A DNA stretch of 64,000 nt from a virus. Location of the stretch: IMG/VR virus record IMGVR_UViG_3300044742_000375, one strand, 5' to 3'. The notes under the pieces were generated by a model. The model worked only from the letters and a program-made list of their open reading frames with translations, was not told the origin of the DNA and did not search any database. The translations under genes and the position numbers were made by a program. Positions 1-64,000 of the stretch are shown here, one piece after another (position 1 is the stretch's first letter; each line of letters begins with the position of its first letter).

Positions 1-266
1 TCCGCGTGGGTATCGACCACGAACTGGAGTTGGTCGCTGGTGGCCGAGAGGATCGTCGGGCGCGCGACCGGCGGACCGCCCTCGACGAGCGTCGTCACGC
101 GACCGCCGCCATAGGGGTCGCTACCTATCTTACCTCGCGGCCCCTCCCGCCCGAGAGCGGTATTGGCCTGCTCGACCCTGGGATGATCCGCTTTCGTATC
201 GGGTTTGGCGCGATCCGGATGATCCGCTTTCGTATCGACGGGCTTGTGTTCGGGTTCCCTGGCCAT
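1..266 (-). CDS. hypothetical protein, N-terminal part only (ORF runs off left edge)
   Basis: minus-strand ATG at 266-264, AGGAGG (complement of 272-277) 5 nt upstream, open to position 1; absent from ORF track because no stop in window; MAREPEHKPVDTKADHPDRAKPDTKADHPRVEQ... Confidence 0.5.
   Translation of the reverse strand, partial: MAREPEHKPVDTKADHPDRAKPDTKADHPRVEQANTALGREGPRGKIGSDPYGGGRVTTLVEGGPPVARPTILSATSDQLQFVVDTHA
181..237. repeat. 21-nt direct repeat GGATGATCCGCTTTCGTATCG (181-201 and 217-237), period 36 nt
   Basis: exact copies read in sequence; encodes repeated KPDTKADHP peptide in the partial minus-strand gene. Confidence 0.8.
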
Positions 267-399
267 GACGACCTCCTGAGTTGTCAACGCATCATGAGCC
301 AAAAGGTTCGTGATCACAAGATTATAATTTGAAACGTAATGTAGGTTCTGAATACAGCCTGGATTTTTCGTTGCAGTTTCAGAAGTCGTAGTCATGTAG

Positions 400-720
400 G
401 GCAAGAGTACCTAAAGGGCCGGGGCGGCGGGGGCCCCCCTTGGACAGGTCGGGGGTGGGGGCGTGGGGGGTTATGCCGGGACTAAATACCGCTCCCGCAA
501 GGTGTGGAAAGCCCCCGGCCAACGGGATGTCGCTACCAGCGTTAGCCTCCGGTCGCGACGGTTCGCGACTGGCATAGCCGCCCGGCAATCGCGGGCAGGC
601 AATCCCTTCGGCCTAAGTGTAGGGTCCGCCGCAACCTTGTTGGATTGCTATGTGGCGGATCTGAGACGAGCGACTGAAAGAGGGGACGTGCGGGTTCGAC
701 CGGGCCCGTGCTTAGCAGAA
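400..720. other. GC-rich non-coding segment with multiple stable stem-loops (candidate structured RNA or DNA element)
   Basis: hairpin GTCGCGA-CGGT-TCGCGAC 552-569; pairing 622-633 with 651-662; long-range GGCCGGGG 417-424 with CCCCGGCC 513-520; only Arg/Pro-rich implausible ORFs in track. Confidence 0.3.
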
Positions 721-1067
721 CATTAGCGCCGTGCGCTCCTAAGGTCTGCGTCGCCGCTGCGGCCCATGGTCTGACAAACCATGTGCAAGCTAACGTCCGG
801 GAATCACGTCTCCGGTAGCGGTGTGGAGTTGCTCAACTCCGGAAAGAACATGAGCAAGCCCTCACATTGGCCTAACCTTCAACGGTTGCGCCAGATCACG
901 ACAAATCACGTGACCGAATGGGTTCCGGCGGGACGCGGCGCGTTTAGCCTCTGGCGAACGCGTGAATGCGGCATACCCAGCGTGTGAGAGTTGACAAACC
1001 CCAAAGTGCCATAACGCCTACCCAACGCATTAACCCTGGCGCGCCAGACTATCGGCGCGCCAATAGC

Positions 1068-1114
1068 GTTACTCCCGCAATGCCAACATCTGGCGTTGAT
1101 ATTACGGGAGTAAC
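1068..1114 (+). promoter_or_regulatory. inverted repeat that can sequester the Shine-Dalgarno of the first plus-arm gene
   Basis: GTTACTCCCG 1068-1077 is the exact reverse complement of CGGGAGTAAC 1105-1114 (SD of ATG 1117); 27-nt spacer with inner GCCA/TGGC hairpin 1082-1094. Confidence 0.4.
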
Positions 1115-1116
1115 CA

Positions 1117-1335
1117 ATGCAAACCCAACGCACAATCACTCTGATCTGCACTCGCGAACCCGCTACCGGCCGCACCATGGTGCGTCCCGCGTGCGAACTC
1201 TACCGCACACTTGAGCAGGCAACGCGCCAGGTGCTGCGCCGCGAATATGAGAGTGGCATCATGACCTACCTGTACGCGGTGCCAATCCTACCCACCAATT
1301 GGTGCAACGTCGACAACGTGGAAACCCGCTTCTGA
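1117..1335 (+). CDS. hypothetical early protein (72 aa)
   Basis: track ORF; ATG preceded by junction motif ATTACGGGAGTAACC 1101-1115. Confidence 0.6.
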   Translation: MQTQRTITLICTREPATGRTMVRPACELYRTLEQATRQVLRREYESGIMTYLYAVPILPTNWCNVDNVETRF

Positions 1336-1350
1336 TCGTTGCTTTCGTGG

Positions 1351-1370
1351 ATGCGCCGCGCGCGGCGCAT
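1351..1370. other. perfect 20-nt palindrome ATGCGCCGCGCGCGGCGCAT after gene stop
   Basis: read in sequence; 15 nt downstream of stop at 1333-1335; no U-tract. Confidence 0.5.
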
Positions 1371-1403
1371 CTATGAGCGCACCGCTCAATACGGGAGTAA
1401 CGC

Positions 1404-1706
1404 ATGGCCAAACACAAGCGCCAGCCCAAGGCTGGCGAACTCGCGAACAAACCGAGCAAACCGTTCGCGGAACGCCCGCGCGGCGTGCCGCTGGACAATT
1501 TTCGCCCGATACATCGCGCCGCGCCTGACAGCGAAAAGATCCCGACGATCTGGCCCGAACGGATGATCATCCGACGCTTCACCGCCGGTCCCCAGACCAA
1601 CACATGGCGGATCAAGGGAAACATGATGGGCGGGAGCACGGGAGCGTGCAAAGGCATCACGTCGGCGCCGGACGTGGCGCGGGCTTTCATCGGAACGAAA
1701 GGCTAA
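1404..1706 (+). CDS. hypothetical basic early protein (100 aa)
   Basis: track ORF; ATG preceded by CAATACGGGAGTAACGC 1387-1403. Confidence 0.6.
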   Translation: MAKHKRQPKAGELANKPSKPFAERPRGVPLDNFRPIHRAAPDSEKIPTIWPERMIIRRFTAGPQTNTWRIKGNMMGGSTGACKGITSAPDVARAFIGTKG

Positions 1707-1710
1707 CATC

Positions 1711-1863
1711 ATGACGTTACCAATACTGATTGGCTTCGCGGGCGTGCTCTCACACGCCGCTGGGTTCCTGCCCGCGTGCTCCTACCGCAAGGTAGGCGGG
1801 CTGCGTTTCGTCCGCGTCGGACGGTTCGGCGCGAGTTTCTTTATCTCAAACAAGAAAGGTTGA
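1711..1863 (+). CDS. small hydrophobic protein (50 aa)
   Basis: below track cutoff; ATG 4 nt after previous stop; MTLPILIGFAGVLSHAAGFLPA...; GC3 about 70% by hand count. Confidence 0.4.
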   Translation: MTLPILIGFAGVLSHAAGFLPACSYRKVGGLRFVRVGRFGASFFISNKKG

Positions 1864-1866
1864 ACC

Positions 1867-2034
1867 ATGCGACATGATGATATCGTGCTTTCGTTCCTGA
1901 TCGTTTACGACGGTAGTGACGATAGCATACCCTCGCCGGATCAGGATGATTACGATCCGGCCGAACCCCTGGCGCCATACCCCGATGATCACGGTATGGA
2001 CGTGCTTGAATTCTTTCAACGCTACGACCGCTGA
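1867..2034 (+). CDS. small acidic protein (55 aa)
   Basis: below track cutoff; ATG 3 nt after previous stop; MRHDDIVLSFLIVYDGSDDSIPSPDQDDYDPAEP...; GC3 only about 58%. Confidence 0.35.
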   Translation: MRHDDIVLSFLIVYDGSDDSIPSPDQDDYDPAEPLAPYPDDHGMDVLEFFQRYDR

Positions 2035-2041
2035 GCTTACG

Positions 2042-2067
2042 GATAGGCGCGACGCATCGCGCCTATC
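2042..2067 (+). terminator. 11-bp perfect hairpin GATAGGCGCGA-CGCA-TCGCGCCTATC after gene stop
   Basis: read in sequence, 7 nt after stop 2032-2034; no U-run, so terminator function uncertain. Confidence 0.35.
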
Positions 2068-2269
2068 AGCAAGCGCACCGCTCGCGACGGACCGCGCCGA
2101 TACCTGACCGAAAGGAATTGCCATGCGATTATGCTAGCCCGATGGTGCGACACTAACCCGCGAGGGAGCGCACGGGGCTGTAGCGGGCGGCGCGGTCTGA
2201 TCACCCGCGCCGATTGGAACGCACGCCACGGTCTGGCATACGCCACGCCGTCGCGGTGCTTTGATGATA

Positions 2270-2306
2270 GTCCGGCATCGTCACATCGTCGCGATGTCCG
2301 GACTTT
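2270..2306 (+). terminator. bulged 11-bp hairpin followed by TTT in a 347-nt gene-free gap
   Basis: GTCCGGCATCG 2270-2280 pairs with CGATGTCCGGAC 2292-2303 (one bulged T), then TTT. Confidence 0.25.
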
Positions 2307-2381
2307 CATGAGCGCACCGCTCAACGCGGCATCGAATGATCCGCGCGCCTGTCCCAAACCTTACTACCGGAGTGAAACCAC

Positions 2382-3335
2382 ATGGCTAAAATCGTCGAGA
2401 TCGCTTCCGACCGCGTGCTTGACATCGCCTCGCGTATTCGCGCGGCTTGCGTGGCCCTCGCGGAACCCGAGGACCGCAAGTTCGAAGCGATGGAAGCCGC
2501 GCAAGGCGCGGCCAATGACGGCAACAACACCCGGCTGTCCGTCATAACCGACATCGCGGCCATGTCGCACGCGGAGGAATGGACCCACGCGGAAGTGGCG
2601 CAAGCCTGTGAACGCGCCGCGAAAATGGGCAACTCGGCCGACGGCGAACAATCCCGGTCCGCGCGGTCCGTGGGCGTGTTCATATCGGAGATGAAAACCT
2701 TCGCCTCGCCCAAGGTTCGCGGCCACCTGCCCGACCTGCGCGCCACCTGCGAAGCGGTCTGGGCCGACGAAACGGAATTGCTGGCGAGCGTGGAACGCGA
2801 GGACCGCGACGCCATCGAAACGCCCGTGCGCAAGTGGCAAAGCCGATTTTATCACCTGATCATGAACGTCTCACGCGCGGTCAAAGAGGGCAAGCTGACC
2901 GCGCCGATGAGCAAGGACGATCTGATCGCCTACGCGGTCGCGAACGATCCCGACCACAATGCCACGAAAGTGGCCGCGCGGCTCAAAACCCTGATCGGCC
3001 AGATCGACGGTTTTCACGCGGACTTCGAGATGGAAGAGCTCAAGATCGCGGCCGACTACCTGCGCACCATCAGCACCGACGAACTGATGGCCGCGCGCAA
3101 GGCCCTCGTGGCCGCGCGGGCGGCGTTGAACCCGCCTCCGGTGTGGACACCGCCCGTCCTGGTCTCGCCCGCTCCAGCCCCCATCCAGGGCGTGAGTCAG
3201 GCCGATACCGGCGAAGCCGGGAGCGGCGACGAGGTAGCTAACGGTGTGTTTGATTATGAGGACGATATCCTGGGCGATGGCGTGGCGCGTCAACAGGCGA
3301 GTCAGTTGGTCATGGCCGCGCTCGTAGCGGCGTGA
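2382..3335 (+). CDS. hypothetical protein (317 aa)
   Basis: track ORF; ATG preceded by TTACTACCGGAGTGAAACC 2361-2379. Confidence 0.75.
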   Translation: MAKIVEIASDRVLDIASRIRAACVALAEPEDRKFEAMEAAQGAANDGNNTRLSVITDIAAMSHAEEWTHAEVAQACERAAKMGNSADGEQSRSARSVGVFISEMKTFASPKVRGHLPDLRATCEAVWADETELLASVEREDRDAIETPVRKWQSRFYHLIMNVSRAVKEGKLTAPMSKDDLIAYAVANDPDHNATKVAARLKTLIGQIDGFHADFEMEELKIAADYLRTISTDELMAARKALVAARAALNPPPVWTPPVLVSPAPAPIQGVSQADTGEAGSGDEVANGVFDYEDDILGDGVARQQASQLVMAALVAA

Positions 3336-3375
3336 GGTGGTCAATCATTTACTACGGTAGTATGGGAAGCAGTGT

Positions 3376-3431
3376 GCGGGGGATTACGTCCCCCGCTCGC
3401 TTGCTCTAACGCGTGCGTTAGCTCGCACGCG
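3376..3431 (+). terminator. two consecutive GC-rich hairpins downstream of gene 2382-3335
   Basis: GCGGGGG-ATTACGT-CCCCCGC 3376-3396 and CGCGTGCG-TTAGCT-CGCACGCG 3410-3431; weak T-richness after first. Confidence 0.3.
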
Positions 3432-3479
3432 CTAGGCTAGGCGAGCAAATATAACCAACGAGCTAGGGCAAATCGAATG

Positions 3480-3960
3480 ATCCGTTACGCCAGTGCACAC
3501 TAACATTTGTTTGGCGCGCCATGAATGTCGAGTGCTGCCGAATAACTCATTGATCCGACGAGCTATAACTAAGTTTGACAGCGATTTTATCAGGGTCGAC
3601 CGCCTAATAACTTATTGATATTATTAAAATTTATATATAGTATGTTATAACTGATGTATAATTGCATCGGGACAACGATACGTGATGCGTGAGACTTCCA
3701 ATGCATGCATTACGCAATACCCCCCGCTCCCTAAGGGCCTCATGTTTGGAGCAATTATACAGCAGTGATAACATGCCGCGTATGATATCATGTTTGATCA
3801 GTCACTTATTCGGTAGTGAACTCTGTCAAATCCGTGGTCAAGCTTCTCGGAGTTTGACCGTCGAGGATGACATTTTGTCCATAATAGCATATGTCTGACA
3901 CTGACGGGCTGTATCTTGTTATGCACTCCGGTAGTAAACGATCAACCCCAACGTAAGGAT
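3480..3960. other. AT-rich intergenic island (candidate origin and/or early promoter region)
   Basis: hand count 174 G+C in 420 nt (41%) for 3541-3960, 18% for 3601-3660; iteron-like AATAACTNATTGAT at 3541-3556 and 3606-3620, ATAACT also at 3565 and 3647; sigma70-like TTGATA(3615)-17-TAGTAT(3638) and TATAAT 3657-3662. Confidence 0.4.
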
Positions 3961-3970
3961 TTAGCGTACC

Positions 3971-4432
3971 ATGAAGAAACCTGAAACACCCTCTCCGCCG
4001 CCCTTCGAGACCAATACCCCACGCTTCGACGCTAACAATCCCGGTCGCAAGTGTCGCACCTGTAGAGAATATCGGGCCAATAATGACTACGAGTCGCACC
4101 GGCATAAGATCTGTCTCTACTGTAAGGAACGTCGCGTGATGCGCTCGCTACCCGGTCGGGTGAAGTTGCTCGAAGCCGAGCGGAAGGCGAGTGGGGTTCC
4201 GGCGATCACGATGACGTACGAGGGGCGCGCCAAATACCAACGCGACCGCTACCGCGAAAAGCGCGGGCAGAAGGAGATAACCGGCCCTCGGCTCGCCGCC
4301 CGCGTGTGCCGTCGGTGCCATGTGTACAAACCAATCACCGAGTTCCTTACCGATTGGGCGCGCGTCTGCCTCGCGTGCGACAACCCCGAAGCCCGGGCCA
4401 TACGCTGGCGCAACCCACAACTGCCACGTTAA
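3971..4432 (+). CDS. Cys-rich protein with two predicted CxxC...CxxC zinc ribbons (possible regulator)
   Basis: track ORF; CRTC...CLYC and CRRC...CLAC pairs; TAAGGA 12 nt upstream; first gene after AT-rich island. Confidence 0.7.
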   Translation: MKKPETPSPPPFETNTPRFDANNPGRKCRTCREYRANNDYESHRHKICLYCKERRVMRSLPGRVKLLEAERKASGVPAITMTYEGRAKYQRDRYREKRGQKEITGPRLAARVCRRCHVYKPITEFLTDWARVCLACDNPEARAIRWRNPQLPR

Positions 4433-4447
4433 TACGGGAGTGAAACC

Positions 4448-4603
4448 ATGAACTTCGATGACGATGATGACGACTATGACGCCGACAACGATCCCATTGT
4501 CCAGGAATGGGAGAAACGTTTCGAGGGCATGACGCCCGAACAGGTCGACGCCTACATGGAGGCGGCATGGCGGCGGCTGCTGTGCCTGCCGACGTTGCAC
4601 TAA
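4448..4603 (+). CDS. small highly acidic protein (51 aa)
   Basis: below track cutoff; TTAATACGGGAGTGAAACC 4429-4447 then ATG; MNFDDDDDDYDADNDPIVQEWEKRF...; stop is the TAA of the next junction motif. Confidence 0.5.
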   Translation: MNFDDDDDDYDADNDPIVQEWEKRFEGMTPEQVDAYMEAAWRRLLCLPTLH

Positions 4604-4617
4604 TACGGGAGTGAAAT

Positions 4618-4797
4618 ATGGTTACGTATGAAATAACCTGGGTATGCACCGACGAGGACTGGATATACCGGCGTGTCGAGTGCGAGGATTTTCACGCCGC
4701 GTGCGACCTCGCCATGCGGCGCGTGTTCATGGCCGCGTCCAACCCGCACGATAAACTAAAGGACGCGCGGGTGCATCGCATCCAGCGCATCGAATGA
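4618..4797 (+). CDS. hypothetical early protein (59 aa)
   Basis: below track cutoff; TAATACGGGAGTGAAAT 4601-4617 then ATG. Confidence 0.5.
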   Translation: MVTYEITWVCTDEDWIYRRVECEDFHAACDLAMRRVFMAASNPHDKLKDARVHRIQRIE

Positions 4798-4871
4798 TCC
4801 CGCGCGTCGAGCAGGGCCGCACCGCTCTTGGGCGGGGCGAACCGCGAGGTAACTAATACAGGAGTGAAACC

Positions 4872-5057
4872 ATGAGACGTGAACTGAACATCCTCGAAAC
4901 CCTGTTCATCATCGAGCACGAACTCGATCACGCGGACGAGGCTTTCGAGGCGGACGCCAGGAGCGACGGGTTCCGGGCGCTCGGCGCCGCCCGCCACGCG
5001 GTGCGGATACTGCGGACCGTGCTCGACCACGTTTACACCATTCCGGGAGCAGAATAG
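4872..5057 (+). CDS. hypothetical early protein (61 aa)
   Basis: track ORF; CTAATACAGGAGTGAAACC 4853-4871 then ATG. Confidence 0.6.
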   Translation: MRRELNILETLFIIEHELDHADEAFEADARSDGFRALGAARHAVRILRTVLDHVYTIPGAE

Positions 5058-5058
5058 C

Positions 5059-5307
5059 ATGATGACCAGACAACACTACAAGGTGCTTGCCGCGTCCATC
5101 GCCACCATCGAGCACCCGTTGGTCAGGGGTATGGCGGCCAGGACCCTGGGCAAGGCGCTATGCGAGGACAACCCGCGTTTCGACCTCGACACGTGGCTGG
5201 CCGCGTGCGGCGTGGTCCGGTATCGCGACATGCTATCCGACGAGGCGACACCCGCCAGGGTGAAGCGTGCGAAAGTGAAGGCGGCGCTTAATACGGGAGT
5301 GAAATAA
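5059..5307 (+). CDS. hypothetical early protein (82 aa)
   Basis: track ORF; starts 1 nt after previous stop; C-terminus ...LNTGVK encoded by next junction motif. Confidence 0.6.
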   Translation: MMTRQHYKVLAASIATIEHPLVRGMAARTLGKALCEDNPRFDLDTWLAACGVVRYRDMLSDEATPARVKRAKVKAALNTGVK

Positions 5308-5504
5308 TGAACAGCGACGTGACCCAGTTGGCCAACGCCATGCGCCACCAACCCAAACCCCGGCCCAAATCGGTCATCATCCCCATGGCGCTGCCCTGGC
5401 CGTGGCGCAGGTGGACCGCCAGTGCGCTGGGCATGACCCTGATGGTCCTGGGTATATACGGGACCGCGCGCGGGTTCATATGGATAGTGAATTGGTTGTT
5501 ATGA
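5307..5504 (+). CDS. small membrane protein (65 aa)
   Basis: track ORF; TTAATACGGGAGTGAAAT 5288-5305; TAATG overlap; hydrophobic segment ALGMTLMVLGIYG; high GC3. Confidence 0.6.
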   Translation: MNSDVTQLANAMRHQPKPRPKSVIIPMALPWPWRRWTASALGMTLMVLGIYGTARGFIWIVNWLL

Positions 5505-5568
5505 CCAATCGTCCTGGCCGCTTTCACCGCGTATCCAGCCGGTGTTGGACGTGGACAGCCGGACGGGC

Positions 5569-5598
5569 GACCGAACGATACGCGGGAGGCCGGGACGT
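5569..5598 (+). repeat. 30-nt intergenic element GACCGAACGATACGCGGGAGGCCGGGACGT, copy 1
   Basis: exact copy of 5750-5779; followed a few nt later by the TTAATACGGGAGTGAAAC junction and ATG 5623. Confidence 0.85.
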
Positions 5599-5622
5599 CG
5601 ACCTTTAATACGGGAGTGAAAC

Positions 5623-5751
5623 ATGAACGTCATTGACGACAAATTCAAAAAGGACGGAGGTAACATGATGGCGCGGGCCGTGGCGTGGACCGTGGCGTGG
5701 TGCCTCGTCTGGGCCGTGTTTGGTTACCTGGTGGCGGCGATGCTCGGGTGA
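5623..5751 (+). CDS. small membrane protein (42 aa)
   Basis: below track cutoff; TTAATACGGGAGTGAAAC 5605-5622 then ATG; ...RAVAWTVAWCLVWAVFGYLVAAMLG. Confidence 0.45.
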   Translation: MNVIDDKFKKDGGNMMARAVAWTVAWCLVWAVFGYLVAAMLG

Positions 5752-5779
5752 CCGAACGATACGCGGGAGGCCGGGACGT
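5750..5779 (+). repeat. 30-nt intergenic element, copy 2
   Basis: exact copy of 5569-5598; starts within stop codon 5749-5751; followed by junction motif and ATG 5801. Confidence 0.85.
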
Positions 5780-5800
5780 AACTTAATACGGGAGTGAAAC

Positions 5801-6088
5801 ATGAGCATACGTATCGTCATCGAGCACGTGACCGCGACGGTCACCTACGAACTCAAGACCGACGACCCCGCGCACGTCACCGACTTCTTTCGGTGCGCGC
5901 TGGTCGATCACGCGGCGTTGCTCAGGCTGGAGGGCGAGGGCGGCGTGCGCGGTTTCATGGCCCGCGCCACGGTCGAAGCGACGGAGCTACGATGTCGGGT
6001 GCCAGACGGTCGCCACCGTTATGTCGACGGCGTGTGCCCGTGGTGCGACGCCGACCAGGGCTCGATTGATCACGACGGGAGTAAATAA
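5801..6088 (+). CDS. hypothetical early protein (95 aa)
   Basis: track ORF; TTAATACGGGAGTGAAAC 5783-5800 then ATG. Confidence 0.65.
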   Translation: MSIRIVIEHVTATVTYELKTDDPAHVTDFFRCALVDHAALLRLEGEGGVRGFMARATVEATELRCRVPDGRHRYVDGVCPWCDADQGSIDHDGSK

Positions 6089-6089
6089 C

Positions 6090-6263
6090 ATGGTGATACT
6101 GATGGACGAAGTGCTCGCGCTCAAAACGGTCGAGGAGCAGATCGAATTCCTGAAACCCCTGACCATGCGCGAACTAGGCGTGCTGGCGATGGACCCTCGC
6201 TTCCTCCCATGGTTCGAGAGCGTGAGCAAGATACTCGGGGAGGGCGGTGGTCATGATGCTTGA
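6090..6263 (+). CDS. hypothetical early protein (57 aa)
   Basis: in frame with track ORF 6021-6263; CACGACGGGAGTAAATAAC 6071-6089 then ATG. Confidence 0.55.
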   Translation: MVILMDEVLALKTVEEQIEFLKPLTMRELGVLAMDPRFLPWFESVSKILGEGGGHDA

Positions 6264-6381
6264 GTTGACGCTGACGACGTACCTGTTGTTGGCGCAGTGG
6301 CAACCATACGTGTTGCTGCCGCTCCATTTCCCGCCGCAACCGGGCGTCCCGGCATGGGGCGCGCCACCGCCGTGCAAGTGA
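6253..6381 (+). CDS. small hydrophobic peptide (42 aa), first member of a duplicated two-gene cassette
   Basis: below cutoff; GC3 about 83% versus about 61% for the competing frame; TGATG overlap with next gene; MMLELTLTTYLLLAQWQPYVLLPL... Confidence 0.35.
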   Translation: MMLELTLTTYLLLAQWQPYVLLPLHFPPQPGVPAWGAPPPCK

Positions 6382-6638
6382 TGGACTGGTATGTCGGGCC
6401 GGTTTACCCCGAGGATGGCGGGGCGTCGCGCTGGGTGGAGGCGGACACCGGCATCGGCGCCATCGAGGCGTGGCTACGGCTATGTCACGCGGCTGGGTAC
6501 GAGTGGAGCGGGTGTGCGATATCCGCGTGGCCTTCACTCGGCTGGGACGCGTGGCACGAGGACAAACCCGGCGGCGTCATGACGCCCCGGAACTCGCTGG
6601 CCATCATGGCCATCATCGAAACATTACGACAGGAGTGA
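6381..6638 (+). CDS. hypothetical Trp-rich protein (85 aa), paralogue of 6764-7024
   Basis: in frame with track ORF 6297-6638; shares WVEADTG..EAWLRL...AIIETLRQE with 6764-7024. Confidence 0.55.
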   Translation: MDWYVGPVYPEDGGASRWVEADTGIGAIEAWLRLCHAAGYEWSGCAISAWPSLGWDAWHEDKPGGVMTPRNSLAIMAIIETLRQE

Positions 6639-6641
6639 AAG

Positions 6642-6755
6642 ATGGGAAAATTTATTTTGCTACTGCTTGTCGCCAGTTACATCCTTATAACGATGCTGAG
6701 TCCGCCATGGTGCGACGAGCCTTACTGCGCGGACGAAATAGTCGGCGACCGGTGA
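6642..6755 (+). CDS. small hydrophobic peptide (37 aa), second copy of cassette
   Basis: below cutoff; TTACGACAGGAGTGAAAG 6624-6641 then ATG; MGKFILLLLVASYILITMLSPPWCDEPYC... Confidence 0.4.
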   Translation: MGKFILLLLVASYILITMLSPPWCDEPYCADEIVGDR

Positions 6756-6763
6756 ACTGGTTC

Positions 6764-7024
6764 ATGAGCGCCGCATACGTCGGCGGTGACGGCATGCCCG
6801 CGTCCGCCTGGGTCGAGGCCGACACGGCGACGCTCGCGCTGGAGACGTGGCTGCGCGCGTTATACGCGGACGGGTGGCGGTATCCAGGCGGGAGTGTCGC
6901 CGCCATCCCGCTCACGCGCCCAGGCGAGTTTGGGCGCGCGGCCCGGTTCGACGAGACCTCGCCGGTATTGTTGGCGATAATTGAAACCTTACGACGGGAG
7001 AAACCTCGCCGGTATTGCTGGTGA
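6764..7024 (+). CDS. hypothetical Trp-rich protein (86 aa), paralogue of 6381-6638
   Basis: in frame with track ORF 6470-7024; C-terminus extended by the 47-bp tandem duplication. Confidence 0.55.
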   Translation: MSAAYVGGDGMPASAWVEADTATLALETWLRALYADGWRYPGGSVAAIPLTRPGEFGRAARFDETSPVLLAIIETLRREKPRRYCW

Positions 7025-7049
7025 TAATTGAAACCTTACGACGGGAGTG
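6956..7049 (+). repeat. 47-bp tandem duplication of gene 3' end plus junction motif
   Basis: ACCTCGCCGGTATTG(T/C)TGG(C/T)GATAATTGAAACCTTACGACGGGAG at 6956-7000 and 7003-7047; first copy has GGGAGAAA instead of GGGAGTGA, so its stop is lost. Confidence 0.85.
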
Positions 7050-7053
7050 AGAC

Positions 7054-7077
7054 CCGCTCAGCTGGGCTGAGCGGTTT
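7054..7077 (+). terminator. hairpin CCGCTCAGC-TGG-GCTGAGCGG followed by TTT
   Basis: 9-bp stem read in sequence between the small-gene cluster and the AAA+ ATPase gene. Confidence 0.45.
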
Positions 7078-7108
7078 CGAACGACCGGGATCAACAAGGA
7101 GTGAACGA

Positions 7109-8278
7109 ATGAACCTCAATCAGGCTGTACAGGTCATCACGCGCACGCATATCGCGGCGCTGAGCGCGGGCCATCGGGCCAACGCCATCGAACTCAAGTC
7201 GGGCCCCGGCGTCGGCAAGTCCAGCGCCATCGACCAGGTATGCGCTCTGTTGGCGCGAATGCTGAACGAGCCCGTTGGGCTCACCGTCGAGATGCTCGCC
7301 ACCATCCAGAGCATCGACATACGCGGGTTCATGATCCCGCAGAAAACCAGCGACGGTAAGTTGGGCACGATCTTCTCGACCCCGCCATGGTATCCCACCG
7401 CGTTGAATACCATCGTGTTCACGCCCGACGGTAGGAAGTATCTCAAGGGCGAGTGGACCGGACCGACGCCGCGCGTGGGCATCACTTTCCTCGACGAGTT
7501 CGGTCAGGCCGACGACGACTGCAAGAAAGCCGCCGCCGAACTGGTGCTGCATGGCGAGGTGGGCAACACGCGCCTGCCCCAGGGATGGCGCGTCATCGCC
7601 GCCAGCAACCGCCTGAGCGACCGGGCCGGTGTCATGCGCGCGCTGACCTTCGTGACCAACAGGCGGATGGAGATACTCGTGGAGGGCCACCTGCCGACGT
7701 GGAACGATTGGGTGGACGGGCTCGATATCGCCGAACAGCCGCATCACCTGACCGTGAGTTTCGCGAACAAGTCCCCGGACCTGGTATTTCGCGACGCCGT
7801 GCCGCCCGGTGACGGTCCTTTTTGCACGCCGCGCACGCTCGTGCTGATGGACCGGGATCTTCGGGCACTACGTAGTAAAGAGGAGGTGGTTTCGGGTCGG
7901 CTGCCCATGGACGCCGTCGCGCGCGAGGTATGCTCGGGCTGGATCGGCGGCGGCGAGTCCGCGCAGTATTTCACTCACATCAGGTTCGCGGATTTGCTAC
8001 CGGATATCGCGGACATCGAGAAAGATCCCATGACCGCGAAACTTCCCGCCGCGCGTGACGCGCAGATGGTGTGCGCCTATATGTTGGCGCATAACGTCTC
8101 ACCAACCAACGGAGACAAAATCATCAGGTATATCAATCGTCTCAACATCGAGATGCAAACCCTGGCGGTGCAGACCATCACCAAACAGCCCCAGCGGGGC
8201 AAGATGGTGGCGAACTCGCCGATGTTCACGAAATGGCTGATCGACCACAAAGACCTTCTGATCGCGGCGCACGCGTGA
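7109..8278 (+). CDS. MoxR-like AAA+ ATPase
   Basis: in frame with track ORF 7028-8278; ATG after AAGGAGTGAACGA; Walker A GPGVGKS, Walker B ITFLDEF. Confidence 0.85.
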   Translation: MNLNQAVQVITRTHIAALSAGHRANAIELKSGPGVGKSSAIDQVCALLARMLNEPVGLTVEMLATIQSIDIRGFMIPQKTSDGKLGTIFSTPPWYPTALNTIVFTPDGRKYLKGEWTGPTPRVGITFLDEFGQADDDCKKAAAELVLHGEVGNTRLPQGWRVIAASNRLSDRAGVMRALTFVTNRRMEILVEGHLPTWNDWVDGLDIAEQPHHLTVSFANKSPDLVFRDAVPPGDGPFCTPRTLVLMDRDLRALRSKEEVVSGRLPMDAVAREVCSGWIGGGESAQYFTHIRFADLLPDIADIEKDPMTAKLPAARDAQMVCAYMLAHNVSPTNGDKIIRYINRLNIEMQTLAVQTITKQPQRGKMVANSPMFTKWLIDHKDLLIAAHA

Positions 8279-8314
8279 GCCCACGCGATACAACCTTTAC
8301 GACGGGAGTGAATA

Positions 8315-8689
8315 ATGGGACCCAAACCTCTGTCGGCCATGGCCAACATCGCCGCCCAGCTGGCCGCGCACGACGACCACATCGAGGTATATATGTTCTG
8401 GTACGATTTCCGTCGCGACTATACGAAATTTCCCGACGCCGTGCTTGAGTCTCGCTCGGAGTTCCTGAGTTTCTGGGAAGAGGACGTGTTGATGCTGGCG
8501 ACCGGGTTCATCAGAGACGTGATGAACGCGCGGGCCGACGCGCTGGATGCCGCGATTTACGCGTCCGGGGAAAGGCCCTTGTTAGGTGTTCCGCTGGCCT
8601 GTCCGGTCGATGTCGGCGACGTCAACACATGGTTTGACAATGACGACGACTATCAGGGCGGTATCGTGCTTGTCCCGGTATCCCTGTGA
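8315..8689 (+). CDS. hypothetical protein (124 aa)
   Basis: track ORF; TTTACGACGGGAGTGAATA 8296-8314 then ATG. Confidence 0.65.
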   Translation: MGPKPLSAMANIAAQLAAHDDHIEVYMFWYDFRRDYTKFPDAVLESRSEFLSFWEEDVLMLATGFIRDVMNARADALDAAIYASGERPLLGVPLACPVDVGDVNTWFDNDDDYQGGIVLVPVSL

Positions 8690-8717
8690 CTACCGTCGTA
8701 AACAACAGGAGTGAACA

Positions 8718-9653
8718 ATGGATTCTATGAGCACTGCTACCGACGCACCCGTGGATGATACACTCAGGCGCGAGGATCTGACCGAGGCGGTGCGCGCCAC
8801 CGCGCTATTGGCGGATCTCACCATCCACCTGTGGTCCGGCGAGCGCACCGACCGCGCGTTGGGTGATAAGATCAAGAACGCCGAGGGCGCGGTCGGCAAC
8901 ACCGGACGCTACCTCAAGAACCTGCTGGCCGGTTGCGACGTCGAACTGAAGGACGTGAAAGCGTCCTACATGGCCGCGCGCGCCGCGCACTACCAACTCA
9001 CGCTGCCATGGGTGAGCAACGCCACGTCGCAGCGCCAGCAGGGACCCAGATTGCTGCCGAACATGCTGTTCGACCGCTACCTCAACGAGATGAGCAAGCT
9101 GCGGCGCGCGGCCATCGGCAAGCGGGATAATTTCGTGCTCGAATACCCGCGTCTCGTGGCCCAGGCCCAGAACAATCTCGCGGGCATGGCCAAGCCCGAG
9201 GACTATCCCGATCAGGAGGAAATAAGGGCATCGTTCAAACTCTCGTTCGACTTCCTGCCCATCCCCTCGGCGGGGGCGTTCCAGGGCCTGCCGGACGGCA
9301 TGCTGGAGCGCCTGGGTAATCAGCTGAGAGCGCGCCAGCTGGCCGCCGTGAACACCGCCCAGGCGGCCATGTGGGACCGTGTTCGCGAGGCGGTGGACAA
9401 TATGATCGAGCGGCTGGACGACCCGACCGCCATCTTCAAGGTGAACACCATCGACAACGTGCGTGAACTGATCACCCTGCTGCCCGGTTTCAACTGTGCC
9501 GGGGACGACCGGGTTAATACGGTAGTGGCCGATATCGACCGCATGCTGGACGGGATCACGCCGAAAATGCTCAGGCAATCGCAGGAGGCGCGCGCCGACG
9601 TGACACGACAGGCCAAGGCCATCAACGACAAACTCACATCATGGGGATTATGA
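8718..9653 (+). CDS. hypothetical protein (311 aa) between the ATPase and VWA genes
   Basis: track ORF; CAGGAGTGAACA then ATG; no catalytic motif recognised. Confidence 0.7.
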   Translation: MDSMSTATDAPVDDTLRREDLTEAVRATALLADLTIHLWSGERTDRALGDKIKNAEGAVGNTGRYLKNLLAGCDVELKDVKASYMAARAAHYQLTLPWVSNATSQRQQGPRLLPNMLFDRYLNEMSKLRRAAIGKRDNFVLEYPRLVAQAQNNLAGMAKPEDYPDQEEIRASFKLSFDFLPIPSAGAFQGLPDGMLERLGNQLRARQLAAVNTAQAAMWDRVREAVDNMIERLDDPTAIFKVNTIDNVRELITLLPGFNCAGDDRVNTVVADIDRMLDGITPKMLRQSQEARADVTRQAKAINDKLTSWGL

Positions 9654-9654
9654 C

Positions 9655-9900
9655 ATGGTAACGAATGAACGCGCGTCCGGCGGCAGGTTCGGCATGGTGC
9701 TCGCTGGCGGACCCGGCGAGGACAACTGGTACGACATCGTGTTCCACGAGCCGGGGCGGATGGACCGCGTGCTCGCGCGCCGCGCGCTGCACGATGACGC
9801 GGTGACGATAGTGGAAGGACTCAACCTGCGAGATGACCGCCGCAGGTTTTTCGACGCGCACCCCGACGCGAGGGAGTTGCCCATTCCAGGCGTGGAATAA
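9655..9900 (+). CDS. hypothetical protein (81 aa)
   Basis: track ORF; starts 1 nt after previous stop. Confidence 0.55.
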   Translation: MVTNERASGGRFGMVLAGGPGEDNWYDIVFHEPGRMDRVLARRALHDDAVTIVEGLNLRDDRRRFFDAHPDARELPIPGVE

Positions 9901-10061
9901 TGGACGACGATGAAAAACTAATAAACGCGGCTCATGAGTTCGTGGCGAGCATGATGCCGCGAGCGGACAGCTTGCCCTCTTTGACCGCGCGCGAGTGGGC
10001 GCTGCGTGAAGCGTTCATCGCCGGGGCTGTATGGCGAGAGGAAAACTTACGACAGGAGTGA
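9900..10061 (+). CDS. hypothetical small protein (53 aa)
   Basis: below cutoff; TAATG overlap; C-terminus ...NLRQE encoded by junction motif. Confidence 0.4.
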   Translation: MDDDEKLINAAHEFVASMMPRADSLPSLTAREWALREAFIAGAVWREENLRQE

Positions 10062-10064
10062 AAC

Positions 10065-11324
10065 ATGAGACAAGCGAAGCTGACGTCCCAGCAGGAGCAC
10101 GCGCTACAGGTGGCGCGTGTCGCCTTCATGACGCAGAGCCCGTTCTACAGCCACCTCTATTACAGTCTGGGCCGGGAGGTGATAACGCGGGATATCCCGA
10201 CCCTGGCGACCGACGGTCGTAACATTCTCATCAACCCGGATTACTTCTGCGGGTTCCCCGTGTCGAAGCAGGTGTTCATGCTGGCGCACGAGATGAGCCA
10301 TCTGGTGTGCGACCACCCACGCAGGATGACGTCCTACTTCAAGGCGAACAACCTGCGCGGGCTGCCTTACGACCAGAAGCTCGGCAATATCTGCGCCGAT
10401 TACGTGATCAACGCGGACCTGGTCGAGACCGGCGTCGGCGAGATCGACGAGGCATGGCTGTTCGACAAGGACATCAAGGGAAGCGAGCTATGGGAGGACG
10501 TCTACGAGCGGCTGTTCAAACAGGGACCCTGCCCGCCGCCGCCGAAGCGCAGGGGCAAGGGCGCCAGACAGGGCGGGCAGAAGCCCGACCAGCGGGCGTT
10601 GGACGGCGATGGGTCGTTTGACGAGGTTCTGGAGTCCCCCGTGGACCCGGTGACCGGCGAGGTCGATCTGCCCGACGTGAACGAGTTCAGGGAAGCGGTC
10701 GCGCGCGCGGTGAGCGTGGCCAAGGTCATGGGCAAGCTGCCGGGTTCGGTGCAACGTTTGGTTGACGCTATCCTCGCGCCTCAAATCGACTGGCGTGAGC
10801 ATGTGCGGCTGCTTATCACGGGCAAGGTGGGTTACCGGGGCGAGACGTGGACGAAACCCAACCGCAGGCGGCTGGTGATGCGGCCGATAACGATCATGCC
10901 GGGCCGGAACGGGTATGGCTGTAATACGGTAGTGGTCGGCGTGGATACCTCGGGCTCGGTCGGCGGCGACGAGATGAAAGTGTTCATGAGCGAACTGAAC
11001 GGCGTGCTGTGCGATGTGAGACCGAAGCGGATCGTGGTCATAGGGTGTGACCACGACGTCTCTCAGGTCGAGGACGTGTACTCGGTCGATGAGTTCGAGG
11101 CCCTGCGCGAGAAGGGTATCAAGGGTGGCGGCGGCACGCGCTTCGAGCCCGTGTTCGACTACGTGAGAGAGCACGACCTGCGGCCCGAGACGCTGATCTA
11201 TCTGACCGATATGCTGGGTACTTTCCCGACCGAAGCGCCCGCTTATCCGGTCATCTGGGCGGCGACGACGGACGCGAAAGCACCGTGGGGCGATATGGTG
11301 CGGATCAACATCAATCAGGAGTGA
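10065..11324 (+). CDS. VWA-domain protein with N-terminal putative metallopeptidase domain
   Basis: track ORF; HEMSH (HExxH) near N-terminus; MIDAS-like VGVDTSGS; ACTTACGACAGGAGTGAAAC then ATG. Confidence 0.85.
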   Translation: MRQAKLTSQQEHALQVARVAFMTQSPFYSHLYYSLGREVITRDIPTLATDGRNILINPDYFCGFPVSKQVFMLAHEMSHLVCDHPRRMTSYFKANNLRGLPYDQKLGNICADYVINADLVETGVGEIDEAWLFDKDIKGSELWEDVYERLFKQGPCPPPPKRRGKGARQGGQKPDQRALDGDGSFDEVLESPVDPVTGEVDLPDVNEFREAVARAVSVAKVMGKLPGSVQRLVDAILAPQIDWREHVRLLITGKVGYRGETWTKPNRRRLVMRPITIMPGRNGYGCNTVVVGVDTSGSVGGDEMKVFMSELNGVLCDVRPKRIVVIGCDHDVSQVEDVYSVDEFEALREKGIKGGGGTRFEPVFDYVREHDLRPETLIYLTDMLGTFPTEAPAYPVIWAATTDAKAPWGDMVRININQE

Positions 11325-11331
11325 GGGGCGC

Positions 11332-11760
11332 ATGGACGAAGTGAGGACGTTCCTGGTCGCGCAGCATGAGAAGCTGCGCGACCAGATTGATATGTTGCAC
11401 ACGCATATGCGTGTCATCCAGGGCATGCTCGACGACCTGCCCGAGACGGCGCCGAAAGTTACTCCGGTACTGACCCCGACATTAACGCCGATAGCGGTCG
11501 AGAAAGCGCCGCGCAAGAGCAAGAAGCGTGGCGCCTACAGGGCCAGGAACTACGAAGTGCCGACCGCTGCCCTGGTGCGGACCGCGCTGGAAGCGGCGGG
11601 CGAGGACGGACTGACGGCCAGGGAACTGGCCAACCTGACGGACATGCCCACGGGCACGGCGTCGGGGCGCCTGTCGGTGATGAAGCAGCAAGGGATGGTG
11701 ATGCACATCACGCCGAAATACTTCGCCGTGCACTCGCAGCCGCAGGATAACAACCAATGA
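11332..11760 (+). CDS. putative winged-helix DNA-binding protein
   Basis: track ORF; C-terminal LTARELANLTDMPTGTASGRLSVMKQQGMV resembles MarR-type wHTH. Confidence 0.55.
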   Translation: MDEVRTFLVAQHEKLRDQIDMLHTHMRVIQGMLDDLPETAPKVTPVLTPTLTPIAVEKAPRKSKKRGAYRARNYEVPTAALVRTALEAAGEDGLTARELANLTDMPTGTASGRLSVMKQQGMVMHITPKYFAVHSQPQDNNQ

Positions 11761-11879
11761 TGCGACCCATGATGGACTGGCTGTCCACCGTGAGTTTCGA
11801 TGCTTTCGACGCCACCATACTGATATGCATGGGCGTGCTTATCGGCGTGGGGATAGGACAACGTTTACGACGGGAGTGA
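11757..11879 (+). CDS. small membrane peptide (40 aa)
   Basis: below cutoff; ATGA overlap; ...ATILICMGVLIGVGIGQRLRRE, tail encoded by junction motif. Confidence 0.35.
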   Translation: MMRPMMDWLSTVSFDAFDATILICMGVLIGVGIGQRLRRE

Positions 11880-11885
11880 AACCAC

Positions 11886-12701
11886 ATGCCGAATTGGGAA
11901 CTGAACGATCAGGTCAGGAAATTCCTGCGCTATCGCGTGAACCATCTGGCGGACCGCACGCGCGACTACGCGCAGGCGGACTTCCCGCTCGACCAGGAGA
12001 CGCTCCAGATGCTGGTGATGGACCGTGAGCAGGTGATGACGATGCGGGATCTGGCGTTCAAGGGCGTTTCACTCCCGGCGTACAACCAGCAACGGCTCGG
12101 TTTCCTGCGCGAGCAGCTGCCGGGATTGTTGCGCGGCGTGACGGTGATGCTGGAGACGCCGAAGAATATGTACATGGCCCTGCCTCCGGAGTCCTACGCT
12201 CGTGACATCAGGCTCACGACCAACTCGCGGCAGTTCGCGCATCTCGACTTCGAGCGTGAACCCTTGCCGGATGAGAAGCGCGAAGCCCTGGTGTCATGGC
12301 TCAACCGGGCGGTGCGGCAGAAGCGTCTGGCCGAGATAACGCAATTCGCCACCACGCTTGTCCTGGAGAAACACGCCAAGACCTGCGCGCATCTGCATCG
12401 TATATGGCCCACGCTCGCCACGCTCATCAACAGCGTGGATGGCACTCTCACGCACAGGAGCAGGACGGGGGACAGGCTCTGGCATGATACGTGGAAGGAC
12501 AGGCTGCACGCGAGGCACCGGCCCCTGGCCATGTATGATCCCGATCCGAAGGTGATGGAGGAGATACGCCCGCTCATGAAAGCCGCCGACACCGTGCTCA
12601 CGGCGGGTATGATGCTGGCGCCCTATGAGACGGAGCCCGGCACGGTGAAGGCCGTGGTTGATTACTGGGAGGCGCTGCCGACGGACAAGAGGTATCCATG
12701 A
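11886..12701 (+). CDS. hypothetical protein (271 aa)
   Basis: track ORF; TTTACGACGGGAGTGAAACC 11864-11883 then ATG. Confidence 0.7.
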   Translation: MPNWELNDQVRKFLRYRVNHLADRTRDYAQADFPLDQETLQMLVMDREQVMTMRDLAFKGVSLPAYNQQRLGFLREQLPGLLRGVTVMLETPKNMYMALPPESYARDIRLTTNSRQFAHLDFEREPLPDEKREALVSWLNRAVRQKRLAEITQFATTLVLEKHAKTCAHLHRIWPTLATLINSVDGTLTHRSRTGDRLWHDTWKDRLHARHRPLAMYDPDPKVMEEIRPLMKAADTVLTAGMMLAPYETEPGTVKAVVDYWEALPTDKRYP

Positions 12702-14575
12702 TCATTACCATCGACTTCGAAACGTACTACGACAAAGCCTACTCACTCACCAGGATGAGCGAAGTGGACTACATCCTCGACCCGCGCTTCGAAGTGATCA
12801 TGTGTTCGATGAAGCTCGGCGACCGGCCCACCGAGGTATACGTGGGTGAGAAGGCGGTTAATACCGCCTTCTCGTGTATCGACTGGAGCAAGCACGCCGT
12901 GCTGGCCCACAACATGCGCTTCGACGGTGCCATACTGGCGTGGCGTTTCGGTATCGTTCCCGGTTTGTATCTGGACACGCTGGGCATGGCCAACGCGATA
13001 ACGAGGCCGCTGATCACGTATGGTTCGCTGGCCAAACTGGCGGCGTATTACGGGCTGGAGGCCAAGGGCACCACGGTACAGGACATGATGGGGCGCACGC
13101 TCGCCAGCCTGAGCGTCATGGAACGCACCGCCTACGCGAACTATTGCGCGCACGATACGGACCTGTGTCGCGCCATCTTCGACAAGTTCATCAAGGTGTT
13201 TCCCGCGAGCGAGCTACGGGTGCTGGACCTGTCCCTGCGCATGTTTACCCAGCCTCAGGCGAGACTCAATCCAAATAAACTGGCTGAGTATCTGAACCTG
13301 GTACAGGCCGAGAAGGCCGCGTCGTTCGCCCGCATGGCGCATATCCCGGAGGAAGTGTTCTCCTCGAACATTAAGTTCGCCGAGTTACTACGGTCGTATG
13401 GCGTCGAGCCGCCGATGAAGACGTCGCCCGCGACGGGGCAGCCCACCTTCGCGCTGGCCAAAAACGACCGGGAATTCAAGGATCTGTGCGCCGACCCCGA
13501 CATACCCCTGGACGCGCAGGTGGCGCTGGCGGTGCGCCTGGGTGCCAAGTCCACCATCGACGAGACACGCACCCTGACCCTGCTGAAGCTGGCCAGCTGG
13601 AACTGGGGGCTGGAGGGGGAAGCCTGGATGCCGGTGCCCTACAAATACTATGGCGCGCATACCGGGCGCTTCTCTGGCGACGGCGGGTACAACTTCGCCA
13701 ACCTGCGCCGGGGCTCACCCATAAGGGACGCCATCGAGGCCCCTGATGGTTTCCGCGTCGTGCACCGGGACTCATCGCAGATCGAGGCGCGCATGGTCGC
13801 GTGGCTGGCCGGGTGCGACAAGCTGGTCAAGGCGTTTCGCGAGGGACGCGACGTTTATTCCGAGTTCGCATGGAAGTTCTACGGTCGTGAAATCACCAGG
13901 GCCGACACGCTCGAACGCTTCACCGGCAAGACCGCGATCCTGAGCCTCGGCTATGGCGCGGGCCATGTGAAGTTCCGCCATGCCTTGTATATCGGCAATG
14001 GCGGCGTCAGCGTCGCCCTCGACATGGAGGAAGCCGTGAAGCTGGTGGACTTCTACCGGGAGGAGTACGCGCCGATCAAACAGTTATGGTGGCGCGGCAA
14101 CGCCGCGTTGAAACGAATGATCAACCCGCGCGACGTGCCCGACCCCGGCATCCCCGCCATCGAGATCGGCGCGGAGTGTGTCTACCTGCCCAACGGCATG
14201 GCCATCTCCTACCCGGATCTGAAAGAAGAGCCGGACGATGGCGTATGGGGGCGTAAGACGACTTATCGTGGCGTGTTCGGTGGCCCGCGCAAAATATATG
14301 GCGCTAAATTCATCGAGAATATCACTCAGGGCTTGGCACGGATCGTCGTTACGGACATCATGCTCCACGTGGACCGTGACACGGGGCATCGTCCGTTCAT
14401 GTCCACGTATGACAGTCATGACTACATCGTGCCGGAAAGCGAAGCGCGTGACTTCGATGCGGTATTGGAACGTGCTTTCGCCGTCGCCCCCACATGGGCA
14501 CCGGACCTTCCGCTGGCGAGCGAGGGGGGTTGGGGGCGCACATTATTGGAAGCCGAGAAAGGAGTGAACCAATGA
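12698..14575 (+). CDS. family A DNA polymerase with 3'-5' exonuclease domain
   Basis: track ORF; Exo motifs IDFETY, HNMRFD, YCAHD; pol motif A DSSQIEARM, motif B KTAILSLGYGAG; ATGA overlap upstream. Confidence 0.92.
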   Translation: MIITIDFETYYDKAYSLTRMSEVDYILDPRFEVIMCSMKLGDRPTEVYVGEKAVNTAFSCIDWSKHAVLAHNMRFDGAILAWRFGIVPGLYLDTLGMANAITRPLITYGSLAKLAAYYGLEAKGTTVQDMMGRTLASLSVMERTAYANYCAHDTDLCRAIFDKFIKVFPASELRVLDLSLRMFTQPQARLNPNKLAEYLNLVQAEKAASFARMAHIPEEVFSSNIKFAELLRSYGVEPPMKTSPATGQPTFALAKNDREFKDLCADPDIPLDAQVALAVRLGAKSTIDETRTLTLLKLASWNWGLEGEAWMPVPYKYYGAHTGRFSGDGGYNFANLRRGSPIRDAIEAPDGFRVVHRDSSQIEARMVAWLAGCDKLVKAFREGRDVYSEFAWKFYGREITRADTLERFTGKTAILSLGYGAGHVKFRHALYIGNGGVSVALDMEEAVKLVDFYREEYAPIKQLWWRGNAALKRMINPRDVPDPGIPAIEIGAECVYLPNGMAISYPDLKEEPDDGVWGRKTTYRGVFGGPRKIYGAKFIENITQGLARIVVTDIMLHVDRDTGHRPFMSTYDSHDYIVPESEARDFDAVLERAFAVAPTWAPDLPLASEGGWGRTLLEAEKGVNQ

Positions 14576-14751
14576 TCGACGTTCCCGAAGGTTTCGAGGA
14601 CTGTGCATGGGTATGCGAGTGTCGTAAGCCTGATGGTAGCACCGAAACGACTTTCTGGATTACCCAGGATGGGGCTTACGAGATGGAGACCGAGACGGAG
14701 CGGGCGTTCCCCGGAACGGTATGTGAGGTATTCCCCATAGTTGCATATTGA
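14572..14751 (+). CDS. hypothetical small Cys-containing protein (59 aa)
   Basis: in frame with track ORF 14494-14751; GGAGTGAACCA then ATG; ATGA overlap with polymerase stop. Confidence 0.45.
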   Translation: MIDVPEGFEDCAWVCECRKPDGSTETTFWITQDGAYEMETETERAFPGTVCEVFPIVAY

Positions 14752-14801
14752 CATTGCGCGAAATCTCCACGACGCTACTACCGTCGTAAAAGGAGAACCC
14801 A

Positions 14802-15848
14802 ATGCCCGATGCCGCTATTACCAACGTCCCACTCGACAAGATCGACATCAACCCCCACCGACGGCTCGGCGACTATCCTTATATCGAACGTAAGGTCGAG
14901 ACCCTCATGCGGTCCTACGCGGACATCGGCATGTGGCCCGGCGGGGTCGTCGCCCGTAAAGCAGGCAGCCGTTACCAACTGGCGTTCGGCCACCACCGTA
15001 AGGAAGCAGCGCGCCGTTCGGGTATGAAGACCATGGCGTTGACCATCATGGATCTGAGCGATGAGCAAATGCTCGGTTACATGGGCCGGGAAAACATGGA
15101 GGACTTCAACGCTGACTTCCTCGTGATGCTGGAAACCTGGGAAGCGGCACGGGACTTTTTACTAGGCCAGCCTAGTAAACCAACCCAACCCACTGAAATC
15201 GCGCGAGTTTTGGGTTGGACAGTGGTGAAAGCGAAGCAGAAAACAAACTTTCAGAACGACACCGCCACGGCATGTGTCGCCGCTTCTGAACTAATCGCCG
15301 AGAAGTTGATCCAGCGATCCGCTCTGGAGGGGCTGACGGTCAAGGAAGCACGTGAGGTGTGTGGTGGAGCGCGGAAGATCGCGCGGCAGATCACCGAGAT
15401 CAGTGAGCAGGTCGGCGCGAAAAAGGAAGACATCGCGGCGGCTCGCAAACAAGTCGGCAGGGCCGTGACGCGCACAATCGCGGACCTAAAAGACAAACAG
15501 GTTAAGGGCGTGACAGGGAAAAACCTGCGCGAGACCGTGGCCGTCAATACATATCGTTTCGCGAAAGAGGCCAGGAAGGAAAGCAAGGTCCCCTTGTTCG
15601 CCGTGTTCGCGAAATCGTTGGTGGAACAGATCGCGCGCTGGAACAACAGCGACACGGTTAAAGATAAGATCGACGAAATGGTCAAGGCATTGCCAAACCT
15701 CGAACTGTTGGAAGATCTTCAGGCACTCGACCGTGTGGTTCTGGCATTGGAACATTCCGTTATGCGTAATGAGGCCAGCATCAAGAAGTTGCGCGCCAAA
15801 CCGGCGGCGGTCGTGAAACTGCGCGCCATCGAGGGAGATCTGAAATGA
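14802..15848 (+). CDS. ParB-like nuclease-domain protein
   Basis: track ORF; ParB/Srx motif AFGHHRKEAARRSG in N-terminal domain. Confidence 0.8.
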   Translation: MPDAAITNVPLDKIDINPHRRLGDYPYIERKVETLMRSYADIGMWPGGVVARKAGSRYQLAFGHHRKEAARRSGMKTMALTIMDLSDEQMLGYMGRENMEDFNADFLVMLETWEAARDFLLGQPSKPTQPTEIARVLGWTVVKAKQKTNFQNDTATACVAASELIAEKLIQRSALEGLTVKEAREVCGGARKIARQITEISEQVGAKKEDIAAARKQVGRAVTRTIADLKDKQVKGVTGKNLRETVAVNTYRFAKEARKESKVPLFAVFAKSLVEQIARWNNSDTVKDKIDEMVKALPNLELLEDLQALDRVVLALEHSVMRNEASIKKLRAKPAAVVKLRAIEGDLK

Positions 15849-16342
15849 GCACCTACCTGCGCCGCACCGTGGCGGAACAATCCAAAATCTATCAGGCGAT
15901 CAAGGACCGGGCCGCTGAATATCTGGTGTTGCACACATGCTTTCGTAAAAGCGCCGTGATCGCCGACCTGAACCTGGAAGCGTTCGCCGACTCGATCCGC
16001 TGGGATTACATCCGCGATATGCTTCAGGATATACACAAGGACGTGGAGATCATCCCCATGGCCGAAGCCTTTTTCAAAGGTTACATCGAGGTGGATGGCG
16101 TCAAGCGGCAAAATACACCAGCGTTGCAGAAGCGGTTGCCTGAACGGTTCATCGCGTCGGGACACGGTAAGAAAGCCGCTGGTTATGTTCTGGCCGTGCC
16201 TGACAACGGGCACTTCGTCCTGAAGGTCATGAGCCATAAAAACGCCGTGGCGACGGGCACTCGCAAGGCCGCTGATAAGTTCACTCGCAACGCTCGGTTG
16301 GCTGGTGTACCCATGCCGGAACGCATCGAGGTATCGCGATGA
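15845..16342 (+). CDS. hypothetical protein (165 aa)
   Basis: track ORF; ATGA overlaps at both ends. Confidence 0.65.
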   Translation: MSTYLRRTVAEQSKIYQAIKDRAAEYLVLHTCFRKSAVIADLNLEAFADSIRWDYIRDMLQDIHKDVEIIPMAEAFFKGYIEVDGVKRQNTPALQKRLPERFIASGHGKKAAGYVLAVPDNGHFVLKVMSHKNAVATGTRKAADKFTRNARLAGVPMPERIEVSR

Positions 16343-17016
16343 GCACTACGGTCGTAAATCCCGAGAGGTTCTCCTGGAGCTACACGGCGCTGAAGAATTT
16401 CGAGACCTGCCCGCGCCGCTACTACGCCTACAACGTCTCCAGGGACGTCAAGGAGCCCGAGGGCAAGGCCCTGGTCGAGGGCAAGCGCATCCACGAGGCG
16501 TTCGACGCCCGCGTGGGCCGTGGCACGCCCCTGCCGCCCGATCTGGTGCCGCACGAGGGCTTGCTGAACAAGCTGGCCAACGCCGAGGGGACGGTGCGCA
16601 CGGAACAAAAACTGGCGCTGGACAGCGGGCTGACGCCGTCCAAATTCTTCGGAAGCGGCGCGTGGTTCCGCATGGTGCTGGACTACACCAACATCAACGG
16701 CGAGAACGCCACCGTCATCGACTACAAGACGGGCAAGCCGACCGAGGATATGACGCAGCTTCAGCTGGCGGCGGTCATGACTTTCGCCCACTCGACCAGG
16801 ACCAAACGCATCCGCGCGGCCCTGGTGTTCATAGCGTATGATCATATCGAACGGGCGACGTTCACCCGTGAGAGCGTGACCGAGATCTGGGGGGATATCC
16901 TTCCCCGCGTGAGGAAAATGATCGATGCCAGACAAACCCAGGAGTATCCTCCAAACCCTGGCGGGCTATGTCGGCGTTGGTGCGCCGTTACTTCCTGTCC
17001 CTTCCATGGAAAATGA
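16339..17016 (+). CDS. Cas4-like PD-(D/E)xK exonuclease with four-Cys cluster
   Basis: track ORF; N-terminal FETCPRRYY, IDYKTGKP, C-terminal CRRWCAVTSCPF. Confidence 0.8.
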   Translation: MSTTVVNPERFSWSYTALKNFETCPRRYYAYNVSRDVKEPEGKALVEGKRIHEAFDARVGRGTPLPPDLVPHEGLLNKLANAEGTVRTEQKLALDSGLTPSKFFGSGAWFRMVLDYTNINGENATVIDYKTGKPTEDMTQLQLAAVMTFAHSTRTKRIRAALVFIAYDHIERATFTRESVTEIWGDILPRVRKMIDARQTQEYPPNPGGLCRRWCAVTSCPFHGK

Positions 17017-17246
17017 AAATGAAAACACTCCTCGTCGGCCTCGCCCTGGTCTCCCTTTCGGCGTGCGACCACGAGACGACGGTGGTGACCCAACAGCGGG
17101 ATCTCGACCAGAGGTTCTTCCAGGTGGAAACCCTGAGACTCCAACGGGATCTGCTGGAAACCGAGCGATTGAAGCTATGGACGGCCCCGGCCCCAACCTA
17201 TCTCGCGCCCAGGGGGTACCCGGCTCCCAGGCCCAGGCGTCGGTGA
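17013..17246 (+). CDS. small lipoprotein (77 aa)
   Basis: in frame with track ORF 16968-17246; ATGA overlap; MKMKTLLVGLALVSLSAC with lipobox LSAC; high GC3 throughout. Confidence 0.55.
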   Translation: MKMKTLLVGLALVSLSACDHETTVVTQQRDLDQRFFQVETLRLQRDLLETERLKLWTAPAPTYLAPRGYPAPRPRRR

Positions 17247-17617
17247 ACTACGGCAACTACAACAACTACAACAACCTGGGTCGGGCGATGGCGACTCAGG
17301 CGGCTATCGACCAGCAGAGTGTCAACATGTGGAACGCCCAGAACGTCTACCAGAAGAACTCCGCTCTGGGACCCGCGTTACAGACGCCGGTCGCTTCGCT
17401 TGATCCGATGCGTATCGCTTTCGACGAGCGGGTAAAACGCCTCACGGTACAATTGTCGTTGCGCGCGCTGTCGCGCATAGTCCGCGTCGAGTATATGAAA
17501 GAGGTCCCGCCTCGCATCGTCATACGTTACGATAACATGCGTGAACTGGACTTGTTCGACGTGGAGCATTTTCCATCGGACGAACATATCTCCAGGATCT
17601 TACTGGAACTACCTTGA
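17243..17617 (+). CDS. hypothetical protein (about 124 aa; start uncertain, GTG 17243 or ATG 17288)
   Basis: C-terminal part of track ORF 16925-17617; GTGA overlap with lipoprotein stop; N-terminal NYGNYNNYNN. Confidence 0.45.
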   Translation: MNYGNYNNYNNLGRAMATQAAIDQQSVNMWNAQNVYQKNSALGPALQTPVASLDPMRIAFDERVKRLTVQLSLRALSRIVRVEYMKEVPPRIVIRYDNMRELDLFDVEHFPSDEHISRILLELP

Positions 17618-17636
17618 TTCACGACGGGAGTAAAAG

Positions 17637-17951
17637 ATGCCGACACCGGAAGGCAGGGTAAAAAATAAAATCAGAAAATTGCTTGACCGATACGAAAATA
17701 ACATATATTACTTCATGCCGGTGCCGATGGGTCTCGGCTCGCGGACGGTGGACTTCCTGTGCTGCGCCAATGGGCGCTTCTTCTCCATCGAGGCGAAGGC
17801 GAAGAAGGGCCGCGTGACGCGGTTGCAGGACGTGGTCATGACCCGCATGCGTGACGCGGGCGCCGTGACGTTCCTGATCGTCGGCGAAGACGACGTCGAG
17901 GGCTTCGGCGAACTGGAAGAATATCTGGAAGGAGTGATGGTACAAGGATGA
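17637..17951 (+). CDS. VRR-NUC family nuclease
   Basis: track ORF; VDFLCC...FFSIEAKAKKG (D...ExK); TCACGACGGGAGTAAAAG then ATG. Confidence 0.75.
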   Translation: MPTPEGRVKNKIRKLLDRYENNIYYFMPVPMGLGSRTVDFLCCANGRFFSIEAKAKKGRVTRLQDVVMTRMRDAGAVTFLIVGEDDVEGFGELEEYLEGVMVQG

Positions 17952-19522
17952 ACGTCGAAACACCGATCACATTCATCACCAGGGACGGCCAGCACGTGGC
18001 CGTCCCCTGGGATCAGGCGCTGGCCTCGGCGGTGCCTCACGCCCGCCCCTTCAAATGGCAGGGGTCGCGGATGCTCCTGCTGCCCAACCAGCCCGACGAG
18101 GCTCGTATCGCCCGCAACGTGGGCATCCCCGTCCCGGCGCCCATCCTGACCCGCTACGACTGGCTGAACACCAAGCCGTGGGATATCCAGCGCACCACGG
18201 CGGCGCTGCTGGTCGAGAGCCCGCGCTGCTATGTGCTAAGCTCGATGGGGACGGGCAAGACACGGTCGGTCATCTACGCCGCCGACTATCTGATGCGCGC
18301 GGGGATGGCGAAGCGCATGCTGGTGGTGGCGCCTCTGAGCACGCTCACCCCCGTGTGGGAAAAGGAATTATTTCAGCTTGTCATGGGCCGCAGGGTGGTT
18401 GTTCTCTACGGCTCCCGTGAGAAACGTCTGAAACTGCTGGAATCATCCTCTGACATATGTGTGATTAACCATCATGGATTACGGGTCCTTGGAACGGCGG
18501 TCCAGGAAGCTGGCTTTGATATCGTTGTTCTTGATGAGCTTGCTATTTATCGCAACCGTCGTACGGAGTTGTGGAACACCGCGCGTGCCCTTATAGCCCG
18601 GTCCGACGTCCGATTCGCCTGGGGGCTTACCGGCTCTCCCACGCCAAACGCCCCGACGGACGCCTGGGCACAGGTACGTCTGCTTACGCCGGAACGCACC
18701 GTGAGATCCTTCACGGCGTTCCAGGACATGACCATGCGGCGCATCAATCAGTTCCGCTGGTATCCCAAACCCGAGGCGCACGCCCTCGTGCGTCAGGCCA
18801 TGTCGCCGTCCGTCAGATATACCCGCGACGACGTCATGGAACTACCGGAGTGCTCGATTGTCGACCGCGCCGTCATGCTCGACGCGGACGCGAAGAAAGC
18901 CTATGGCCTGTTATACAACAAGGCGCATATGCTGACCCAGAAAAACGAGAACATCTCGGCGGTCAACCAGGGCGTGTTGCATAATAAGCTACTGCAGGTG
19001 TCGTGCGGCTATCTCTATACCGATAATCACACCGTTTACGAGATGGACGCGACGACGCGCCTGTCGGCGCTGACCGAGGTGCTGGACGAGACCGACCGCA
19101 AGGTACTGGTCATGGTGCCGTTCATGCACGCGTTGCTGGGTGTGTCCACGTATTTGCGCAAGAACCATTACGACATAGCGGTGGTTCACGGGGGCATAGG
19201 AAGGACCGCGAGGGATATCATATTCGGTGACTTTCAAAATAAACCGAACCCAAAGATAATTGTTGCGCACCCTCAGACACTGGCGCATGGTCTGACGCTT
19301 ACCGAGGCGGACACCATCGTATGGTATTCACCGACGACGTCTCTTGAAATCTACGAACAGGCGAACGCGCGTATCAATCGACCGGGTCAACTCCATAAGA
19401 CGATGATCGTCCACATGGTGGGCACCCCCGTCGAACAGGCGACGTACACCAAGTTGCGCTTCAAGCAGCGCATGCAGAACTGTTTGTTGGAGTTGTTCCA
19501 TCAACAGAAGAAGGCGTTCTGA
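17948..19522 (+). CDS. SNF2-family helicase
   Basis: track ORF; Walker A MGTGKT, DELA box, C-terminal QANARINRPGQ. Confidence 0.9.
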   Translation: MNVETPITFITRDGQHVAVPWDQALASAVPHARPFKWQGSRMLLLPNQPDEARIARNVGIPVPAPILTRYDWLNTKPWDIQRTTAALLVESPRCYVLSSMGTGKTRSVIYAADYLMRAGMAKRMLVVAPLSTLTPVWEKELFQLVMGRRVVVLYGSREKRLKLLESSSDICVINHHGLRVLGTAVQEAGFDIVVLDELAIYRNRRTELWNTARALIARSDVRFAWGLTGSPTPNAPTDAWAQVRLLTPERTVRSFTAFQDMTMRRINQFRWYPKPEAHALVRQAMSPSVRYTRDDVMELPECSIVDRAVMLDADAKKAYGLLYNKAHMLTQKNENISAVNQGVLHNKLLQVSCGYLYTDNHTVYEMDATTRLSALTEVLDETDRKVLVMVPFMHALLGVSTYLRKNHYDIAVVHGGIGRTARDIIFGDFQNKPNPKIIVAHPQTLAHGLTLTEADTIVWYSPTTSLEIYEQANARINRPGQLHKTMIVHMVGTPVEQATYTKLRFKQRMQNCLLELFHQQKKAF

Positions 19523-19534
19523 ATGTAATGTAGG

Positions 19535-19556
19535 TTCGCGGACCACCCCCCGCGAA
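19535..19556 (+). terminator. hairpin TTCGCGG-ACCACCCC-CCGCGAA after SNF2 gene
   Basis: 7-bp stem read in sequence; overlaps the repeated 13-mer GTAATGTAGGTTC (19525-19537); no U-run. Confidence 0.3.
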
Positions 19557-19588
19557 ACGAAAATGGGGTTTACGACGGGAGTGAAGGA

Positions 19589-19786
19589 GTGAGTACTCAA
19601 AAGAGGATACGTGAACTTGAGAAGAAGGGTTACGTGGTCACCAAGACCAACGGCCAGCATCTCAGACTGACCAAGCCCGGCGTGACCGGCGTGGTCTTCA
19701 CGAGCAGCACGCCGGGCGATGGCGCGCGGGGTGACAAGGAGCTTCAACGAAATCTGCGGCATGTATTCGGTAGGAGTGAAACATGA
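19589..19786 (+). CDS. HicA-like small protein (possible mRNA interferase fold)
   Basis: track ORF, GTG start after TTTACGACGGGAGTGAAGGA; RIRELEKKGYVVTKTNGQHLRLTKPG matches the HicA pattern ...G..........GSH.... Confidence 0.4.
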   Translation: MSTQKRIRELEKKGYVVTKTNGQHLRLTKPGVTGVVFTSSTPGDGARGDKELQRNLRHVFGRSET

Positions 19787-20223
19787 GCGAGGCAGCCGAA
19801 CGTCCACGCATGACGATGGACAACATGATAGAAAAATACGTTAAAATTCGTGACAAAAAGAAGGTGCTGGAGGACCAGCACAAGGAGGCGATGAAGCCCT
19901 ACACCGACACGCTCGACAGACTGGAAGCATATATGTTGGAGGCGATGAACCAGTCGGGGCTGAAGTCGATGAAGTCACCGCACGGCACCGCTTATCAGGC
20001 TGTGCGCACGTCCGCCAAGGTCACGGACTGGGCGGCGGCGTTGGGGTACATACGTGAACATCAGGCATGGGATCTGTTGGAGGCGCGGATCTCCAAACTC
20101 GCGTTACAGGAGCTAACCGCTACGACGAAAGACGTCGTGCCGGGTGTTGAAACTTCATCGGAGGTGGTAGTCAATGTGCGACGCGCCACCGATACTAAAA
20201 CTTTATCCACAGACAGGGAGTGA
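19783..20223 (+). CDS. hypothetical coiled-coil protein (146 aa)
   Basis: track ORF; AGGAGTGAAAC then ATG; ATGA overlap. Confidence 0.6.
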   Translation: MSEAAERPRMTMDNMIEKYVKIRDKKKVLEDQHKEAMKPYTDTLDRLEAYMLEAMNQSGLKSMKSPHGTAYQAVRTSAKVTDWAAALGYIREHQAWDLLEARISKLALQELTATTKDVVPGVETSSEVVVNVRRATDTKTLSTDRE

Positions 20224-20228
20224 TACCC

Positions 20229-21281
20229 ATGGACAATCAGTTGGTTACCCTCGGTGCCGCGCCACGTCATTTGATGGGCGCCGCCGGGCTCAAGCTCAAT
20301 CAGGCGGCGCGCGCCAATCTGCAGGCGTCGTTCGCGGTTCTGAAAATTCGTGGCAAGAACTGGCGCGTGCGTTATCGGGGTGACGAAACCCTGATCGCGA
20401 TGTCGGCTGGCACCGATCACAACGGCAGGCCGCTGCCGGAAACGCCCGTGCAATACGTCGACATGGTGGTCGTGGGTATCGCCACGGCGATCAGCAAGAA
20501 GTGGTATCAGTCGGGCTTCGCCAGCGGTGAAGCGAAAGCTCCTGATTGCTTCAGCGTGAACGGGGTATCACCCGATCCAGCGTCGGCGCTGGTGCAGAAC
20601 ACCATGTGCGCGACATGCCCGCAGAACATCTGGGGCTCGGCCACGACCGAGAACGGACGCAAGGCGAAGGCGTGCCGCGACGGTCGCCGCATCGCCATGG
20701 TCCCAAGCGGCGATGTGCATAACGATACCTTTGGTGGACCCATGCTGCTGGACATCCCGCCGACGTCGCTTGCTAATCTCGACCGTTACACACGTCATCT
20801 GGAACGCCTGGGCGCCGACATTTCCCAGGTGGTCACCCGCATCGGCTTCAATCCGCAGGTGACGCATCAGGAACTGACGTTCAACAGCATCGGCTGGATC
20901 GAGAGCGCCGAGGACTACTCGACCGTCATCGAGCATGGTCGTTCCGACATCGTGCAGCGCATGCTGGAGGACGCGACGGTGGAGGTGACGTCCGAACCGG
21001 CGGCGCTGGGGGCGCGTCCGGCGCACCTTCAGATCGTGCGTCAGTCCCCGGCGGCGCAGGTCGCTCCGGACCAACCGGAGGAGCCCAAACCACAACCGGC
21101 GCCCATGCCCATGCCGACGCCTACCCCGCCGCCCCCGCCAGCGCCACCGGCAGCGGCGACCGCGACGCCGCGCAAGGCGACGGGGTTCACGGCGCCGACA
21201 ACGCCGTCGCCCACCGTCGTCATCCAGGGTGCTCCCGCCTCGCTGGAGGACGAGATCAGTTCCCTGCTCAGCGATAACTGA
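20229..21281 (+). CDS. hypothetical protein with Cys cluster, Pro-rich linker and acidic C-terminal tail (possible ssDNA-binding protein)
   Basis: in frame with track ORF 20220-21281; GGGAGTGATACCC then ATG; CATCPQ...KACRDG; ...PPPPPAPPAAATA...SLEDEISSLLSDN; function is inference only. Confidence 0.65.
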   Translation: MDNQLVTLGAAPRHLMGAAGLKLNQAARANLQASFAVLKIRGKNWRVRYRGDETLIAMSAGTDHNGRPLPETPVQYVDMVVVGIATAISKKWYQSGFASGEAKAPDCFSVNGVSPDPASALVQNTMCATCPQNIWGSATTENGRKAKACRDGRRIAMVPSGDVHNDTFGGPMLLDIPPTSLANLDRYTRHLERLGADISQVVTRIGFNPQVTHQELTFNSIGWIESAEDYSTVIEHGRSDIVQRMLEDATVEVTSEPAALGARPAHLQIVRQSPAAQVAPDQPEEPKPQPAPMPMPTPTPPPPPAPPAAATATPRKATGFTAPTTPSPTVVIQGAPASLEDEISSLLSDN

Positions 21282-21295
21282 GGCCGACCTTCCTG

Positions 21296-21329
21296 GGGGG
21301 CGCGGCTGGCACCGCGCCCCCTGTTTATT
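21296..21329 (+). terminator. rho-independent-type terminator
   Basis: GGGGGCGCGG-CTGGCA-CCGCGCCCCC (10-bp stem) followed by TGTTTATT. Confidence 0.6.
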
Positions 21330-21341
21330 CGGGGGTCAACA

Positions 21342-24287
21342 ATGAGAACGGCAGCGGATACAGAAGGCTTTTTAACGCGCGTGGTTCCCGGTCAGGGGAA
21401 TTATCTGACGATCACATGGAAGGGCGAGGGGCGGGGCTGGACGGTACGGAGCTTCCCTCCGTCGAGCATACCCCAGGCGGCGAGTTGGTTACGCTGGGCG
21501 GTGAAGGTCAAAGCCGACGCCTACTTCGCCGTCGCCGCCTACAACATGGCCGAGATCGGCACGTCCCAGAAGGGCGAGCCCACGGTGCGGGCCAAGCGCG
21601 AACAGACCAACGTCCACCTGATACGCACGTTGGTCATGGACGCCGACGTCAAGCGCGACGGCGACAACAAAGATCCCACCAAGGTTTTTCACGACCGTAG
21701 TAAAGCCGTTGAGTGGCTCAAGGCTTTCACCAAGGCCACCGACATGCCGATGCCCAGCGTGTGGGTGAACAGCGGCTACGGGTTCCACTGGTACTGGGTG
21801 CTGGAGGACGCCGTCGGGCTCGACGCGTGGCAACCCATGGCGTTCGCGCTGCGCGAGGCGATGATCGCGCATGGCTGGGTGGGCGACACGGCGCCCACGG
21901 TGGACGGCGCGCGCATCATGCGCCCGCCTGGAACATACAACTTCAAGTCGGGTATCCCCGTCCCGGTCGAGGGGTTCCCGAAGCTCTCCCAGGGTGACTA
22001 CGCCAACCAGGATATCCTGACCAAGCTGACGCCCTGGATGGGGGCGCAGAAGGCGCGCGCCACCGGCACGCATGGCGGCGCCACCGTCACGTCCATCGGC
22101 CCACGCCCCTCCCACATCCCGCCGGGTGGGTCGGGGCTGAACCAGTCGGCTCGTGTCGAGAGCCGGTTCCTGTTCGCCGAGATCGCCAAGAGATGCGAGC
22201 AGATCAAGCAGTCCCTGGCCGTGGGGGGCAACGGTGACCCCTATCCGATCTGGTATCTGGGCCACGTCTCGACCGCCGTGCACACCAAAGACGGCAAGGA
22301 CTTCATCCACCCCATCAGCCAGGGCGACCCTCGTTACGATGCCGGGAAGGTCGACGAGGCTTACGCGCGGGCCGAGAAGGAGACGGACAGCAAGATCCTC
22401 GGCGCGCCCACCTGTAATCATTACGACAAGAACCGCCCCGGCGTGTGCGGGAATTGTCCGTTCAACGGCAAGGTCACATCGCCTCTGTCGCTGGGCGTGG
22501 ACGTGACCGACCTGCCGTATAAGTACAGACGGACGGTGATAGCGGGTGAACCGGCCATCCAGCGCATGGACGGCAAGGGCGAGGACGCCGAGTGGGTGCC
22601 TTTGTTCCTGGGCGACGTGGCGCACCCCCGGTTGGACGAACTCGCCACGGGCGGGCACCGGCTGAGCTTCACCTACAGGTTGGCGGGGCGGGATCACTCG
22701 GTCGGCGCCAACGAAGCCGACATGACCTCGCAGATCCAGGTGGGCTACTTCTCGAAGCAGGGCGTGGCGGTCACGCGGCATAGTGTCGCGCACGCGGGAG
22801 ACTTCGTAATGGCGTGGATATCGCAGCTGCGGCTGCAACAGACCACCAAGAACGAAGTGGTGCGCCCCTTCGGATGGAACATCGGCGTGAAGGGCGAGCG
22901 GATCGGCGTGGCCATCGCGGGCACGCTCTACAAGGCCGACGGTAGTATCGACCGCGTACCGGGTGGCGACCCCAAGATCGCCGCCATGTACCGGCCCGCC
23001 GGGACCATGGACAACTGGCGCAAGGCGGCGGCGCTGTTCGAGAATGGCCGCGCCGATCTGCAGACCGTCATCGGCACGTCGTTCGGCGCCCCGCTCATAT
23101 CCCTGTCCGGTGACATACGCGGCATGACCATGAGCTTCTGGTCGACCGAGAGCGGCATCGGCAAGAGCACCGCGATCAAGGTGGGCCAGTCGGTGTGGGG
23201 CGACGCCAAGGCGATGCAGTCGATGCAGGACACGCCCAACGCGGTGATGCGCTCGCTCAGCGAGCCGCGCATATTGATACGCTATTGGGATGAGCTACGC
23301 GTGAGCAAGGAGTATCAGGAAGCGTTCGTGAACATGATCTTCACCATCCCGCAGGGTAAGGAGCGCGCTCGTTTGCAATCCGATACCACGCTGCGCGAGG
23401 TGGGCGAGTGGGAGACCATGCTGGTGTTCACGAGCAATCGTCCATGCCAGGACTACCTGCTCGCGCGCGACGACGGCACCGACTCGGGTCTGGCCCGGCT
23501 GCTGGAGGTCGAGATGGCGAAGGTCCCGACGGTGTTCGATCCGCTCGCCGGTCAGTCCATCAAGCTGTGCGAGAACAACTACGGGCACGCCGGTCGGGTC
23601 TACCTGCAGTATCTGGCGACGCACCTGCCCGAGGTGCAGTCCAAGCTGGCTTCGGTCATGAAGTCGCTCAGCATCGGACTGAACATGCAACGTGACGAAC
23701 GGTTCAGCGTGACCGCCATGACCTGCGTGCTGGTGGGCGCGTCCATCGCGCGCAAGCTGAACCTGTTCAACTTCGATCTGGCGGGCATCCACGACGTGCT
23801 CAAGAGGGCGTTCCTGGCGCAGCGCGAGGCGCGATCCAGCCGCACCATGGTGTCGGCGTCGGGCGGGCTGGACGTGGAGGAGATCGTCAACAACTACGTC
23901 TACGCCATGGCCGACTACCGGCTGCGCACCGACAACTTCGCCGGGTCCGGCGCGGGCAAGGTTGGGTTGCTGGGCGTGCCGAGGGGCAACGTGGTGCGCC
24001 TGCAGATCGCGGTGGCGGCGAAGGTGCTGCGGGTGAACCGGGCGTCGTTCAACGAGTGGCTGCACTCGCGCGGCCTTCCGGCCACCGTCATCATCAAACA
24101 ACTGGTGGAGAAGATGGGGGCGAAGGATTATCGTAAGACATTGGGTGGCGGCACTGGTTTCGGTGGCGGAACGGGCCATGTGCTGGACATCCCGTTGACC
24201 GGAAGGCTGGCCGACATAGCCAACCCGATCAGCGACGACGAGGTCGCGGCCATGCTGCGTAAGTCCCCGGCGGACGCGACGAAGTAA
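21342..24287 (+). CDS. bifunctional primase-polymerase / SF3-type helicase
   Basis: track ORF; prim-pol motifs VMDADVK and SGYGFHWYW; P-loop ESGIGKST about 600 aa in. Confidence 0.85.
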   Translation: MRTAADTEGFLTRVVPGQGNYLTITWKGEGRGWTVRSFPPSSIPQAASWLRWAVKVKADAYFAVAAYNMAEIGTSQKGEPTVRAKREQTNVHLIRTLVMDADVKRDGDNKDPTKVFHDRSKAVEWLKAFTKATDMPMPSVWVNSGYGFHWYWVLEDAVGLDAWQPMAFALREAMIAHGWVGDTAPTVDGARIMRPPGTYNFKSGIPVPVEGFPKLSQGDYANQDILTKLTPWMGAQKARATGTHGGATVTSIGPRPSHIPPGGSGLNQSARVESRFLFAEIAKRCEQIKQSLAVGGNGDPYPIWYLGHVSTAVHTKDGKDFIHPISQGDPRYDAGKVDEAYARAEKETDSKILGAPTCNHYDKNRPGVCGNCPFNGKVTSPLSLGVDVTDLPYKYRRTVIAGEPAIQRMDGKGEDAEWVPLFLGDVAHPRLDELATGGHRLSFTYRLAGRDHSVGANEADMTSQIQVGYFSKQGVAVTRHSVAHAGDFVMAWISQLRLQQTTKNEVVRPFGWNIGVKGERIGVAIAGTLYKADGSIDRVPGGDPKIAAMYRPAGTMDNWRKAAALFENGRADLQTVIGTSFGAPLISLSGDIRGMTMSFWSTESGIGKSTAIKVGQSVWGDAKAMQSMQDTPNAVMRSLSEPRILIRYWDELRVSKEYQEAFVNMIFTIPQGKERARLQSDTTLREVGEWETMLVFTSNRPCQDYLLARDDGTDSGLARLLEVEMAKVPTVFDPLAGQSIKLCENNYGHAGRVYLQYLATHLPEVQSKLASVMKSLSIGLNMQRDERFSVTAMTCVLVGASIARKLNLFNFDLAGIHDVLKRAFLAQREARSSRTMVSASGGLDVEEIVNNYVYAMADYRLRTDNFAGSGAGKVGLLGVPRGNVVRLQIAVAAKVLRVNRASFNEWLHSRGLPATVIIKQLVEKMGAKDYRKTLGGGTGFGGGTGHVLDIPLTGRLADIANPISDDEVAAMLRKSPADATK

Positions 24288-24307
24288 CCAACCAAGGAGT
24301 GATCGAC

Positions 24308-24691
24308 ATGAGTGCCGAAAGTGAAGACCGTATGCGGCGGGCCAAGGCTATCCTGGCCAGGATGCGTGGCGAAGACGCCGAGGGGTTGGCCCGGTACACC
24401 GACCCGGATACGTCCCACGAAGCGGCGCGTGGCGTCAGCACGACGCTTCTGAAGCAAATAATATTGCTCACCCTCAAAGACTATGGCCACCCCATGGCCA
24501 TGATGGAACTCGCCACCGCGAACGCGATGGGGCGTGACAGCCTGTCTCCCCGACGTCCGGCCATGATCGAGGAAGGCACCGTCGTGGAAATGGGCAGGCG
24601 TAGCTGCGTTAACGCCAACGGCAACGTGCGTAGCATGATCGCCATCGGTCTGCCCGAATGGGTCATCGAACTGCCTGTCGCGGCGGAATAA
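24308..24691 (+). CDS. putative winged-helix DNA-binding protein
   Basis: in frame with track ORF 24299-24691; AAGGAGTGATCGAC then ATG; last gene of plus arm. Confidence 0.55.
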   Translation: MSAESEDRMRRAKAILARMRGEDAEGLARYTDPDTSHEAARGVSTTLLKQIILLTLKDYGHPMAMMELATANAMGRDSLSPRRPAMIEEGTVVEMGRRSCVNANGNVRSMIAIGLPEWVIELPVAAE

Positions 24692-24707
24692 CTACCGTCG
24701 TAAACGC

Positions 24708-24977
24708 CTAATGATTGAATTTTGAACGGTTCGCCTTGCCGCTCGTGAGCCTGAGATTGCTCATCGCGTTCCCGCCACCCTTGGACAGGGGCTTCACGTG
24801 GTCCACGGTTAGTTTCGAGTGCGGGGATATCTTCCCCGCCTTGATCTCCTTGGTCCGCGCCTGATCCCGCTCCACGCGTTTCTTCACGCCCTCGGGCGAT
24901 GCCTCGCGGGCCAGGTACCAATCCCGGTTGCGCATGTAGTTCGCGTGAGACTTGCTGACCACGGCGGCTTCCTTCAA
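24708..24977 (-). CDS. HNH endonuclease
   Basis: track ORF (TTG start, weak RBS, start uncertain); DHVKPLSKGGGNAMSNLRLTSGKANRSK. Confidence 0.75.
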   Translation of the reverse strand: MKEAAVVSKSHANYMRNRDWYLAREASPEGVKKRVERDQARTKEIKAGKISPHSKLTVDHVKPLSKGGGNAMSNLRLTSGKANRSKFNH

Positions 24978-25024
24978 TATCTGGAGCGGTTATCAACCGA
25001 CTGATATACCCCAATGCGAACTTC

Positions 25025-25058
25025 CCCCCGGTGTTCAGAACACCGGGGGTATTTTTAT
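25025..25058 (+). terminator. 10-bp hairpin CCCCCGGTGT-TCAGA-ACACCGGGGG followed by TATTTTTAT at the convergence of the two arms
   Basis: read in sequence; U-run only in plus orientation. Confidence 0.5.
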
Positions 25059-25073
25059 GCCGTTGGTAAAACC

Positions 25074-25244
25074 CTATCCCTGAATGACAAACCCGAAGAC
25101 GCGCCACCCCAACAAGAACATGAGAACGACGAACACCCATCCATTGTAGTTCGTCCAGTAGACCTGCCCGCCGGGCGTGCGCCCCCAGGCTCCGAAGATG
25201 ACGGCGATCACGAAGATCACCCAGAACAACAGCCCGATGCTCAT
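25074..25244 (-). CDS. small two-TM membrane protein (56 aa)
   Basis: below cutoff; AGGAG 8 nt upstream; MSIGLLFWVIFVIAVIFGAW...WVFVVLMFLLGWRVFGFVIQG. Confidence 0.45.
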   Translation of the reverse strand: MSIGLLFWVIFVIAVIFGAWGRTPGGQVYWTNYNGWVFVVLMFLLGWRVFGFVIQG

Positions 25245-25256
25245 CACATGCTCCTG

Positions 25257-28200
25257 TCAGTGGTTGGCGAACGCGCCGTACTCCATGAGTTGACGCTCGC
25301 TCGACTTCGGCAACCTCAGGCCGAACGCGCCCGGATGGAGCTTGCCCTTCCGCCGCTCGTTGAGTTGCTGCAACAGCTGGTCCCTGGTGATCTTCGACCC
25401 CAGGTTGACCTCCCGGCTCGCGTTGTACTGGGCGATCTCGGACCATACCGCCGCGCGGTCTCCAGGGTCCGCCTCCAGCCAGCGTCGCACGAGCCTGCTC
25501 CGCGTGTCGGCCACCTGCTGACGGGCCTGCACGATGGCCTGACGGCCCTCCCGTGCCTCGGTCACGCGCGAGGGGGCGAAACCCAGGGCCTGATAGCCGA
25601 CGTCCAGGGGACTGATCTTTTCCGGGGCCAGGATCTCCTTGCCGCGCGGGTCGACCACGCCACGGTCGGCCAGCAAGCCCGCCTTGATCGGATCACGGAC
25701 GATACGCGGGAGAGCCACGGCGGCACCCGAGGCCATGTCGTGAAGCCCGCCGGACAACCCGCCCTGGAGCATCTTCATGAACCCGCTCGCCACGTTGACC
25801 GCCGCCCCGCCGGGCGAGCCGAGGACGAAGGTTCCGGCGGCTTCCACGAAGTCCTTGGGCGCGTAGCCGTTCAGTTGCGGCAGGTTGAACATGTTGTTCA
25901 CGCCCAGCCGGTGCTGCATGTCCACGCCGAACGCGTGCGGCACGCCCGCGCCGACGACCTCGCCCAGCGTGGGACCCATGGTGTCGGCCAGCCACGACCG
26001 CATCGCGGACATGCGCTCCTTGGGCGTGTGTCCCGTCATCAGATCGTAAGCACCGCCGAGGTAGCGGACCGGGTCCGCCAGCCACGTCAGCGCGCCCGCC
26101 GCCAGCGAGTGCATCATGATCGTGCCAGCGAACTGCTTGGCCGCTTCGATACGCACCGCCTTGTCGACGCCTGGGCCGAACGAGTTGCGCATCATGTTGG
26201 CGATCAGCCAGCTTTCGTTCAGCCCGTACATCTTGAACTGCATGATCGCCGGGGCGGCTCCCTTGAGCGAACCTTTCTCCGTGGTGATGCGCGCCCGGTT
26301 GGTGGACGAGTAGTTGGGGGCCTTGCGCAATGTGTCCTCCGCGAAGTTGATCGCGTCGGGGACGGACACGCCCTTGCCACGCGCGGTTCTGAACGCGGCC
26401 ATCGTGCCCGCGATGCGGCCCATCTCGTCGGTGGCCTGGGTCAGGGCGCTGGAGATTTCCAGGAAGCGGTCCCACGCCCCGCCCAGCTTGGTGGGGCGCG
26501 ACAACTCCCGCAGGAACCCACCCTCGGTGTTACCCCATAGCCCGTTCGCTTCGAAGTGTTTGAACAGCGCGTCGACTTCACTACGGTCGTAACCCCTGTC
26601 CAGGAACCGTTGTCGGGCGATCTCGGTGAACTTGTAGTTGGCCGAACTGAGCGGCTTGCCGATCAGCGCGTCGATGGTGTTCTTCCCACCCTTGCCCACC
26701 AGCTGGGGGCCGATGGCCGTGAGCGCCCGGCCCAGTTCCAGCGCGCCGCGCCCGTAACCATATCTCGCCCCGATGAACGTGAGCATCTTCGACGTCATCT
26801 CGTACGTCTCGACCGGGGCGCGAGACAGGCTCAGCAGGTTTTGCGCGTAACCGAACTGCGCGAACCGCCGCGCGATACCCCACCCGCCGGTCTGGTCCAG
26901 TTCATCGCCGCGTTGGAACCGCTTCTGTAATTCGTGGTAGATCCGGTCGCGCGTCGTGTTGTCGGGGTTGCCGGTGTCCCGCCCCTTCTCATCGACGAAA
27001 TGTTTCATCTTCTCGAAGGCGGCGTCCCGCTCACCGCCGTGCATGATGGTGCCGATGCGGCGGCTGGTCGCGCTGACATCGGTGTTGATGGCGCGCGCCA
27101 CGTCCTTGGACGCGCCCGCCACGTAGCGGCGTCTGGCCGTGGCCTTCTCCCAGCCGGACGCGTAACGAAGCTGCAGGTGTCCCGCCATCTCCTCCAGTTG
27201 ATCCGCTTGCGCGCGCGAAAAAGCGGGGTCTCTCCTGACCGCGTCGATCATGTCCTCGACCACGGGCGACAGGCGCCCCTTGTTCTGGGTCACGATCTCA
27301 TGACGTTCGCGCACCGAGCCCACGTCGGCCACGTTGTCGGCGATCTGCTGGGCGCGGAACGCCGCCGCCTCGCTGTGCTTCTCGAAAAACTGCACGCCGT
27401 ATTCGGGGGTGCCGTGCGCGCCGCCATACTCCACGGCGAAGTCACCGTAGCGGCGCATCGGGAAGTAGTCCCCGTCGACGAACCCCATGCGGGTCAGTTT
27501 GGCCATGCCTTTCGCTATGCGTTTGCGCTCGTCGGCGATACCGGCGTTGTCGGGGTCGGCCAGGAACGCGTCGAGGCGGGTCTTGCTCGCCATGGTCATG
27601 CGCATCAGCGCCTTCTCGGCGTCGGTGGCGTTGGGCATGAAGCGGTTGACCAGATTGTCGGCGACCGCCTGACGCTCGAAAGCATATTTCTTGGTCAGGA
27701 AATCACGCGTCTTCGTATACAGCGCCTGCTTCTCGGCGGGCATGGTGTCGAACCGGGTCTGCAACGCCGCCAGCTGGGCGCGATCCTCGGCGCTGGTCAA
27801 ATGTGCATTTTGGGCAAGTTCGCGCGTGCCCAGGGCGGCACGGGCATAGCCCGCGTCGTTCATCAGCGCGGCCACGTCGTCGTGTTTGACGAGTTCGCGG
27901 GTGATCTCGCCCGCCTCGCCAGCGAAGTCCTTGAGGAACCGCTGGCCCGCCACGTCGGCGCGCTCCATCACCGCGCGCACGTCCTTGATGTGGTTGACGT
28001 CACCGTCCTGCATCACGTGACCGAAACTATCGACCATCCGGTCCAGGTGGATGCTCTGCAGCAGGACATGCGCCTTGGCCGCGCCGAGCCGGTCGCCCAC
28101 GGCGTGGTACGCGCGTTCGGCCAGACGGCCCGTGCGCTCCCCGAACGCGTCGCTGGCGGTGCGCGCCATCGGTTCCGCCGCTTCGCGCAACCTCGGTTCC

Positions 28201-31200
28201 ACTGGCAGATGTTTAGCGGCGTCACGCGCCTTCTGAAATTTGGCGCCGTGCTCTATGACTTCCTGGATCGGACGCAACGCGTAGTCGAGCAACGTGTATT
28301 CACTGGCGCTCTTGGGCGCTCCGAAGCCCAGGGACTTACGCACCCAGTGGGTGAAATAGGCCCAGACCGACTTCGCGCCACGCGGTTCGAAGCCAAAGAA
28401 CTTCATGCCCTCGCGGAATCCCGGAGATAAACTTCCCGTCGTCGCCGCCGCCTGGACATGCGGGTTGGTCATGAGTTCCGATACGAGTTCGTGATTATTT
28501 GTCACGGCGTAAGCGACATCGCCAGCTTCAGCCAGATGCGAGTTTTTTGCGCCTCCGATTCGTTTGGCAAGCTCTTCGCGAATAAGATCCAGTGCCTGGA
28601 TATGAAAATGCCACGGCTCGTTCCGTTCCAGATGATGGATATAATTTTGCGTGGCCGAGTGTAACCCCTCGTGGACCATGGTCATGGCCGCGTGCGAGGT
28701 GTTAATTGGTATGTTCTCCACGCTCAACATTATGTGAGGCGGTACGCGTCCTGGTACCCCAGAGACGTCGCTGTATCCCTGTAATTTACCCGTGAAAAAG
28801 TCGTCCCTGAGATCTTCCCCCATCCATTTGAGTCTGAATGTTTCAGCACCGCTGTGCACCGGAAGGTTTGGCGCGAGGCTTATGAGTTTATGCGCCAGTG
28901 TCGCCAGTTCCGGCGCCTCGGCGCGGACCACCGGATCGTTGGCGATGATCCGGTAGGCGTCGTGCGACATGGGCTGCACGCCATTGAATACGGCGTTATC
29001 AAACCAGGCCAGCAGGTTGGCGCCGAGTCGGTGATCGGTCGCCATCTTGTAACCGCGTGACGAACGCGGATCTATTCCGTTGGTGATTGGTAACGGTGGT
29101 TCCGGCGCGGACGAAGTGTCGCGCATCGACGCCTGGACGTTACGCCTACCCATCGCCCCCTTGAGCGCGGCGCGGTCGGCCATGGCCTTGGCTTCGTCGG
29201 AAATAACACCGACAGGATCGACGAGTTCCCTGCGCGCCGCCCTCAATTGTTCAACGCGTTCGAGAGCGAAATCAGCCAGCTTCGCTTCCAGTTTGGCTTC
29301 TCTCGCGTCTTTCCGCGCCACCGCGCGATCATACGCGTCGGTTCCCGGCGTGCCTTTTATCTCCACGCTGACCGACTTGCGCAGAGCTTCCCGATCCTTG
29401 CTCGCGTTCTCTTCGTTGGTGACACGGTTGATCTCGGTATCGAGCGCCTCGGCCATCGTACGGAAACCTTCCGAGCGGGGCCGTCCCATGTTGTTCTTCG
29501 GATCATACTGGGAGGCGGCTTCCGTGGCCGTCGTCGGGTCGGACGTATCGAGGATCTTCTTGATCCAGTCACCCGACGTACGATTGACGTCGGTAGCCTG
29601 GGTAACCTCCTTGTTCTTGGTCTCCAGGCCCATGGTCAGCCCGGCGCTCTCCCCCTCCCCACCACCTACCGCTTTTGTTTCTACGTCTTCGGCTTTGGCC
29701 GGACCCTCCGTCGCGCCGCGTGTTTGTTCTTCTTCGCGAACAACGGAAACTTCGCCGCGCGTGGGCTCCGCGTCGGGGTCGACGACGGCTTCGCCGAACT
29801 TCTTACCGATGTTCTTCTCGTAGTACGCCCTGGCGACTTCCTGCCGCGCCTGAGTAGCGACCTCGGGCTCTCCCGCCCGTGGCTCCATCAGCGCGTGCGT
29901 CATCCTGGTGATGTCTTCGCGCGAACCGTCGGTCAGGTTGACCAGCCGCCCAAGATCCTCGACCGCTTTACGCATGGCCGCGCCCTTGGGCGTGCCGGGC
30001 GGAACCTCGCCAACCACGGTCCGCGTGACGAAACTGATATCTTCCAGCGCCTGATCGCGCGCCAGTTCCGTGGAGCGCGCCGCCTGGGCTTCTTCCGCCG
30101 TCGGCTCGGCTTTCACTTCTTCGGCGACATACGGCTTCGGCTCGTTGGCTTTCCTCTCGATTACTACCGTCGTTGTCTTGGGTGGCTGACGACCCTTGGG
30201 TTTCTCAGCCGCTTTGGGGCCGACCTTTTTTACCGGCGCCTCGACCTCGGTGGAGATGACCGCCTTGGTGGGCGCGGGTGCCTCGACGGGGGGTGGGACG
30301 TGCCCTCTCGTTAGTTCTTCTTGCTCCCGCATGACCCGGTCATAGGTCTCGTTAAGCTCGGCGAGCTTCATCTTACCGGCGTTTTTCACGCCCAGGGTCC
30401 GCAGTTCCTCGCGCTTCCTCTGTGCCTCCTGGGTCTTCGTCTCTTTTCTGGGCGCGGGCGCGCTAACGTTTCGCACTTCTTGACGGGGCTCGGCGACGAG
30501 CGTGGACAAAACCTCTGGCTCAGCGCCGGGTCTGAAATCCCTGGTCGCCGCCGCCTCGCCTTCCAGTTCGGTGACACGGGGCTCGGGGCCAACCCCCGCC
30601 GCTTTATTCTCGGCAACACGGCGTGTAATGCGCAAACCTTCTTTGCCGGTACCGTCCGTGGCCAGGGATGCCGTGCCCCAGGCTTGCCCTTTGGCATCAG
30701 CCAACATGCCATTTTTTATATGCGTTATAGGAACGGTCTTACGACCTTGGTCGGTGACAAGCTCGACCGTGTGCCCGGCGGCGAGCGCCTTCTCGGCTTC
30801 CGCCGTCAGCGCGTCGGCACCCTTTTTCATATCGTAGCCGGTCCCGGCGAACTTACCCTCGCCCTCACCAGCGCTGCCCGCTTTAAGCAGCCATGCCCGG
30901 TCCAGGACAGTGGTGGCGGGCTCAACCCCCGCCGACGCCGAAGGGAGTGAATTCTCCGTCGCCGACGGGGCACTACTGTCTCGCCGGGGCGTGACCGCTT
31001 CGCCAGTAGTGGAGGTTACTCCTGTAGTATCCGGAGGAGTCCCTGTCGATGCGCCGCGCTCGGCTTCGACGCGGGCCAGACGTATGCGCAGCCGGTCCGC
31101 CGACTCGTTGGGGTTGACGGTCTCGCCATGCGTTCTCAGCGCGTCGATCAAATCGGTCTTCTTCATCGACGCGTAGGCGCTGATGTCGGGCGCGGGCGTG

Positions 31201-32906
31201 CGTGGCGGCGGGGGCGTGGGGCCTGGGGGCGGCGGCGTGGGGCCTGGGGGCGGCGGCGTGGGACCTGGGGGCGTGGGACCTGGGGGCGGCGGCGTGGGAC
31301 CTGGGGGCGGCTCGACGGCCGTGGTGGGTGGCGGTGGCTCACGCGGGAACATCTCACCCTGCGTGGGCGGCGGTTGCGTGATGCGCACACCGGGATCAAA
31401 CAGCCCGCCTTGTTGCGCTTCGGGCGGCATGCCCGGCTGGACACCCGTGATGATCGGCTGGCGCGGAGCCAGACCAGTTTCGGCGCCGCTGAACATCTCT
31501 CCTTGCGGAGACATGCCGGAAAACTCCATCTGGCCGGGCGTACGCGGGTCGGGTGGAGGCGGCGGGGGCATGGGTGACGTGGGCGGCTCGGGCGGCTCGG
31601 GCGGCTCGGACGGCGGCAACGCCGCGTCCAACGCCCCGGCCACGTCGGGAGACACGTCCGGCGTGGGCCGGGCACGCGGTCTGGGCGGATGGATGGCACC
31701 GAACACCATGCCAAGACCCGCGCCGCCAAGACCCGCCGCCACGGCGTTGGCGCGGATCGCGTCGGTGTCGTAACCTTCACGGATACCAATGCCCTGCTCG
31801 GCCTGTTGGCCCAGCGCGGTGGTGACCCCGGCCTGCCCGGCCATGAGCCCGCCCATCTCGGTGGCGCCCACGGCGGCGCCCAAAGCGCGGTTCCTGAGAC
31901 CCGTGCTGGCGATGGGCGACGCCGCGCCGCGCGCCAGGATGCTGGTAGCGCCCGCGCCCGCCAGCCCACCCACTCCAAACGCCTGGAGCGCCATGGGCGG
32001 GATGGTTTGCTTGATGAGTTCGGCCTTGGCCGCTTCGTCGGAGTAACCGCCACGCCGGAATTCGGCGTAAGCGGGCGACTTCATCATCTCCGCTTCCGAC
32101 GCGTGCTTCACCACGTCGGCGACACTGTTGTAAAGCACGCCCATGTTCTGCGCGCCGCCCTGCAACGCCGACTCGCCGACACCGAAGCCCGTGCCCACCG
32201 CCTTGGCGGTCTTCGCCACCGCGCCCAGCGACGACATGACCTTGGTGGCGAGCTTGGCGGTGACCGTGGCGGGGAGCAGCGCCAGCACGACCGTCGGCAC
32301 CATCGCCATCGTATTGTAATGGAAATAGTTGAACCACCCGACTTCGCCGGGGGACGGGATGTGATTGCCCTTGGCGTCGGTGCCGCCGCCGAACAACGAC
32401 ATCAGGCTGGCGGACATGATCTTTTGCAGTTTCGGGTCCGAAAACCCCCTGGCGACCTCCGCGTCCAGCGACTCGCGCTGCCGTTCGATCCAGGTTTTCG
32501 TTTCAGGATCGGATGAGAGTTGCTGCTCCGCGAACCGCGCCGCGCCCATGATGTCGGCGGCGTTGGACAGCACGCCCTGCCACATCACCGAGCCGGTATT
32601 CTCAGCCAGTTGCCCGAGCCAGCCTTTCTCGGGCGGCGGTGGCGCGGGCCGTCCGTACACCGCCAAAGGTTTCGCGTTCGGATCAATGTCGGCGAACGAC
32701 GGGCGCGGCTGCGCGCGAACCGCCAGCGGCGTCGGCGGCGCGGCGCGCGTCAGGCCAGTGCGTTGCGGCAGCGCGTAACCACCCGGAGAAGGCTGGATCT
32801 GTTGGAGTTCTCGCCGGTCCGCGAGATCCTGTTCCTGGGCCAGGGCGGACCCACCCTCTTCCGGCGCGTTTAATACGGTAGTATCGCCCTCGTCATCATA
32901 TGCCAT
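25257..32906 (-). CDS. giant (2549 aa) virion-associated polyvalent-type protein with zincin-like HExxH motif
   Basis: track ORF; HEGLH at 28659-28673; N-terminal Gly-rich hydrophobic segments; PGPTPPPP repeats; two HeH/SAP-like motifs (MKKTDLIDALRTHG, KMKLAELNETY); position after the SLT protein. Confidence 0.85.
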   Translation of the reverse strand: MAYDDEGDTTVLNAPEEGGSALAQEQDLADRRELQQIQPSPGGYALPQRTGLTRAAPPTPLAVRAQPRPSFADIDPNAKPLAVYGRPAPPPPEKGWLGQLAENTGSVMWQGVLSNAADIMGAARFAEQQLSSDPETKTWIERQRESLDAEVARGFSDPKLQKIMSASLMSLFGGGTDAKGNHIPSPGEVGWFNYFHYNTMAMVPTVVLALLPATVTAKLATKVMSSLGAVAKTAKAVGTGFGVGESALQGGAQNMGVLYNSVADVVKHASEAEMMKSPAYAEFRRGGYSDEAAKAELIKQTIPPMALQAFGVGGLAGAGATSILARGAASPIASTGLRNRALGAAVGATEMGGLMAGQAGVTTALGQQAEQGIGIREGYDTDAIRANAVAAGLGGAGLGMVFGAIHPPRPRARPTPDVSPDVAGALDAALPPSEPPEPPEPPTSPMPPPPPPDPRTPGQMEFSGMSPQGEMFSGAETGLAPRQPIITGVQPGMPPEAQQGGLFDPGVRITQPPPTQGEMFPREPPPPTTAVEPPPGPTPPPPGPTPPGPTPPPPGPTPPPPGPTPPPPRTPAPDISAYASMKKTDLIDALRTHGETVNPNESADRLRIRLARVEAERGASTGTPPDTTGVTSTTGEAVTPRRDSSAPSATENSLPSASAGVEPATTVLDRAWLLKAGSAGEGEGKFAGTGYDMKKGADALTAEAEKALAAGHTVELVTDQGRKTVPITHIKNGMLADAKGQAWGTASLATDGTGKEGLRITRRVAENKAAGVGPEPRVTELEGEAAATRDFRPGAEPEVLSTLVAEPRQEVRNVSAPAPRKETKTQEAQRKREELRTLGVKNAGKMKLAELNETYDRVMREQEELTRGHVPPPVEAPAPTKAVISTEVEAPVKKVGPKAAEKPKGRQPPKTTTVVIERKANEPKPYVAEEVKAEPTAEEAQAARSTELARDQALEDISFVTRTVVGEVPPGTPKGAAMRKAVEDLGRLVNLTDGSREDITRMTHALMEPRAGEPEVATQARQEVARAYYEKNIGKKFGEAVVDPDAEPTRGEVSVVREEEQTRGATEGPAKAEDVETKAVGGGEGESAGLTMGLETKNKEVTQATDVNRTSGDWIKKILDTSDPTTATEAASQYDPKNNMGRPRSEGFRTMAEALDTEINRVTNEENASKDREALRKSVSVEIKGTPGTDAYDRAVARKDAREAKLEAKLADFALERVEQLRAARRELVDPVGVISDEAKAMADRAALKGAMGRRNVQASMRDTSSAPEPPLPITNGIDPRSSRGYKMATDHRLGANLLAWFDNAVFNGVQPMSHDAYRIIANDPVVRAEAPELATLAHKLISLAPNLPVHSGAETFRLKWMGEDLRDDFFTGKLQGYSDVSGVPGRVPPHIMLSVENIPINTSHAAMTMVHEGLHSATQNYIHHLERNEPWHFHIQALDLIREELAKRIGGAKNSHLAEAGDVAYAVTNNHELVSELMTNPHVQAAATTGSLSPGFREGMKFFGFEPRGAKSVWAYFTHWVRKSLGFGAPKSASEYTLLDYALRPIQEVIEHGAKFQKARDAAKHLPVEPRLREAAEPMARTASDAFGERTGRLAERAYHAVGDRLGAAKAHVLLQSIHLDRMVDSFGHVMQDGDVNHIKDVRAVMERADVAGQRFLKDFAGEAGEITRELVKHDDVAALMNDAGYARAALGTRELAQNAHLTSAEDRAQLAALQTRFDTMPAEKQALYTKTRDFLTKKYAFERQAVADNLVNRFMPNATDAEKALMRMTMASKTRLDAFLADPDNAGIADERKRIAKGMAKLTRMGFVDGDYFPMRRYGDFAVEYGGAHGTPEYGVQFFEKHSEAAAFRAQQIADNVADVGSVRERHEIVTQNKGRLSPVVEDMIDAVRRDPAFSRAQADQLEEMAGHLQLRYASGWEKATARRRYVAGASKDVARAINTDVSATSRRIGTIMHGGERDAAFEKMKHFVDEKGRDTGNPDNTTRDRIYHELQKRFQRGDELDQTGGWGIARRFAQFGYAQNLLSLSRAPVETYEMTSKMLTFIGARYGYGRGALELGRALTAIGPQLVGKGGKNTIDALIGKPLSSANYKFTEIARQRFLDRGYDRSEVDALFKHFEANGLWGNTEGGFLRELSRPTKLGGAWDRFLEISSALTQATDEMGRIAGTMAAFRTARGKGVSVPDAINFAEDTLRKAPNYSSTNRARITTEKGSLKGAAPAIMQFKMYGLNESWLIANMMRNSFGPGVDKAVRIEAAKQFAGTIMMHSLAAGALTWLADPVRYLGGAYDLMTGHTPKERMSAMRSWLADTMGPTLGEVVGAGVPHAFGVDMQHRLGVNNMFNLPQLNGYAPKDFVEAAGTFVLGSPGGAAVNVASGFMKMLQGGLSGGLHDMASGAAVALPRIVRDPIKAGLLADRGVVDPRGKEILAPEKISPLDVGYQALGFAPSRVTEAREGRQAIVQARQQVADTRSRLVRRWLEADPGDRAAVWSEIAQYNASREVNLGSKITRDQLLQQLNERRKGKLHPGAFGLRLPKSSERQLMEYGAFANH
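31205..31311. repeat. tandem 24-nt-type repeats encoding (P)PPGPTPP units
   Basis: GGCGGCGTGGG(G/A)CCTGGGGGC iterated about 4-5 times on plus strand. Confidence 0.8.
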
Positions 32907-32909
32907 GGT

Positions 32910-35900
32910 TCATGCCGCCCTGGATAAACCCTGCCTCGGTAACGCCGACATATTACCCATCGGATCAGTAAGCGGCACGGAAGGCGCGTTGGTGTTCATG
33001 GGTGGCGGCGGTTTCGCTGGCGTCAGCGCGGGCGCGGGCGATGGGACGGGCGGCGCCACGTTGGGAGCACCCTGTAAGGGCGCCGACCCGGCCAACCCCA
33101 GCAACGGTTTGATAAGTTCGCCCTGCTCATACGAGAGCGGCGCGGTGCCCACGTTCTTACCCTGCTTGTCTCTGACGGCGTACACGGGGGGCTTACCGGG
33201 CTGGGTCGCCATGAGGGCCAGGTCGTATTTACCAGCGGCCAGCCCATCCGCGTACATCTTGGCGGATGCCTGGCTCATATCGCCGCCGCCTTGCGATGGG
33301 ACCTTACGGATCTGCCGGTAGATATCAGCCGCGCGTTCGTATTCACCTTCGGGCGCGTCTTTAGGACGTTCCGATGGCGGATAGGCTTTTTCAACATCCG
33401 CTTCAAGCGCGGTGTTACGTTCGGCCCTGAGCGCGGCTGTTTCCTGCTGATGCCGTTCGGCCTGCTCGGTTCGCTCCCGTATGCCCTGCTGACGCAGATG
33501 CTCTTTCTCGATACCGGCGCGGACCTGTTCCTCCTTGATGCCCGGCAGTTGCTTGTAATACTCCGTATGCGCCCTATCCAATTCCATCTTGGCGTTTTCT
33601 TTTTGGTGGGCCTGCAATGTTTTCACGTAGGTGACCGGGTTCTGCAATCCGATGATCTGCTTCGCGATGTCTTCGTGCGTGACCTGGAACGGCTGACCCA
33701 CGGGGGTTCCGTTTCTGTCCGACAACCGATAAGCCCAGATGTTGCCTTTGTTGTCGGCACCGAAACGAGCATAGGTGCCGTCGGGGAAGAACGCGTGCGC
33801 CTTGGCGAGGTAGCCAATCGCCGTCTGGGGGTCCTTGCTCATGATCGCCTGATCGGCGGCGATCAGGTTCGACACCGTGCCCTGCTGGCTCATTTGCGCG
33901 ACCCACTCGCCCGCCATGCCCGCCTGTTCGGGATGCCCGCTGATGATGAGGTAGCTCTCCAGAGCTGATTGAGCCGCGCGCCAGCGGTCGGACATGCCCA
34001 GTCCCGCCGGTCCCGTCTCGACCAACCCACGTAACAACCCGTCGGGCCCCTCGGCCTGAGCGCGCTGGTACAAGGCCACCGCGTCATAATTTTTATGGTT
34101 GCCACTGACCGCCGTGATGGGGATGTCCGCCAGTTTCGAACCGGGGAACATTTTCATCATGTCGACGACCTGACTTTTTTGTTCCGGACCCTGCGCGGCG
34201 TAACCATCGAAACCGTGTTTGGCGACACCGTTCAGGAAATCATAGCCGCCACGGTACACCATGGCGTTTTGCAACGTATCGGAACCCAGGCCCTGATCGA
34301 GTGCCTGTGTCTTATAGAGCCGCACGCCCAGCCGGATGTTCTGCTCCGGGTCGCGCCAGTCCAGTTCTCCACGGGGGTCTATGCTGCGTCGCGTACCGTC
34401 AATGATTTGTACAAGCCCCTTGGCGCTGGATGTGTATCCCGCCGCGCTCGTGCCGTGACTGATGGCGTTGTTCCAACCGGCGTTCTCCCGCCCGATGGTG
34501 GCGAGCATGAATTCGGGGGAGACGATACCCTGGGCGCCTTCCGCCGCGATGGCGCGCTCGACCATGGCGAGGCGTTCCGGATACCGCGTCTTCGTGTTGT
34601 TGTAGTGGCTCATGTCCACGGGCGGGGCCAGCGCGGGCGGCGTCCCCTCGGATTGCAGGACCTTGCCGCCGGTCCCCGCCACGGCGACCGGCGCGGGCGG
34701 CGGATGCGTGGGTGGGTTCTTATCCACGGTGGGGGGTTGCGCGGGCGTGATGCCCGTGGGTTGCGCGGGCGCGGGCGCGGGGGGTTGCCCGTACGCCGAT
34801 TGCGTCGGCGTCGGCGCGGGCGCGTTGGGGTCGCCCTGGCCCACCGGACGGGCGGGCGTGATCTCGGCGGCCTGGGCCGAACCCATGGGGTTGATCATGC
34901 TCAGGATGCGCCCACCCAACGAGGACGCTCCACCCATCGGCGTGGCCGGTGACGGCGCGGGGGGCGGGACCGACGTGGGGGGTGTCGCCTGGGCCGGGGA
35001 GTAAGGCTGGGGCGGCGGCAGGCCGCGTGGGTCTTGCTGTTGGGGTGGTGAGATAAACCCGCCGGGCTGGCGGCTCGGGATGGGCTCGGTACCGGGAGCC
35101 ATGACGGGCGGCGGGGGTTGGTAAGGTTGCGCGACGTCCGCCGGGGGAACGGCGGGCTGCGGCATCGTGTATGACGGAACACGCGGGTCTTGCTGTGGCG
35201 GCGGCGTATAAGGTCCGCCTGGCTGACGGCTCGGTATCGGCTCATTGGTGGGAGCCATGACGGATGGAGGCGCGGGTACGGGCTGCAACGAAGCTCCGAC
35301 CGGCTGGTTGGTTATCGCGCTGGGACCGCCACCCGCGCCCACGGTGGCGCCAACCGGCCTGTTGGTAGGCGTCATGGGCCAGGGCGGCGTACGTGTCGGG
35401 TCCGGCACCGCCCCGTGCGCGTCCACATCGGACTGTACGCCGGGGGACGGCGCGTTGAACTGACGCGCGTAACCAAGCGCGGCACGGTCAGGCATCTGAG
35501 CGGGGCCGGTGGGCTGCGGCTGAGTAGGCCCGTAAGCCGGGTCACGAGCCATGGCGCGCCGCGCCTGATGTTCCGCCAGCGCGCGGTCGACATCGGCTTG
35601 CGACGTCTCCTGGGGATGTAATGTCTGCGTACCGACGGGATTATACGGGTCCCATGGGTAGAGCGCGCGCGGCACGCCACCCACCATGGGCGTGCGCGGA
35701 TACCCGCCTCCCGTGATCCACGGATCGTTCTCCGTGCCCGCCGCGCTACGGTTTTGCCCCCGGAACGACGGGGCGATATCGCCCTCGGTCAGGGGTGCCG
35801 GTGGGTAAGCGGGTTCGGGCGGACGCGTCAGGATATCCGGTTTGGCTTCCGGCGCCGCCGTGGGCGTGGGGGCGGGCGTGGGGGCGGGTAGCGCCGTCGT

Positions 35901-36125
35901 TCCGGGAGCCCTGGTGAAATCCTGCGTGCCTGGAACCTTGCTGGCCCCGGTTCCAGCCAGACGTTTTTTCTCGTCTTCCTCGCGCGCCAGCCGACGCTGC
36001 TCGTCATACTCGTCCAGCTTCACCTGACGACGCACACCCTGGTATTCTTTGTACAGACTGAAGATACTCTGCGCGCCGCTGAACAACCCGCCAGCGAACG
36101 ATCCCAGATAAATCCCACCAGCCAT
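32910..36125 (-). CDS. internal virion/ejection protein with lytic transglycosylase (SLT) domain and about 430-aa Pro-rich region
   Basis: track ORF; SLT motifs IGRENAG (Glu about 34485-34487), GLVQII, YRGG at about 34236-34583; N-terminal hydrophobic segment. Confidence 0.85.
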   Translation of the reverse strand: MAGGIYLGSFAGGLFSGAQSIFSLYKEYQGVRRQVKLDEYDEQRRLAREEDEKKRLAGTGASKVPGTQDFTRAPGTTALPAPTPAPTPTAAPEAKPDILTRPPEPAYPPAPLTEGDIAPSFRGQNRSAAGTENDPWITGGGYPRTPMVGGVPRALYPWDPYNPVGTQTLHPQETSQADVDRALAEHQARRAMARDPAYGPTQPQPTGPAQMPDRAALGYARQFNAPSPGVQSDVDAHGAVPDPTRTPPWPMTPTNRPVGATVGAGGGPSAITNQPVGASLQPVPAPPSVMAPTNEPIPSRQPGGPYTPPPQQDPRVPSYTMPQPAVPPADVAQPYQPPPPVMAPGTEPIPSRQPGGFISPPQQQDPRGLPPPQPYSPAQATPPTSVPPPAPSPATPMGGASSLGGRILSMINPMGSAQAAEITPARPVGQGDPNAPAPTPTQSAYGQPPAPAPAQPTGITPAQPPTVDKNPPTHPPPAPVAVAGTGGKVLQSEGTPPALAPPVDMSHYNNTKTRYPERLAMVERAIAAEGAQGIVSPEFMLATIGRENAGWNNAISHGTSAAGYTSSAKGLVQIIDGTRRSIDPRGELDWRDPEQNIRLGVRLYKTQALDQGLGSDTLQNAMVYRGGYDFLNGVAKHGFDGYAAQGPEQKSQVVDMMKMFPGSKLADIPITAVSGNHKNYDAVALYQRAQAEGPDGLLRGLVETGPAGLGMSDRWRAAQSALESYLIISGHPEQAGMAGEWVAQMSQQGTVSNLIAADQAIMSKDPQTAIGYLAKAHAFFPDGTYARFGADNKGNIWAYRLSDRNGTPVGQPFQVTHEDIAKQIIGLQNPVTYVKTLQAHQKENAKMELDRAHTEYYKQLPGIKEEQVRAGIEKEHLRQQGIRERTEQAERHQQETAALRAERNTALEADVEKAYPPSERPKDAPEGEYERAADIYRQIRKVPSQGGGDMSQASAKMYADGLAAGKYDLALMATQPGKPPVYAVRDKQGKNVGTAPLSYEQGELIKPLLGLAGSAPLQGAPNVAPPVPSPAPALTPAKPPPPMNTNAPSVPLTDPMGNMSALPRQGLSRAA

Positions 36126-36863
36126 CTACGTTATCCCCGCTTCGTGACGGAGCAGGGCCAGCGACGGGGCGACGGCGTCTATGACCACCTGCAACCGCGC
36201 GTCGTACTCGGCCCATATTTCCGGATGATACTTCTTCAGGTAGGCGGCGCGCCCCTCGCCCCACCACGCCGAGCATCGCGCGCACTCGGGCGAGTTCGTT
36301 ACATAATCATAGACCCTGGGGAGCGGGACGTTCCGCTCCCTCAGATAGGCGAACACCCGGTCGTGCGACCAGTTCAGCAACGGATACCATAGCTCGACGC
36401 CATCGGCGACCGCGCCGTCCTCGGCTGGCAGCCTGGGCATGTCCACCCGCTTGGTGCCGCGTATGAGCAGGGTGTTCTTGTCGTCGTACACGCGCTTGAA
36501 GAGCGGCCACATCAGGTTCGCGTAACAGCAATCGTATCGCCCGACCAAACGAGCGGTAGCCTGTCCGAGATGATGTCCAACGACATGACTATGAAAAGGG
36601 AGCAGGTCCGTCGGCAACCCGTTGGCTTCAATCCATTTGGAAACATCCGTCTCAACACGAACGAAGTGAGGCGCGAACGCCTCCACGCGCGCCACGCTTT
36701 CGCGCATCTCGGGCAGCAGGTCACCTGTGTCCAGGTGGTAGATCGTGATCCCGTCGAGATACTCCCGTAGTAACTCCACGACCGCCATGGAGTCCTTGCC
36801 CCCCGAGAACGAGAGCGCCCGCTTGCCGGGCGCGTGCCTCAACAGGGGCGCGAGGTCGATCAC
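36126..36863 (-). CDS. PAPS-reductase-like PP-loop ATPase
   Basis: track ORF 36126-36881; SFSGGKDS PP-loop; preferred start GTG 36863 (GTGA overlap with upstream stop), alternative GTG 36881. Confidence 0.8.
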   Translation of the reverse strand: MIDLAPLLRHAPGKRALSFSGGKDSMAVVELLREYLDGITIYHLDTGDLLPEMRESVARVEAFAPHFVRVETDVSKWIEANGLPTDLLPFHSHVVGHHLGQATARLVGRYDCCYANLMWPLFKRVYDDKNTLLIRGTKRVDMPRLPAEDGAVADGVELWYPLLNWSHDRVFAYLRERNVPLPRVYDYVTNSPECARCSAWWGEGRAAYLKKYHPEIWAEYDARLQVVIDAVAPSLALLRHEAGIT

Positions 36864-37519
36864 CGCCTCACCGCTTTCCACAGGATCGGACGCAGCCCCT
36901 TGAAGATCAGGTTGTACAGATGCTGGTTGGGCATCAGGGAGCGGAACACCGCGTCGCTGCCTCGGGGCAACACGAACGACTCCAGGTCCCAGTCGCCCGC
37001 GCGCGCCACCGCGCGGAGCATGTCGAAGGGGATGAACCGGGCGTTCAGATGCTGGTGCGCCAGCGCGTCGTCCCCATCGAAACGAACGTAGTCGTAGACG
37101 AACAGCTTGCCGCCGGGCCGCACCACGCGCGCCGCCTCGCGCAGCGCGACGACGAAATCATCCGCGTGGCACAGCGAGTACAGGAACATCGCCCCGTCGA
37201 ACTCGCCAGGATCGAACGGCATGTCGTGCATGTCGCAGCAGAACGTCGGCATGTCGGGAGGGCACTTGGACAGCTGAAACGTATTGTTGTTCACCAGCCA
37301 GAACATCAGGTCGGGGCGTAGCTCCTTCATGAGCTTGGCCGGTTCGCCGAAGCCGCAACCGAGATCCACCCATTTGGTGCCACGGCCAGGAGCCATGAAC
37401 GCGAGCAACGCCGCGACGTGCCCCTGGTCGGTGTCCTCCAGGCGGAACCCCTGCAGCACGCGCAGACCCTTTTTCAGCGCGATCTCGGAAGCGGTGGTGA
37501 GCTTGTCCTGGTCGGTCAT
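36860..37519 (-). CDS. class I SAM-dependent methyltransferase
   Basis: C-terminal 219 aa of track ORF 36860-37693; ATGA overlap at 37516-37519; motif I VDLGCGFGEP, VVRPGGKLFVYDY; no DPPY/NPPY DNA-MTase motif. Confidence 0.8.
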   Translation of the reverse strand: MTDQDKLTTASEIALKKGLRVLQGFRLEDTDQGHVAALLAFMAPGRGTKWVDLGCGFGEPAKLMKELRPDLMFWLVNNNTFQLSKCPPDMPTFCCDMHDMPFDPGEFDGAMFLYSLCHADDFVVALREAARVVRPGGKLFVYDYVRFDGDDALAHQHLNARFIPFDMLRAVARAGDWDLESFVLPRGSDAVFRSLMPNQHLYNLIFKGLRPILWKAVRR

Positions 37520-38385
37520 ACCGCGATGGCCATCACGCCGATGCCAGCCGCCGCGCCGACCATGCTGCCGATACCCGAGGAGGTGTTCTGCGCGATGGCC
37601 GCGTTGGCGTTGAACCCGGCCATCTGGTTTTGATAGCCCGCGTTCGTCGCGCTGATACCCGTGGCCTGCGAGGCGTTGGCGGCGCTCGCCCACTGCGTCG
37701 GGTTGCCCATCATGGAGCCATAGACGTTCGATGTGTTGATCCCGGCGTTGATGCCCGCCCCGCCTTGCCCGGCGGCTCCGGTGCCAGCCCCCACGGACCC
37801 GCCATATTCGGTGGTGACCTGACCAGGGTAGCCTCTGCCCACGTTGACCGCCGCCGTCTCCAGCCCGCGCCCCACCGCTTCGGTCTGCAGCCTGGACTGG
37901 GTGCCCGCGCTGGCCTGCGCCGCCGCCTGGGAGATGCGCGCGCCCAGGTCCAACGCGCCGTAGCGGGTTTGGCTGGGGTCTATGTTGTACCCCTCCAGGG
38001 TCTGTAGCGCGGCGTTGCGCTGGCCCGAGAACGCCGCCGACACGTCGCCTTGCGCCATCGCCGATTGCTGCGCCGCGCGTTGGGGCGAAGCGTAAGCTTG
38101 CGCTTCGGACGCCAGCCGGGCCTCGATGGGCTGATAAGTGCTTTCGTAGAAACCTTGCGCCTTGCGCGCGTTGGCCAGCTGTTCGTCCTGCGCGGCCCTG
38201 GACTGATCGGACGCCAAAAGCATCTTATCCATGAACGCCTTGGTCTGCGGCGCCTGATCGGCGTATTGTTGCTTGGCCCAGTCCAGTTGTTCCCTGGAGA
38301 CCTCTCCTTGTATCCTCGCCGCTTCAGAGGACGACTGCGCTATCGGCGAATAATCCGGAGCCTGCGGCGCGCTACCCTTGGCCAT
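37516..38385 (-). CDS. putative internal virion protein (289 aa, Gln/Ala/Gly-rich, C-terminal hydrophobic segment)
   Basis: track ORF; TAATG overlap upstream; composition and position only. Confidence 0.6.
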   Translation of the reverse strand: MAKGSAPQAPDYSPIAQSSSEAARIQGEVSREQLDWAKQQYADQAPQTKAFMDKMLLASDQSRAAQDEQLANARKAQGFYESTYQPIEARLASEAQAYASPQRAAQQSAMAQGDVSAAFSGQRNAALQTLEGYNIDPSQTRYGALDLGARISQAAAQASAGTQSRLQTEAVGRGLETAAVNVGRGYPGQVTTEYGGSVGAGTGAAGQGGAGINAGINTSNVYGSMMGNPTQWASAANASQATGISATNAGYQNQMAGFNANAAIAQNTSSGIGSMVGAAAGIGVMAIAV

Positions 38386-38843
38386 TACACATGCTCCGGT
38401 GTGTTACTGCGATAGTGTTTCGGTGTCAGGGCCAACCATTTGCACTGGGATCGCTCCATGGTCAGCACGATCAGGTCGGAACCGTCCGAATAGGTGTCGG
38501 TGATGCGCGCGGCGGGGACGAACCCCAGACGTACATTCACCGCCATGGCCCTCGCGTTGGCTGAACTGACGAGACCGATGACTTTCCGGCAACCCAGTTG
38601 GACGAACGCGTAATGGAACACCATCCACAGGAAGTCCCGTGTCGCCCAGTTATCCTCCGATCCGGCCATGTGCACCGTGATCGACGCGCCCAGGTAACCC
38701 GTGAACACCACGCCCCCGGCGATCTTGCCGTCACGATGCAACGCCACGGTGTGATCGGTCTTCTCGTTGAACACGCCGCCCACGCGCAGCATGATCCAGT
38801 CGCCGTCGCCGGGGTGGTTCACGCGGACTTCGCGGTGGCTCAT
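38385..38843 (-). CDS. GNAT-family N-acetyltransferase
   Basis: track ORF; VQLGCRKVIGLVSSANARAMAVNVRLGFV resembles GNAT motifs A/B; ATGA overlap upstream. Confidence 0.65.
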   Translation of the reverse strand: MSHREVRVNHPGDGDWIMLRVGGVFNEKTDHTVALHRDGKIAGGVVFTGYLGASITVHMAGSEDNWATRDFLWMVFHYAFVQLGCRKVIGLVSSANARAMAVNVRLGFVPAARITDTYSDGSDLIVLTMERSQCKWLALTPKHYRSNTPEHV

Positions 38844-39043
38844 CTGAGTTTGGCCTGGATATCAGCCGCGCTGACCAAACCCAGATCGACCAAATCCCGC
38901 AACGTGACCGCCCGGTCGAGTGTCCCGCCACGGAACCCGGCCAGCGACTCGACGCCCTGACGCAGCTGCATGACGACCGACACGAGCGCGTTGACGTCGG
39001 CCTGGGGTGACGAGATGGCCGGGATGTTGGGGTTCTTAGACAC
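38840..39043 (-). CDS. hypothetical virion-module protein (67 aa)
   Basis: track ORF; overlaps both neighbours. Confidence 0.55.
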   Translation of the reverse strand: MSKNPNIPAISSPQADVNALVSVVMQLRQGVESLAGFRGGTLDRAVTLRDLVDLGLVSAADIQAKLR

Positions 39044-41249
39044 CTTTCAACTCCCTCATCGTCGATGCGAGTTCGACACTGTGAACGGCCACGCGCGCGA
39101 TGATCTCGAATTGCCAGTTGAACGCTTTACGACCGGACGGCAGGCGGAAGATACACCTGGGTTGCTGCAGCCACTCCTCGTGAACCAGTTGCTGAGACGG
39201 CCCCGCGAATATCCGGAAGATGGCGTTCACGCCGTTAGGCAGGTTCAGGGTGCTCATGCCGTCGGTGGGCGGCGGGATCGCGTCCTTGGGCTTGGGGAGG
39301 CTCACGTCGGGATCGAGCGATATCTGGCACGCGCCCAGTGATACGGGAGCGGGGAAGTAGAATTCCCGCGACCGCCACCGGTATGTCAGGACCGGCGTCT
39401 CCATGCTGTCCCAGCGGTAGACCGTCTGGTCGCCCACCATGTAGGTGTCGCCCGTGTAGACGTCGTTCCACACGCTCACGATGCCGACGAAGGGGCTCAG
39501 CGAGCAGATACCCAGACGCTGTTCCGTGTAGTCGATGACGAAACCCATGCCAGTGCCGTTGACCGCGAGGTATTGCGCGCGGTGCCGGGCGGCGACGAGG
39601 CTGTCGCCATGGAATCGTTTCAGCCAGATCTCACGGGTGAGGTTGCTCAGGGTCTGGTTCTGCGCGCCGTAGTAATTGATCGCCACCAGACCGTTGGGCG
39701 AGGAGTAGTAAATCCCCGCCAGATCGGTGACCAGCGAACCACGCGAGATGCACGGCTCGGCGGTCTGGATCTGCGCGAAGGTGAACTGATCGGGGCGGTT
39801 ACCCACCCCGGCGCTGGGGAACCCGGACGTGAGCACGATGAGTTGCTGCTGCCACACGCCCATGGCGACGATCTGGTAAAGCAGGCTCTGATCGTAACCG
39901 GCGGGCCACGCGTTGGGCCGGTTGGGCTCGCAGAAATGCACGGTGTTCTCGGTGAACGCCACCATCATCCCACCGGCCATGGACAACAACCCGTCCAATC
40001 CGTCGACGGGGGGAGCGAAACTCACGCTCTGCAGGATGTTGTTGTTCACGACCGTCGTATTGGGGATGCGGTCGTCGTAGCTGGTCGTGCCGAAGGGCAG
40101 GTCCACCACGAAGTAGAACTGCGCCCCCGCCGTGGCGGCGACCAGCGTGCGATACAGGCGTGTCTTCACGGGCGGCGGGTAGTATCTGCCCGTCGGCGCG
40201 ACGGGCGCGGTCCTGGGCAGGTTGGTGACATGCCACACGCCGTTACTCGGACCAGCGACGACCAGGGACGGCGCGGACGGAGAACTCTCGGTGCCGTACT
40301 GGTCTATGAACGTGTAGCAGTAGGACCGTTCCTCCAGGGGCGGCGCGCCGGTACTCTGCCACGTCACGTCGAGCAAACAGAGTTGCCCCGGCCCACCACC
40401 GACGACCCGGGTTTGCACGGGGTTCGGCGGCAACACGGTATAAGACCCCGCGTTGACCATCGCTACGTCCCGTACGCCCATGGTCAAGGTGATGGCGGCG
40501 CCCGTGAGTCCGCCTCCCGCCACCGGCTCGATATCGACGTTGGTGGGGTTCGTCGTGTAGGCGCCGGGATCGGCTATGCCATCCACCGAGTACAGTGTCC
40601 CGCTGGATATGATGCCCCGCACCTGGGTCAGCACGCCGACCCCCGTCGTGCCGGTAAGCGTCACCGGCCCGTCGGTGCCTCCCGTCCCCGCCGTGCCGAA
40701 ATGACTGCGGGCGCTGATCGCGAACGTATGCGCGATGCTGACGACCATCGGCTGACCGCCCTCGGCGAGCGTCCCGCCAAAAACAGACAGTTGCTGCCCC
40801 GGTATGTATCCGGTGCCCGCGTCGACGATGGTCGCTCCATACCCGGTCATCGCCGGAAGGGTCCCACCCGATACCGTGACCACGGGCGCGGCCCCGGCTG
40901 ACGAGTCGGGCGGTAGGAACCCCATGCTCCAATGCGCGTCGGTTCCCGAGTTACCGGCTTTAATACGGTCGTAAGTATTCCACCACGCGCCCGCGTCCGG
41001 CGAACCGGGCGGGTTGGTCCAGAAGATCCGGTGCAGTGTGTCATTGGCCAAAGGCGACACGCACACCGAGGAGAATTCGCTCGGCAGGGGTAGCCACACA
41101 TCCGGATCGCCCGACTCGGGACCGGGTATCCGATAGGCTTTGCGTACCGGCCAGGGCGCCATCCCGGCCAGGTTGATGATCGGCTCGGGTTGGGGGAGCC
41201 CGTCCAACGGACCATGCGCCAGGTCGGTGTTGGTCGCGCGCGTGGCCAT
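39036..41249 (-). CDS. large tail protein (737 aa), possibly nozzle/tail-tube type
   Basis: track ORF; size and position in a podovirus-like module; no SD seen at 41249, start uncertain; function is inference. Confidence 0.6.
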   Translation of the reverse strand: MATRATNTDLAHGPLDGLPQPEPIINLAGMAPWPVRKAYRIPGPESGDPDVWLPLPSEFSSVCVSPLANDTLHRIFWTNPPGSPDAGAWWNTYDRIKAGNSGTDAHWSMGFLPPDSSAGAAPVVTVSGGTLPAMTGYGATIVDAGTGYIPGQQLSVFGGTLAEGGQPMVVSIAHTFAISARSHFGTAGTGGTDGPVTLTGTTGVGVLTQVRGIISSGTLYSVDGIADPGAYTTNPTNVDIEPVAGGGLTGAAITLTMGVRDVAMVNAGSYTVLPPNPVQTRVVGGGPGQLCLLDVTWQSTGAPPLEERSYCYTFIDQYGTESSPSAPSLVVAGPSNGVWHVTNLPRTAPVAPTGRYYPPPVKTRLYRTLVAATAGAQFYFVVDLPFGTTSYDDRIPNTTVVNNNILQSVSFAPPVDGLDGLLSMAGGMMVAFTENTVHFCEPNRPNAWPAGYDQSLLYQIVAMGVWQQQLIVLTSGFPSAGVGNRPDQFTFAQIQTAEPCISRGSLVTDLAGIYYSSPNGLVAINYYGAQNQTLSNLTREIWLKRFHGDSLVAARHRAQYLAVNGTGMGFVIDYTEQRLGICSLSPFVGIVSVWNDVYTGDTYMVGDQTVYRWDSMETPVLTYRWRSREFYFPAPVSLGACQISLDPDVSLPKPKDAIPPPTDGMSTLNLPNGVNAIFRIFAGPSQQLVHEEWLQQPRCIFRLPSGRKAFNWQFEIIARVAVHSVELASTMRELKGV

Positions 41250-41314
41250 GTTGTCGGGTAGGAGCCGGGGCTCCCGCCGAGGTATCTCGCCGCCGAAATC
41301 CTTTACCGCGAACG

Positions 41315-41482
41315 CTACGATTTTCGTTTACTCCCACCTCGCCGGGCCGCGCTAAGAGCGATGGCTATCGCCTGCTTCTTGTCCTTCACGACGGGTCCGC
41401 CCTTACCGGAGTGCAGACGCCCATGCGCGAATTCATGAAACGCCTGCTTCTTCTTGTCCTCGGGCGTGCCTTTGAGCGGCAC
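41315..41482 (-). CDS. small basic protein (55 aa) resembling bacterial DUF6496-type proteins
   Basis: below cutoff; GTG directly after upstream stop; MPLKGTPEDKKKQAFHEFAHGRLHSGKGGPVVKDKKQAIAIALSAARRGG; family assignment from memory. Confidence 0.45.
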   Translation of the reverse strand: MPLKGTPEDKKKQAFHEFAHGRLHSGKGGPVVKDKKQAIAIALSAARRGGSKRKS

Positions 41483-41812
41483 CTACTTCACCCACACCCA
41501 CGCGGTGCCGACGTACTGCATGGTGACCTTGGTGTTGGCCACCAACGCCGTCGGCGCGCCCGCCACGGCACCGCCCGTGGCCGTCTGCAGCGTCAGCGCG
41601 GTCACCGCCGCCGTGGACACGATGGACGCCTGTTCGCCCGCTGATGGGCTGGGCGGCAGCCTTACCGTCAACGTGGCGAGCGTGCCCGCCGGGGTGAGGA
41701 ACAGGCTGGGCCCCGACATGGAGACGGTCGCTCCCGCGACCGGCGCGCCCGTCTGTGGCGCCAGATTGGAGTCGGGAAAGAACGATCCGTTATTGAACAG
41801 GAAGCTGGGCAT
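41483..41812 (-). CDS. hypothetical virion-module protein (109 aa)
   Basis: track ORF. Confidence 0.55.
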   Translation of the reverse strand: MPSFLFNNGSFFPDSNLAPQTGAPVAGATVSMSGPSLFLTPAGTLATLTVRLPPSPSAGEQASIVSTAAVTALTLQTATGGAVAGAPTALVANTKVTMQYVGTAWVWVK

Positions 41813-41825
41813 GGCGTTTATCCTT

Positions 41826-42032
41826 TCAGCGGACTTTACCAGGGAAGCCGGTGGCCAACCCCTTGGGTGACTTCTTCGCCAGGGCTTTCTTCATCGAACT
41901 CGGCTGGCCCGACGACGTGGGACCGGCGAAGGGTTGCTGGGCGAAACTGTGCCCCGGCCCACCCGCCACGCCATGCGTGGGCGAGCTTCCTTTCGAACTT
42001 GGATTGACGTTCTTCGGTCCGGTTTTAGACAT
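41826..42032 (-). CDS. hypothetical Gly/Ser/Pro/Lys-rich protein (68 aa)
   Basis: track ORF; AGGAG 8 nt upstream. Confidence 0.5.
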   Translation of the reverse strand: MSKTGPKNVNPSSKGSSPTHGVAGGPGHSFAQQPFAGPTSSGQPSSMKKALAKKSPKGLATGFPGKVR

Positions 42033-42060
42033 GCTGCTCTCCTGTTACTCTCACGTTTTC

Positions 42061-42513
42061 CTAAGCGGTCGAGGAGTCGGTTACGAGGCCGTAACTGGCC
42101 AGCGCGGTCAACAAGGACGCCAGCGCGGCGTTACCGCCCCTTGATCCTGCCACGGTTGGTTTCGCCGGGGGTGGAAAGCTGTTGAAGCCGACATTGCAGG
42201 TGAACCTCAATCCGGCACCGACAACGCCAATCGTGGCCGGGCTAGAGAATGACGAACCAGCGGTGAGGGCTATCGGACTGCTGGTGCCAACCGGTCCGAT
42301 ATTCACCTGGCCCAGGAACGTCATGCCGCCAGTGCCGCTCTGAGCGAACTCGATGGTGTTCGCCGCCGCCGCGCCAGGCGTGATCGTCAGCGCGTTACCT
42401 GGTGCCGCGCCAATGGTCAGCGGTCCGGTTAGCGTGCCACCGGTAGTCGGCAACGAACCGAAGGTCGCGCCTTTCTCTAAAAAACTGGTACCGGATACCG
42501 CGAAAGTAGGCAT
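42061..42513 (-). CDS. small fibre-like protein (150 aa)
   Basis: track ORF; GGGAG upstream; LPTTGGTLTGPLTI fibre-type motif. Confidence 0.6.
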   Translation of the reverse strand: MPTFAVSGTSFLEKGATFGSLPTTGGTLTGPLTIGAAPGNALTITPGAAAANTIEFAQSGTGGMTFLGQVNIGPVGTSSPIALTAGSSFSSPATIGVVGAGLRFTCNVGFNSFPPPAKPTVAGSRGGNAALASLLTALASYGLVTDSSTA

Positions 42514-42533
42514 TTACGTGCTCCCGATCTTGC

Positions 42534-45020
42534 TCATTTGCGGCTCCTTAGTTGGTGAATCTGCTCCTGCAACTCTCGCACCGCGTTCACCAGCGCGGCG
42601 ACGATGGGATCAGTGCGAACGCCCATTATCTTGCCGTCACCGACCAGATCTCTCCACGCGGCGTCCGGCGGGTCCATGTCTGTCACCGCTTCCGGTAAAA
42701 CCGTTCTGATCTGTTGCGCGGAGAAACCGATCTCGGGCCGCTCGGCGCGAACTTTGGTCGCCGGGTTCCAACGATGGAACACAATCGGTCTGATGCCCAG
42801 GATGGTGGCCAGACCGTGCTGAGCATCCGTGATATCGCGCTTGCTGCGTTCGTCCGATACCGTCACGAAAGAACCCAGCCCGCCGACCGCCCCGGCGAAG
42901 TTGACCGAACTCCAGTCGGAGCCGTTGAACTGCCAGTTGGTGCCGCCGCCCGAGGCGTACGTGAGAGCATTAATGGCGGTGGTGAAATACCAGTTATACT
43001 GCGGGGTGTATTGGATCAGGTAGAGACCGGACCCGGAGAAAATCCGGAAGTTCGTGTCCGGGCCTGGATAGAAACCCGCTCCCGCCTGCATGCTTTGGGC
43101 GGCCTGGGCGTCGCCCGTCGGACCAATCCTGAACGTGGCGACGCTGGCTTCGACGAACTCCCATGTCCTATTGGCCGGATCGCGCGCCAGATAATAACCG
43201 TTGTTGTCATTGACGATGAACTTGCCCGTCGAGTTGTTCATGGCCTGACAGGTCAGGTTACGGCCCACGACCACGTCGGTGTCCGCGAAAATCGTCGGTG
43301 CGTGGACACCCGCGCCGAACGTGACTTTCTCCAGCAGCACCTCGGACCCAGGATAGCGCGTCACCGTGATCCACGGCCTGACCAGGACTCCGTTGTCGCT
43401 GATCGCCCGCCCGATCAGTTCATGGTTCACGATGGAAAAATCATAAGCCCGGCTGTCCACCGCGCCAGCCGTGTTGTTCAGGAAGAACCGGGGCGTGGCG
43501 TAACTGATATTCAAACCCCCAGATAACGTCCCACCCGTCAAAGGCAGATAGCTGCCAGTTATGGCCATGGCCTGTTTGACGAAAGCCGTGGTCGCGAGTT
43601 GTGTCGTGTCCGTATTAGCCGGTGCCGTGGGCGCGGCTGGTATGCCCGTGAACGTGGGGCTGGCCACGAGCGCGCCGCCAACGTCGGTGACATCCTGAGT
43701 CGTCAGCGTGACCGCGCCAGAGCGGCCATTGAAGGTGCTTACTCCGGTAGTGGACGCGACGACGGCCGACGTGACGAACTCCGTGGTGGCGAATTGTGTC
43801 GTCTGCGTGCCGGGCGCCGCCGTGGGGCCCGCCGGAACGCCCGTGAACGTCGGATTGGCCAGCGGCGCGCCACCCACGTCGATGACGTCCTGGGTCGTCA
43901 GCGTGACCGCGCCCACGCGGGTGTTGAACGACACCACGCCCTTGGTGGAGACCGTGTTCACGGCGTCGGTGACGAACGCCGTGGTGGCGATGGATGTGTC
44001 GTTGTCTCCCGGCGCGGGCGTGGGAGCGGTTGGGTTGCCCGAGAACGTGGGCGAGGAGAGGAGAGCGCCGCCCACGGATGAGATATCAGCGGAGAGAAAC
44101 GTGACCGCGCCAGAGCGGCCATTGAAGGTGCTTACCCCCGTGGTGGACGCGACGATGGCGGACGTGACGAACGCCGTGGTGGCGAGTTGTGTCGTCTGCG
44201 TGCCGGGTGCCGCCGTGGGCGCGGCGGGGGTGCCCGTGAACGTGGGGCTGGCCACGGGCGCGCCGCCCGCGTCGGTGACGTCCTTGGTGACCAGCGTGAT
44301 CGCGCCCACGCGGGTATTGAACATCGTTACGCCAGCGTTGGCGGCTTTGCTGTCCACGTACCATTTGGCGACGGCTTCGAACTGACCCACTGGCGTGGCC
44401 TGGGACAGGGTGAGCAAGCTGCTGCCCATGTGCACCGGGCCGGTGAACGTGCCGCCCGAGATTGGCATGAACGATCCGCCGGGCGCCGCCCCGGCCACCA
44501 CGCCATCCACGTAAGCCTTGGTCGCCGCCTCGGTCGGATAAAGCGGATCATGGAAGAGATAGAGTTCCCCCTCCATCATGCCGCCCAGGATGTTCAGATA
44601 CCGGTCACCCGGCTGCTGCCCCGCTCCCCCGGATGGTGGCGGCGGCAACGGCATGGGTTGTTCCGGCGGCACGCCCGTGACCTGGACACCGACCTCGAAC
44701 GTGATGCGGCGGTTCGTCGAACCGTCCAATATGAATTGCAGCGTATAGGCCACGCCGGACGTGCCGAACTCGACGAAGATGATCAGCTGCCTGTGCGTCG
44801 CGTCCAGCAACACCTCGCGCAGTATCAACGGCGTGGGATCATACGGCGGCGGACTGTCGGGCGGCGGATAGGGGGCTTCCGACCAGCCCGACATGCCCTG
44901 GATGACCTCGGACGAAACGATCTGGGTAATGATCTCGTTCACGTCCAGCCACCACGCCATGTCCACGACGATGCGCGTGATGTCCGGCGGTTCTTTATAT
45001 ACCCGCGCTTGCAGTGTCAT
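42534..45020 (-). CDS. tail fibre/spike with C-terminal intramolecular chaperone (S74-type) domain
   Basis: track ORF; AGGAGA upstream; four about 65-aa fibre repeats; C-terminal SDERSKRDI...ELQEQIHQLRSRK (about 42537-42866). Confidence 0.85.
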   Translation of the reverse strand: MTLQARVYKEPPDITRIVVDMAWWLDVNEIITQIVSSEVIQGMSGWSEAPYPPPDSPPPYDPTPLILREVLLDATHRQLIIFVEFGTSGVAYTLQFILDGSTNRRITFEVGVQVTGVPPEQPMPLPPPPSGGAGQQPGDRYLNILGGMMEGELYLFHDPLYPTEAATKAYVDGVVAGAAPGGSFMPISGGTFTGPVHMGSSLLTLSQATPVGQFEAVAKWYVDSKAANAGVTMFNTRVGAITLVTKDVTDAGGAPVASPTFTGTPAAPTAAPGTQTTQLATTAFVTSAIVASTTGVSTFNGRSGAVTFLSADISSVGGALLSSPTFSGNPTAPTPAPGDNDTSIATTAFVTDAVNTVSTKGVVSFNTRVGAVTLTTQDVIDVGGAPLANPTFTGVPAGPTAAPGTQTTQFATTEFVTSAVVASTTGVSTFNGRSGAVTLTTQDVTDVGGALVASPTFTGIPAAPTAPANTDTTQLATTAFVKQAMAITGSYLPLTGGTLSGGLNISYATPRFFLNNTAGAVDSRAYDFSIVNHELIGRAISDNGVLVRPWITVTRYPGSEVLLEKVTFGAGVHAPTIFADTDVVVGRNLTCQAMNNSTGKFIVNDNNGYYLARDPANRTWEFVEASVATFRIGPTGDAQAAQSMQAGAGFYPGPDTNFRIFSGSGLYLIQYTPQYNWYFTTAINALTYASGGGTNWQFNGSDWSSVNFAGAVGGLGSFVTVSDERSKRDITDAQHGLATILGIRPIVFHRWNPATKVRAERPEIGFSAQQIRTVLPEAVTDMDPPDAAWRDLVGDGKIMGVRTDPIVAALVNAVRELQEQIHQLRSRK
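43535..44324. repeat. four about 65-aa fibre repeats arranged as a duplicated two-unit (about 393-nt) block
   Basis: FN(T/G)R.GAVTL...GGA..(S/N)PTF(T/S)G.P.APT.....T..ATT(A/E)FV x4; long near-identical DNA at 43708 and 44101. Confidence 0.8.
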
Positions 45021-45691
45021 TGTTTTCTCCTGCCGTGCGCGAAATAAGGATACGTCCTGCGGGGCGATTGCTGATGAGAGTGTAACCGCTCGGCGATGTC
45101 TCGCGCGCGCCCCATACCCTGGCGGTACCGCTGACCGTGATATTGCGCCAGTTGCGGCGCGGACCAGGGCTTGGCGGGCATGGCGTAGAGCCGCGCCAGG
45201 GTCCCGTCCAGCATGGTTTCAAACCAGGTGGTGAACAATTCCGGGATCGCGCCCAGCTTGACCACGTCGAACCGGAGAGGACGCAACGCCACCAGGGCCC
45301 AGCCCGAACGGCCCGCCAAGGGCGGCAGGAAATCCACCAGTTGCGCTGGCGGGTTGATCTCCCAATGGGTCAATCCGTGCGTGTACAAAACCCACACCAC
45401 GCTCATGTCGGCGTTGAACGGATTGAAATCCACCGTGCTGACGCCCGGCCCCATCTCCCAATGAATTTTACTACGGAAGTAAGTGCTCCGGATGCAGAAC
45501 TCCTGAACCGTGTTCCACAACTCCATCTCGATCACCGGCAAGGTGATCGCCGGAAGCATGGTCTGGATGTTGTCGTAGAGCCGCTCCACGTCGCCGCCGG
45601 TCGGCGCGGGCATGCCGAACACGCCCTCTATCGGGCTGAACCCGATGACGAATTGTCCAATGGCGGAACTGTAGGTGAGCGACCCCGACAT
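45017..45691 (-). CDS. virion structural protein (224 aa)
   Basis: track ORF; ATGA overlap with fibre gene. Confidence 0.65.
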   Translation of the reverse strand: MSGSLTYSSAIGQFVIGFSPIEGVFGMPAPTGGDVERLYDNIQTMLPAITLPVIEMELWNTVQEFCIRSTYFRSKIHWEMGPGVSTVDFNPFNADMSVVWVLYTHGLTHWEINPPAQLVDFLPPLAGRSGWALVALRPLRFDVVKLGAIPELFTTWFETMLDGTLARLYAMPAKPWSAPQLAQYHGQRYRQGMGRARDIAERLHSHQQSPRRTYPYFAHGRRKQ

Positions 45692-45703
45692 AAGCGTGCC
45701 CCG

Positions 45704-46078
45704 TCAGGTTGCGGGAGTATACGGGAAAGGAGGCACCGGATCGGGCACGAACGGTATTTCGTTCGGACCCGGAGGCCCCCCGGCTATGTCCCACGCGAGC
45801 CCGCACACGGAGCAGGCCCCACGCGGCAACGACTGCACGTACAGAACCGGTCGCGCCACGCCGTCACCGGAATTCACGGCCGAGGGGATCGGATTCCGCA
45901 CGGCCTGCCTCGTCACGGTGATACGGCAATCCTGCGCCGTGTTCGGACAGGCGGGCGCGCGCATCCACTCGGAAGATCCCGCCACCATCGGCATCGGAGT
46001 CGGTCCCAGCAAGGGGACCGCGTCGGGATCGTTTACTACCGGATTAAAATGGAACTCCGGGATGGACATATCCGTCAT
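45704..46078 (-). CDS. hypothetical protein (124 aa, Pro/Cys-containing)
   Basis: track ORF; ATGA overlap upstream. Confidence 0.55.
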   Translation of the reverse strand: MTDMSIPEFHFNPVVNDPDAVPLLGPTPMPMVAGSSEWMRAPACPNTAQDCRITVTRQAVRNPIPSAVNSGDGVARPVLYVQSLPRGACSVCGLAWDIAGGPPGPNEIPFVPDPVPPFPYTPAT

Positions 46079-46302
46079 GACTGCGTTTCTTTCATCTGTC
46101 GCAGCGTGGACATGCCGTTGCCCTGGCCGGTCTGCGCGTTCACCGCGTCCTGTAACTGACGATGAATGTCGATGATGGCCGGGTTGATCTCGCGCCAGGG
46201 CTGCTGGCCCAGCACTTCCAGGACCTGGTTCCAGCGCGAGATGGGCATCGTCACCATGGCCATCAGGGTCGTGATGTCTTGTTGCGGCTGTGTTCCACTC
46301 AT
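46075..46302 (-). CDS. hypothetical protein (75 aa)
   Basis: track ORF; minus-strand TAATTACGGGAGTAAAATC then ATG (junction motif). Confidence 0.55.
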   Translation of the reverse strand: MSGTQPQQDITTLMAMVTMPISRWNQVLEVLGQQPWREINPAIIDIHRQLQDAVNAQTGQGNGMSTLRQMKETQS

Positions 46303-46318
46303 GATTTTACTCCCGTAA

Positions 46319-46672
46319 TTACATTGACGACGAGCCGTTATCCAACTGATTGATAGCGGCCTCGGCGGCGGTCCAGAACGTGGTCCAATGACCGGCCAGG
46401 GTGTTCATCGCGAACTCGTAGTCGGTACCGTTTTTGCCCGGCGTGACGCCGTCGGGAACGATGCCGAAATTGTTCTGCACGAACATGTTACCTGGCGTCG
46501 TCATATTACCCGCCTCGTACTGGGTGCCGGGAGTACCGACGTAACCAGCCGAAGCCGTGGCCAGGGCATCCTGCAGCCGCGCCATGGTGGTGTTCAGGCC
46601 GAGCAGCCTGCCCACGGTCTGGTTGGTCATGCTGCCGAAAGTCGTATTGGTCGGAATGATAAGAGCGGCCAT
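46319..46672 (-). CDS. hypothetical protein (117 aa)
   Basis: track ORF; TGATG overlap with fibre stop. Confidence 0.6.
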   Translation of the reverse strand: MAALIIPTNTTFGSMTNQTVGRLLGLNTTMARLQDALATASAGYVGTPGTQYEAGNMTTPGNMFVQNNFGIVPDGVTPGKNGTDYEFAMNTLAGHWTTFWTAAEAAINQLDNGSSSM

Positions 46673-49600
46673 CAGTGTATCCTCTGTTCAAGTGTTTCGA
46701 GACGCGCCGTCAGTTGTCGCACGGAACCGATCAGGGCCGCGATGAGCGCCTGATCGTTGAGTTGCCAGTAGCCCTCGCCTTCCGGGCCGTTCAGCCCCGG
46801 ACGCGCGCCGACGGGGTAGACTTCACCGACTTCCTGGGCGATCAGCCCGACCGGGATGATGATGGTGTCGTCCACCTCCCGCGTGTTCCCCTCGACGGTT
46901 CGGGGCTCGGACGGTTTCCGCCAGCGATACTGTTTCAGTGGTATCGCGTTGATCGCCGCGAGACAGTCAAACGTCGAGGGTGCGATGTCCTGTTTAAGTC
47001 TCCGGTCGCTCCAGGACCCCACCGCGTAGTCGGTCAAATAGTTGCCATCGACCCGGCCCCACACGCCGGTGAGGCCGTCGAAGTAGAACGCGTGGCTGGC
47101 CACCGGACCCAGGTTCTTATAATACATGCCCGCCCCCGAGACGGACGCCGTTCCGGGTATCGACAAAATTCCGGTGTGGGTTAGCGTCAGGATGCCGACG
47201 GTGTTGTCGATGATCATCCAAACGCCGTCGGATGACTGACGGCCCATCCAGTAGTTGGGGTTGTTGGCGACATACACGCGACCGCTGATGGTCATGATAT
47301 CGGCGCAGGTGAAGTAGCCGTTCACGGTAAGCGCGCCCGTGCAGGTATCCCCCGCTTTGTAAAGATAGCGCCCGTCAGCGGCGGGAGTGGTATAATAATT
47401 ACCCTGGACCCAGGCCCGCGAGGCTATTGTTCCCTGGAACGAATTATCAATGAAGTAGTTCAGAGCCCCGTTGGGACCGTCCCAGCCAAAGCCGATGACG
47501 TTGGCGGACAGGCTACGGTAGATGATGCCGCTGGTAACGCTCGCGACACCACTCATGTAGACGGTCGGCGCGACCAGGGCCAGTTGAGTCATCCCCGCGT
47601 CGACCGCGAACTCCACGGTCGTCGCGGTGGCGTTGCCGATATAGCCGTGTCGCGTACCGTCGGGCGTGTGAAACCCGAGGTGGCCGCTGTTGGTGGCGCT
47701 ACCCAGGTCCAGCCTGGAATAACCCACGCCCGTCCCGACCTGGAGCGCGCCGGTCATGGTGTCGCCGGTCTTCTTGACGTAATCGCCACCGGTTATCGCG
47801 ACGAACTTCGCGTCCACGTATTGTTTCGTTGTCGCGTGCATGGGTTGAGTAGGATCACGCGCCAGCCACGCGTCACCGACGTGCAACGACATACCGCCAT
47901 CATCGAAGTGCGCCCAGTCAGTGTTTGAACTGCTGACCATGTAGACCGAACCGCCGACGACATTCATCCGTCCGCCCGAGATCGCCAGCCCGTAGGCCCC
48001 GCCATACATATTGAGGCCATGGGTCACGTCGTTCGATGCACCCACGAAGTTATTCATGTAGATGCCGTTCTGGAACGTCGCCTGACCAGAAACGGCGAGC
48101 GTTGAACTGATACTGACTGACGATCCACCAAAATACAGCGGCTGATACGAAGCGTTTCCGGTGTTGTCTACTCCTTCAATATATGATCCGGCCCCGTCAA
48201 TTCTGAAACGAACGCCCTTGGTGTTTCCATTGATGAGGAGCGCGATTGAAGACCCGTCAGGAACAGACATCCTCACGCCGCTCTGCGCGGTCATCGCGAT
48301 TGTGTGCGCCAACCCGTCGATGCGGATGCCTAGCGCGGAGTTGCTCCATGGCGCGATGGTGATCGCGCCCGTGTCCGGTGCGTATCGACTGGCGACGATC
48401 AAAGCGTCGTTGGTCTGCACGATGGCGTTATACGCACCCGACCCCGCCCCAGGCAGCAACGAGACAGCGGTTCCGGCATAATTGACGTTGATCTGTGGCG
48501 TCACGTTCAACGTGCCGCTCAGATCGCCGCCCGTGAGTTTGAGATACCGCCCGTCCTGCTGCGCGGGCGTGTAGTAGTTCGCCTGGAGATACCCCAGGTT
48601 GACGATGCCATACGCCCCATTTGGAGCGTTGGCGACGTAGCCGTAGCCGTTGATCGTGGTGTCGCCGCCGGTCGCGGAACGCGTGATGTAGAACGGCTGG
48701 CCAAGGAAGGCGCCATCATTACGGTAAGCGAATATCGCGAATGCCGATCCGCCGGTCCCGGTGATCGGATCGCCACTCTGGTCATTGCTGCCGCCCAGCC
48801 GCATGATCCAACGCAACGAGCCGTTGTTGTATCCCATGGCATCGTTGACACCGCCACCGCCACCATTGTTGAGAACAAGGACCGACGACGCGCCAGACGC
48901 GCCGTCTATCTGGACGGTGTTCCTGGCGTAAACAGGCAGGTAAGATGTGACCCTGTCGCCGCCCTTGACGCGGAACAACAGGTTGCCACCGGTATAAAAG
49001 TCATGTGCGTCGGTGGTGTTCTGGGTTGTGTAGTTGAGCGTGTAGCTTGTGACGAGGAACCCATAACCCAGGCCGACCCTTGGGCCGTAGAGGGTGATGC
49101 CGCGCGACCGGTCGTTTGGATCAGCGCCAATGTAGCCGTTGTCAAGGTCGATGGCGCCGTGGACGGTAAGGTCCGTCGCGACATTGAGCGCATTGTAGAA
49201 CGCCGCGTTCCCGTTAGTGTCGATACGAAACCGAACCGCCGGGACGCCCTCGTCGGTGACGACGTAATGACCCCCTGGCTCAAGCCCCGCCCCCCAGGTT
49301 CGCGTGCCGGTGACAGTGTAGAACGTGCGCGCCCAATTGTTATTTGGCACCGTGATGTAAAGCGGGTCCACGCCGTAGTTGATCGTGAGCCGTCCGGTCA
49401 TCGTGTCGCCGCCGACGTTCACCCAGCGAGCGTCACCGGCTACTGGCGTGATGAAGTTGGCGTTGACCCAGCGCGTGTTCGCGACCGCGTCGTCGTTGCT
49501 CGCCGCCGCCGGGGTCACCGTCGTGGTGTTCACCGGGTAGACACCGCCGCCGTCGGTCCAGACCGTCTGGTTACCCCCCGCCTGCACCGTGATCGTGCCG

Positions 49601-52600
49601 CCGCTCGCCCCCGCGAGGGTTATCGGCTGGTTGGTGATGTTCATCGCCGCCCATATCTTCGTGGGGACCGTGGCGACGGGCATGGTCAGGGTCACCGGAC
49701 CAGTCGGTGAGCCCCACATATACAGCCCGTGGGCGGTTATTTCGCCGACGCCCACCACGCGGCTGGTGTTGGCGTCCAGAAGGGCGGTCTGAAACTGCGT
49801 CGGATGGACGTGATCGCCTTGGGCATAATACCAGACATTTGATCCGGCGCTGCCCGCGCCGTCCATCGGCGGCGGGTTCGTGTAGACGACAGGGAGCGCG
49901 CCCTTCATGGCGAGCGCACCCTGATCGCCGCCGTCTATGAACAGGTGAGCCGTGTTGTCGGGAAACCATGTGATGCCGGTCGTGTGCCCGCCGTTCGGCA
50001 GGCCGTCGTAAGAAATCCCGGTGGGGTGGATGGACGCGGCGTCGGTCGTGCCAATAACGAAGTAGTGCCGGGCGTCACCCGCCGCCACATGGTTCATGCG
50101 GAAACTGGTGACCGACTGACCGTAACCCGCGTAATGAAAACTGATATGCTTCGTCAGGTCCCACGGCACGCTGGCGACCGCGCCACCGAAGTCGATGCCG
50201 AGGTTCTGTGGACTTAGACCGCCATGCGTGAAGAACCGGCCTGTCTTACGCTCCATGGCTATTGAGGAGCCGAGATAACCACCCGTGTCACCGTAACGGT
50301 GCAACACGAGATCGACGCCTCTGTCTGTGCCATCCTCATCTGGATAGTTTGAGACGCCCATGTGCCAACGCTGGATGCTACCAATCAGCCAGCTATAACC
50401 AGCCGCGCCCTGCGTGATGCCGCCCGCTACATCGACTTTGCGTGAATTCACATAGACAACGCCAGATGTGCCCACCGACGTACCGACGTTGATGCTCGTG
50501 TTGACGGTCAGATCACCGGTCATGGTGTCGCCAGTGATGTTCACCCAGCGCGTGTCACCCGCCGCCTGCGTGACACTGTTCTGGCTGACCCAGTATTGCG
50601 TGGCCAGAACGCCAACCTCGTTGCCGTCTACCCATCCATGGATGGCGTTGTCACCGCCCCATGAAAAGCCCATGACGTTCGTTCCGGCACCGCCCAGAGT
50701 GTAAACGACCCCTGGCCCACTCAAACTTAGAACGCCGTCGAACCGCAGGAACATCGTGCGTTTCCAGCCGCTCGGGCTGAGCACGTTATACCAAGAGAAA
50801 CCAGCCGGAATCCAGTTGCAGCCGTTGACGAACGCGACATCGCCCGCGCCGTCGGTATTCCATGTCAGATAACCGCCGCCGACGGATGGCAGTGGCCCGG
50901 TGTTCTGCTGCGTGAACAGAAACTCGCCCCGGTTCCATATGCCGTTGTCAACGGTCAGATGGCCGGTGATCGTGTCGCCGGTCACGTTGACCCACCGGGC
51001 ATCGCCCTGTGTGTTGGTTGAGTAGTTGTTCGTCAGGTATTGCAGCGGCACCGCTTCCATCGCGCTGCCGGGGTCCCGGCCAAGCGTGACGGACTGACTG
51101 TTCATGACCACGACCGGCGCGGCCAGACCGATCTGTGAGCCGCCCAGCCAGAGCGGCTGGTAGCTTGTTACTCCGGTATTATCGACCCCCTCGATCATGA
51201 AATAGTCAGGGCCGGAGTTCATCCGAACGCCTTTGGTGGAGCCCCGGAGCATCAACTGGGACTGACCGTCGGGGTGCGAAATGTTCAACGGGCCGGTCAT
51301 GTTGTCGCCGGTCACGTTGACCCAGCGCGTGTCACCTCCGCTGATGCTGATCGTGTTGTTATCGACATACTGCTTCGTGGCGATCCCAAGAGGCGCGGTT
51401 GGATCGTGGCTGACAGTGAGTTCGTTGGCGGCGGTCATCGCGATGGTGCCAGCCGGTGCGTCGATGCGTATGCCCAACGGCACGTTGCCCCACGTCGTCA
51501 ACGTAAGCGCGCCCGTATCCACCGCGCCTCGTGTGAAGATCAACGCCGTATCATTGGACTGGGTGATGCCGTTCCACGCGCCCGGTCCAGTGCCAGGGTA
51601 GATCGTGAATGATGATCCGGCCTGATTGACGTTGATCGAGGCGTTGACGTTCAACACGCCGCTCATCGTGTCGCCGGTCACGTTGACCCAACGCGTGTCG
51701 CCCTGCGTTTGTGTCAGATAGTTCGCCGTCAGATACTGCAACGGCACCGCGTGCAGCGGCGCGGTCGGATCGCGAAACAACGTGGCGTCGCCATTGGTCA
51801 GGCTCAAACCGCCGTTGACCTGTAGCAGCGCCGTCCCAATGGGAGCGGTCTGGCCGATCATGACGATGCCAGAGTGGTCGATCCGCAGCCGCTCCAGGTG
51901 CGCCGTGGTTCCGTTTGGCACAGTCCACAGCGAAGTCCGACGCCCGTTCGCGGTCGCCGTCCAGGCTTCCTCCGCGAACACCGAGACCCCGATCTGTTCG
52001 AGCGTCCAGGCGGTGCCGTTGTATCCCGCCGTGCGGAATGACATGAGCGCGTCGCCAGAGGCGATGGCGAGCGGTGCCCCCGCCGTCCCGTTGGCGCGGC
52101 GATGGATGACCTGGGTGCCGCCCGCGTAGGCTTCCAGCGTGATGTTGGCCGAGCCGCCCGCCGCCGGTCCGACAACCTGGAGGTCGGTGTTTGGCGAGGC
52201 GACAGCCGCCGTGGTCGCGCCCCGGCCCACCGTCGTCTTCGCGCCGACGATCAGCGCCCCGGTCATCGTGTCGCCAACGGTGGCCACGCTGCGCTGCCAC
52301 GCGCCTGTTTGCAGCCGCCCGAACGTTCCGGCCCCGACAGGCTCGGCTATGAAACCATCATCGCCATCAACGCCGGGGACACCCTGAACGCCCTGTGGAC
52401 CCTGCGCGCCGGTCGCGCCGACAGGACCCTGCGCCCCCGTGGCCCCGGTGGGGCCCACGGGCCCCGGCACCGTGCTATCGGCACCCGTGGCGCCCGTCGC
52501 GCCTATCGGCCCCTGGACGCCCTGTGGACCCTGCGCGCCGGTCGCGCCGTCCACACCCGCCGGTCCGGTGGCACCCGTGGAACCCGTCGCGCCCACGGGT

Positions 52601-53403
52601 CCCTGAGTGCCCGTGTCGCCTTTGACGCCCTGCGGTCCGGTCGGGCCTGGGATACCTTGTTCACCCTGCGGCCCTTGTATGGGCCCGGCGTTTATCCAGA
52701 CACCCGTCTCGGTGTCCCAGATCCACATATCGCCGGTATCCTGGACGATATACGCGTCGCCGTCCGAATTGCCCGTGGGCGGAAGCGAGCCGACATCGGG
52801 CACCTGGCCCTTGACGTTGATGCCCGTACCGGCGGCGCCGGTCTCGCCCTGAATACCTTGTGGTCCCTGCGGCCCAACGGGACCCTCCGCGCCGGGCGTG
52901 CCTGGCACGCCCTGAGGCCCGGTCGCGCCGTCCACACCAGCCGTGCCGGGAACGCCCTGGATACCCTGGGGGCCGGTGGCGCCCGTGTTGCCCGTGTCGC
53001 CCTTGGCGCCCGCCGGACCGGCCGGACCTTGAACACCCTGCGAACCCGTGGCGCCATCCGCGCCATCGTCACCCGGAACACCTTGCGGCCCTTGCGGCCC
53101 GGCGGGGCCGGGAACTGTACTGGCGGGCCCCTGAGGCCCCGTCGGACCGGTAGGACCCACCGGCCCCTGAGGCCCCGTACCGCCCGACGGTCCCATGTCG
53201 CCCGTGCTGACGTCGATCTGGACCGGTTCGGGAGTGAAAATGTCGATATCCACCGACCAGACCGGCGGCGTCATGACAACGTCCACCAGGATCGGATCGG
53301 CGTCGTCGGTCTGGATATCCACCGACATATTCACAATCGGATAGACGTCCACCTGGGTGGGCGTCGGCTCCGTGGATACGTCGATGGACACGATGTCGTT
53401 CAT
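46672..53403 (-). CDS. giant tail fibre (2243 aa) with collagen-like Gly-X-Y tracts and C-terminal intramolecular chaperone domain
   Basis: track ORF 46672-53496 trimmed to ATG 53403 (ATGA overlap with upstream stop); Gly-X-Y tracts; repeated GDT(M/L)(T/S)G and DPT.P....TKQYVD motifs; C-terminal SDRRLKQDI...LETLEQRIH (about 46675-47019). Confidence 0.85.
52357..53193. repeat. collagen-like Gly-X-Y coding repeats (two tracts split by an about 49-aa insert)
   Basis: [17 protein letters not shown]... and [16 protein letters not shown]...; 33-nt exact DNA repeat near 52389 and 52518. Confidence 0.85.
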
Positions 53404-53741
53404 GTTAATACCGTAGTGACGTCGGAGGTCGTGTTCACCTGTCCGGCGAGCACCGTGGCGACGTCGCCCCAGGCGTACGTCACCTGCAGATCCCACACCG
53501 ACGAACTGGGCAGTTTCGCCGAGTCGTGCGCCGCCAGCACCATCACCACGGTGTTGGGCACGTTGATCGTGCAGGCCATGCCCGCGATGAACGATCCACC
53601 GCCCCTGTCACGTATTTGCGCCACCACTTTCGCGCCGTTCAGATCGGCGGGCACGGTACGCTCCGTGTCCAGCCACAGCTTGAACCGCCAGCGATACGTG
53701 TCGCCACGGTAGATCAGCAGGGGCATCTTCCCCGGTGTCAT
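53400..53741 (-). CDS. hypothetical tail-associated protein (113 aa)
   Basis: track ORF; ATGA overlaps on both sides. Confidence 0.6.
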
Positions 53742-55051
53742 TTCCCCGCCTTCAGCGCGGCGACTTCCGCCGCCAGTTCCTTCATCCCGTTCACCAGGGC
53801 GACGATGATCGGCGTCATCGTGATGCCCAATATCGGATCGTCGGTGTCCAGTTTGTCGAAAGGACGCACCGCCAGCGGAATGACCTCGCGCAGGGCCTGC
53901 GCGGCGAAACCGATCTCGCGCGACCCGTCATGGTCGATACGGGTGAATTCGATGGGTTCCAGTTTCAGTATGTCCGCCAGACCGCAGGACGCCGGAACCA
54001 TGTCGGTTTTAAGCCGTGTGTCGGAACCGACGAAGTAATCGACGATCCCGCCAAACCCGCCAATCAAATTGATGCAGTTCTTATCCGACGTGCGCATCTG
54101 GAAAAACGTGGTGAACGGCGCGGGCAACGGACCGATCCACGTCATGTCCCCGGTGGTGGTCGACCAGTGCCAGGCCCAGTTCGGGTCCATCTGCAGAACA
54201 CGCCCGCTCACGTTCGCCGCCAGCGCCATGCTGCCGCCAGCGGCGGTCACCGCGCCGTTGGCGGCCACGTTGTTCCCGGAGTTGAGTTGTCCGGTGTTGA
54301 TCCCAGCCGTGACGTTGAGGACACCGCCTCCGGTCAGGGACATGACGGGGACGCCACCATTGACCCATGTCCGCTCCCCGCCCGCTATCGCCCACTTGTT
54401 GGACCAACCCGGCGTGAACTCCTGGACGAGACTCACGCCGTCGTTATAAAATACCCACGAACCCAGACCCAGGGCCTTGCCGAAAACGCCGTTGGCGGCG
54501 ATGAGTTGATCGGCGAACAGGTTACCGGCGCTGGAGATGGTGCCCGCGTACAACGTGCCCTTGACGCTGAGATTGCCGCCGCCATCCAGGCTCATCAGGC
54601 CGTCATTGGCGCCGATCCAGTGCCGCGCGCCGCCCGCGCTCACCCACACGTCGGACCAACCCGGACGATAGGTCTGGAAATGGTCGCCGTTGGCCGCGAC
54701 CGTCATATACCACTCGTACTCATTAAATTTGTTGATGAGCAGAAAATCCTCGGCGTACAGATTCTTCGCGGTCAGCGACCCGTCGATGCCCATGTCGCCG
54801 CTGATATTTCCGCCGGTCCCGCTCATCTTGGTGTCGGCGTAAGCTTTGTTGACGGCCTGGGACGGCGTGGTGGGATTGTCCACCAGATGCAACGGTCCGG
54901 TCATGAAACCGCCGGACAGGGACAGGAACGGCGCGCCCGTGAACAGCACGTTACTCATGTCCACCTTGCGGCCCCACCACGAATTCCACTCGTTCGCCGA
55001 GGGTACGTACCCCGCCGTCCAGTTCGGTGTTTCCCCCGTGCTGCCGCTCAT
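53738..55051 (-). CDS. tail fibre protein (437 aa) with C-terminal intramolecular chaperone domain
   Basis: track ORF; LSLSGGFMTGPLHLVDNPTTPSQAVNKAYAD fibre motif; C-terminal SDTRLKTDM...[11 protein letters not shown] (about 53741-54028). Confidence 0.8.
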   Translation of the reverse strand: MSGSTGETPNWTAGYVPSANEWNSWWGRKVDMSNVLFTGAPFLSLSGGFMTGPLHLVDNPTTPSQAVNKAYADTKMSGTGGNISGDMGIDGSLTAKNLYAEDFLLINKFNEYEWYMTVAANGDHFQTYRPGWSDVWVSAGGARHWIGANDGLMSLDGGGNLSVKGTLYAGTISSAGNLFADQLIAANGVFGKALGLGSWVFYNDGVSLVQEFTPGWSNKWAIAGGERTWVNGGVPVMSLTGGGVLNVTAGINTGQLNSGNNVAANGAVTAAGGSMALAANVSGRVLQMDPNWAWHWSTTTGDMTWIGPLPAPFTTFFQMRTSDKNCINLIGGFGGIVDYFVGSDTRLKTDMVPASCGLADILKLEPIEFTRIDHDGSREIGFAAQALREVIPLAVRPFDKLDTDDPILGITMTPIIVALVNGMKELAAEVAALKAGK

Positions 55052-55060
55052 GGTCTGTCC

Positions 55061-55429
55061 CTAGCTCTGGATGGAGAGAAGTTGGCTGACCGCCTTGTTC
55101 ATCATGCTGACGGCGCGCGAATCCTCGCTGAACGTATCCTCGCGCAGTTCCGCCCGCCCAACGAGATAATACACGAACGCGGAATAACAGCTGGTATCCA
55201 ACGGAAACGAAGTGCTCATGTCGGTGGCGGCGGTATAGAACGCCAACGGTTTGCGCAGCCCCAGGGGCAGGAACAAATCAGGACGCTTGGTGCGTACCTC
55301 GGCCAGCATGGAATTGATCGCTTCGAACATCTCGTCGTCGGTGTATCTCAGCGCGCCGCCGGACGTGCCGATCTTGTCCTGCAACATCGTGCGGGCCTCA
55401 CCGATGAGCGTGCCGAACGTCCGGCCCAT
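55061..55429 (-). CDS. virion protein (122 aa), possibly head-tail adaptor type
   Basis: track ORF; position only. Confidence 0.6.
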   Translation of the reverse strand: MGRTFGTLIGEARTMLQDKIGTSGGALRYTDDEMFEAINSMLAEVRTKRPDLFLPLGLRKPLAFYTAATDMSTSFPLDTSCYSAFVYYLVGRAELREDTFSEDSRAVSMMNKAVSQLLSIQS

Positions 55430-55776
55430 TACCTGCGTTTCCTCTTACGAACGGGGATGACTTTCTTGACCTTGCCGCCGCGTGCCAGACCTAGTTCCGT
55501 ACGGGGCGGGGGCGCTTCCGAAAGCTCTTTCATCTTACTCCGCGTCGTCCCCGCCGTACCCGATACCACCATACGATCCCTGGGGTCCGTCACGGGGCGC
55601 GTCAAAGCCATCTTCGTCTCCCAACTCAACCCCCGCGAGTTATGCACGCCTCGGTATTTCTTGGCTTCCTCGTCGACGTCGATCTCTTCGTCCGGCTCAA
55701 GCTGCTGCCCCTCGACGAGACCGCCATCCTGAAACCCCCTGCGTTTAACAGGCGCTTTGCGAACCGGCTTTTTCAC
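55429..55776 (-). CDS. Lys/Arg-rich small protein, GGKVKK family member 5 (115 aa)
   Basis: track ORF, GTG start with GTGA overlap; N-terminal RGFQDGGLV, C-terminal ARGGKVKKV. Confidence 0.6.
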   Translation of the reverse strand: MKKPVRKAPVKRRGFQDGGLVEGQQLEPDEEIDVDEEAKKYRGVHNSRGLSWETKMALTRPVTDPRDRMVVSGTAGTTRSKMKELSEAPPPRTELGLARGGKVKKVIPVRKRKRR

Positions 55777-56042
55777 CGGCCCTTCCTCTTGGCTTTGAGA
55801 ACCTTCTTGACGGGAACAACCTTTTTCACCTTACCACCCTTGGCCATCTCCTTGCCGTCGGCGAGATCGCTCATGGACCATGAGTATCCGTCTCTGTTGT
55901 CCAGGTCTCGGAGAGGTTTGCCGGTGTACTGAGCGGTATCGCGCGTCAAAGCGGATGGATCTCTCACCATCTTGTCGTCACCACTAAGCCGCATCCTCGG
56001 AGGAGGCGGACCTCGTGAACTGATTATACCTCTCGGTGCCAT
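55773..56042 (-). CDS. Lys-rich small protein, GGKVKK family member 4 (89 aa)
   Basis: track ORF 55773-56045 trimmed to ATG 56042 (ATGA overlap); C-terminal MAKGGKVKKV. Confidence 0.6.
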   Translation of the reverse strand: MAPRGIISSRGPPPPRMRLSGDDKMVRDPSALTRDTAQYTGKPLRDLDNRDGYSWSMSDLADGKEMAKGGKVKKVVPVKKVLKAKRKGR

Positions 56043-56500
56043 CAACGCCCCCTCTTCTGAGGTAGCTTGCCCTTGTTGATCTGACCCATCGCCGCGTTAC
56101 CCAACTTCTTGACCGCTGACTTGCGTATGACCCACTCGCCCTTTTGCGCGGGTATCAGCCCGTCGTCCTTGCCGATGGGTTTGCCCGCCACGCGTTTGAT
56201 CTTGCCGCCGCGCGCGTTGCCGCCCGCCAGGTCGCCCGGCACGCCGGGCAGACCGCCCGGCACCCCACGCACGTAATCGTTGCTGGCCGAGGGCAATTTC
56301 GGACTGGACGTGTTCTGCGCTTTGTCGCCCGGCTTATCTTCCGGCTTTTTCTCCGGTTTGCTCGCGTCTTTGTAAGCCGAGCCGAGGTCCATGCCGGTTT
56401 TGAAACCACCGGAGATGCTACGCCCCAGGCTGTCCGTGCTCAGCACCTGCCCGCCGTAATCATACCCGCGCACGCGCTTGAGGATCGGTTTCCTGGGCAT
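56042..56500 (-). CDS. Lys-rich protein, GGKVKK family member 3 (152 aa)
   Basis: track ORF; N-terminal RGYDYGGQV, C-terminal ARGGKIKRV. Confidence 0.6.
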   Translation of the reverse strand: MPRKPILKRVRGYDYGGQVLSTDSLGRSISGGFKTGMDLGSAYKDASKPEKKPEDKPGDKAQNTSSPKLPSASNDYVRGVPGGLPGVPGDLAGGNARGGKIKRVAGKPIGKDDGLIPAQKGEWVIRKSAVKKLGNAAMGQINKGKLPQKRGR

Positions 56501-56760
56501 CAGCGTTTCTTCTGAAACGGAAACGGTTTCTTCACCTTACCCCCCTTCTTAAACCCCATGGGCGGCACGGGCCCGCCGGGGTTGGTCGAGGCGCTGGGCG
56601 CGCCGGGACCGCCCGAGGCCAGCGTGGGAGGCCCGGCGGCCGCCGCTGGTGGCGGCGCCGGGGTCACGTTGGTGGGGAGCTTGGCGGCTTTCTTGCTACC
56701 CAACCCGAGCGAGGGCGGCACGGACCTGCCCTTAGCTTTACCGATGGATGGAGGTCTCAT
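56500..56760 (-). CDS. Pro/Lys-rich small protein, GGKVKK family member 2 (86 aa)
   Basis: track ORF; C-terminal FKKGGKVKKP. Confidence 0.55.
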   Translation of the reverse strand: MRPPSIGKAKGRSVPPSLGLGSKKAAKLPTNVTPAPPPAAAAGPPTLASGGPGAPSASTNPGGPVPPMGFKKGGKVKKPFPFQKKR

Positions 56761-57239
56761 TTGCGTTTCCCGAACATCTGACGTTGACCCGCTTTGTCCT
56801 GAGCCTTGTCCTTGGGCGTGCGCTCGTACGCCTTCATGGAGACGCCCATTTTCTTCGCGCCCGCCTTGTCCTGTTTGAGGTCTTTTTTGGAACCTTCGAA
56901 CAGCGGCTTTTTCACCGGGCCTCCCTTGGCGAAGCCGGGATAATCCGCCCGTTCCTGCGCGAATTTTCTGCCCGAGACCACGCTCCGGTCACCCACGGCC
57001 GTGTTCATCCGATTGGTATCTTCCAGAAAACTCTTCTGCCCCTCCGGACTCATCCGGTTGTAAAGCGCGGACGTTTCAGCACCACGCGCGGCTCTGAACC
57101 TTTCCCTGTCGCTATCGGTTTTGGCGGACCTGTCGAACGTCTCTCCTAGCTGATCGTCTTTGTCGATTTGAAATTTGTAACCACCAACCGAGCCGCCCTC
57201 GGCATAACCCTTGCGTTTGGGTACTGGTTTTTTCACCAT
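56757..57239 (-). CDS. Lys-rich protein, GGKVKK family member 1 (160 aa)
   Basis: C-terminal part of track ORF 56757-57641 from ATG 57239 (GGAGG 6 nt upstream); N-terminal KGYAEGGSV, later FAKGGPVKKP. Confidence 0.6.
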   Translation of the reverse strand: MVKKPVPKRKGYAEGGSVGGYKFQIDKDDQLGETFDRSAKTDSDRERFRAARGAETSALYNRMSPEGQKSFLEDTNRMNTAVGDRSVVSGRKFAQERADYPGFAKGGPVKKPLFEGSKKDLKQDKAGAKKMGVSMKAYERTPKDKAQDKAGQRQMFGKRK

Positions 57240-57253
57240 GCGAACCTCCGTCA

Positions 57254-57273
57254 CCGCTGGCCGAAGCCAGCGG
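57254..57273 (-). promoter_or_regulatory. post-capsid stem-loop with UUCG tetraloop (attenuator or RNA-stability element)
   Basis: CCGCTGGC-CGAA-GCCAGCGG on plus strand (loop UUCG on the transcript) between capsid stop 57290 and next start 57239. Confidence 0.4.
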
Positions 57274-57289
57274 TTACTACGGGAGTGAA

Positions 57290-58231
57290 CTAACCCCGAA
57301 CGGCGTAGAGTTCGGTGATGGCGATACCGTCCAGGACCTTGGACGAGTACACCTGCAGACCCCGCAAGAGGGTGGAGAACGACCGCTCGGAGCGCATCTG
57401 CTCCAGCTTGGTGATCTGGCTCGCGAAGGTGAGCCCATGCGGGTGACCGGCGAAGATACGGAACGCGGTGGCCGCGCCCTCGGTCGCCGTCGGCAGCAGG
57501 TTGGATGAGTACAGCGTGAACCGGTCGATCATGCCCAGGCGACCGTTGCGGGTCATGGACACGCCGTCGCCCGAGATGGACGCGTTGCGCAGATCCGACT
57601 TCTTGATCAGCGCCGCGATCCAGGGCGGGATCACCAGCCAACGTCCCGTTTCCGGGATGTTCTGCTCGTCCAGCACGGTGCCCAGGTCCACGATGCTGTC
57701 GATGATGTTGAGCGGCGTCACCGCGATGGGCGTGCCCGTGGCGCCGAGGTTGATGTTCAGCGAGATGCGTCCCGCCGTGGCGCCCTTGTTCGCCGCGACG
57801 ATACCGGCGTCGATGGTGGTGAGCACGTCGGTGTCGATGACGATCTTCATCTGTTCGGCGGCGTCATCCGACCACAGGGAGAGCAGGTTGATGTCGGACT
57901 GCACCTCCATGATGTCGTCCAGGGCTTCGTTGAAGTACTTCGCCTTGTCGATGGTGAAGTCCACGATGTTGGACGACGGACGATCAATGAGCAGGTCCTG
58001 GTTGACCTGATAGTCCCTGATCGTGATGGTCGGTTTGGTGCGGATGTGAACCACGTCGCCCTGGTTCTTGATCTCGCCTTCGTAGTCCGTGTTGGCGATG
58101 GCGCTCAGCACGGTGGCCGAGTAGAACTTCTCGATCAGTTTACCCGACCAGATCTCCGGAATGAACGTGCCGTGGTACGCGGGGGTTTGATTTGCGCCAG
58201 CCCATGGGGTGGCCGCGATTGTGATGGCCAT
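57290..58231 (-). CDS. major capsid protein
   Basis: track ORF (313 aa); strong GAGGAG RBS; directly downstream of scaffold-like gene and portal. Confidence 0.8.
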   Translation of the reverse strand: MAITIAATPWAGANQTPAYHGTFIPEIWSGKLIEKFYSATVLSAIANTDYEGEIKNQGDVVHIRTKPTITIRDYQVNQDLLIDRPSSNIVDFTIDKAKYFNEALDDIMEVQSDINLLSLWSDDAAEQMKIVIDTDVLTTIDAGIVAANKGATAGRISLNINLGATGTPIAVTPLNIIDSIVDLGTVLDEQNIPETGRWLVIPPWIAALIKKSDLRNASISGDGVSMTRNGRLGMIDRFTLYSSNLLPTATEGAATAFRIFAGHPHGLTFASQITKLEQMRSERSFSTLLRGLQVYSSKVLDGIAITELYAVRG

Positions 58232-58261
58232 TGGAGGCCGCTCCTCTCACATATGGGGATG

Positions 58262-59278
58262 TCATGACTGACGGAAGCGTCCTTCGAGCGGAGCCAGGAT
58301 GATATCGCGCTCCAGACGTTCAGCTTCCGCTTCACGCCCGGCCCAATAGCCACGCTGTTTCTGTCGATAGAACGCGTTGACGTCCGCCGTCGTCCAAATG
58401 CGTGCCTCGGGAGCGCCGGGCGCCGGGGATGAGACACTGCGGCCTCGTCCAGGCACCGCCAGATCGGCGAGGGGTAGCCGTTCCGCCGAATCGGTCTGGA
58501 ACGTCTGTGTCCCTGGCTGCTGGCCAACCACGGTCTGCTCGTTCTTGTACGCACGGAAGAACGCGATGGTCCGCGCGGCATCGCCCGAATTGTAAGCGTT
58601 GTCAATAAGAGTTTTACGCGTTTGGCCGCTGAACATGTCCGGCTGGTTCAGCCACGCGATGAAATTCGGGTCCACGTTGATCTGTTCCCAGTCCGGCACG
58701 GCCTGGGACAACGCCACGTCCACGCGTTGCTGCGTCGTGTACGTCGCGAGTTGTTGATTATTTCCCTCCACCGCCAACAGACGCCGCTCGTAATCCTGCA
58801 GGATGGGTGCGTAACGCGCGTCGGCCCATCGCTGCGACGCCTCGATCAGGTCCTGGCCATAAGCTTCGACGTCTTCCGGGGGCACCTCCCGCGTGGGCGG
58901 CGGCATGGGACGTACACGGGGCACGTTCTCGAACGTCTCCTCCGCGCGCCGGGGCTGGTTCATTTGCGCCACCATGTTCCTCAGGGAGTTCAACTCCCCG
59001 CGTAGCTCGGGGACCTCGGTGTTATATTTGCCCTGCAGCGTGTTGTACCGTTGCTCCCAGTCGTTGACGGGTTGTTGCGGAGTCGGTTGCTGGGGCCGGT
59101 CACCCAGGTCCAGCTGTTGCTGGACCGGTTCCTGGTCGCCTTCGCCGTTCGCCACGGGCGTGTCACCCTCGGGCGCGTCGGGAACATTGGCCACGCCCGC
59201 CTCGCGCGCCAGTTCATCGGCGCGCGCCGACGCGCGGCGAACGGCTTCGGGCAGGTATGGTTGATGCGTGTCAGACAT
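58262..59278 (-). CDS. scaffolding protein
   Basis: track ORF (338 aa); Gln/Glu/Ala/Pro-rich, between portal and capsid. Confidence 0.65.
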   Translation of the reverse strand: MSDTHQPYLPEAVRRASARADELAREAGVANVPDAPEGDTPVANGEGDQEPVQQQLDLGDRPQQPTPQQPVNDWEQRYNTLQGKYNTEVPELRGELNSLRNMVAQMNQPRRAEETFENVPRVRPMPPPTREVPPEDVEAYGQDLIEASQRWADARYAPILQDYERRLLAVEGNNQQLATYTTQQRVDVALSQAVPDWEQINVDPNFIAWLNQPDMFSGQTRKTLIDNAYNSGDAARTIAFFRAYKNEQTVVGQQPGTQTFQTDSAERLPLADLAVPGRGRSVSSPAPGAPEARIWTTADVNAFYRQKQRGYWAGREAEAERLERDIILAPLEGRFRQS

Positions 59279-59543
59279 TGGTGGCTACCTTCTTGCCTGG
59301 AGCCGGAAGTTTGGCCTGGCTCATGTGCACGTCGGCGTAAGCGGCGTGCATGGCCTGCCAGACGTGATACATGCCCCTGGCGTACGCTGATTTGTCCACG
59401 CGCGTGGTCACGTCGGAATCCATCGCGGAGATGTACATATTCTGCGAGAACACGCCCAACGCGGCGATCAGGGTCTCGAAATGATTATTCCCACGCAGTT
59501 CCTTGATCGCCGCTATCGCGTCGTTGCCCAGATTCACGCTCAC
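59271..59543 (-). CDS. hypothetical head-module protein (90 aa)
   Basis: track ORF; GTG start after GGAGTGAAAC (junction motif on minus strand); GTGA overlap. Confidence 0.55.
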   Translation of the reverse strand: MSVNLGNDAIAAIKELRGNNHFETLIAALGVFSQNMYISAMDSDVTTRVDKSAYARGMYHVWQAMHAAYADVHMSQAKLPAPGKKVATNV

Positions 59544-59701
59544 GTTTCACTCCATTTCCTCAATGCGTCCGCGATCAGGTCACGCTCTTCCACGGTGAGC
59601 CAGTGCCATGGTGTCACGATGCGGTCGATACCCTGCTCCCACACGCGCGCGTAAAGCAGGTCCTTGATCAGCTTGTCCCGCAGCGCGTCTTTAGAACTCA
59701 T
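59540..59701 (-). CDS. hypothetical small protein (53 aa)
   Basis: below cutoff; MSSKDALRDKLIKDLLYARVWEQGIDRIVTPWHWLTVEERDLIADALRKWSET. Confidence 0.4.
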   Translation of the reverse strand: MSSKDALRDKLIKDLLYARVWEQGIDRIVTPWHWLTVEERDLIADALRKWSET

Positions 59702-60017
59702 TTTTCATACTGTAATCGCCGCTCGGACCAGCCACGCCCTTCTTGCCCGGCCCAAGCCCGCCACGCGCGCGCCTGATCCCGCCGCCACCGCCACGGATCT
59801 GCGACAGCGGGTTGCCGGGGCCACGCTTGCCGTAATGGCCCATCGCGCGGTGCAACGGGTCACCCGGCGTCATGGTGTTCTTCAGCCCCGTGTGCGGCGT
59901 GCTCAATTGTTGGTGTTTGGCGTTTTTACCGCCACCGACATGCGTGGTTTCGGCGCCGCCACCACCCATGCCGAACAACATGCCGCCCACGCCAGAGCCA
60001 AATGACGGGAGTGCCAT
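59691..60017 (-). CDS. Gly-rich basic protein (108 aa)
   Basis: track ORF; GAGGAGGG RBS 5 nt upstream. Confidence 0.5.
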   Translation of the reverse strand: MALPSFGSGVGGMLFGMGGGGAETTHVGGGKNAKHQQLSTPHTGLKNTMTPGDPLHRAMGHYGKRGPGNPLSQIRGGGGGIRRARGGLGPGKKGVAGPSGDYSMKNEF

Positions 60018-60018
60018 A

Positions 60019-60228
60019 TCAACCCTCCTCTTTGAATAACTTCGCGCGCACGGCGGCGTCCTTGGATTCCAGCAGCTTGCGTAGCGCCACGGTGCGCTCC
60101 GGGTTGCGCGGCAGGTCCCTGACCATATCGTCGGCCAACGCGGAAAACCGCTGACTGATCGCCGCGAGATGCGACGGCAGATGCGCGTAGGTGAAAAACT
60201 GCAGAATCCGCTCCGTGACCTCGGGCAT
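60019..60228 (-). CDS. hypothetical small protein (69 aa)
   Basis: C-terminal part of track ORF 60019-60351 from ATG 60228; the upstream extension is Arg-rich and implausible. Confidence 0.5.
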   Translation of the reverse strand: MPEVTERILQFFTYAHLPSHLAAISQRFSALADDMVRDLPRNPERTVALRKLLESKDAAVRAKLFKEEG

Positions 60229-60229
60229 G

Positions 60230-60424
60230 TCAGGTCCCGCAGATGCCGTAGGTGCTGGCTGGCTTCTTCTCCGGGTTCCAGTCCGTGCGGCGGATCGACT
60301 TACCCTTGGGGTAGTGGCGAGATGATCCGGTGGGGCCCGAATTCTCGCCACCCGATCCGCCGCCGGATGCTTTCATGCTGGTACCGGAGCCCGACGACTC
60401 CGTCTTATCGCCTGAATTAACCAT
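60230..60424 (-). CDS. Gly/Ser-rich small protein (64 aa)
   Basis: C-terminal part of track ORF 60230-60637 from ATG 60424; 8-nt overlap with portal stop. Confidence 0.4.
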   Translation of the reverse strand: MVNSGDKTESSGSGTSMKASGGGSGGENSGPTGSSRHYPKGKSIRRTDWNPEKKPASTYGICGT

Positions 60425-62651
60425 GTGGTGCTCCTGATCCTTGTGAGAACGCGTTGAACGACGGTGGCCGGGCGGGTCCCGGCTGGCGTGACTGGCCTCC
60501 CTGGGCCTGGCTCCCGGTTGACGGTCCCGCTGGCCCTTGCGGCCCAGGTGGGCCTTGTGGCGCCTTCTCCTCGCCGGGTTTCGGTTGCTGCTCCTGCCCC
60601 GGCGGACCCGGTGCCGGGGCGCCGACGGACTGGGCATGCGCCTGAACGGCCATTCCCGCCGCCTGGAGGCGCTTCTGGGCGTCCATCTGGGCTTGCAGGG
60701 TCTGGTCGTCGGGCACGATGTCGTCGGGCAGCCCCATGCCCTCGGAGATGGCGCGCAGCAGGCGCGCCCTGCCGATCTCGCCGATGATGGGACCGTCGAT
60801 GGGGTTGGCGGTGATCTGCAGGAACTGTAGCTGACGCTGGCGCTCGGTTTCTTTTTGAGCGGAAACCTTACTCCCCAGGACCTGGACCTGCTCCTGACCC
60901 GTCAACAGGTCCGAGGTATCGGTCAGCATGATCATCTCATGCAGCGCCTCGATCAGCGGCTCCAGGACGTTGGTGTCCACGTTCGCCGCCACGGTCTGCA
61001 ATACCTTGGCGGCGTTGTTCATGAGCATGGACAGGCCCGAGGCGGTACGTCCGGCGCCGCCTGACAGGCTTTCGCCCGTCAGATACCTGGGAATGGCCGA
61101 TTGTTCGTCGGCCATCACGTTCATCGCGTTGATCACACCCAGTAACTCCTGGGTGTTCGACGTGGGTTGGAAGAACGTGACGGGTTCGCGCTGGTTACCG
61201 AGGGGATCGCCCTGCACGTGCCAGCGTTTCCAGGGATACAACTCGTCGCCGTTCTCGGTGGGCGAGACCATCTCGTCGTTGACGATGACCTGGGGGCCCG
61301 AGCTTATCGAGAGGTTGTTCACCAGCGCCCGGTACGCCGCGTTGGCGACCTCCTGGATATCCTCCAGGATATCCGGCAGGGCGTGCCCGGCGATGGTGCC
61401 GGGGACTTTCTCGAAACTGGTGAGATAAAACGGATGGCGTTGCCTTGGAGACGGGTTGATCTGCGTCTTGATGGTCCACCGGCCCACCACCCAACTCTGG
61501 ATCATGTATTCACGGTCCGAATCGGGGATGAGTTTGGGACTCACGCCCTCGTCGAGCAGGGTCTGACCCTGCACGTTGCCGTGGAACTCGATGCCCTCGA
61601 TGTACTGAGATCTATTAAGGCTAGGATCTTCCCGACCTTCGTTGATGGCCTGCTCCGGGTCCGGCGCGTCCAACCACTCGCGTAACCCATGCGCGTAATC
61701 GGTCAGCGCGTTCCTCACGGCGGGCTCGTCATAGCCGGGCACGCCCAGCACATCGTTCAGATCGGCGCGCGTGTATCTCACACGCTGGATGATGGCCGCG
61801 TCGGACAGCGCCGAGGCGCCGGGGGACCAGTAGATATCGAACGGATTGACCCGTTCCCAGAACATCACCGGCTTGTTCTGCAGGCTGGGTCGCTTATCCA
61901 GCCAGGTCAGCCGGGGCACCATGCGCACCACGGGACCTTTCATCACCGCGTAGGGGAACAAAGGCAGATCTTGCAGGAATTCCCCCATGGCCTCGTAAAA
62001 ACCGCCCGCCTGGAGGATATCGTCCATCTTGTCGGTCGCCGCCTGGGCCTGGGTCATGGCGTTGCGGCGCGACGCCTGTTGCGCGGCGTGCAACAGGTTC
62101 ACGTAGCGCATGTGAACCTGGTTCTCCTCGACCGGCTGACCCGCCATCTGGAGCGTCTGGACCTCGGTGGATATCAACTGGAGTATGCTGGTGCGTATCT
62201 CGGGCGGGATCGGCGGGTCGGCGATGGCCCGGAGTTGCCACGGGCGCTCGGTGCCCAGGTAGACATCCCTGAGCAAGGCGGTGGCGCCGCGACATTTATT
62301 CGCTACCTGCCTGGAATAGACCTCCGAGCCACCAAAAGCCTGGATCTGGGACAGTTTCTCGGCGTCGTACTTGCCCTCGAACATGCGTTGGGCGCGCAGG
62401 AGCCGCTGATTGAGCGGATTATTACCCTGATTGCGATGGTTTCTGAATATGAACCATTGCTGGCGTATCCAGGACCCCAGATCGGGCGTCTCCAGGCGTT
62501 TGGAGCCGCTTATTCTTCGAGTATTCGCCTCCTGGTCGCGTCGGTCCAGTTGCGAGGGGGAGATGACACGCAGGAAGCCGCCGTTGTCGCCCGCCGAGCG
62601 CGCCTGGGCGGGGTAAGACGACGATGACAAACCTGCTTGGGCCAATGGCAA
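60417..62651 (-). CDS. portal protein
   Basis: track ORF (744 aa); TTG start 8 nt after GAGGGGG; conserved-looking GRTASGLSMLMNNAAK region; first gene of the virion arm. Confidence 0.88.
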   Translation of the reverse strand: MPLAQAGLSSSSYPAQARSAGDNGGFLRVISPSQLDRRDQEANTRRISGSKRLETPDLGSWIRQQWFIFRNHRNQGNNPLNQRLLRAQRMFEGKYDAEKLSQIQAFGGSEVYSRQVANKCRGATALLRDVYLGTERPWQLRAIADPPIPPEIRTSILQLISTEVQTLQMAGQPVEENQVHMRYVNLLHAAQQASRRNAMTQAQAATDKMDDILQAGGFYEAMGEFLQDLPLFPYAVMKGPVVRMVPRLTWLDKRPSLQNKPVMFWERVNPFDIYWSPGASALSDAAIIQRVRYTRADLNDVLGVPGYDEPAVRNALTDYAHGLREWLDAPDPEQAINEGREDPSLNRSQYIEGIEFHGNVQGQTLLDEGVSPKLIPDSDREYMIQSWVVGRWTIKTQINPSPRQRHPFYLTSFEKVPGTIAGHALPDILEDIQEVANAAYRALVNNLSISSGPQVIVNDEMVSPTENGDELYPWKRWHVQGDPLGNQREPVTFFQPTSNTQELLGVINAMNVMADEQSAIPRYLTGESLSGGAGRTASGLSMLMNNAAKVLQTVAANVDTNVLEPLIEALHEMIMLTDTSDLLTGQEQVQVLGSKVSAQKETERQRQLQFLQITANPIDGPIIGEIGRARLLRAISEGMGLPDDIVPDDQTLQAQMDAQKRLQAAGMAVQAHAQSVGAPAPGPPGQEQQPKPGEEKAPQGPPGPQGPAGPSTGSQAQGGQSRQPGPARPPSFNAFSQGSGAPHG

Positions 62652-62739
62652 CGGATTTGCCCCCTCTATGAACTACCATTAGCGTATAAATCGCTTATGT
62701 GGCAACCATATAGCGGGTCAACCCCCCGCGAGGACCACC

Positions 62740-63465
62740 ATGGGTAGCGAAACCAACCCTTTCGGTGCCTGGATCAGGCATGAAAAACCCATGCTGGTGT
62801 CCGAGACGCCAGTGGAGATGGATATTACTACCGGAGTGAACGACGAATACGGGTTGAGCGCCGCCGCATCCGCCGAAGGCGGGGCGAAGGGCGAGGTGGA
62901 TGAAGAGGAGCGGGCGGACCAGGAGGTGATCAATGGGGTCGTCGACGCCACGTCCGTCCTCGCCGAGGTTCCGGCTTTCACGCCCCAGGTATTATATGCG
63001 TTTTGTACCGACGTGGCCCAGAATGTGCACACCTACGCGCAGATCGCCCTCAGGTATGGGTTCGTCGACGTGGCGCAGATGGCGGAATTTCTACGCGATC
63101 AGCACGTCATCCGCAGGCGTATCAAGGAGTACAAGGCGGTCTGGGAAAGCGACACCAACGTACGCGAGCGGATACGCGAGCTATCTGGTCACGCGGTGCT
63201 GGCGGCGCTGCCGACGACGGCTCAGATCATGCTGGACGCCAAACAACCGGCGAACACCCGCATCGACGCGGTGAAGCAGCACGCGATCATGGCCGGGGCC
63301 CAGGCGAGCGGGATCGGCGCGGCGGCGGGCGCGGGTGGCGGTCCGAGCGCCGCCAGGTTCTCCATCCAGATCATGTTCGCCAATTCGGGCAAGACCGAGA
63401 CGTTCACCACCATCCAGGCCGAACCCGCGAAACCGGACGACCGCGACATCGTCGTTCCGCCCTGA
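62740..63465 (+). CDS. hypothetical DNA-binding-like protein, possibly small terminase subunit
   Basis: track ORF; GAGGA 7 nt upstream; divergent from portal; HTH-like YAQIALRYGFVDVAQMAEFL; function is a guess. Confidence 0.55.
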   Translation: MGSETNPFGAWIRHEKPMLVSETPVEMDITTGVNDEYGLSAAASAEGGAKGEVDEEERADQEVINGVVDATSVLAEVPAFTPQVLYAFCTDVAQNVHTYAQIALRYGFVDVAQMAEFLRDQHVIRRRIKEYKAVWESDTNVRERIRELSGHAVLAALPTTAQIMLDAKQPANTRIDAVKQHAIMAGAQASGIGAAAGAGGGPSAARFSIQIMFANSGKTETFTTIQAEPAKPDDRDIVVPP

Positions 63466-63476
63466 GGAGTAAAACC

Positions 63477-63650
63477 ATGAGCCCATTGGCGATCATACTC
63501 ATCGTGCTGCTCATCGTGTTCCTGGTCGGCGGCGGGTGGGGCTGGAACACCGGATGGTACGCGAACAGCCCGCATTATGGTTACGGTATGGGAATTGGCG
63601 GAATCATCATCCTGGTGTTGCTCGTATTGTTGCTCATGGGCCGGATATGA
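63477..63650 (+). CDS. small membrane protein (57 aa) resembling bacterial DUF3309-type proteins
   Basis: last 57 codons of track ORF 63003-63650; GAGGAGTAAAACC then ATG; MSPLAIILIVLLIVFLVGGGWGW...GGIIILVLLVLLLMGRI; family assignment from memory. Confidence 0.55.
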   Translation: MSPLAIILIVLLIVFLVGGGWGWNTGWYANSPHYGYGMGIGGIIILVLLVLLLMGRI

Positions 63651-63949
63651 CTCGTTTACCGGGAGGGCCGATCACCAGGGATCGGGCGCGGGGGACGCAA
63701 AAGGATCATTACCCGCTCGATCCGGCGATGATGGCGCGATCATGCCGGAAACTGGCGCGGGACATGCGGACGGAAGCGGCGCTGGGGTACCCGCCCATTT
63801 CATTACGCTCGTTCCACGGCGAGGTCAGGCGCTATATCAGCCGGGCCGACGCGGCGGCGAGCATGGACAAACAGGCGGAACGGTGGGAGCGGGAAGCCTC
63901 GGGCGGCGAGCGCAACACCGAGGACCGCGACAAACTGGGAATGTATTGA
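63647..63949 (+). CDS. hypothetical protein (100 aa)
   Basis: in frame with track ORF 63536-63949; ATGA overlap with previous stop. Confidence 0.5.
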   Translation: MTRLPGGPITRDRARGTQKDHYPLDPAMMARSCRKLARDMRTEAALGYPPISLRSFHGEVRRYISRADAAASMDKQAERWEREASGGERNTEDRDKLGMY

Positions 63950-64000
63950 AGCGCGGGTCGAGCCGGGCCGGTACCACCGGAGGTGGGAACGGCGGCGAGG

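Follow-up and report, generated by a model that had tools for sequence, protein, structure and literature searches.

Few parts of short-tailed phages are as poorly understood as the small virion proteins that plug the tail channel, hold on to the end of the DNA or are the first to be injected. Those of the T7 channel were resolved only in 2024 (PMC11784390). The 99-aa T7 gp7.3 has a basic unstructured N-terminal part, which lies around the DNA end in the channel, and a short C-terminal loop that docks on the nozzle, with residues K84/K85 contacting DNA (PMC11784390). The 88-aa gp6.7, which docks on the portal barrel through short loops, becomes part of the trans-envelope channel after its ejection (PMC11784390). 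Between them, the two proteins use short terminal loops to attach to the portal barrel, core and nozzle. The internal proteins of T4 are diverse and have a common conserved targeting sequence (PMC3012670).

We have analyzed a 64-kb stretch of viral DNA (IMG/VR record IMGVR_UViG_3300044742_000375, referred to below as the window), in which five small genes, A to E, lie between the gene of the major capsid protein and that of a connector-like protein. An earlier reading of the bare nucleotide letters (the original prediction) had offered several roles for their products, among them head-internal, DNA-condensing, co-injected and decoration proteins.

Genomic Context and Coding Status of the Array

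The array (55429-57239) consists of five overlapping genes on the minus strand: A (56757-57239, 160 aa), B (56500-56760, 86 aa), C (56042-56500, 152 aa), D (55773-56042, 89 aa) and E (55429-55776, 115 aa, with a GTG start). The ORFs, their coordinates and their coupling are as the original prediction gave them; successive stop and start codons overlap as ATGA, TGATG, TGATG and GTGA, and a further TAATG leads into gene F. The latter (55061..55429, minus strand), which forms the downstream flank, codes for a connector-like protein of 122 aa that is predicted to be folded and matches phrog_23601 (E 2.5e-14) and, weakly, SU10_adaptor; fibre genes come next. On the upstream side lies the major capsid protein gene (57290..58231, minus strand; PF25209, E 2.7e-8; phrog_267, E 2.5e-61). 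No tail tube, TMP (tape measure protein) or chaperone genes were found among the window ORFs scanned, and the head module shows no recognisable protease gene between those of the portal (60417-62651) and the capsid protein.

The 50 nt that separate the capsid stop codon from the start of A contain a stem-loop, ACCGCUGGC-UUCG-GCCAGCGGU (57250..57277, minus strand), directly followed by a GGAGG sequence and the ATG. The presence of a hairpin after the capsid gene had been part of the original prediction. The stem measures 9-12 bp and the loop is UUCG (the 76-nt segment scores -31.4 kcal/mol, z = -2.9); the hairpin is kept, with compensatory changes in the stem, in relatives L025 and L018-L020. 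A U-tract follows the hairpin in some of these relatives and is absent in the window.

As had been predicted, all five proteins are very basic, with pI values of 10.0-12.0, a K+R content of 17-25% and net charges of +12 to +18, unlike the scaffold (58262-59278; -14) and the capsid protein (-9), which are acidic. A charge-hydropathy plot assigns A to E to the disordered side and the capsid protein and the gene F product to the folded one. Comparison with orthologues yielded dN/dS values of 0.16-0.33, indicating purifying selection on the array genes; dS in the array exceeds that of the flanking genes. Genes A to E are real, selected genes of the head module and belong to the late operon.

The designation of the five proteins as paralogues held only in part. 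In a compositionally corrected comparison, the significant pairs were A with E (E 1e-4 over 120 aa), D with E and B with E (C-terminal ends); apart from these pairs, the five proteins have short motifs in common and nothing more. A recent duplication of the motif-coding segments was rejected, since direct DNA repeats between these segments are only 62-72% identical.

Searches of Pfam, NCBIfam and PHROG with the five proteins gave no match (none in Pfam at E<=1) except for TMP families of PHROG in the case of C, and nothing functional, in line with the original statement that no function has been described for such proteins. Tblastn of C against 50,697 GenBank phages returned no match, and the sole match of A among GenBank phages was to one metagenome-assembled phage. 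AlphaFold2 models of A and C were of low or moderate confidence. For A (mean pLDDT 72.9), helices were modeled at residues 27-98 and 118-157, with low confidence in the motif regions; for C, the mean pLDDT was 59.7, which is low. Foldseek, run on the A model only, retrieved nothing at E<=0.001 from PDB and BFVD, the only near matches being homologues of the tail of A in uncultured phages, and detected no DNA-binding fold.

Terminal GG Motifs

Regular-expression searches of the 64-kb window in six frames retrieved three copies of an N motif, [KR]G[YF]xxGGx[VI], and five copies of a C motif, [KR]GG[KPRV][VI][KI][KRQH], all of them inside array genes. The N motifs are KGYAEGGSV in A, RGYDYGGQV in C and RGFQDGGLV in E; the C motifs are FAKGGPVKK in A, MGFKKGGKVKKPFPFQKKR in B, NARGGKIKRV in C, MAKGGKVKKVVPVKK in D and LARGGKVKKVIPVRKRKRR in E. 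In addition to these eight copies, B contains a degenerate GGPV. Motif HMMs, which were trained solely on relatives from outside the window, recovered the same three N and five C sites with E-values of 3e-9 to 5e-4, the next best hits having E>1 (HMMER, bias-corrected, six-frame window). The count of eight in the original prediction is thus borne out by two methods, and the motif proved significant under compositional correction, one of the points named beforehand on which the prediction could fall. Pfam KGG stress repeats were also considered and set aside, there being no Pfam match.

Proteins A, C and E each have a conserved basic N-terminal tip together with the N motif. The overall pattern is that of a basic tip, a GG motif, a variable middle, a second GG motif and another basic tip, the tips beside the window motifs carrying +3 to +6 per 10-12 aa.

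Conserved Core and Variable Cassettes in Related Loci

Relatives of the array were found with gene F as an anchor (69-99% identity in 22 IMG/VR loci), and all of them are metagenomic contigs. Their architectures were read from full locus listings; two automatic tables, which contain regular-expression errors, served only alongside these. A three-unit core, made of an A-tail module, B and C in constant order, is present in 27 out of 27 related loci, to which zero to three exchangeable cassettes are added; in the window these are D, E and the front of A. The number of array genes ranges from 3 to 5, and cassettes differ even where capsid proteins are 95-99% identical. The five genes comprise three conserved orthologous groups plus variable cassettes.

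In gene A, a variable cassette (aa 1-111), in which a basic tip and the N motif are followed by a helical middle and the C motif, is fused to the conserved A-tail module (aa 112-160; 56757..56906, minus strand). The middle of A resembles a stand-alone cassette at the last array position of L018. The A-tail module is a two-fold internal repeat ([FY]EGSxKDxxxDKxGA / YExTxxDKxxDxxG) with a QMFGKRK end, and the A-tail profile (A4) matches the window at E 1.8e-30. About 345 homologues were found, nearly all of them stand-alone proteins of ~52 aa; in relatives, the A-tail gene comes directly after that of the capsid protein. B, which was found in every related locus, is rich in Pro, Ala and Gly (22% P), has no acidic residues and carries the C motif at its end. 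In C, a basic tip, the N motif, a SLGxSIxGGF helix, a low-complexity linker and the C motif precede a TMP-type module described below. D is a variable cassette with the C motif alone and was seen only in the closest relatives, L007 and P0012; E is a variable cassette with both motifs, whose orthologues come last in the arrays of L003, L009 and L013.

Other fusions of adjacent units were observed as well. The A-tail is joined to B in P0302 and P0310, and MW202675.1 encodes, adjoining a polyvalent protein, a single 382-aa protein that combines seven GG motifs with an A-tail and a B-like end. In P0017, a middle that appears globular from its sequence is inserted between the two motifs; it has no match in Pfam, PHROG or PDB sequences. 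Homing endonucleases are located at array borders in relatives.

The array follows the capsid gene in the window and in L028, L029 and L036, which are phages with a BPP-1-like capsid, and follows the portal gene in L030; its head-module setting is thus found in three capsid lineages. In L028 and L036, a Bbp16-like cement gene lies nearby, separate from the array. The nearest cultured phage, Rhizobium phage RHph_TM27A (capsid protein 63% identical), has a virion module syntenic with that of the window, no array, and no motif anywhere. It follows that virions of this design do not in general need the array.

Relationship to Tape Measure Proteins

Protein C carries, in addition to the [FY]AxGGxV motif, a ~45-aa GE[FYW]V...LNxG module; A, B, D and E have the motif only. 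The module (aa 105-150 of C, GKPIGKDDGLIPAQKGEWVIRKSAVKKLGNAAMGQINKGKLP; 56051..56188, minus strand) has 28 invariant columns among 13 orthologues. C matches the TMP families phrog_3547 (E 1e-6) and phrog_10030 (E 4e-5), and its module matches the TMP of mycobacteriophage Douge, gp16 (PDB 8zdo chain S), at two sites. An exhaustive profile search retrieved 1772 representative clusters at E<=1e-3, many of them proteins of 2000-7600 aa with two to seven copies of the module. Four out of five scanned proteins longer than 1900 aa contained the PhageMin_Tail domain (PF10145), located at residues ~120-320.

The pattern [YFM][AS]xGGx[VIL] occurs 219 times in 59 TMP-like giants, where 4.9 occurrences are expected; part of this enrichment is inflated, the giants having been retrieved with a profile that spans motif and module, and about half of the copies lie far from the module. 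About half of the copies sit 20-30 aa ahead of a GE[FYW]V module; the last fifth of the protein holds 89 of the 219. Going beyond the original prediction, we conclude from these sequence comparisons that the [FY]AxGGx[VI] motif of the array proteins is the short repeat that recurs along the C-terminal parts of the giant TMPs of long-tailed phages. This homology indicates a common context, the tail channel, rather than an activity. No Pfam or NCBIfam model covers the motif or the module, and no described function for them was found in a light literature search.

Distant relatives have an N-terminal domain with the signature MPxxSxxQxRxM, which also opens jumbo-phage proteins annotated as "virion structural protein". 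This lead was set aside: the one jumbo-phage protein inspected (EJP2) has no GG motif, and MPxxSxxQxRxM is therefore a separate module.

Discussion

With the genes, their motifs, the TMP homology, the core-plus-cassette layout and the predicted disorder observed, we infer that the array proteins are present in the virion, dock there and are ejected. The explanation we favour, tentatively, is that A to E reside inside the virion and leave the particle by way of the tail channel, working in the manner of T7 gp6.7/gp7.3 and the exiting end of a siphophage TMP. With the same reserve, we regard them as a lineage-specific, fast-evolving array of small, basic, largely disordered proteins made of TMP parts. 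They would be synthesised late, together with the capsid proteins, and would enter the head or the portal-tail channel, where the GG motifs may dock on symmetric virion parts (portal, connector or core) and the Lys/Arg tips may rest on DNA or acidic surfaces; at infection, they would exit via the tail channel, before the DNA or with it. The modules shared with TMPs and the "virion structural protein" domain of distant relatives favour a head-internal or co-injected role. That part of the original prediction holds up in its direction, through the TMP-shared modules and the position in the late operon of the head module, and stands as a proposed function.

The reading of the end motifs as docking or targeting signals, also made in the original prediction, fits the tip-motif-middle-motif-tip layout and the exchange of middles between near-identical phages. 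It is conceivable, if doubtful, that a tip and an [FY]AxGGxV motif at each end form a portable two-part tag that loads any middle into the particle and allows its exit via the tail channel, so that the array would amount to a "split tape measure". Within the portal-tail channel of a short-tailed phage, its separately encoded modules would either connect through their end motifs or dock next to one another. The variable cassettes would be effectors for injection, and in giant TMPs, too, the motif would mark the borders of modules.

It is also possible, though we think it unlikely, that the array proteins are factors of assembly only, which build the portal, core or connector or chaperone large ejection proteins and are then absent from the mature particle or kept in it unejected. 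T7 gp7.3 itself has been called an assembly scaffold that joins the nozzle to the adaptor (PMC11784390), the array genes are translationally coupled inside the head-morphogenesis operon, and their disordered basic products would face an acidic scaffold (-14) and capsid protein (-9). However, the TMP modules come from a protein that is retained in the particle and then expelled, fast cassette swapping among phages with near-identical structural proteins would be unusual for assembly factors, and RHph_TM27A, with the same module layout, has no array.

The basic character of the proteins raises the question of many-copy internal proteins that bind DNA and neutralise its charge, like the T4 internal proteins or adenovirus protein VII. 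About 1000 molecules of T4 internal proteins touch DNA via lysines (PMC3012670), and the array proteins have both the net charge (+12 to +18) and the Lys-rich tips for such a role. Yet the complete set of five sums to +74 against ~128,000 phosphates for the 64-kb window, or ~133,000 should the genome be close to 66.5 kb, the length of the longest contig with protein A, and thousands of copies would therefore be required. There is no sign of a high copy number; the genes stand behind the conserved hairpin 3' of the capsid gene, the close relative RHph_TM27A packages a similar genome without the array, and no DNA-binding fold was detected in the A model. We consider this explanation improbable, and the suggestion of abundant DNA-condensing proteins in the original prediction is not supported.

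Many viral and bacterial proteases cleave after Gly-Gly, and the GG motifs could be processing sites at which the array and its fusions, acting as a polyprotein, are cut at module borders. The motifs do occur where modules meet, in A and C as well as in the 382-aa fusion and in TMPs, and another lineage has a second terminal motif, LYDHPRS / KLYGxK, at both ends of neighbouring proteins. On the other hand, no recognisable protease is encoded between the portal and capsid genes, and inspection of the sequences shows that conservation spans [FY]AxGGx[VI] on both sides of GG. The hydrophobic residue is at P5, versus P4 in adenain/ubiquitin-type sites; LxGG sites of this type were set aside as out of register. 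Processing, which is compatible with the favoured explanation, is to our mind as improbable as charge neutralisation.

A still smaller likelihood attaches to non-virion late proteins (for host takeover or anti-defence) encoded in a recombination-prone gap after the capsid gene: the variable content, the homing endonucleases at the borders and a dS above that of the flanks would suit such proteins, but the order of the three-gene core is constant in 27/27 loci, the modules are held in common with virion proteins (TMPs), and the genes are translationally coupled within a structural operon. External decoration or cement proteins, another suggestion of the original prediction, are highly improbable: decoration genes often come next after the capsid gene and a Bbp16-like cement gene does lie near the array in phages with a BPP-1-like capsid, but in L028 and L036 that gene is separate from the array, the array proteins are predicted to be disordered or simple helices with no fold match (Foldseek, A model), their genes vary in number from 3 to 5 while capsid proteins remain 95-99% identical, and RHph_TM27A does without them.

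Whichever role applies, the locus defines an undescribed and widespread sequence family (1772 clusters for the C module and about 345 homologues for the A-tail) that ties small head-module proteins to the non-ruler C-terminal part of giant TMPs. At the least, this provides an annotation handle for many "hypothetical" head-module genes and TMP regions. If the end motifs are loading or docking signals, they would explain how these phages deliver a variable cargo into cells and would offer a simple tag for packaging foreign proteins.

Returning to the favoured explanation of channel-passing virion proteins, T7 gp6.7 and gp7.3 are, like the array proteins, small, Lys-rich and mostly unstructured; unlike the array, their genes lie upstream of the portal gene, in single copy each, with no cassette variation. 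A sequence kinship, which strings such as "ARAGGKK" and "FGGKK" had suggested, was rejected: both motif HMMs (N and C) give scores below 0 for T7 gp6.7, gp7 and gp7.3, and the array has no Pfam match to DUF5476. The analogy to the T7 proteins is therefore functional only.

The T4 targeting signal is a single N-terminal peptide, which directs proteins to the scaffolding core and which the prohead protease cleaves off. T4 IPI-III resemble the array proteins as fast-changing small basic proteins with a short conserved terminal signal and are packaged in the head and injected (PMC3012670). The array instead has two motifs, one near each end, with no protease gene found and no sequence relationship to the T4 proteins.

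Encapsulin cargo peptides are short Gly-rich termini with a hydrophobic residue and a basic end, which dock cargo on the inside of an HK97-fold shell. They provide an analogy for the targeting-tag reading of the array motifs, with no sequence match; each encapsulin cargo has a single tag, and the shells are free of DNA.

Giant TMPs have the same [FY]AxGGx[VI] motif as the array proteins and, in common with C, the module GxGxxDx[IV]PAxLxxGE[FY]V...AVxK[YL]G...LNxG. The array proteins are not themselves TMPs: they are without the N-terminal PhageMin_Tail domain (Pfam, E<=1) and the long ruler helices, and are instead short (86-160 aa), separately encoded and located in the head module, between the capsid and connector-like genes. 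The motif copies of the giants have neutral flanks, whereas those of the array lie in strongly basic ones.

A translationally coupled array between the capsid and connector-like genes

Five small genes, here called A to E, occupy positions 55429–57239 on the minus strand of the window and encode proteins of 160 (A), 86 (B), 152 (C), 89 (D) and 115 (E) amino acids. As originally claimed, they are joined by overlapping stop and start codons (ATGA, TGATG, TGATG and GTGA, in order), and a TAATG overlap leads into the next gene. In coding-strand order, the array is preceded by genes for the portal (PF23899, SU10_portal), a scaffold-like protein and the major capsid protein (57290–58231, minus strand; PF25209, phrog_267), and is followed on the same strand by gene F, whose connector-like product of 122 aa matches phrog_23601 and, weakly, an SU10 adaptor. 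Between the portal and scaffold genes lies a conserved ORF for a Gly-rich basic protein of 108 aa (59691–60017, minus strand; VGGxLFGGGGG ... RxRGGLGPGK ... DYSMK), which is also present in the related loci L003, L004 and L035; it has no family match, and its product is probably another disordered head-module protein.

Beyond F there is a fibre gene with an S74 chaperone domain and then the gene of a collagen-like fibre of 2274 aa (46672–53496, minus strand), the N-terminal quarter of which is made of long G-X-Y runs; the latter gene comes after an LtfC-like gene and that of the 437-aa S74-chaperone fibre. Two antisense ORFs opposite the fibre genes (53735–55732, 665 aa, and 52102–53712, 536 aa, both on the plus strand) were rejected as genes, being Arg/Pro-rich junk translations that are artefacts of the 62% G+C content. 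Farther along the minus strand, a virion module (25257–41249) encodes an internal virion protein (phrog_511), a 1071-aa SLT-domain protein and a 2549-aa polyvalent protein with LPD39 and a DarB-like C-terminal part. It also contains, unusually, a PAPS-reductase-like gene (36126–36881) and an N-acyltransferase gene (38385–38843); an acetyltransferase close to many Lys-rich proteins is possibly of interest. Since no tail tube, sheath or PhageMin_Tail protein was found among the window ORFs scanned, the phage looks short-tailed.

Between the capsid stop codon and A, which are 50 nt apart, lies a hairpin with a UUCG tetraloop (57250–57277, minus strand; ACCGCUGGC-UUCG-GCCAGCGGU); directly 3′ of it are GGAGG and the ATG of A. 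A stem-loop is kept at the same position in relatives, with different stem sequences and compensatory changes, and the element is therefore conserved; in two relatives, U-tracts are added. The window's version is no canonical intrinsic terminator, nor did a terminator scan list it. Partial termination and stabilisation of mRNA ends are possible roles, and the hairpin may set the ratio of capsid protein to downstream products.

Selection and predicted disorder

Orthologues from three relatives gave dN/dS values of 0.16–0.33 for the array genes versus 0.04–0.16 for the capsid protein and F, with dN 3- to 20-fold that of the latter two. A–E are real genes. All five products are very basic, as had been stated (pI 10–12, net charge +12 to +18). 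Relative to the charge–hydropathy boundary, every one of them lies on the disordered side, and the capsid protein and F lie on the folded side. The AF2 model of C (58-sequence alignment) has a mean pLDDT of 59.7 and only two short helical regions. That of A (53 sequences; mean pLDDT 72.9) contains a helical middle (27–98) and a helical C-terminal part (118–157), with low confidence in the motif regions; a Foldseek search of this model against PDB and BFVD returned no match at E ≤ 0.001. No membrane-spanning segments were found in any of A–E.

Terminal motifs

An N motif, [KR]G[YF]xxGGx[VI], and a C motif, [KR]GG[KPRV][VI][KI][KRQH], lie mostly near the protein ends. Translated in all six frames and scanned by regular expression, the 64-kb window contains the former three times and the latter five times, confined to A–E. 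Compositionally corrected motif HMMs, trained on relatives alone with the window excluded and searched against 1167 stop-to-stop window pieces, recovered as significant those same three N sites, at E 3e-9 to 6e-6, and five C sites, at E 5e-7 to 5e-4, and no further sites among these pieces (next best match at E > 1). The motif pair thereby stands up to the compositional correction asked for originally. The description of the five proteins as paralogues held in part: with compositional correction, similarity is significant for A with E (E 1e-4 over 120 aa), D with E and B with E, and not for the other pairs. The DNA segments coding for the motifs are mutually only 62–72% identical, which argues that the similarity is old and has been maintained at the protein level.

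A conserved core with exchangeable cassettes

Only 17 proteins, all metagenomic, are matched by a profile built from A–E. Using gene F as an anchor, relatives were collected from 22 IMG/VR loci, and five more came from exact-protein look-ups. In all these loci, the capsid gene and F are 950–2050 nt apart and enclose three to five small basic genes, and every locus contains three units in the same order, A-tail, B and C, which alone make up the minimal array (L010, L024, L035). The A-tail (ca. 50 aa, [FY]EGSxKDxxxDKxGAKKxGVSxKAYExTxxDKxxDxxGQ...) is mostly a stand-alone gene of 50–57 aa and in the window forms the final 50 aa of A. B is a Pro/Ala/Gly-rich protein of 59–95 aa with a C-terminal GF[KR]KGGKV....

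Beyond this core, each locus carries zero to three cassettes, in which MKKPVRKRKG[YF]AxGGxV and [AF][KR]GGKVKKVxPxKRKR enclose unrelated middles. They are fused before the A-tail, placed between B and C, or located after C; in the window, D, E and residues 1–111 of A are of this kind. Some cassettes of relatives have Gly-rich hydrophobic stretches, and one relative, P0017, has a middle that, judged from its sequence, seems globular. Cassette content varies among phages with 95–99% identical capsid proteins. The A-tail and B are fused in P0302 and P0310, and the 61-kb metagenomic phage MW202675.1 encodes a single 382-aa protein with seven GGx[VI] motifs, the A-tail and a B-like Pro-rich end (47829–48977, equal to L037 4380–5528). 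Its annotation, “yenB”, is wrong, as is the label “type I restriction enzyme” of the adjoining polyvalent protein with an InPase domain. The array is conserved and under selection, belongs to the late operon of the head module, and shows fast cassette exchange as well as fusion and splitting of neighbouring units.

An extra acidic Pro-rich protein of ca. 200 aa with PPHPDxGLPG repeats is encoded between the capsid and A-tail genes of L022 (3614–4234) and L023 (3650–4237). Homing-endonuclease genes of the HNH_3 or GIY-YIG type are found at array borders (L003 6692–7240; L014–L016 3040–3990; L035 5602–6423). Because of these genes, and because synonymous divergence is higher in the window's array (0.8–1.7) than in the flanking capsid gene and F (0.3–0.7), the array looks like a recombination hot spot. 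The closest cultured phages, Rhizobium phages of the RHph_TM27A group (capsid protein 63% identical), have a virion module syntenic with that of the window and F directly after the capsid gene, and four HMMs had no match anywhere in the RHph_TM27A genome; the array is therefore a lineage-specific insertion.

A motif and a module in common with tape measure proteins

Residues 94–150 of C have matches in PHROG families with a tape measure protein (TMP) annotation, and a profile of 13 C orthologues matches at two sites the mycobacteriophage Douge TMP gp16 (PDB 8zdo; PMC13033339). A word-indexed search retrieved 122 proteins. HMMER, run exhaustively over 1.84 billion representative proteins, gave 1772 matches at E ≤ 1e-3, of which 223 have E ≤ 1e-10. 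The matches form two groups, small proteins of 60–250 aa and giants of 2000–7600 aa with two to seven copies. PF10145 (PhageMin_Tail) is located near the N-terminus in four of the five matches over 1900 aa scanned against Pfam, so the giants are TMPs. Their unit consists of [FY]AxGGx[VI], GxGxxDx[IV]PAxLxxGE[FY]V and AVxK[YF]GxxFxxxLNxGxxP, often followed immediately by the next [FY]AxGG. In the 59 matches of at least 1000 aa, [YFM][AS]xGGx[VIL] occurs 219 times versus 4.9 expected from shuffling, a count of which only the module-independent half is unbiased, because the retrieval profile spanned the motif beside the module. About half of the copies lie 20–30 aa ahead of a GE[FYW]V module and the remainder far from any; 89 of the 219 fall within the C-terminal fifth. 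Pfam and NCBIfam have entries for neither the GG motif nor the module.

The originally described G(Y/F)x(E/D)GG.V and KGGKVKK are thus two forms of one TMP repeat motif. In the small proteins, net charge is +5 to +6 over the 12 residues that precede each N motif and +3 to +6 over the 10 that follow each C motif, while the corresponding flanks in TMPs average about 0; a strongly basic stretch outside each motif is special to the small proteins. The array proteins are basic and predicted to be disordered, and have end motifs and one module in common with TMPs.

The module is present, too, in small proteins of phages that have a BPP-1-like capsid (GP7 capsid protein, PF20911, and Bbp16-like cement protein), one of which has a T7-type portal. 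In L028 (8001–9884), L029 (651–1952) and L036 (7001–8251), these proteins are again encoded in runs of small basic genes, which are flanked by the capsid/cement genes on one side and a Gp10-like gene on the other. A second terminal motif (LYDHPRS / KLYGxK / MYxxKR) is found at protein ends in these runs, sometimes at the N- and C-terminus alike and again where the following protein begins. The A-tail of the window ends in the similar QMFGKRK. In L030, a 121-aa module-bearing protein is encoded right after the portal gene. Some module relatives in other lineages begin with an MPxxSxxQxRxM domain, which also starts jumbo-phage “virion structural protein” entries (phrog_22033, phrog_25121; phage 121Q and others). 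The EJP2 protein, the single example examined, does not contain the GG motif, so the domain is an independent module.

Possible functions

Since every family member comes from an uncultured phage, the function of A–E rests wholly on inference. Tentatively, we favour the possibility that they are packaged in the head or the portal–tail channel and exit via the tail at infection. The GG motifs would be short elements for docking, and the basic tips would lie against DNA or against acidic scaffold or portal surfaces. The A-tail, B and C would be the constant part, and the cassettes variable passengers. Of these claims, the presence of A–E in virions is the safer, and docking of the motif on a virion protein the less secure.

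It is unlikely that A–E are factors for assembly only. The original suggestion that they condense DNA is improbable: thousands of copies would be needed, since one five-protein set provides +74 against ca. 128,000 phosphates in the 64-kb window. The genes also lie behind a conserved hairpin, and the close relative does without them. Proteolytic processing at the GG motifs, which would be compatible with packaging, fits the junction positions of the motifs but has an equally slim chance: the head module has no recognisable protease gene, and known LxGG sites have a different register. Late proteins absent from the virion would fit poorly with an invariant core and with TMP modules, and are more doubtful still. 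Decoration or cement proteins, also proposed originally, are very improbable given the predicted disorder, the lack of a fold match and a gene number that varies at constant capsid sequence.

Comparison with known systems

The array is real and is explained by no curated family. In a limited literature check, we found no description of the A–E family, of a two-ended motif architecture with basic tips, of a core-plus-cassette array or of a link between head-module genes of short-tailed phages and giant TMPs. Among known kinds, A–E come closest to small disordered proteins of the virion, channel or ejection type and to the C-terminal modules of TMPs. TMPs occupy the tail lumen and are expelled ahead of the DNA. 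The Douge TMP seals the channel (PMC13033339). Two small Lys-rich proteins of T7, gp7.3 and gp6.7, behave similarly (PMC11784390). The C-terminal loop of gp7.3 is anchored to the nozzle within the channel, its K84 and K85 touch the DNA end, and its unstructured basic N-terminal part surrounds the DNA; twelve copies of gp6.7 use short loops to dock on the portal barrel and gp15 and are later located with gp14 in the extended channel (PMC11784390). In T-even phages, diverse internal proteins are injected whose only common feature is a short targeting sequence (PMC3012670).
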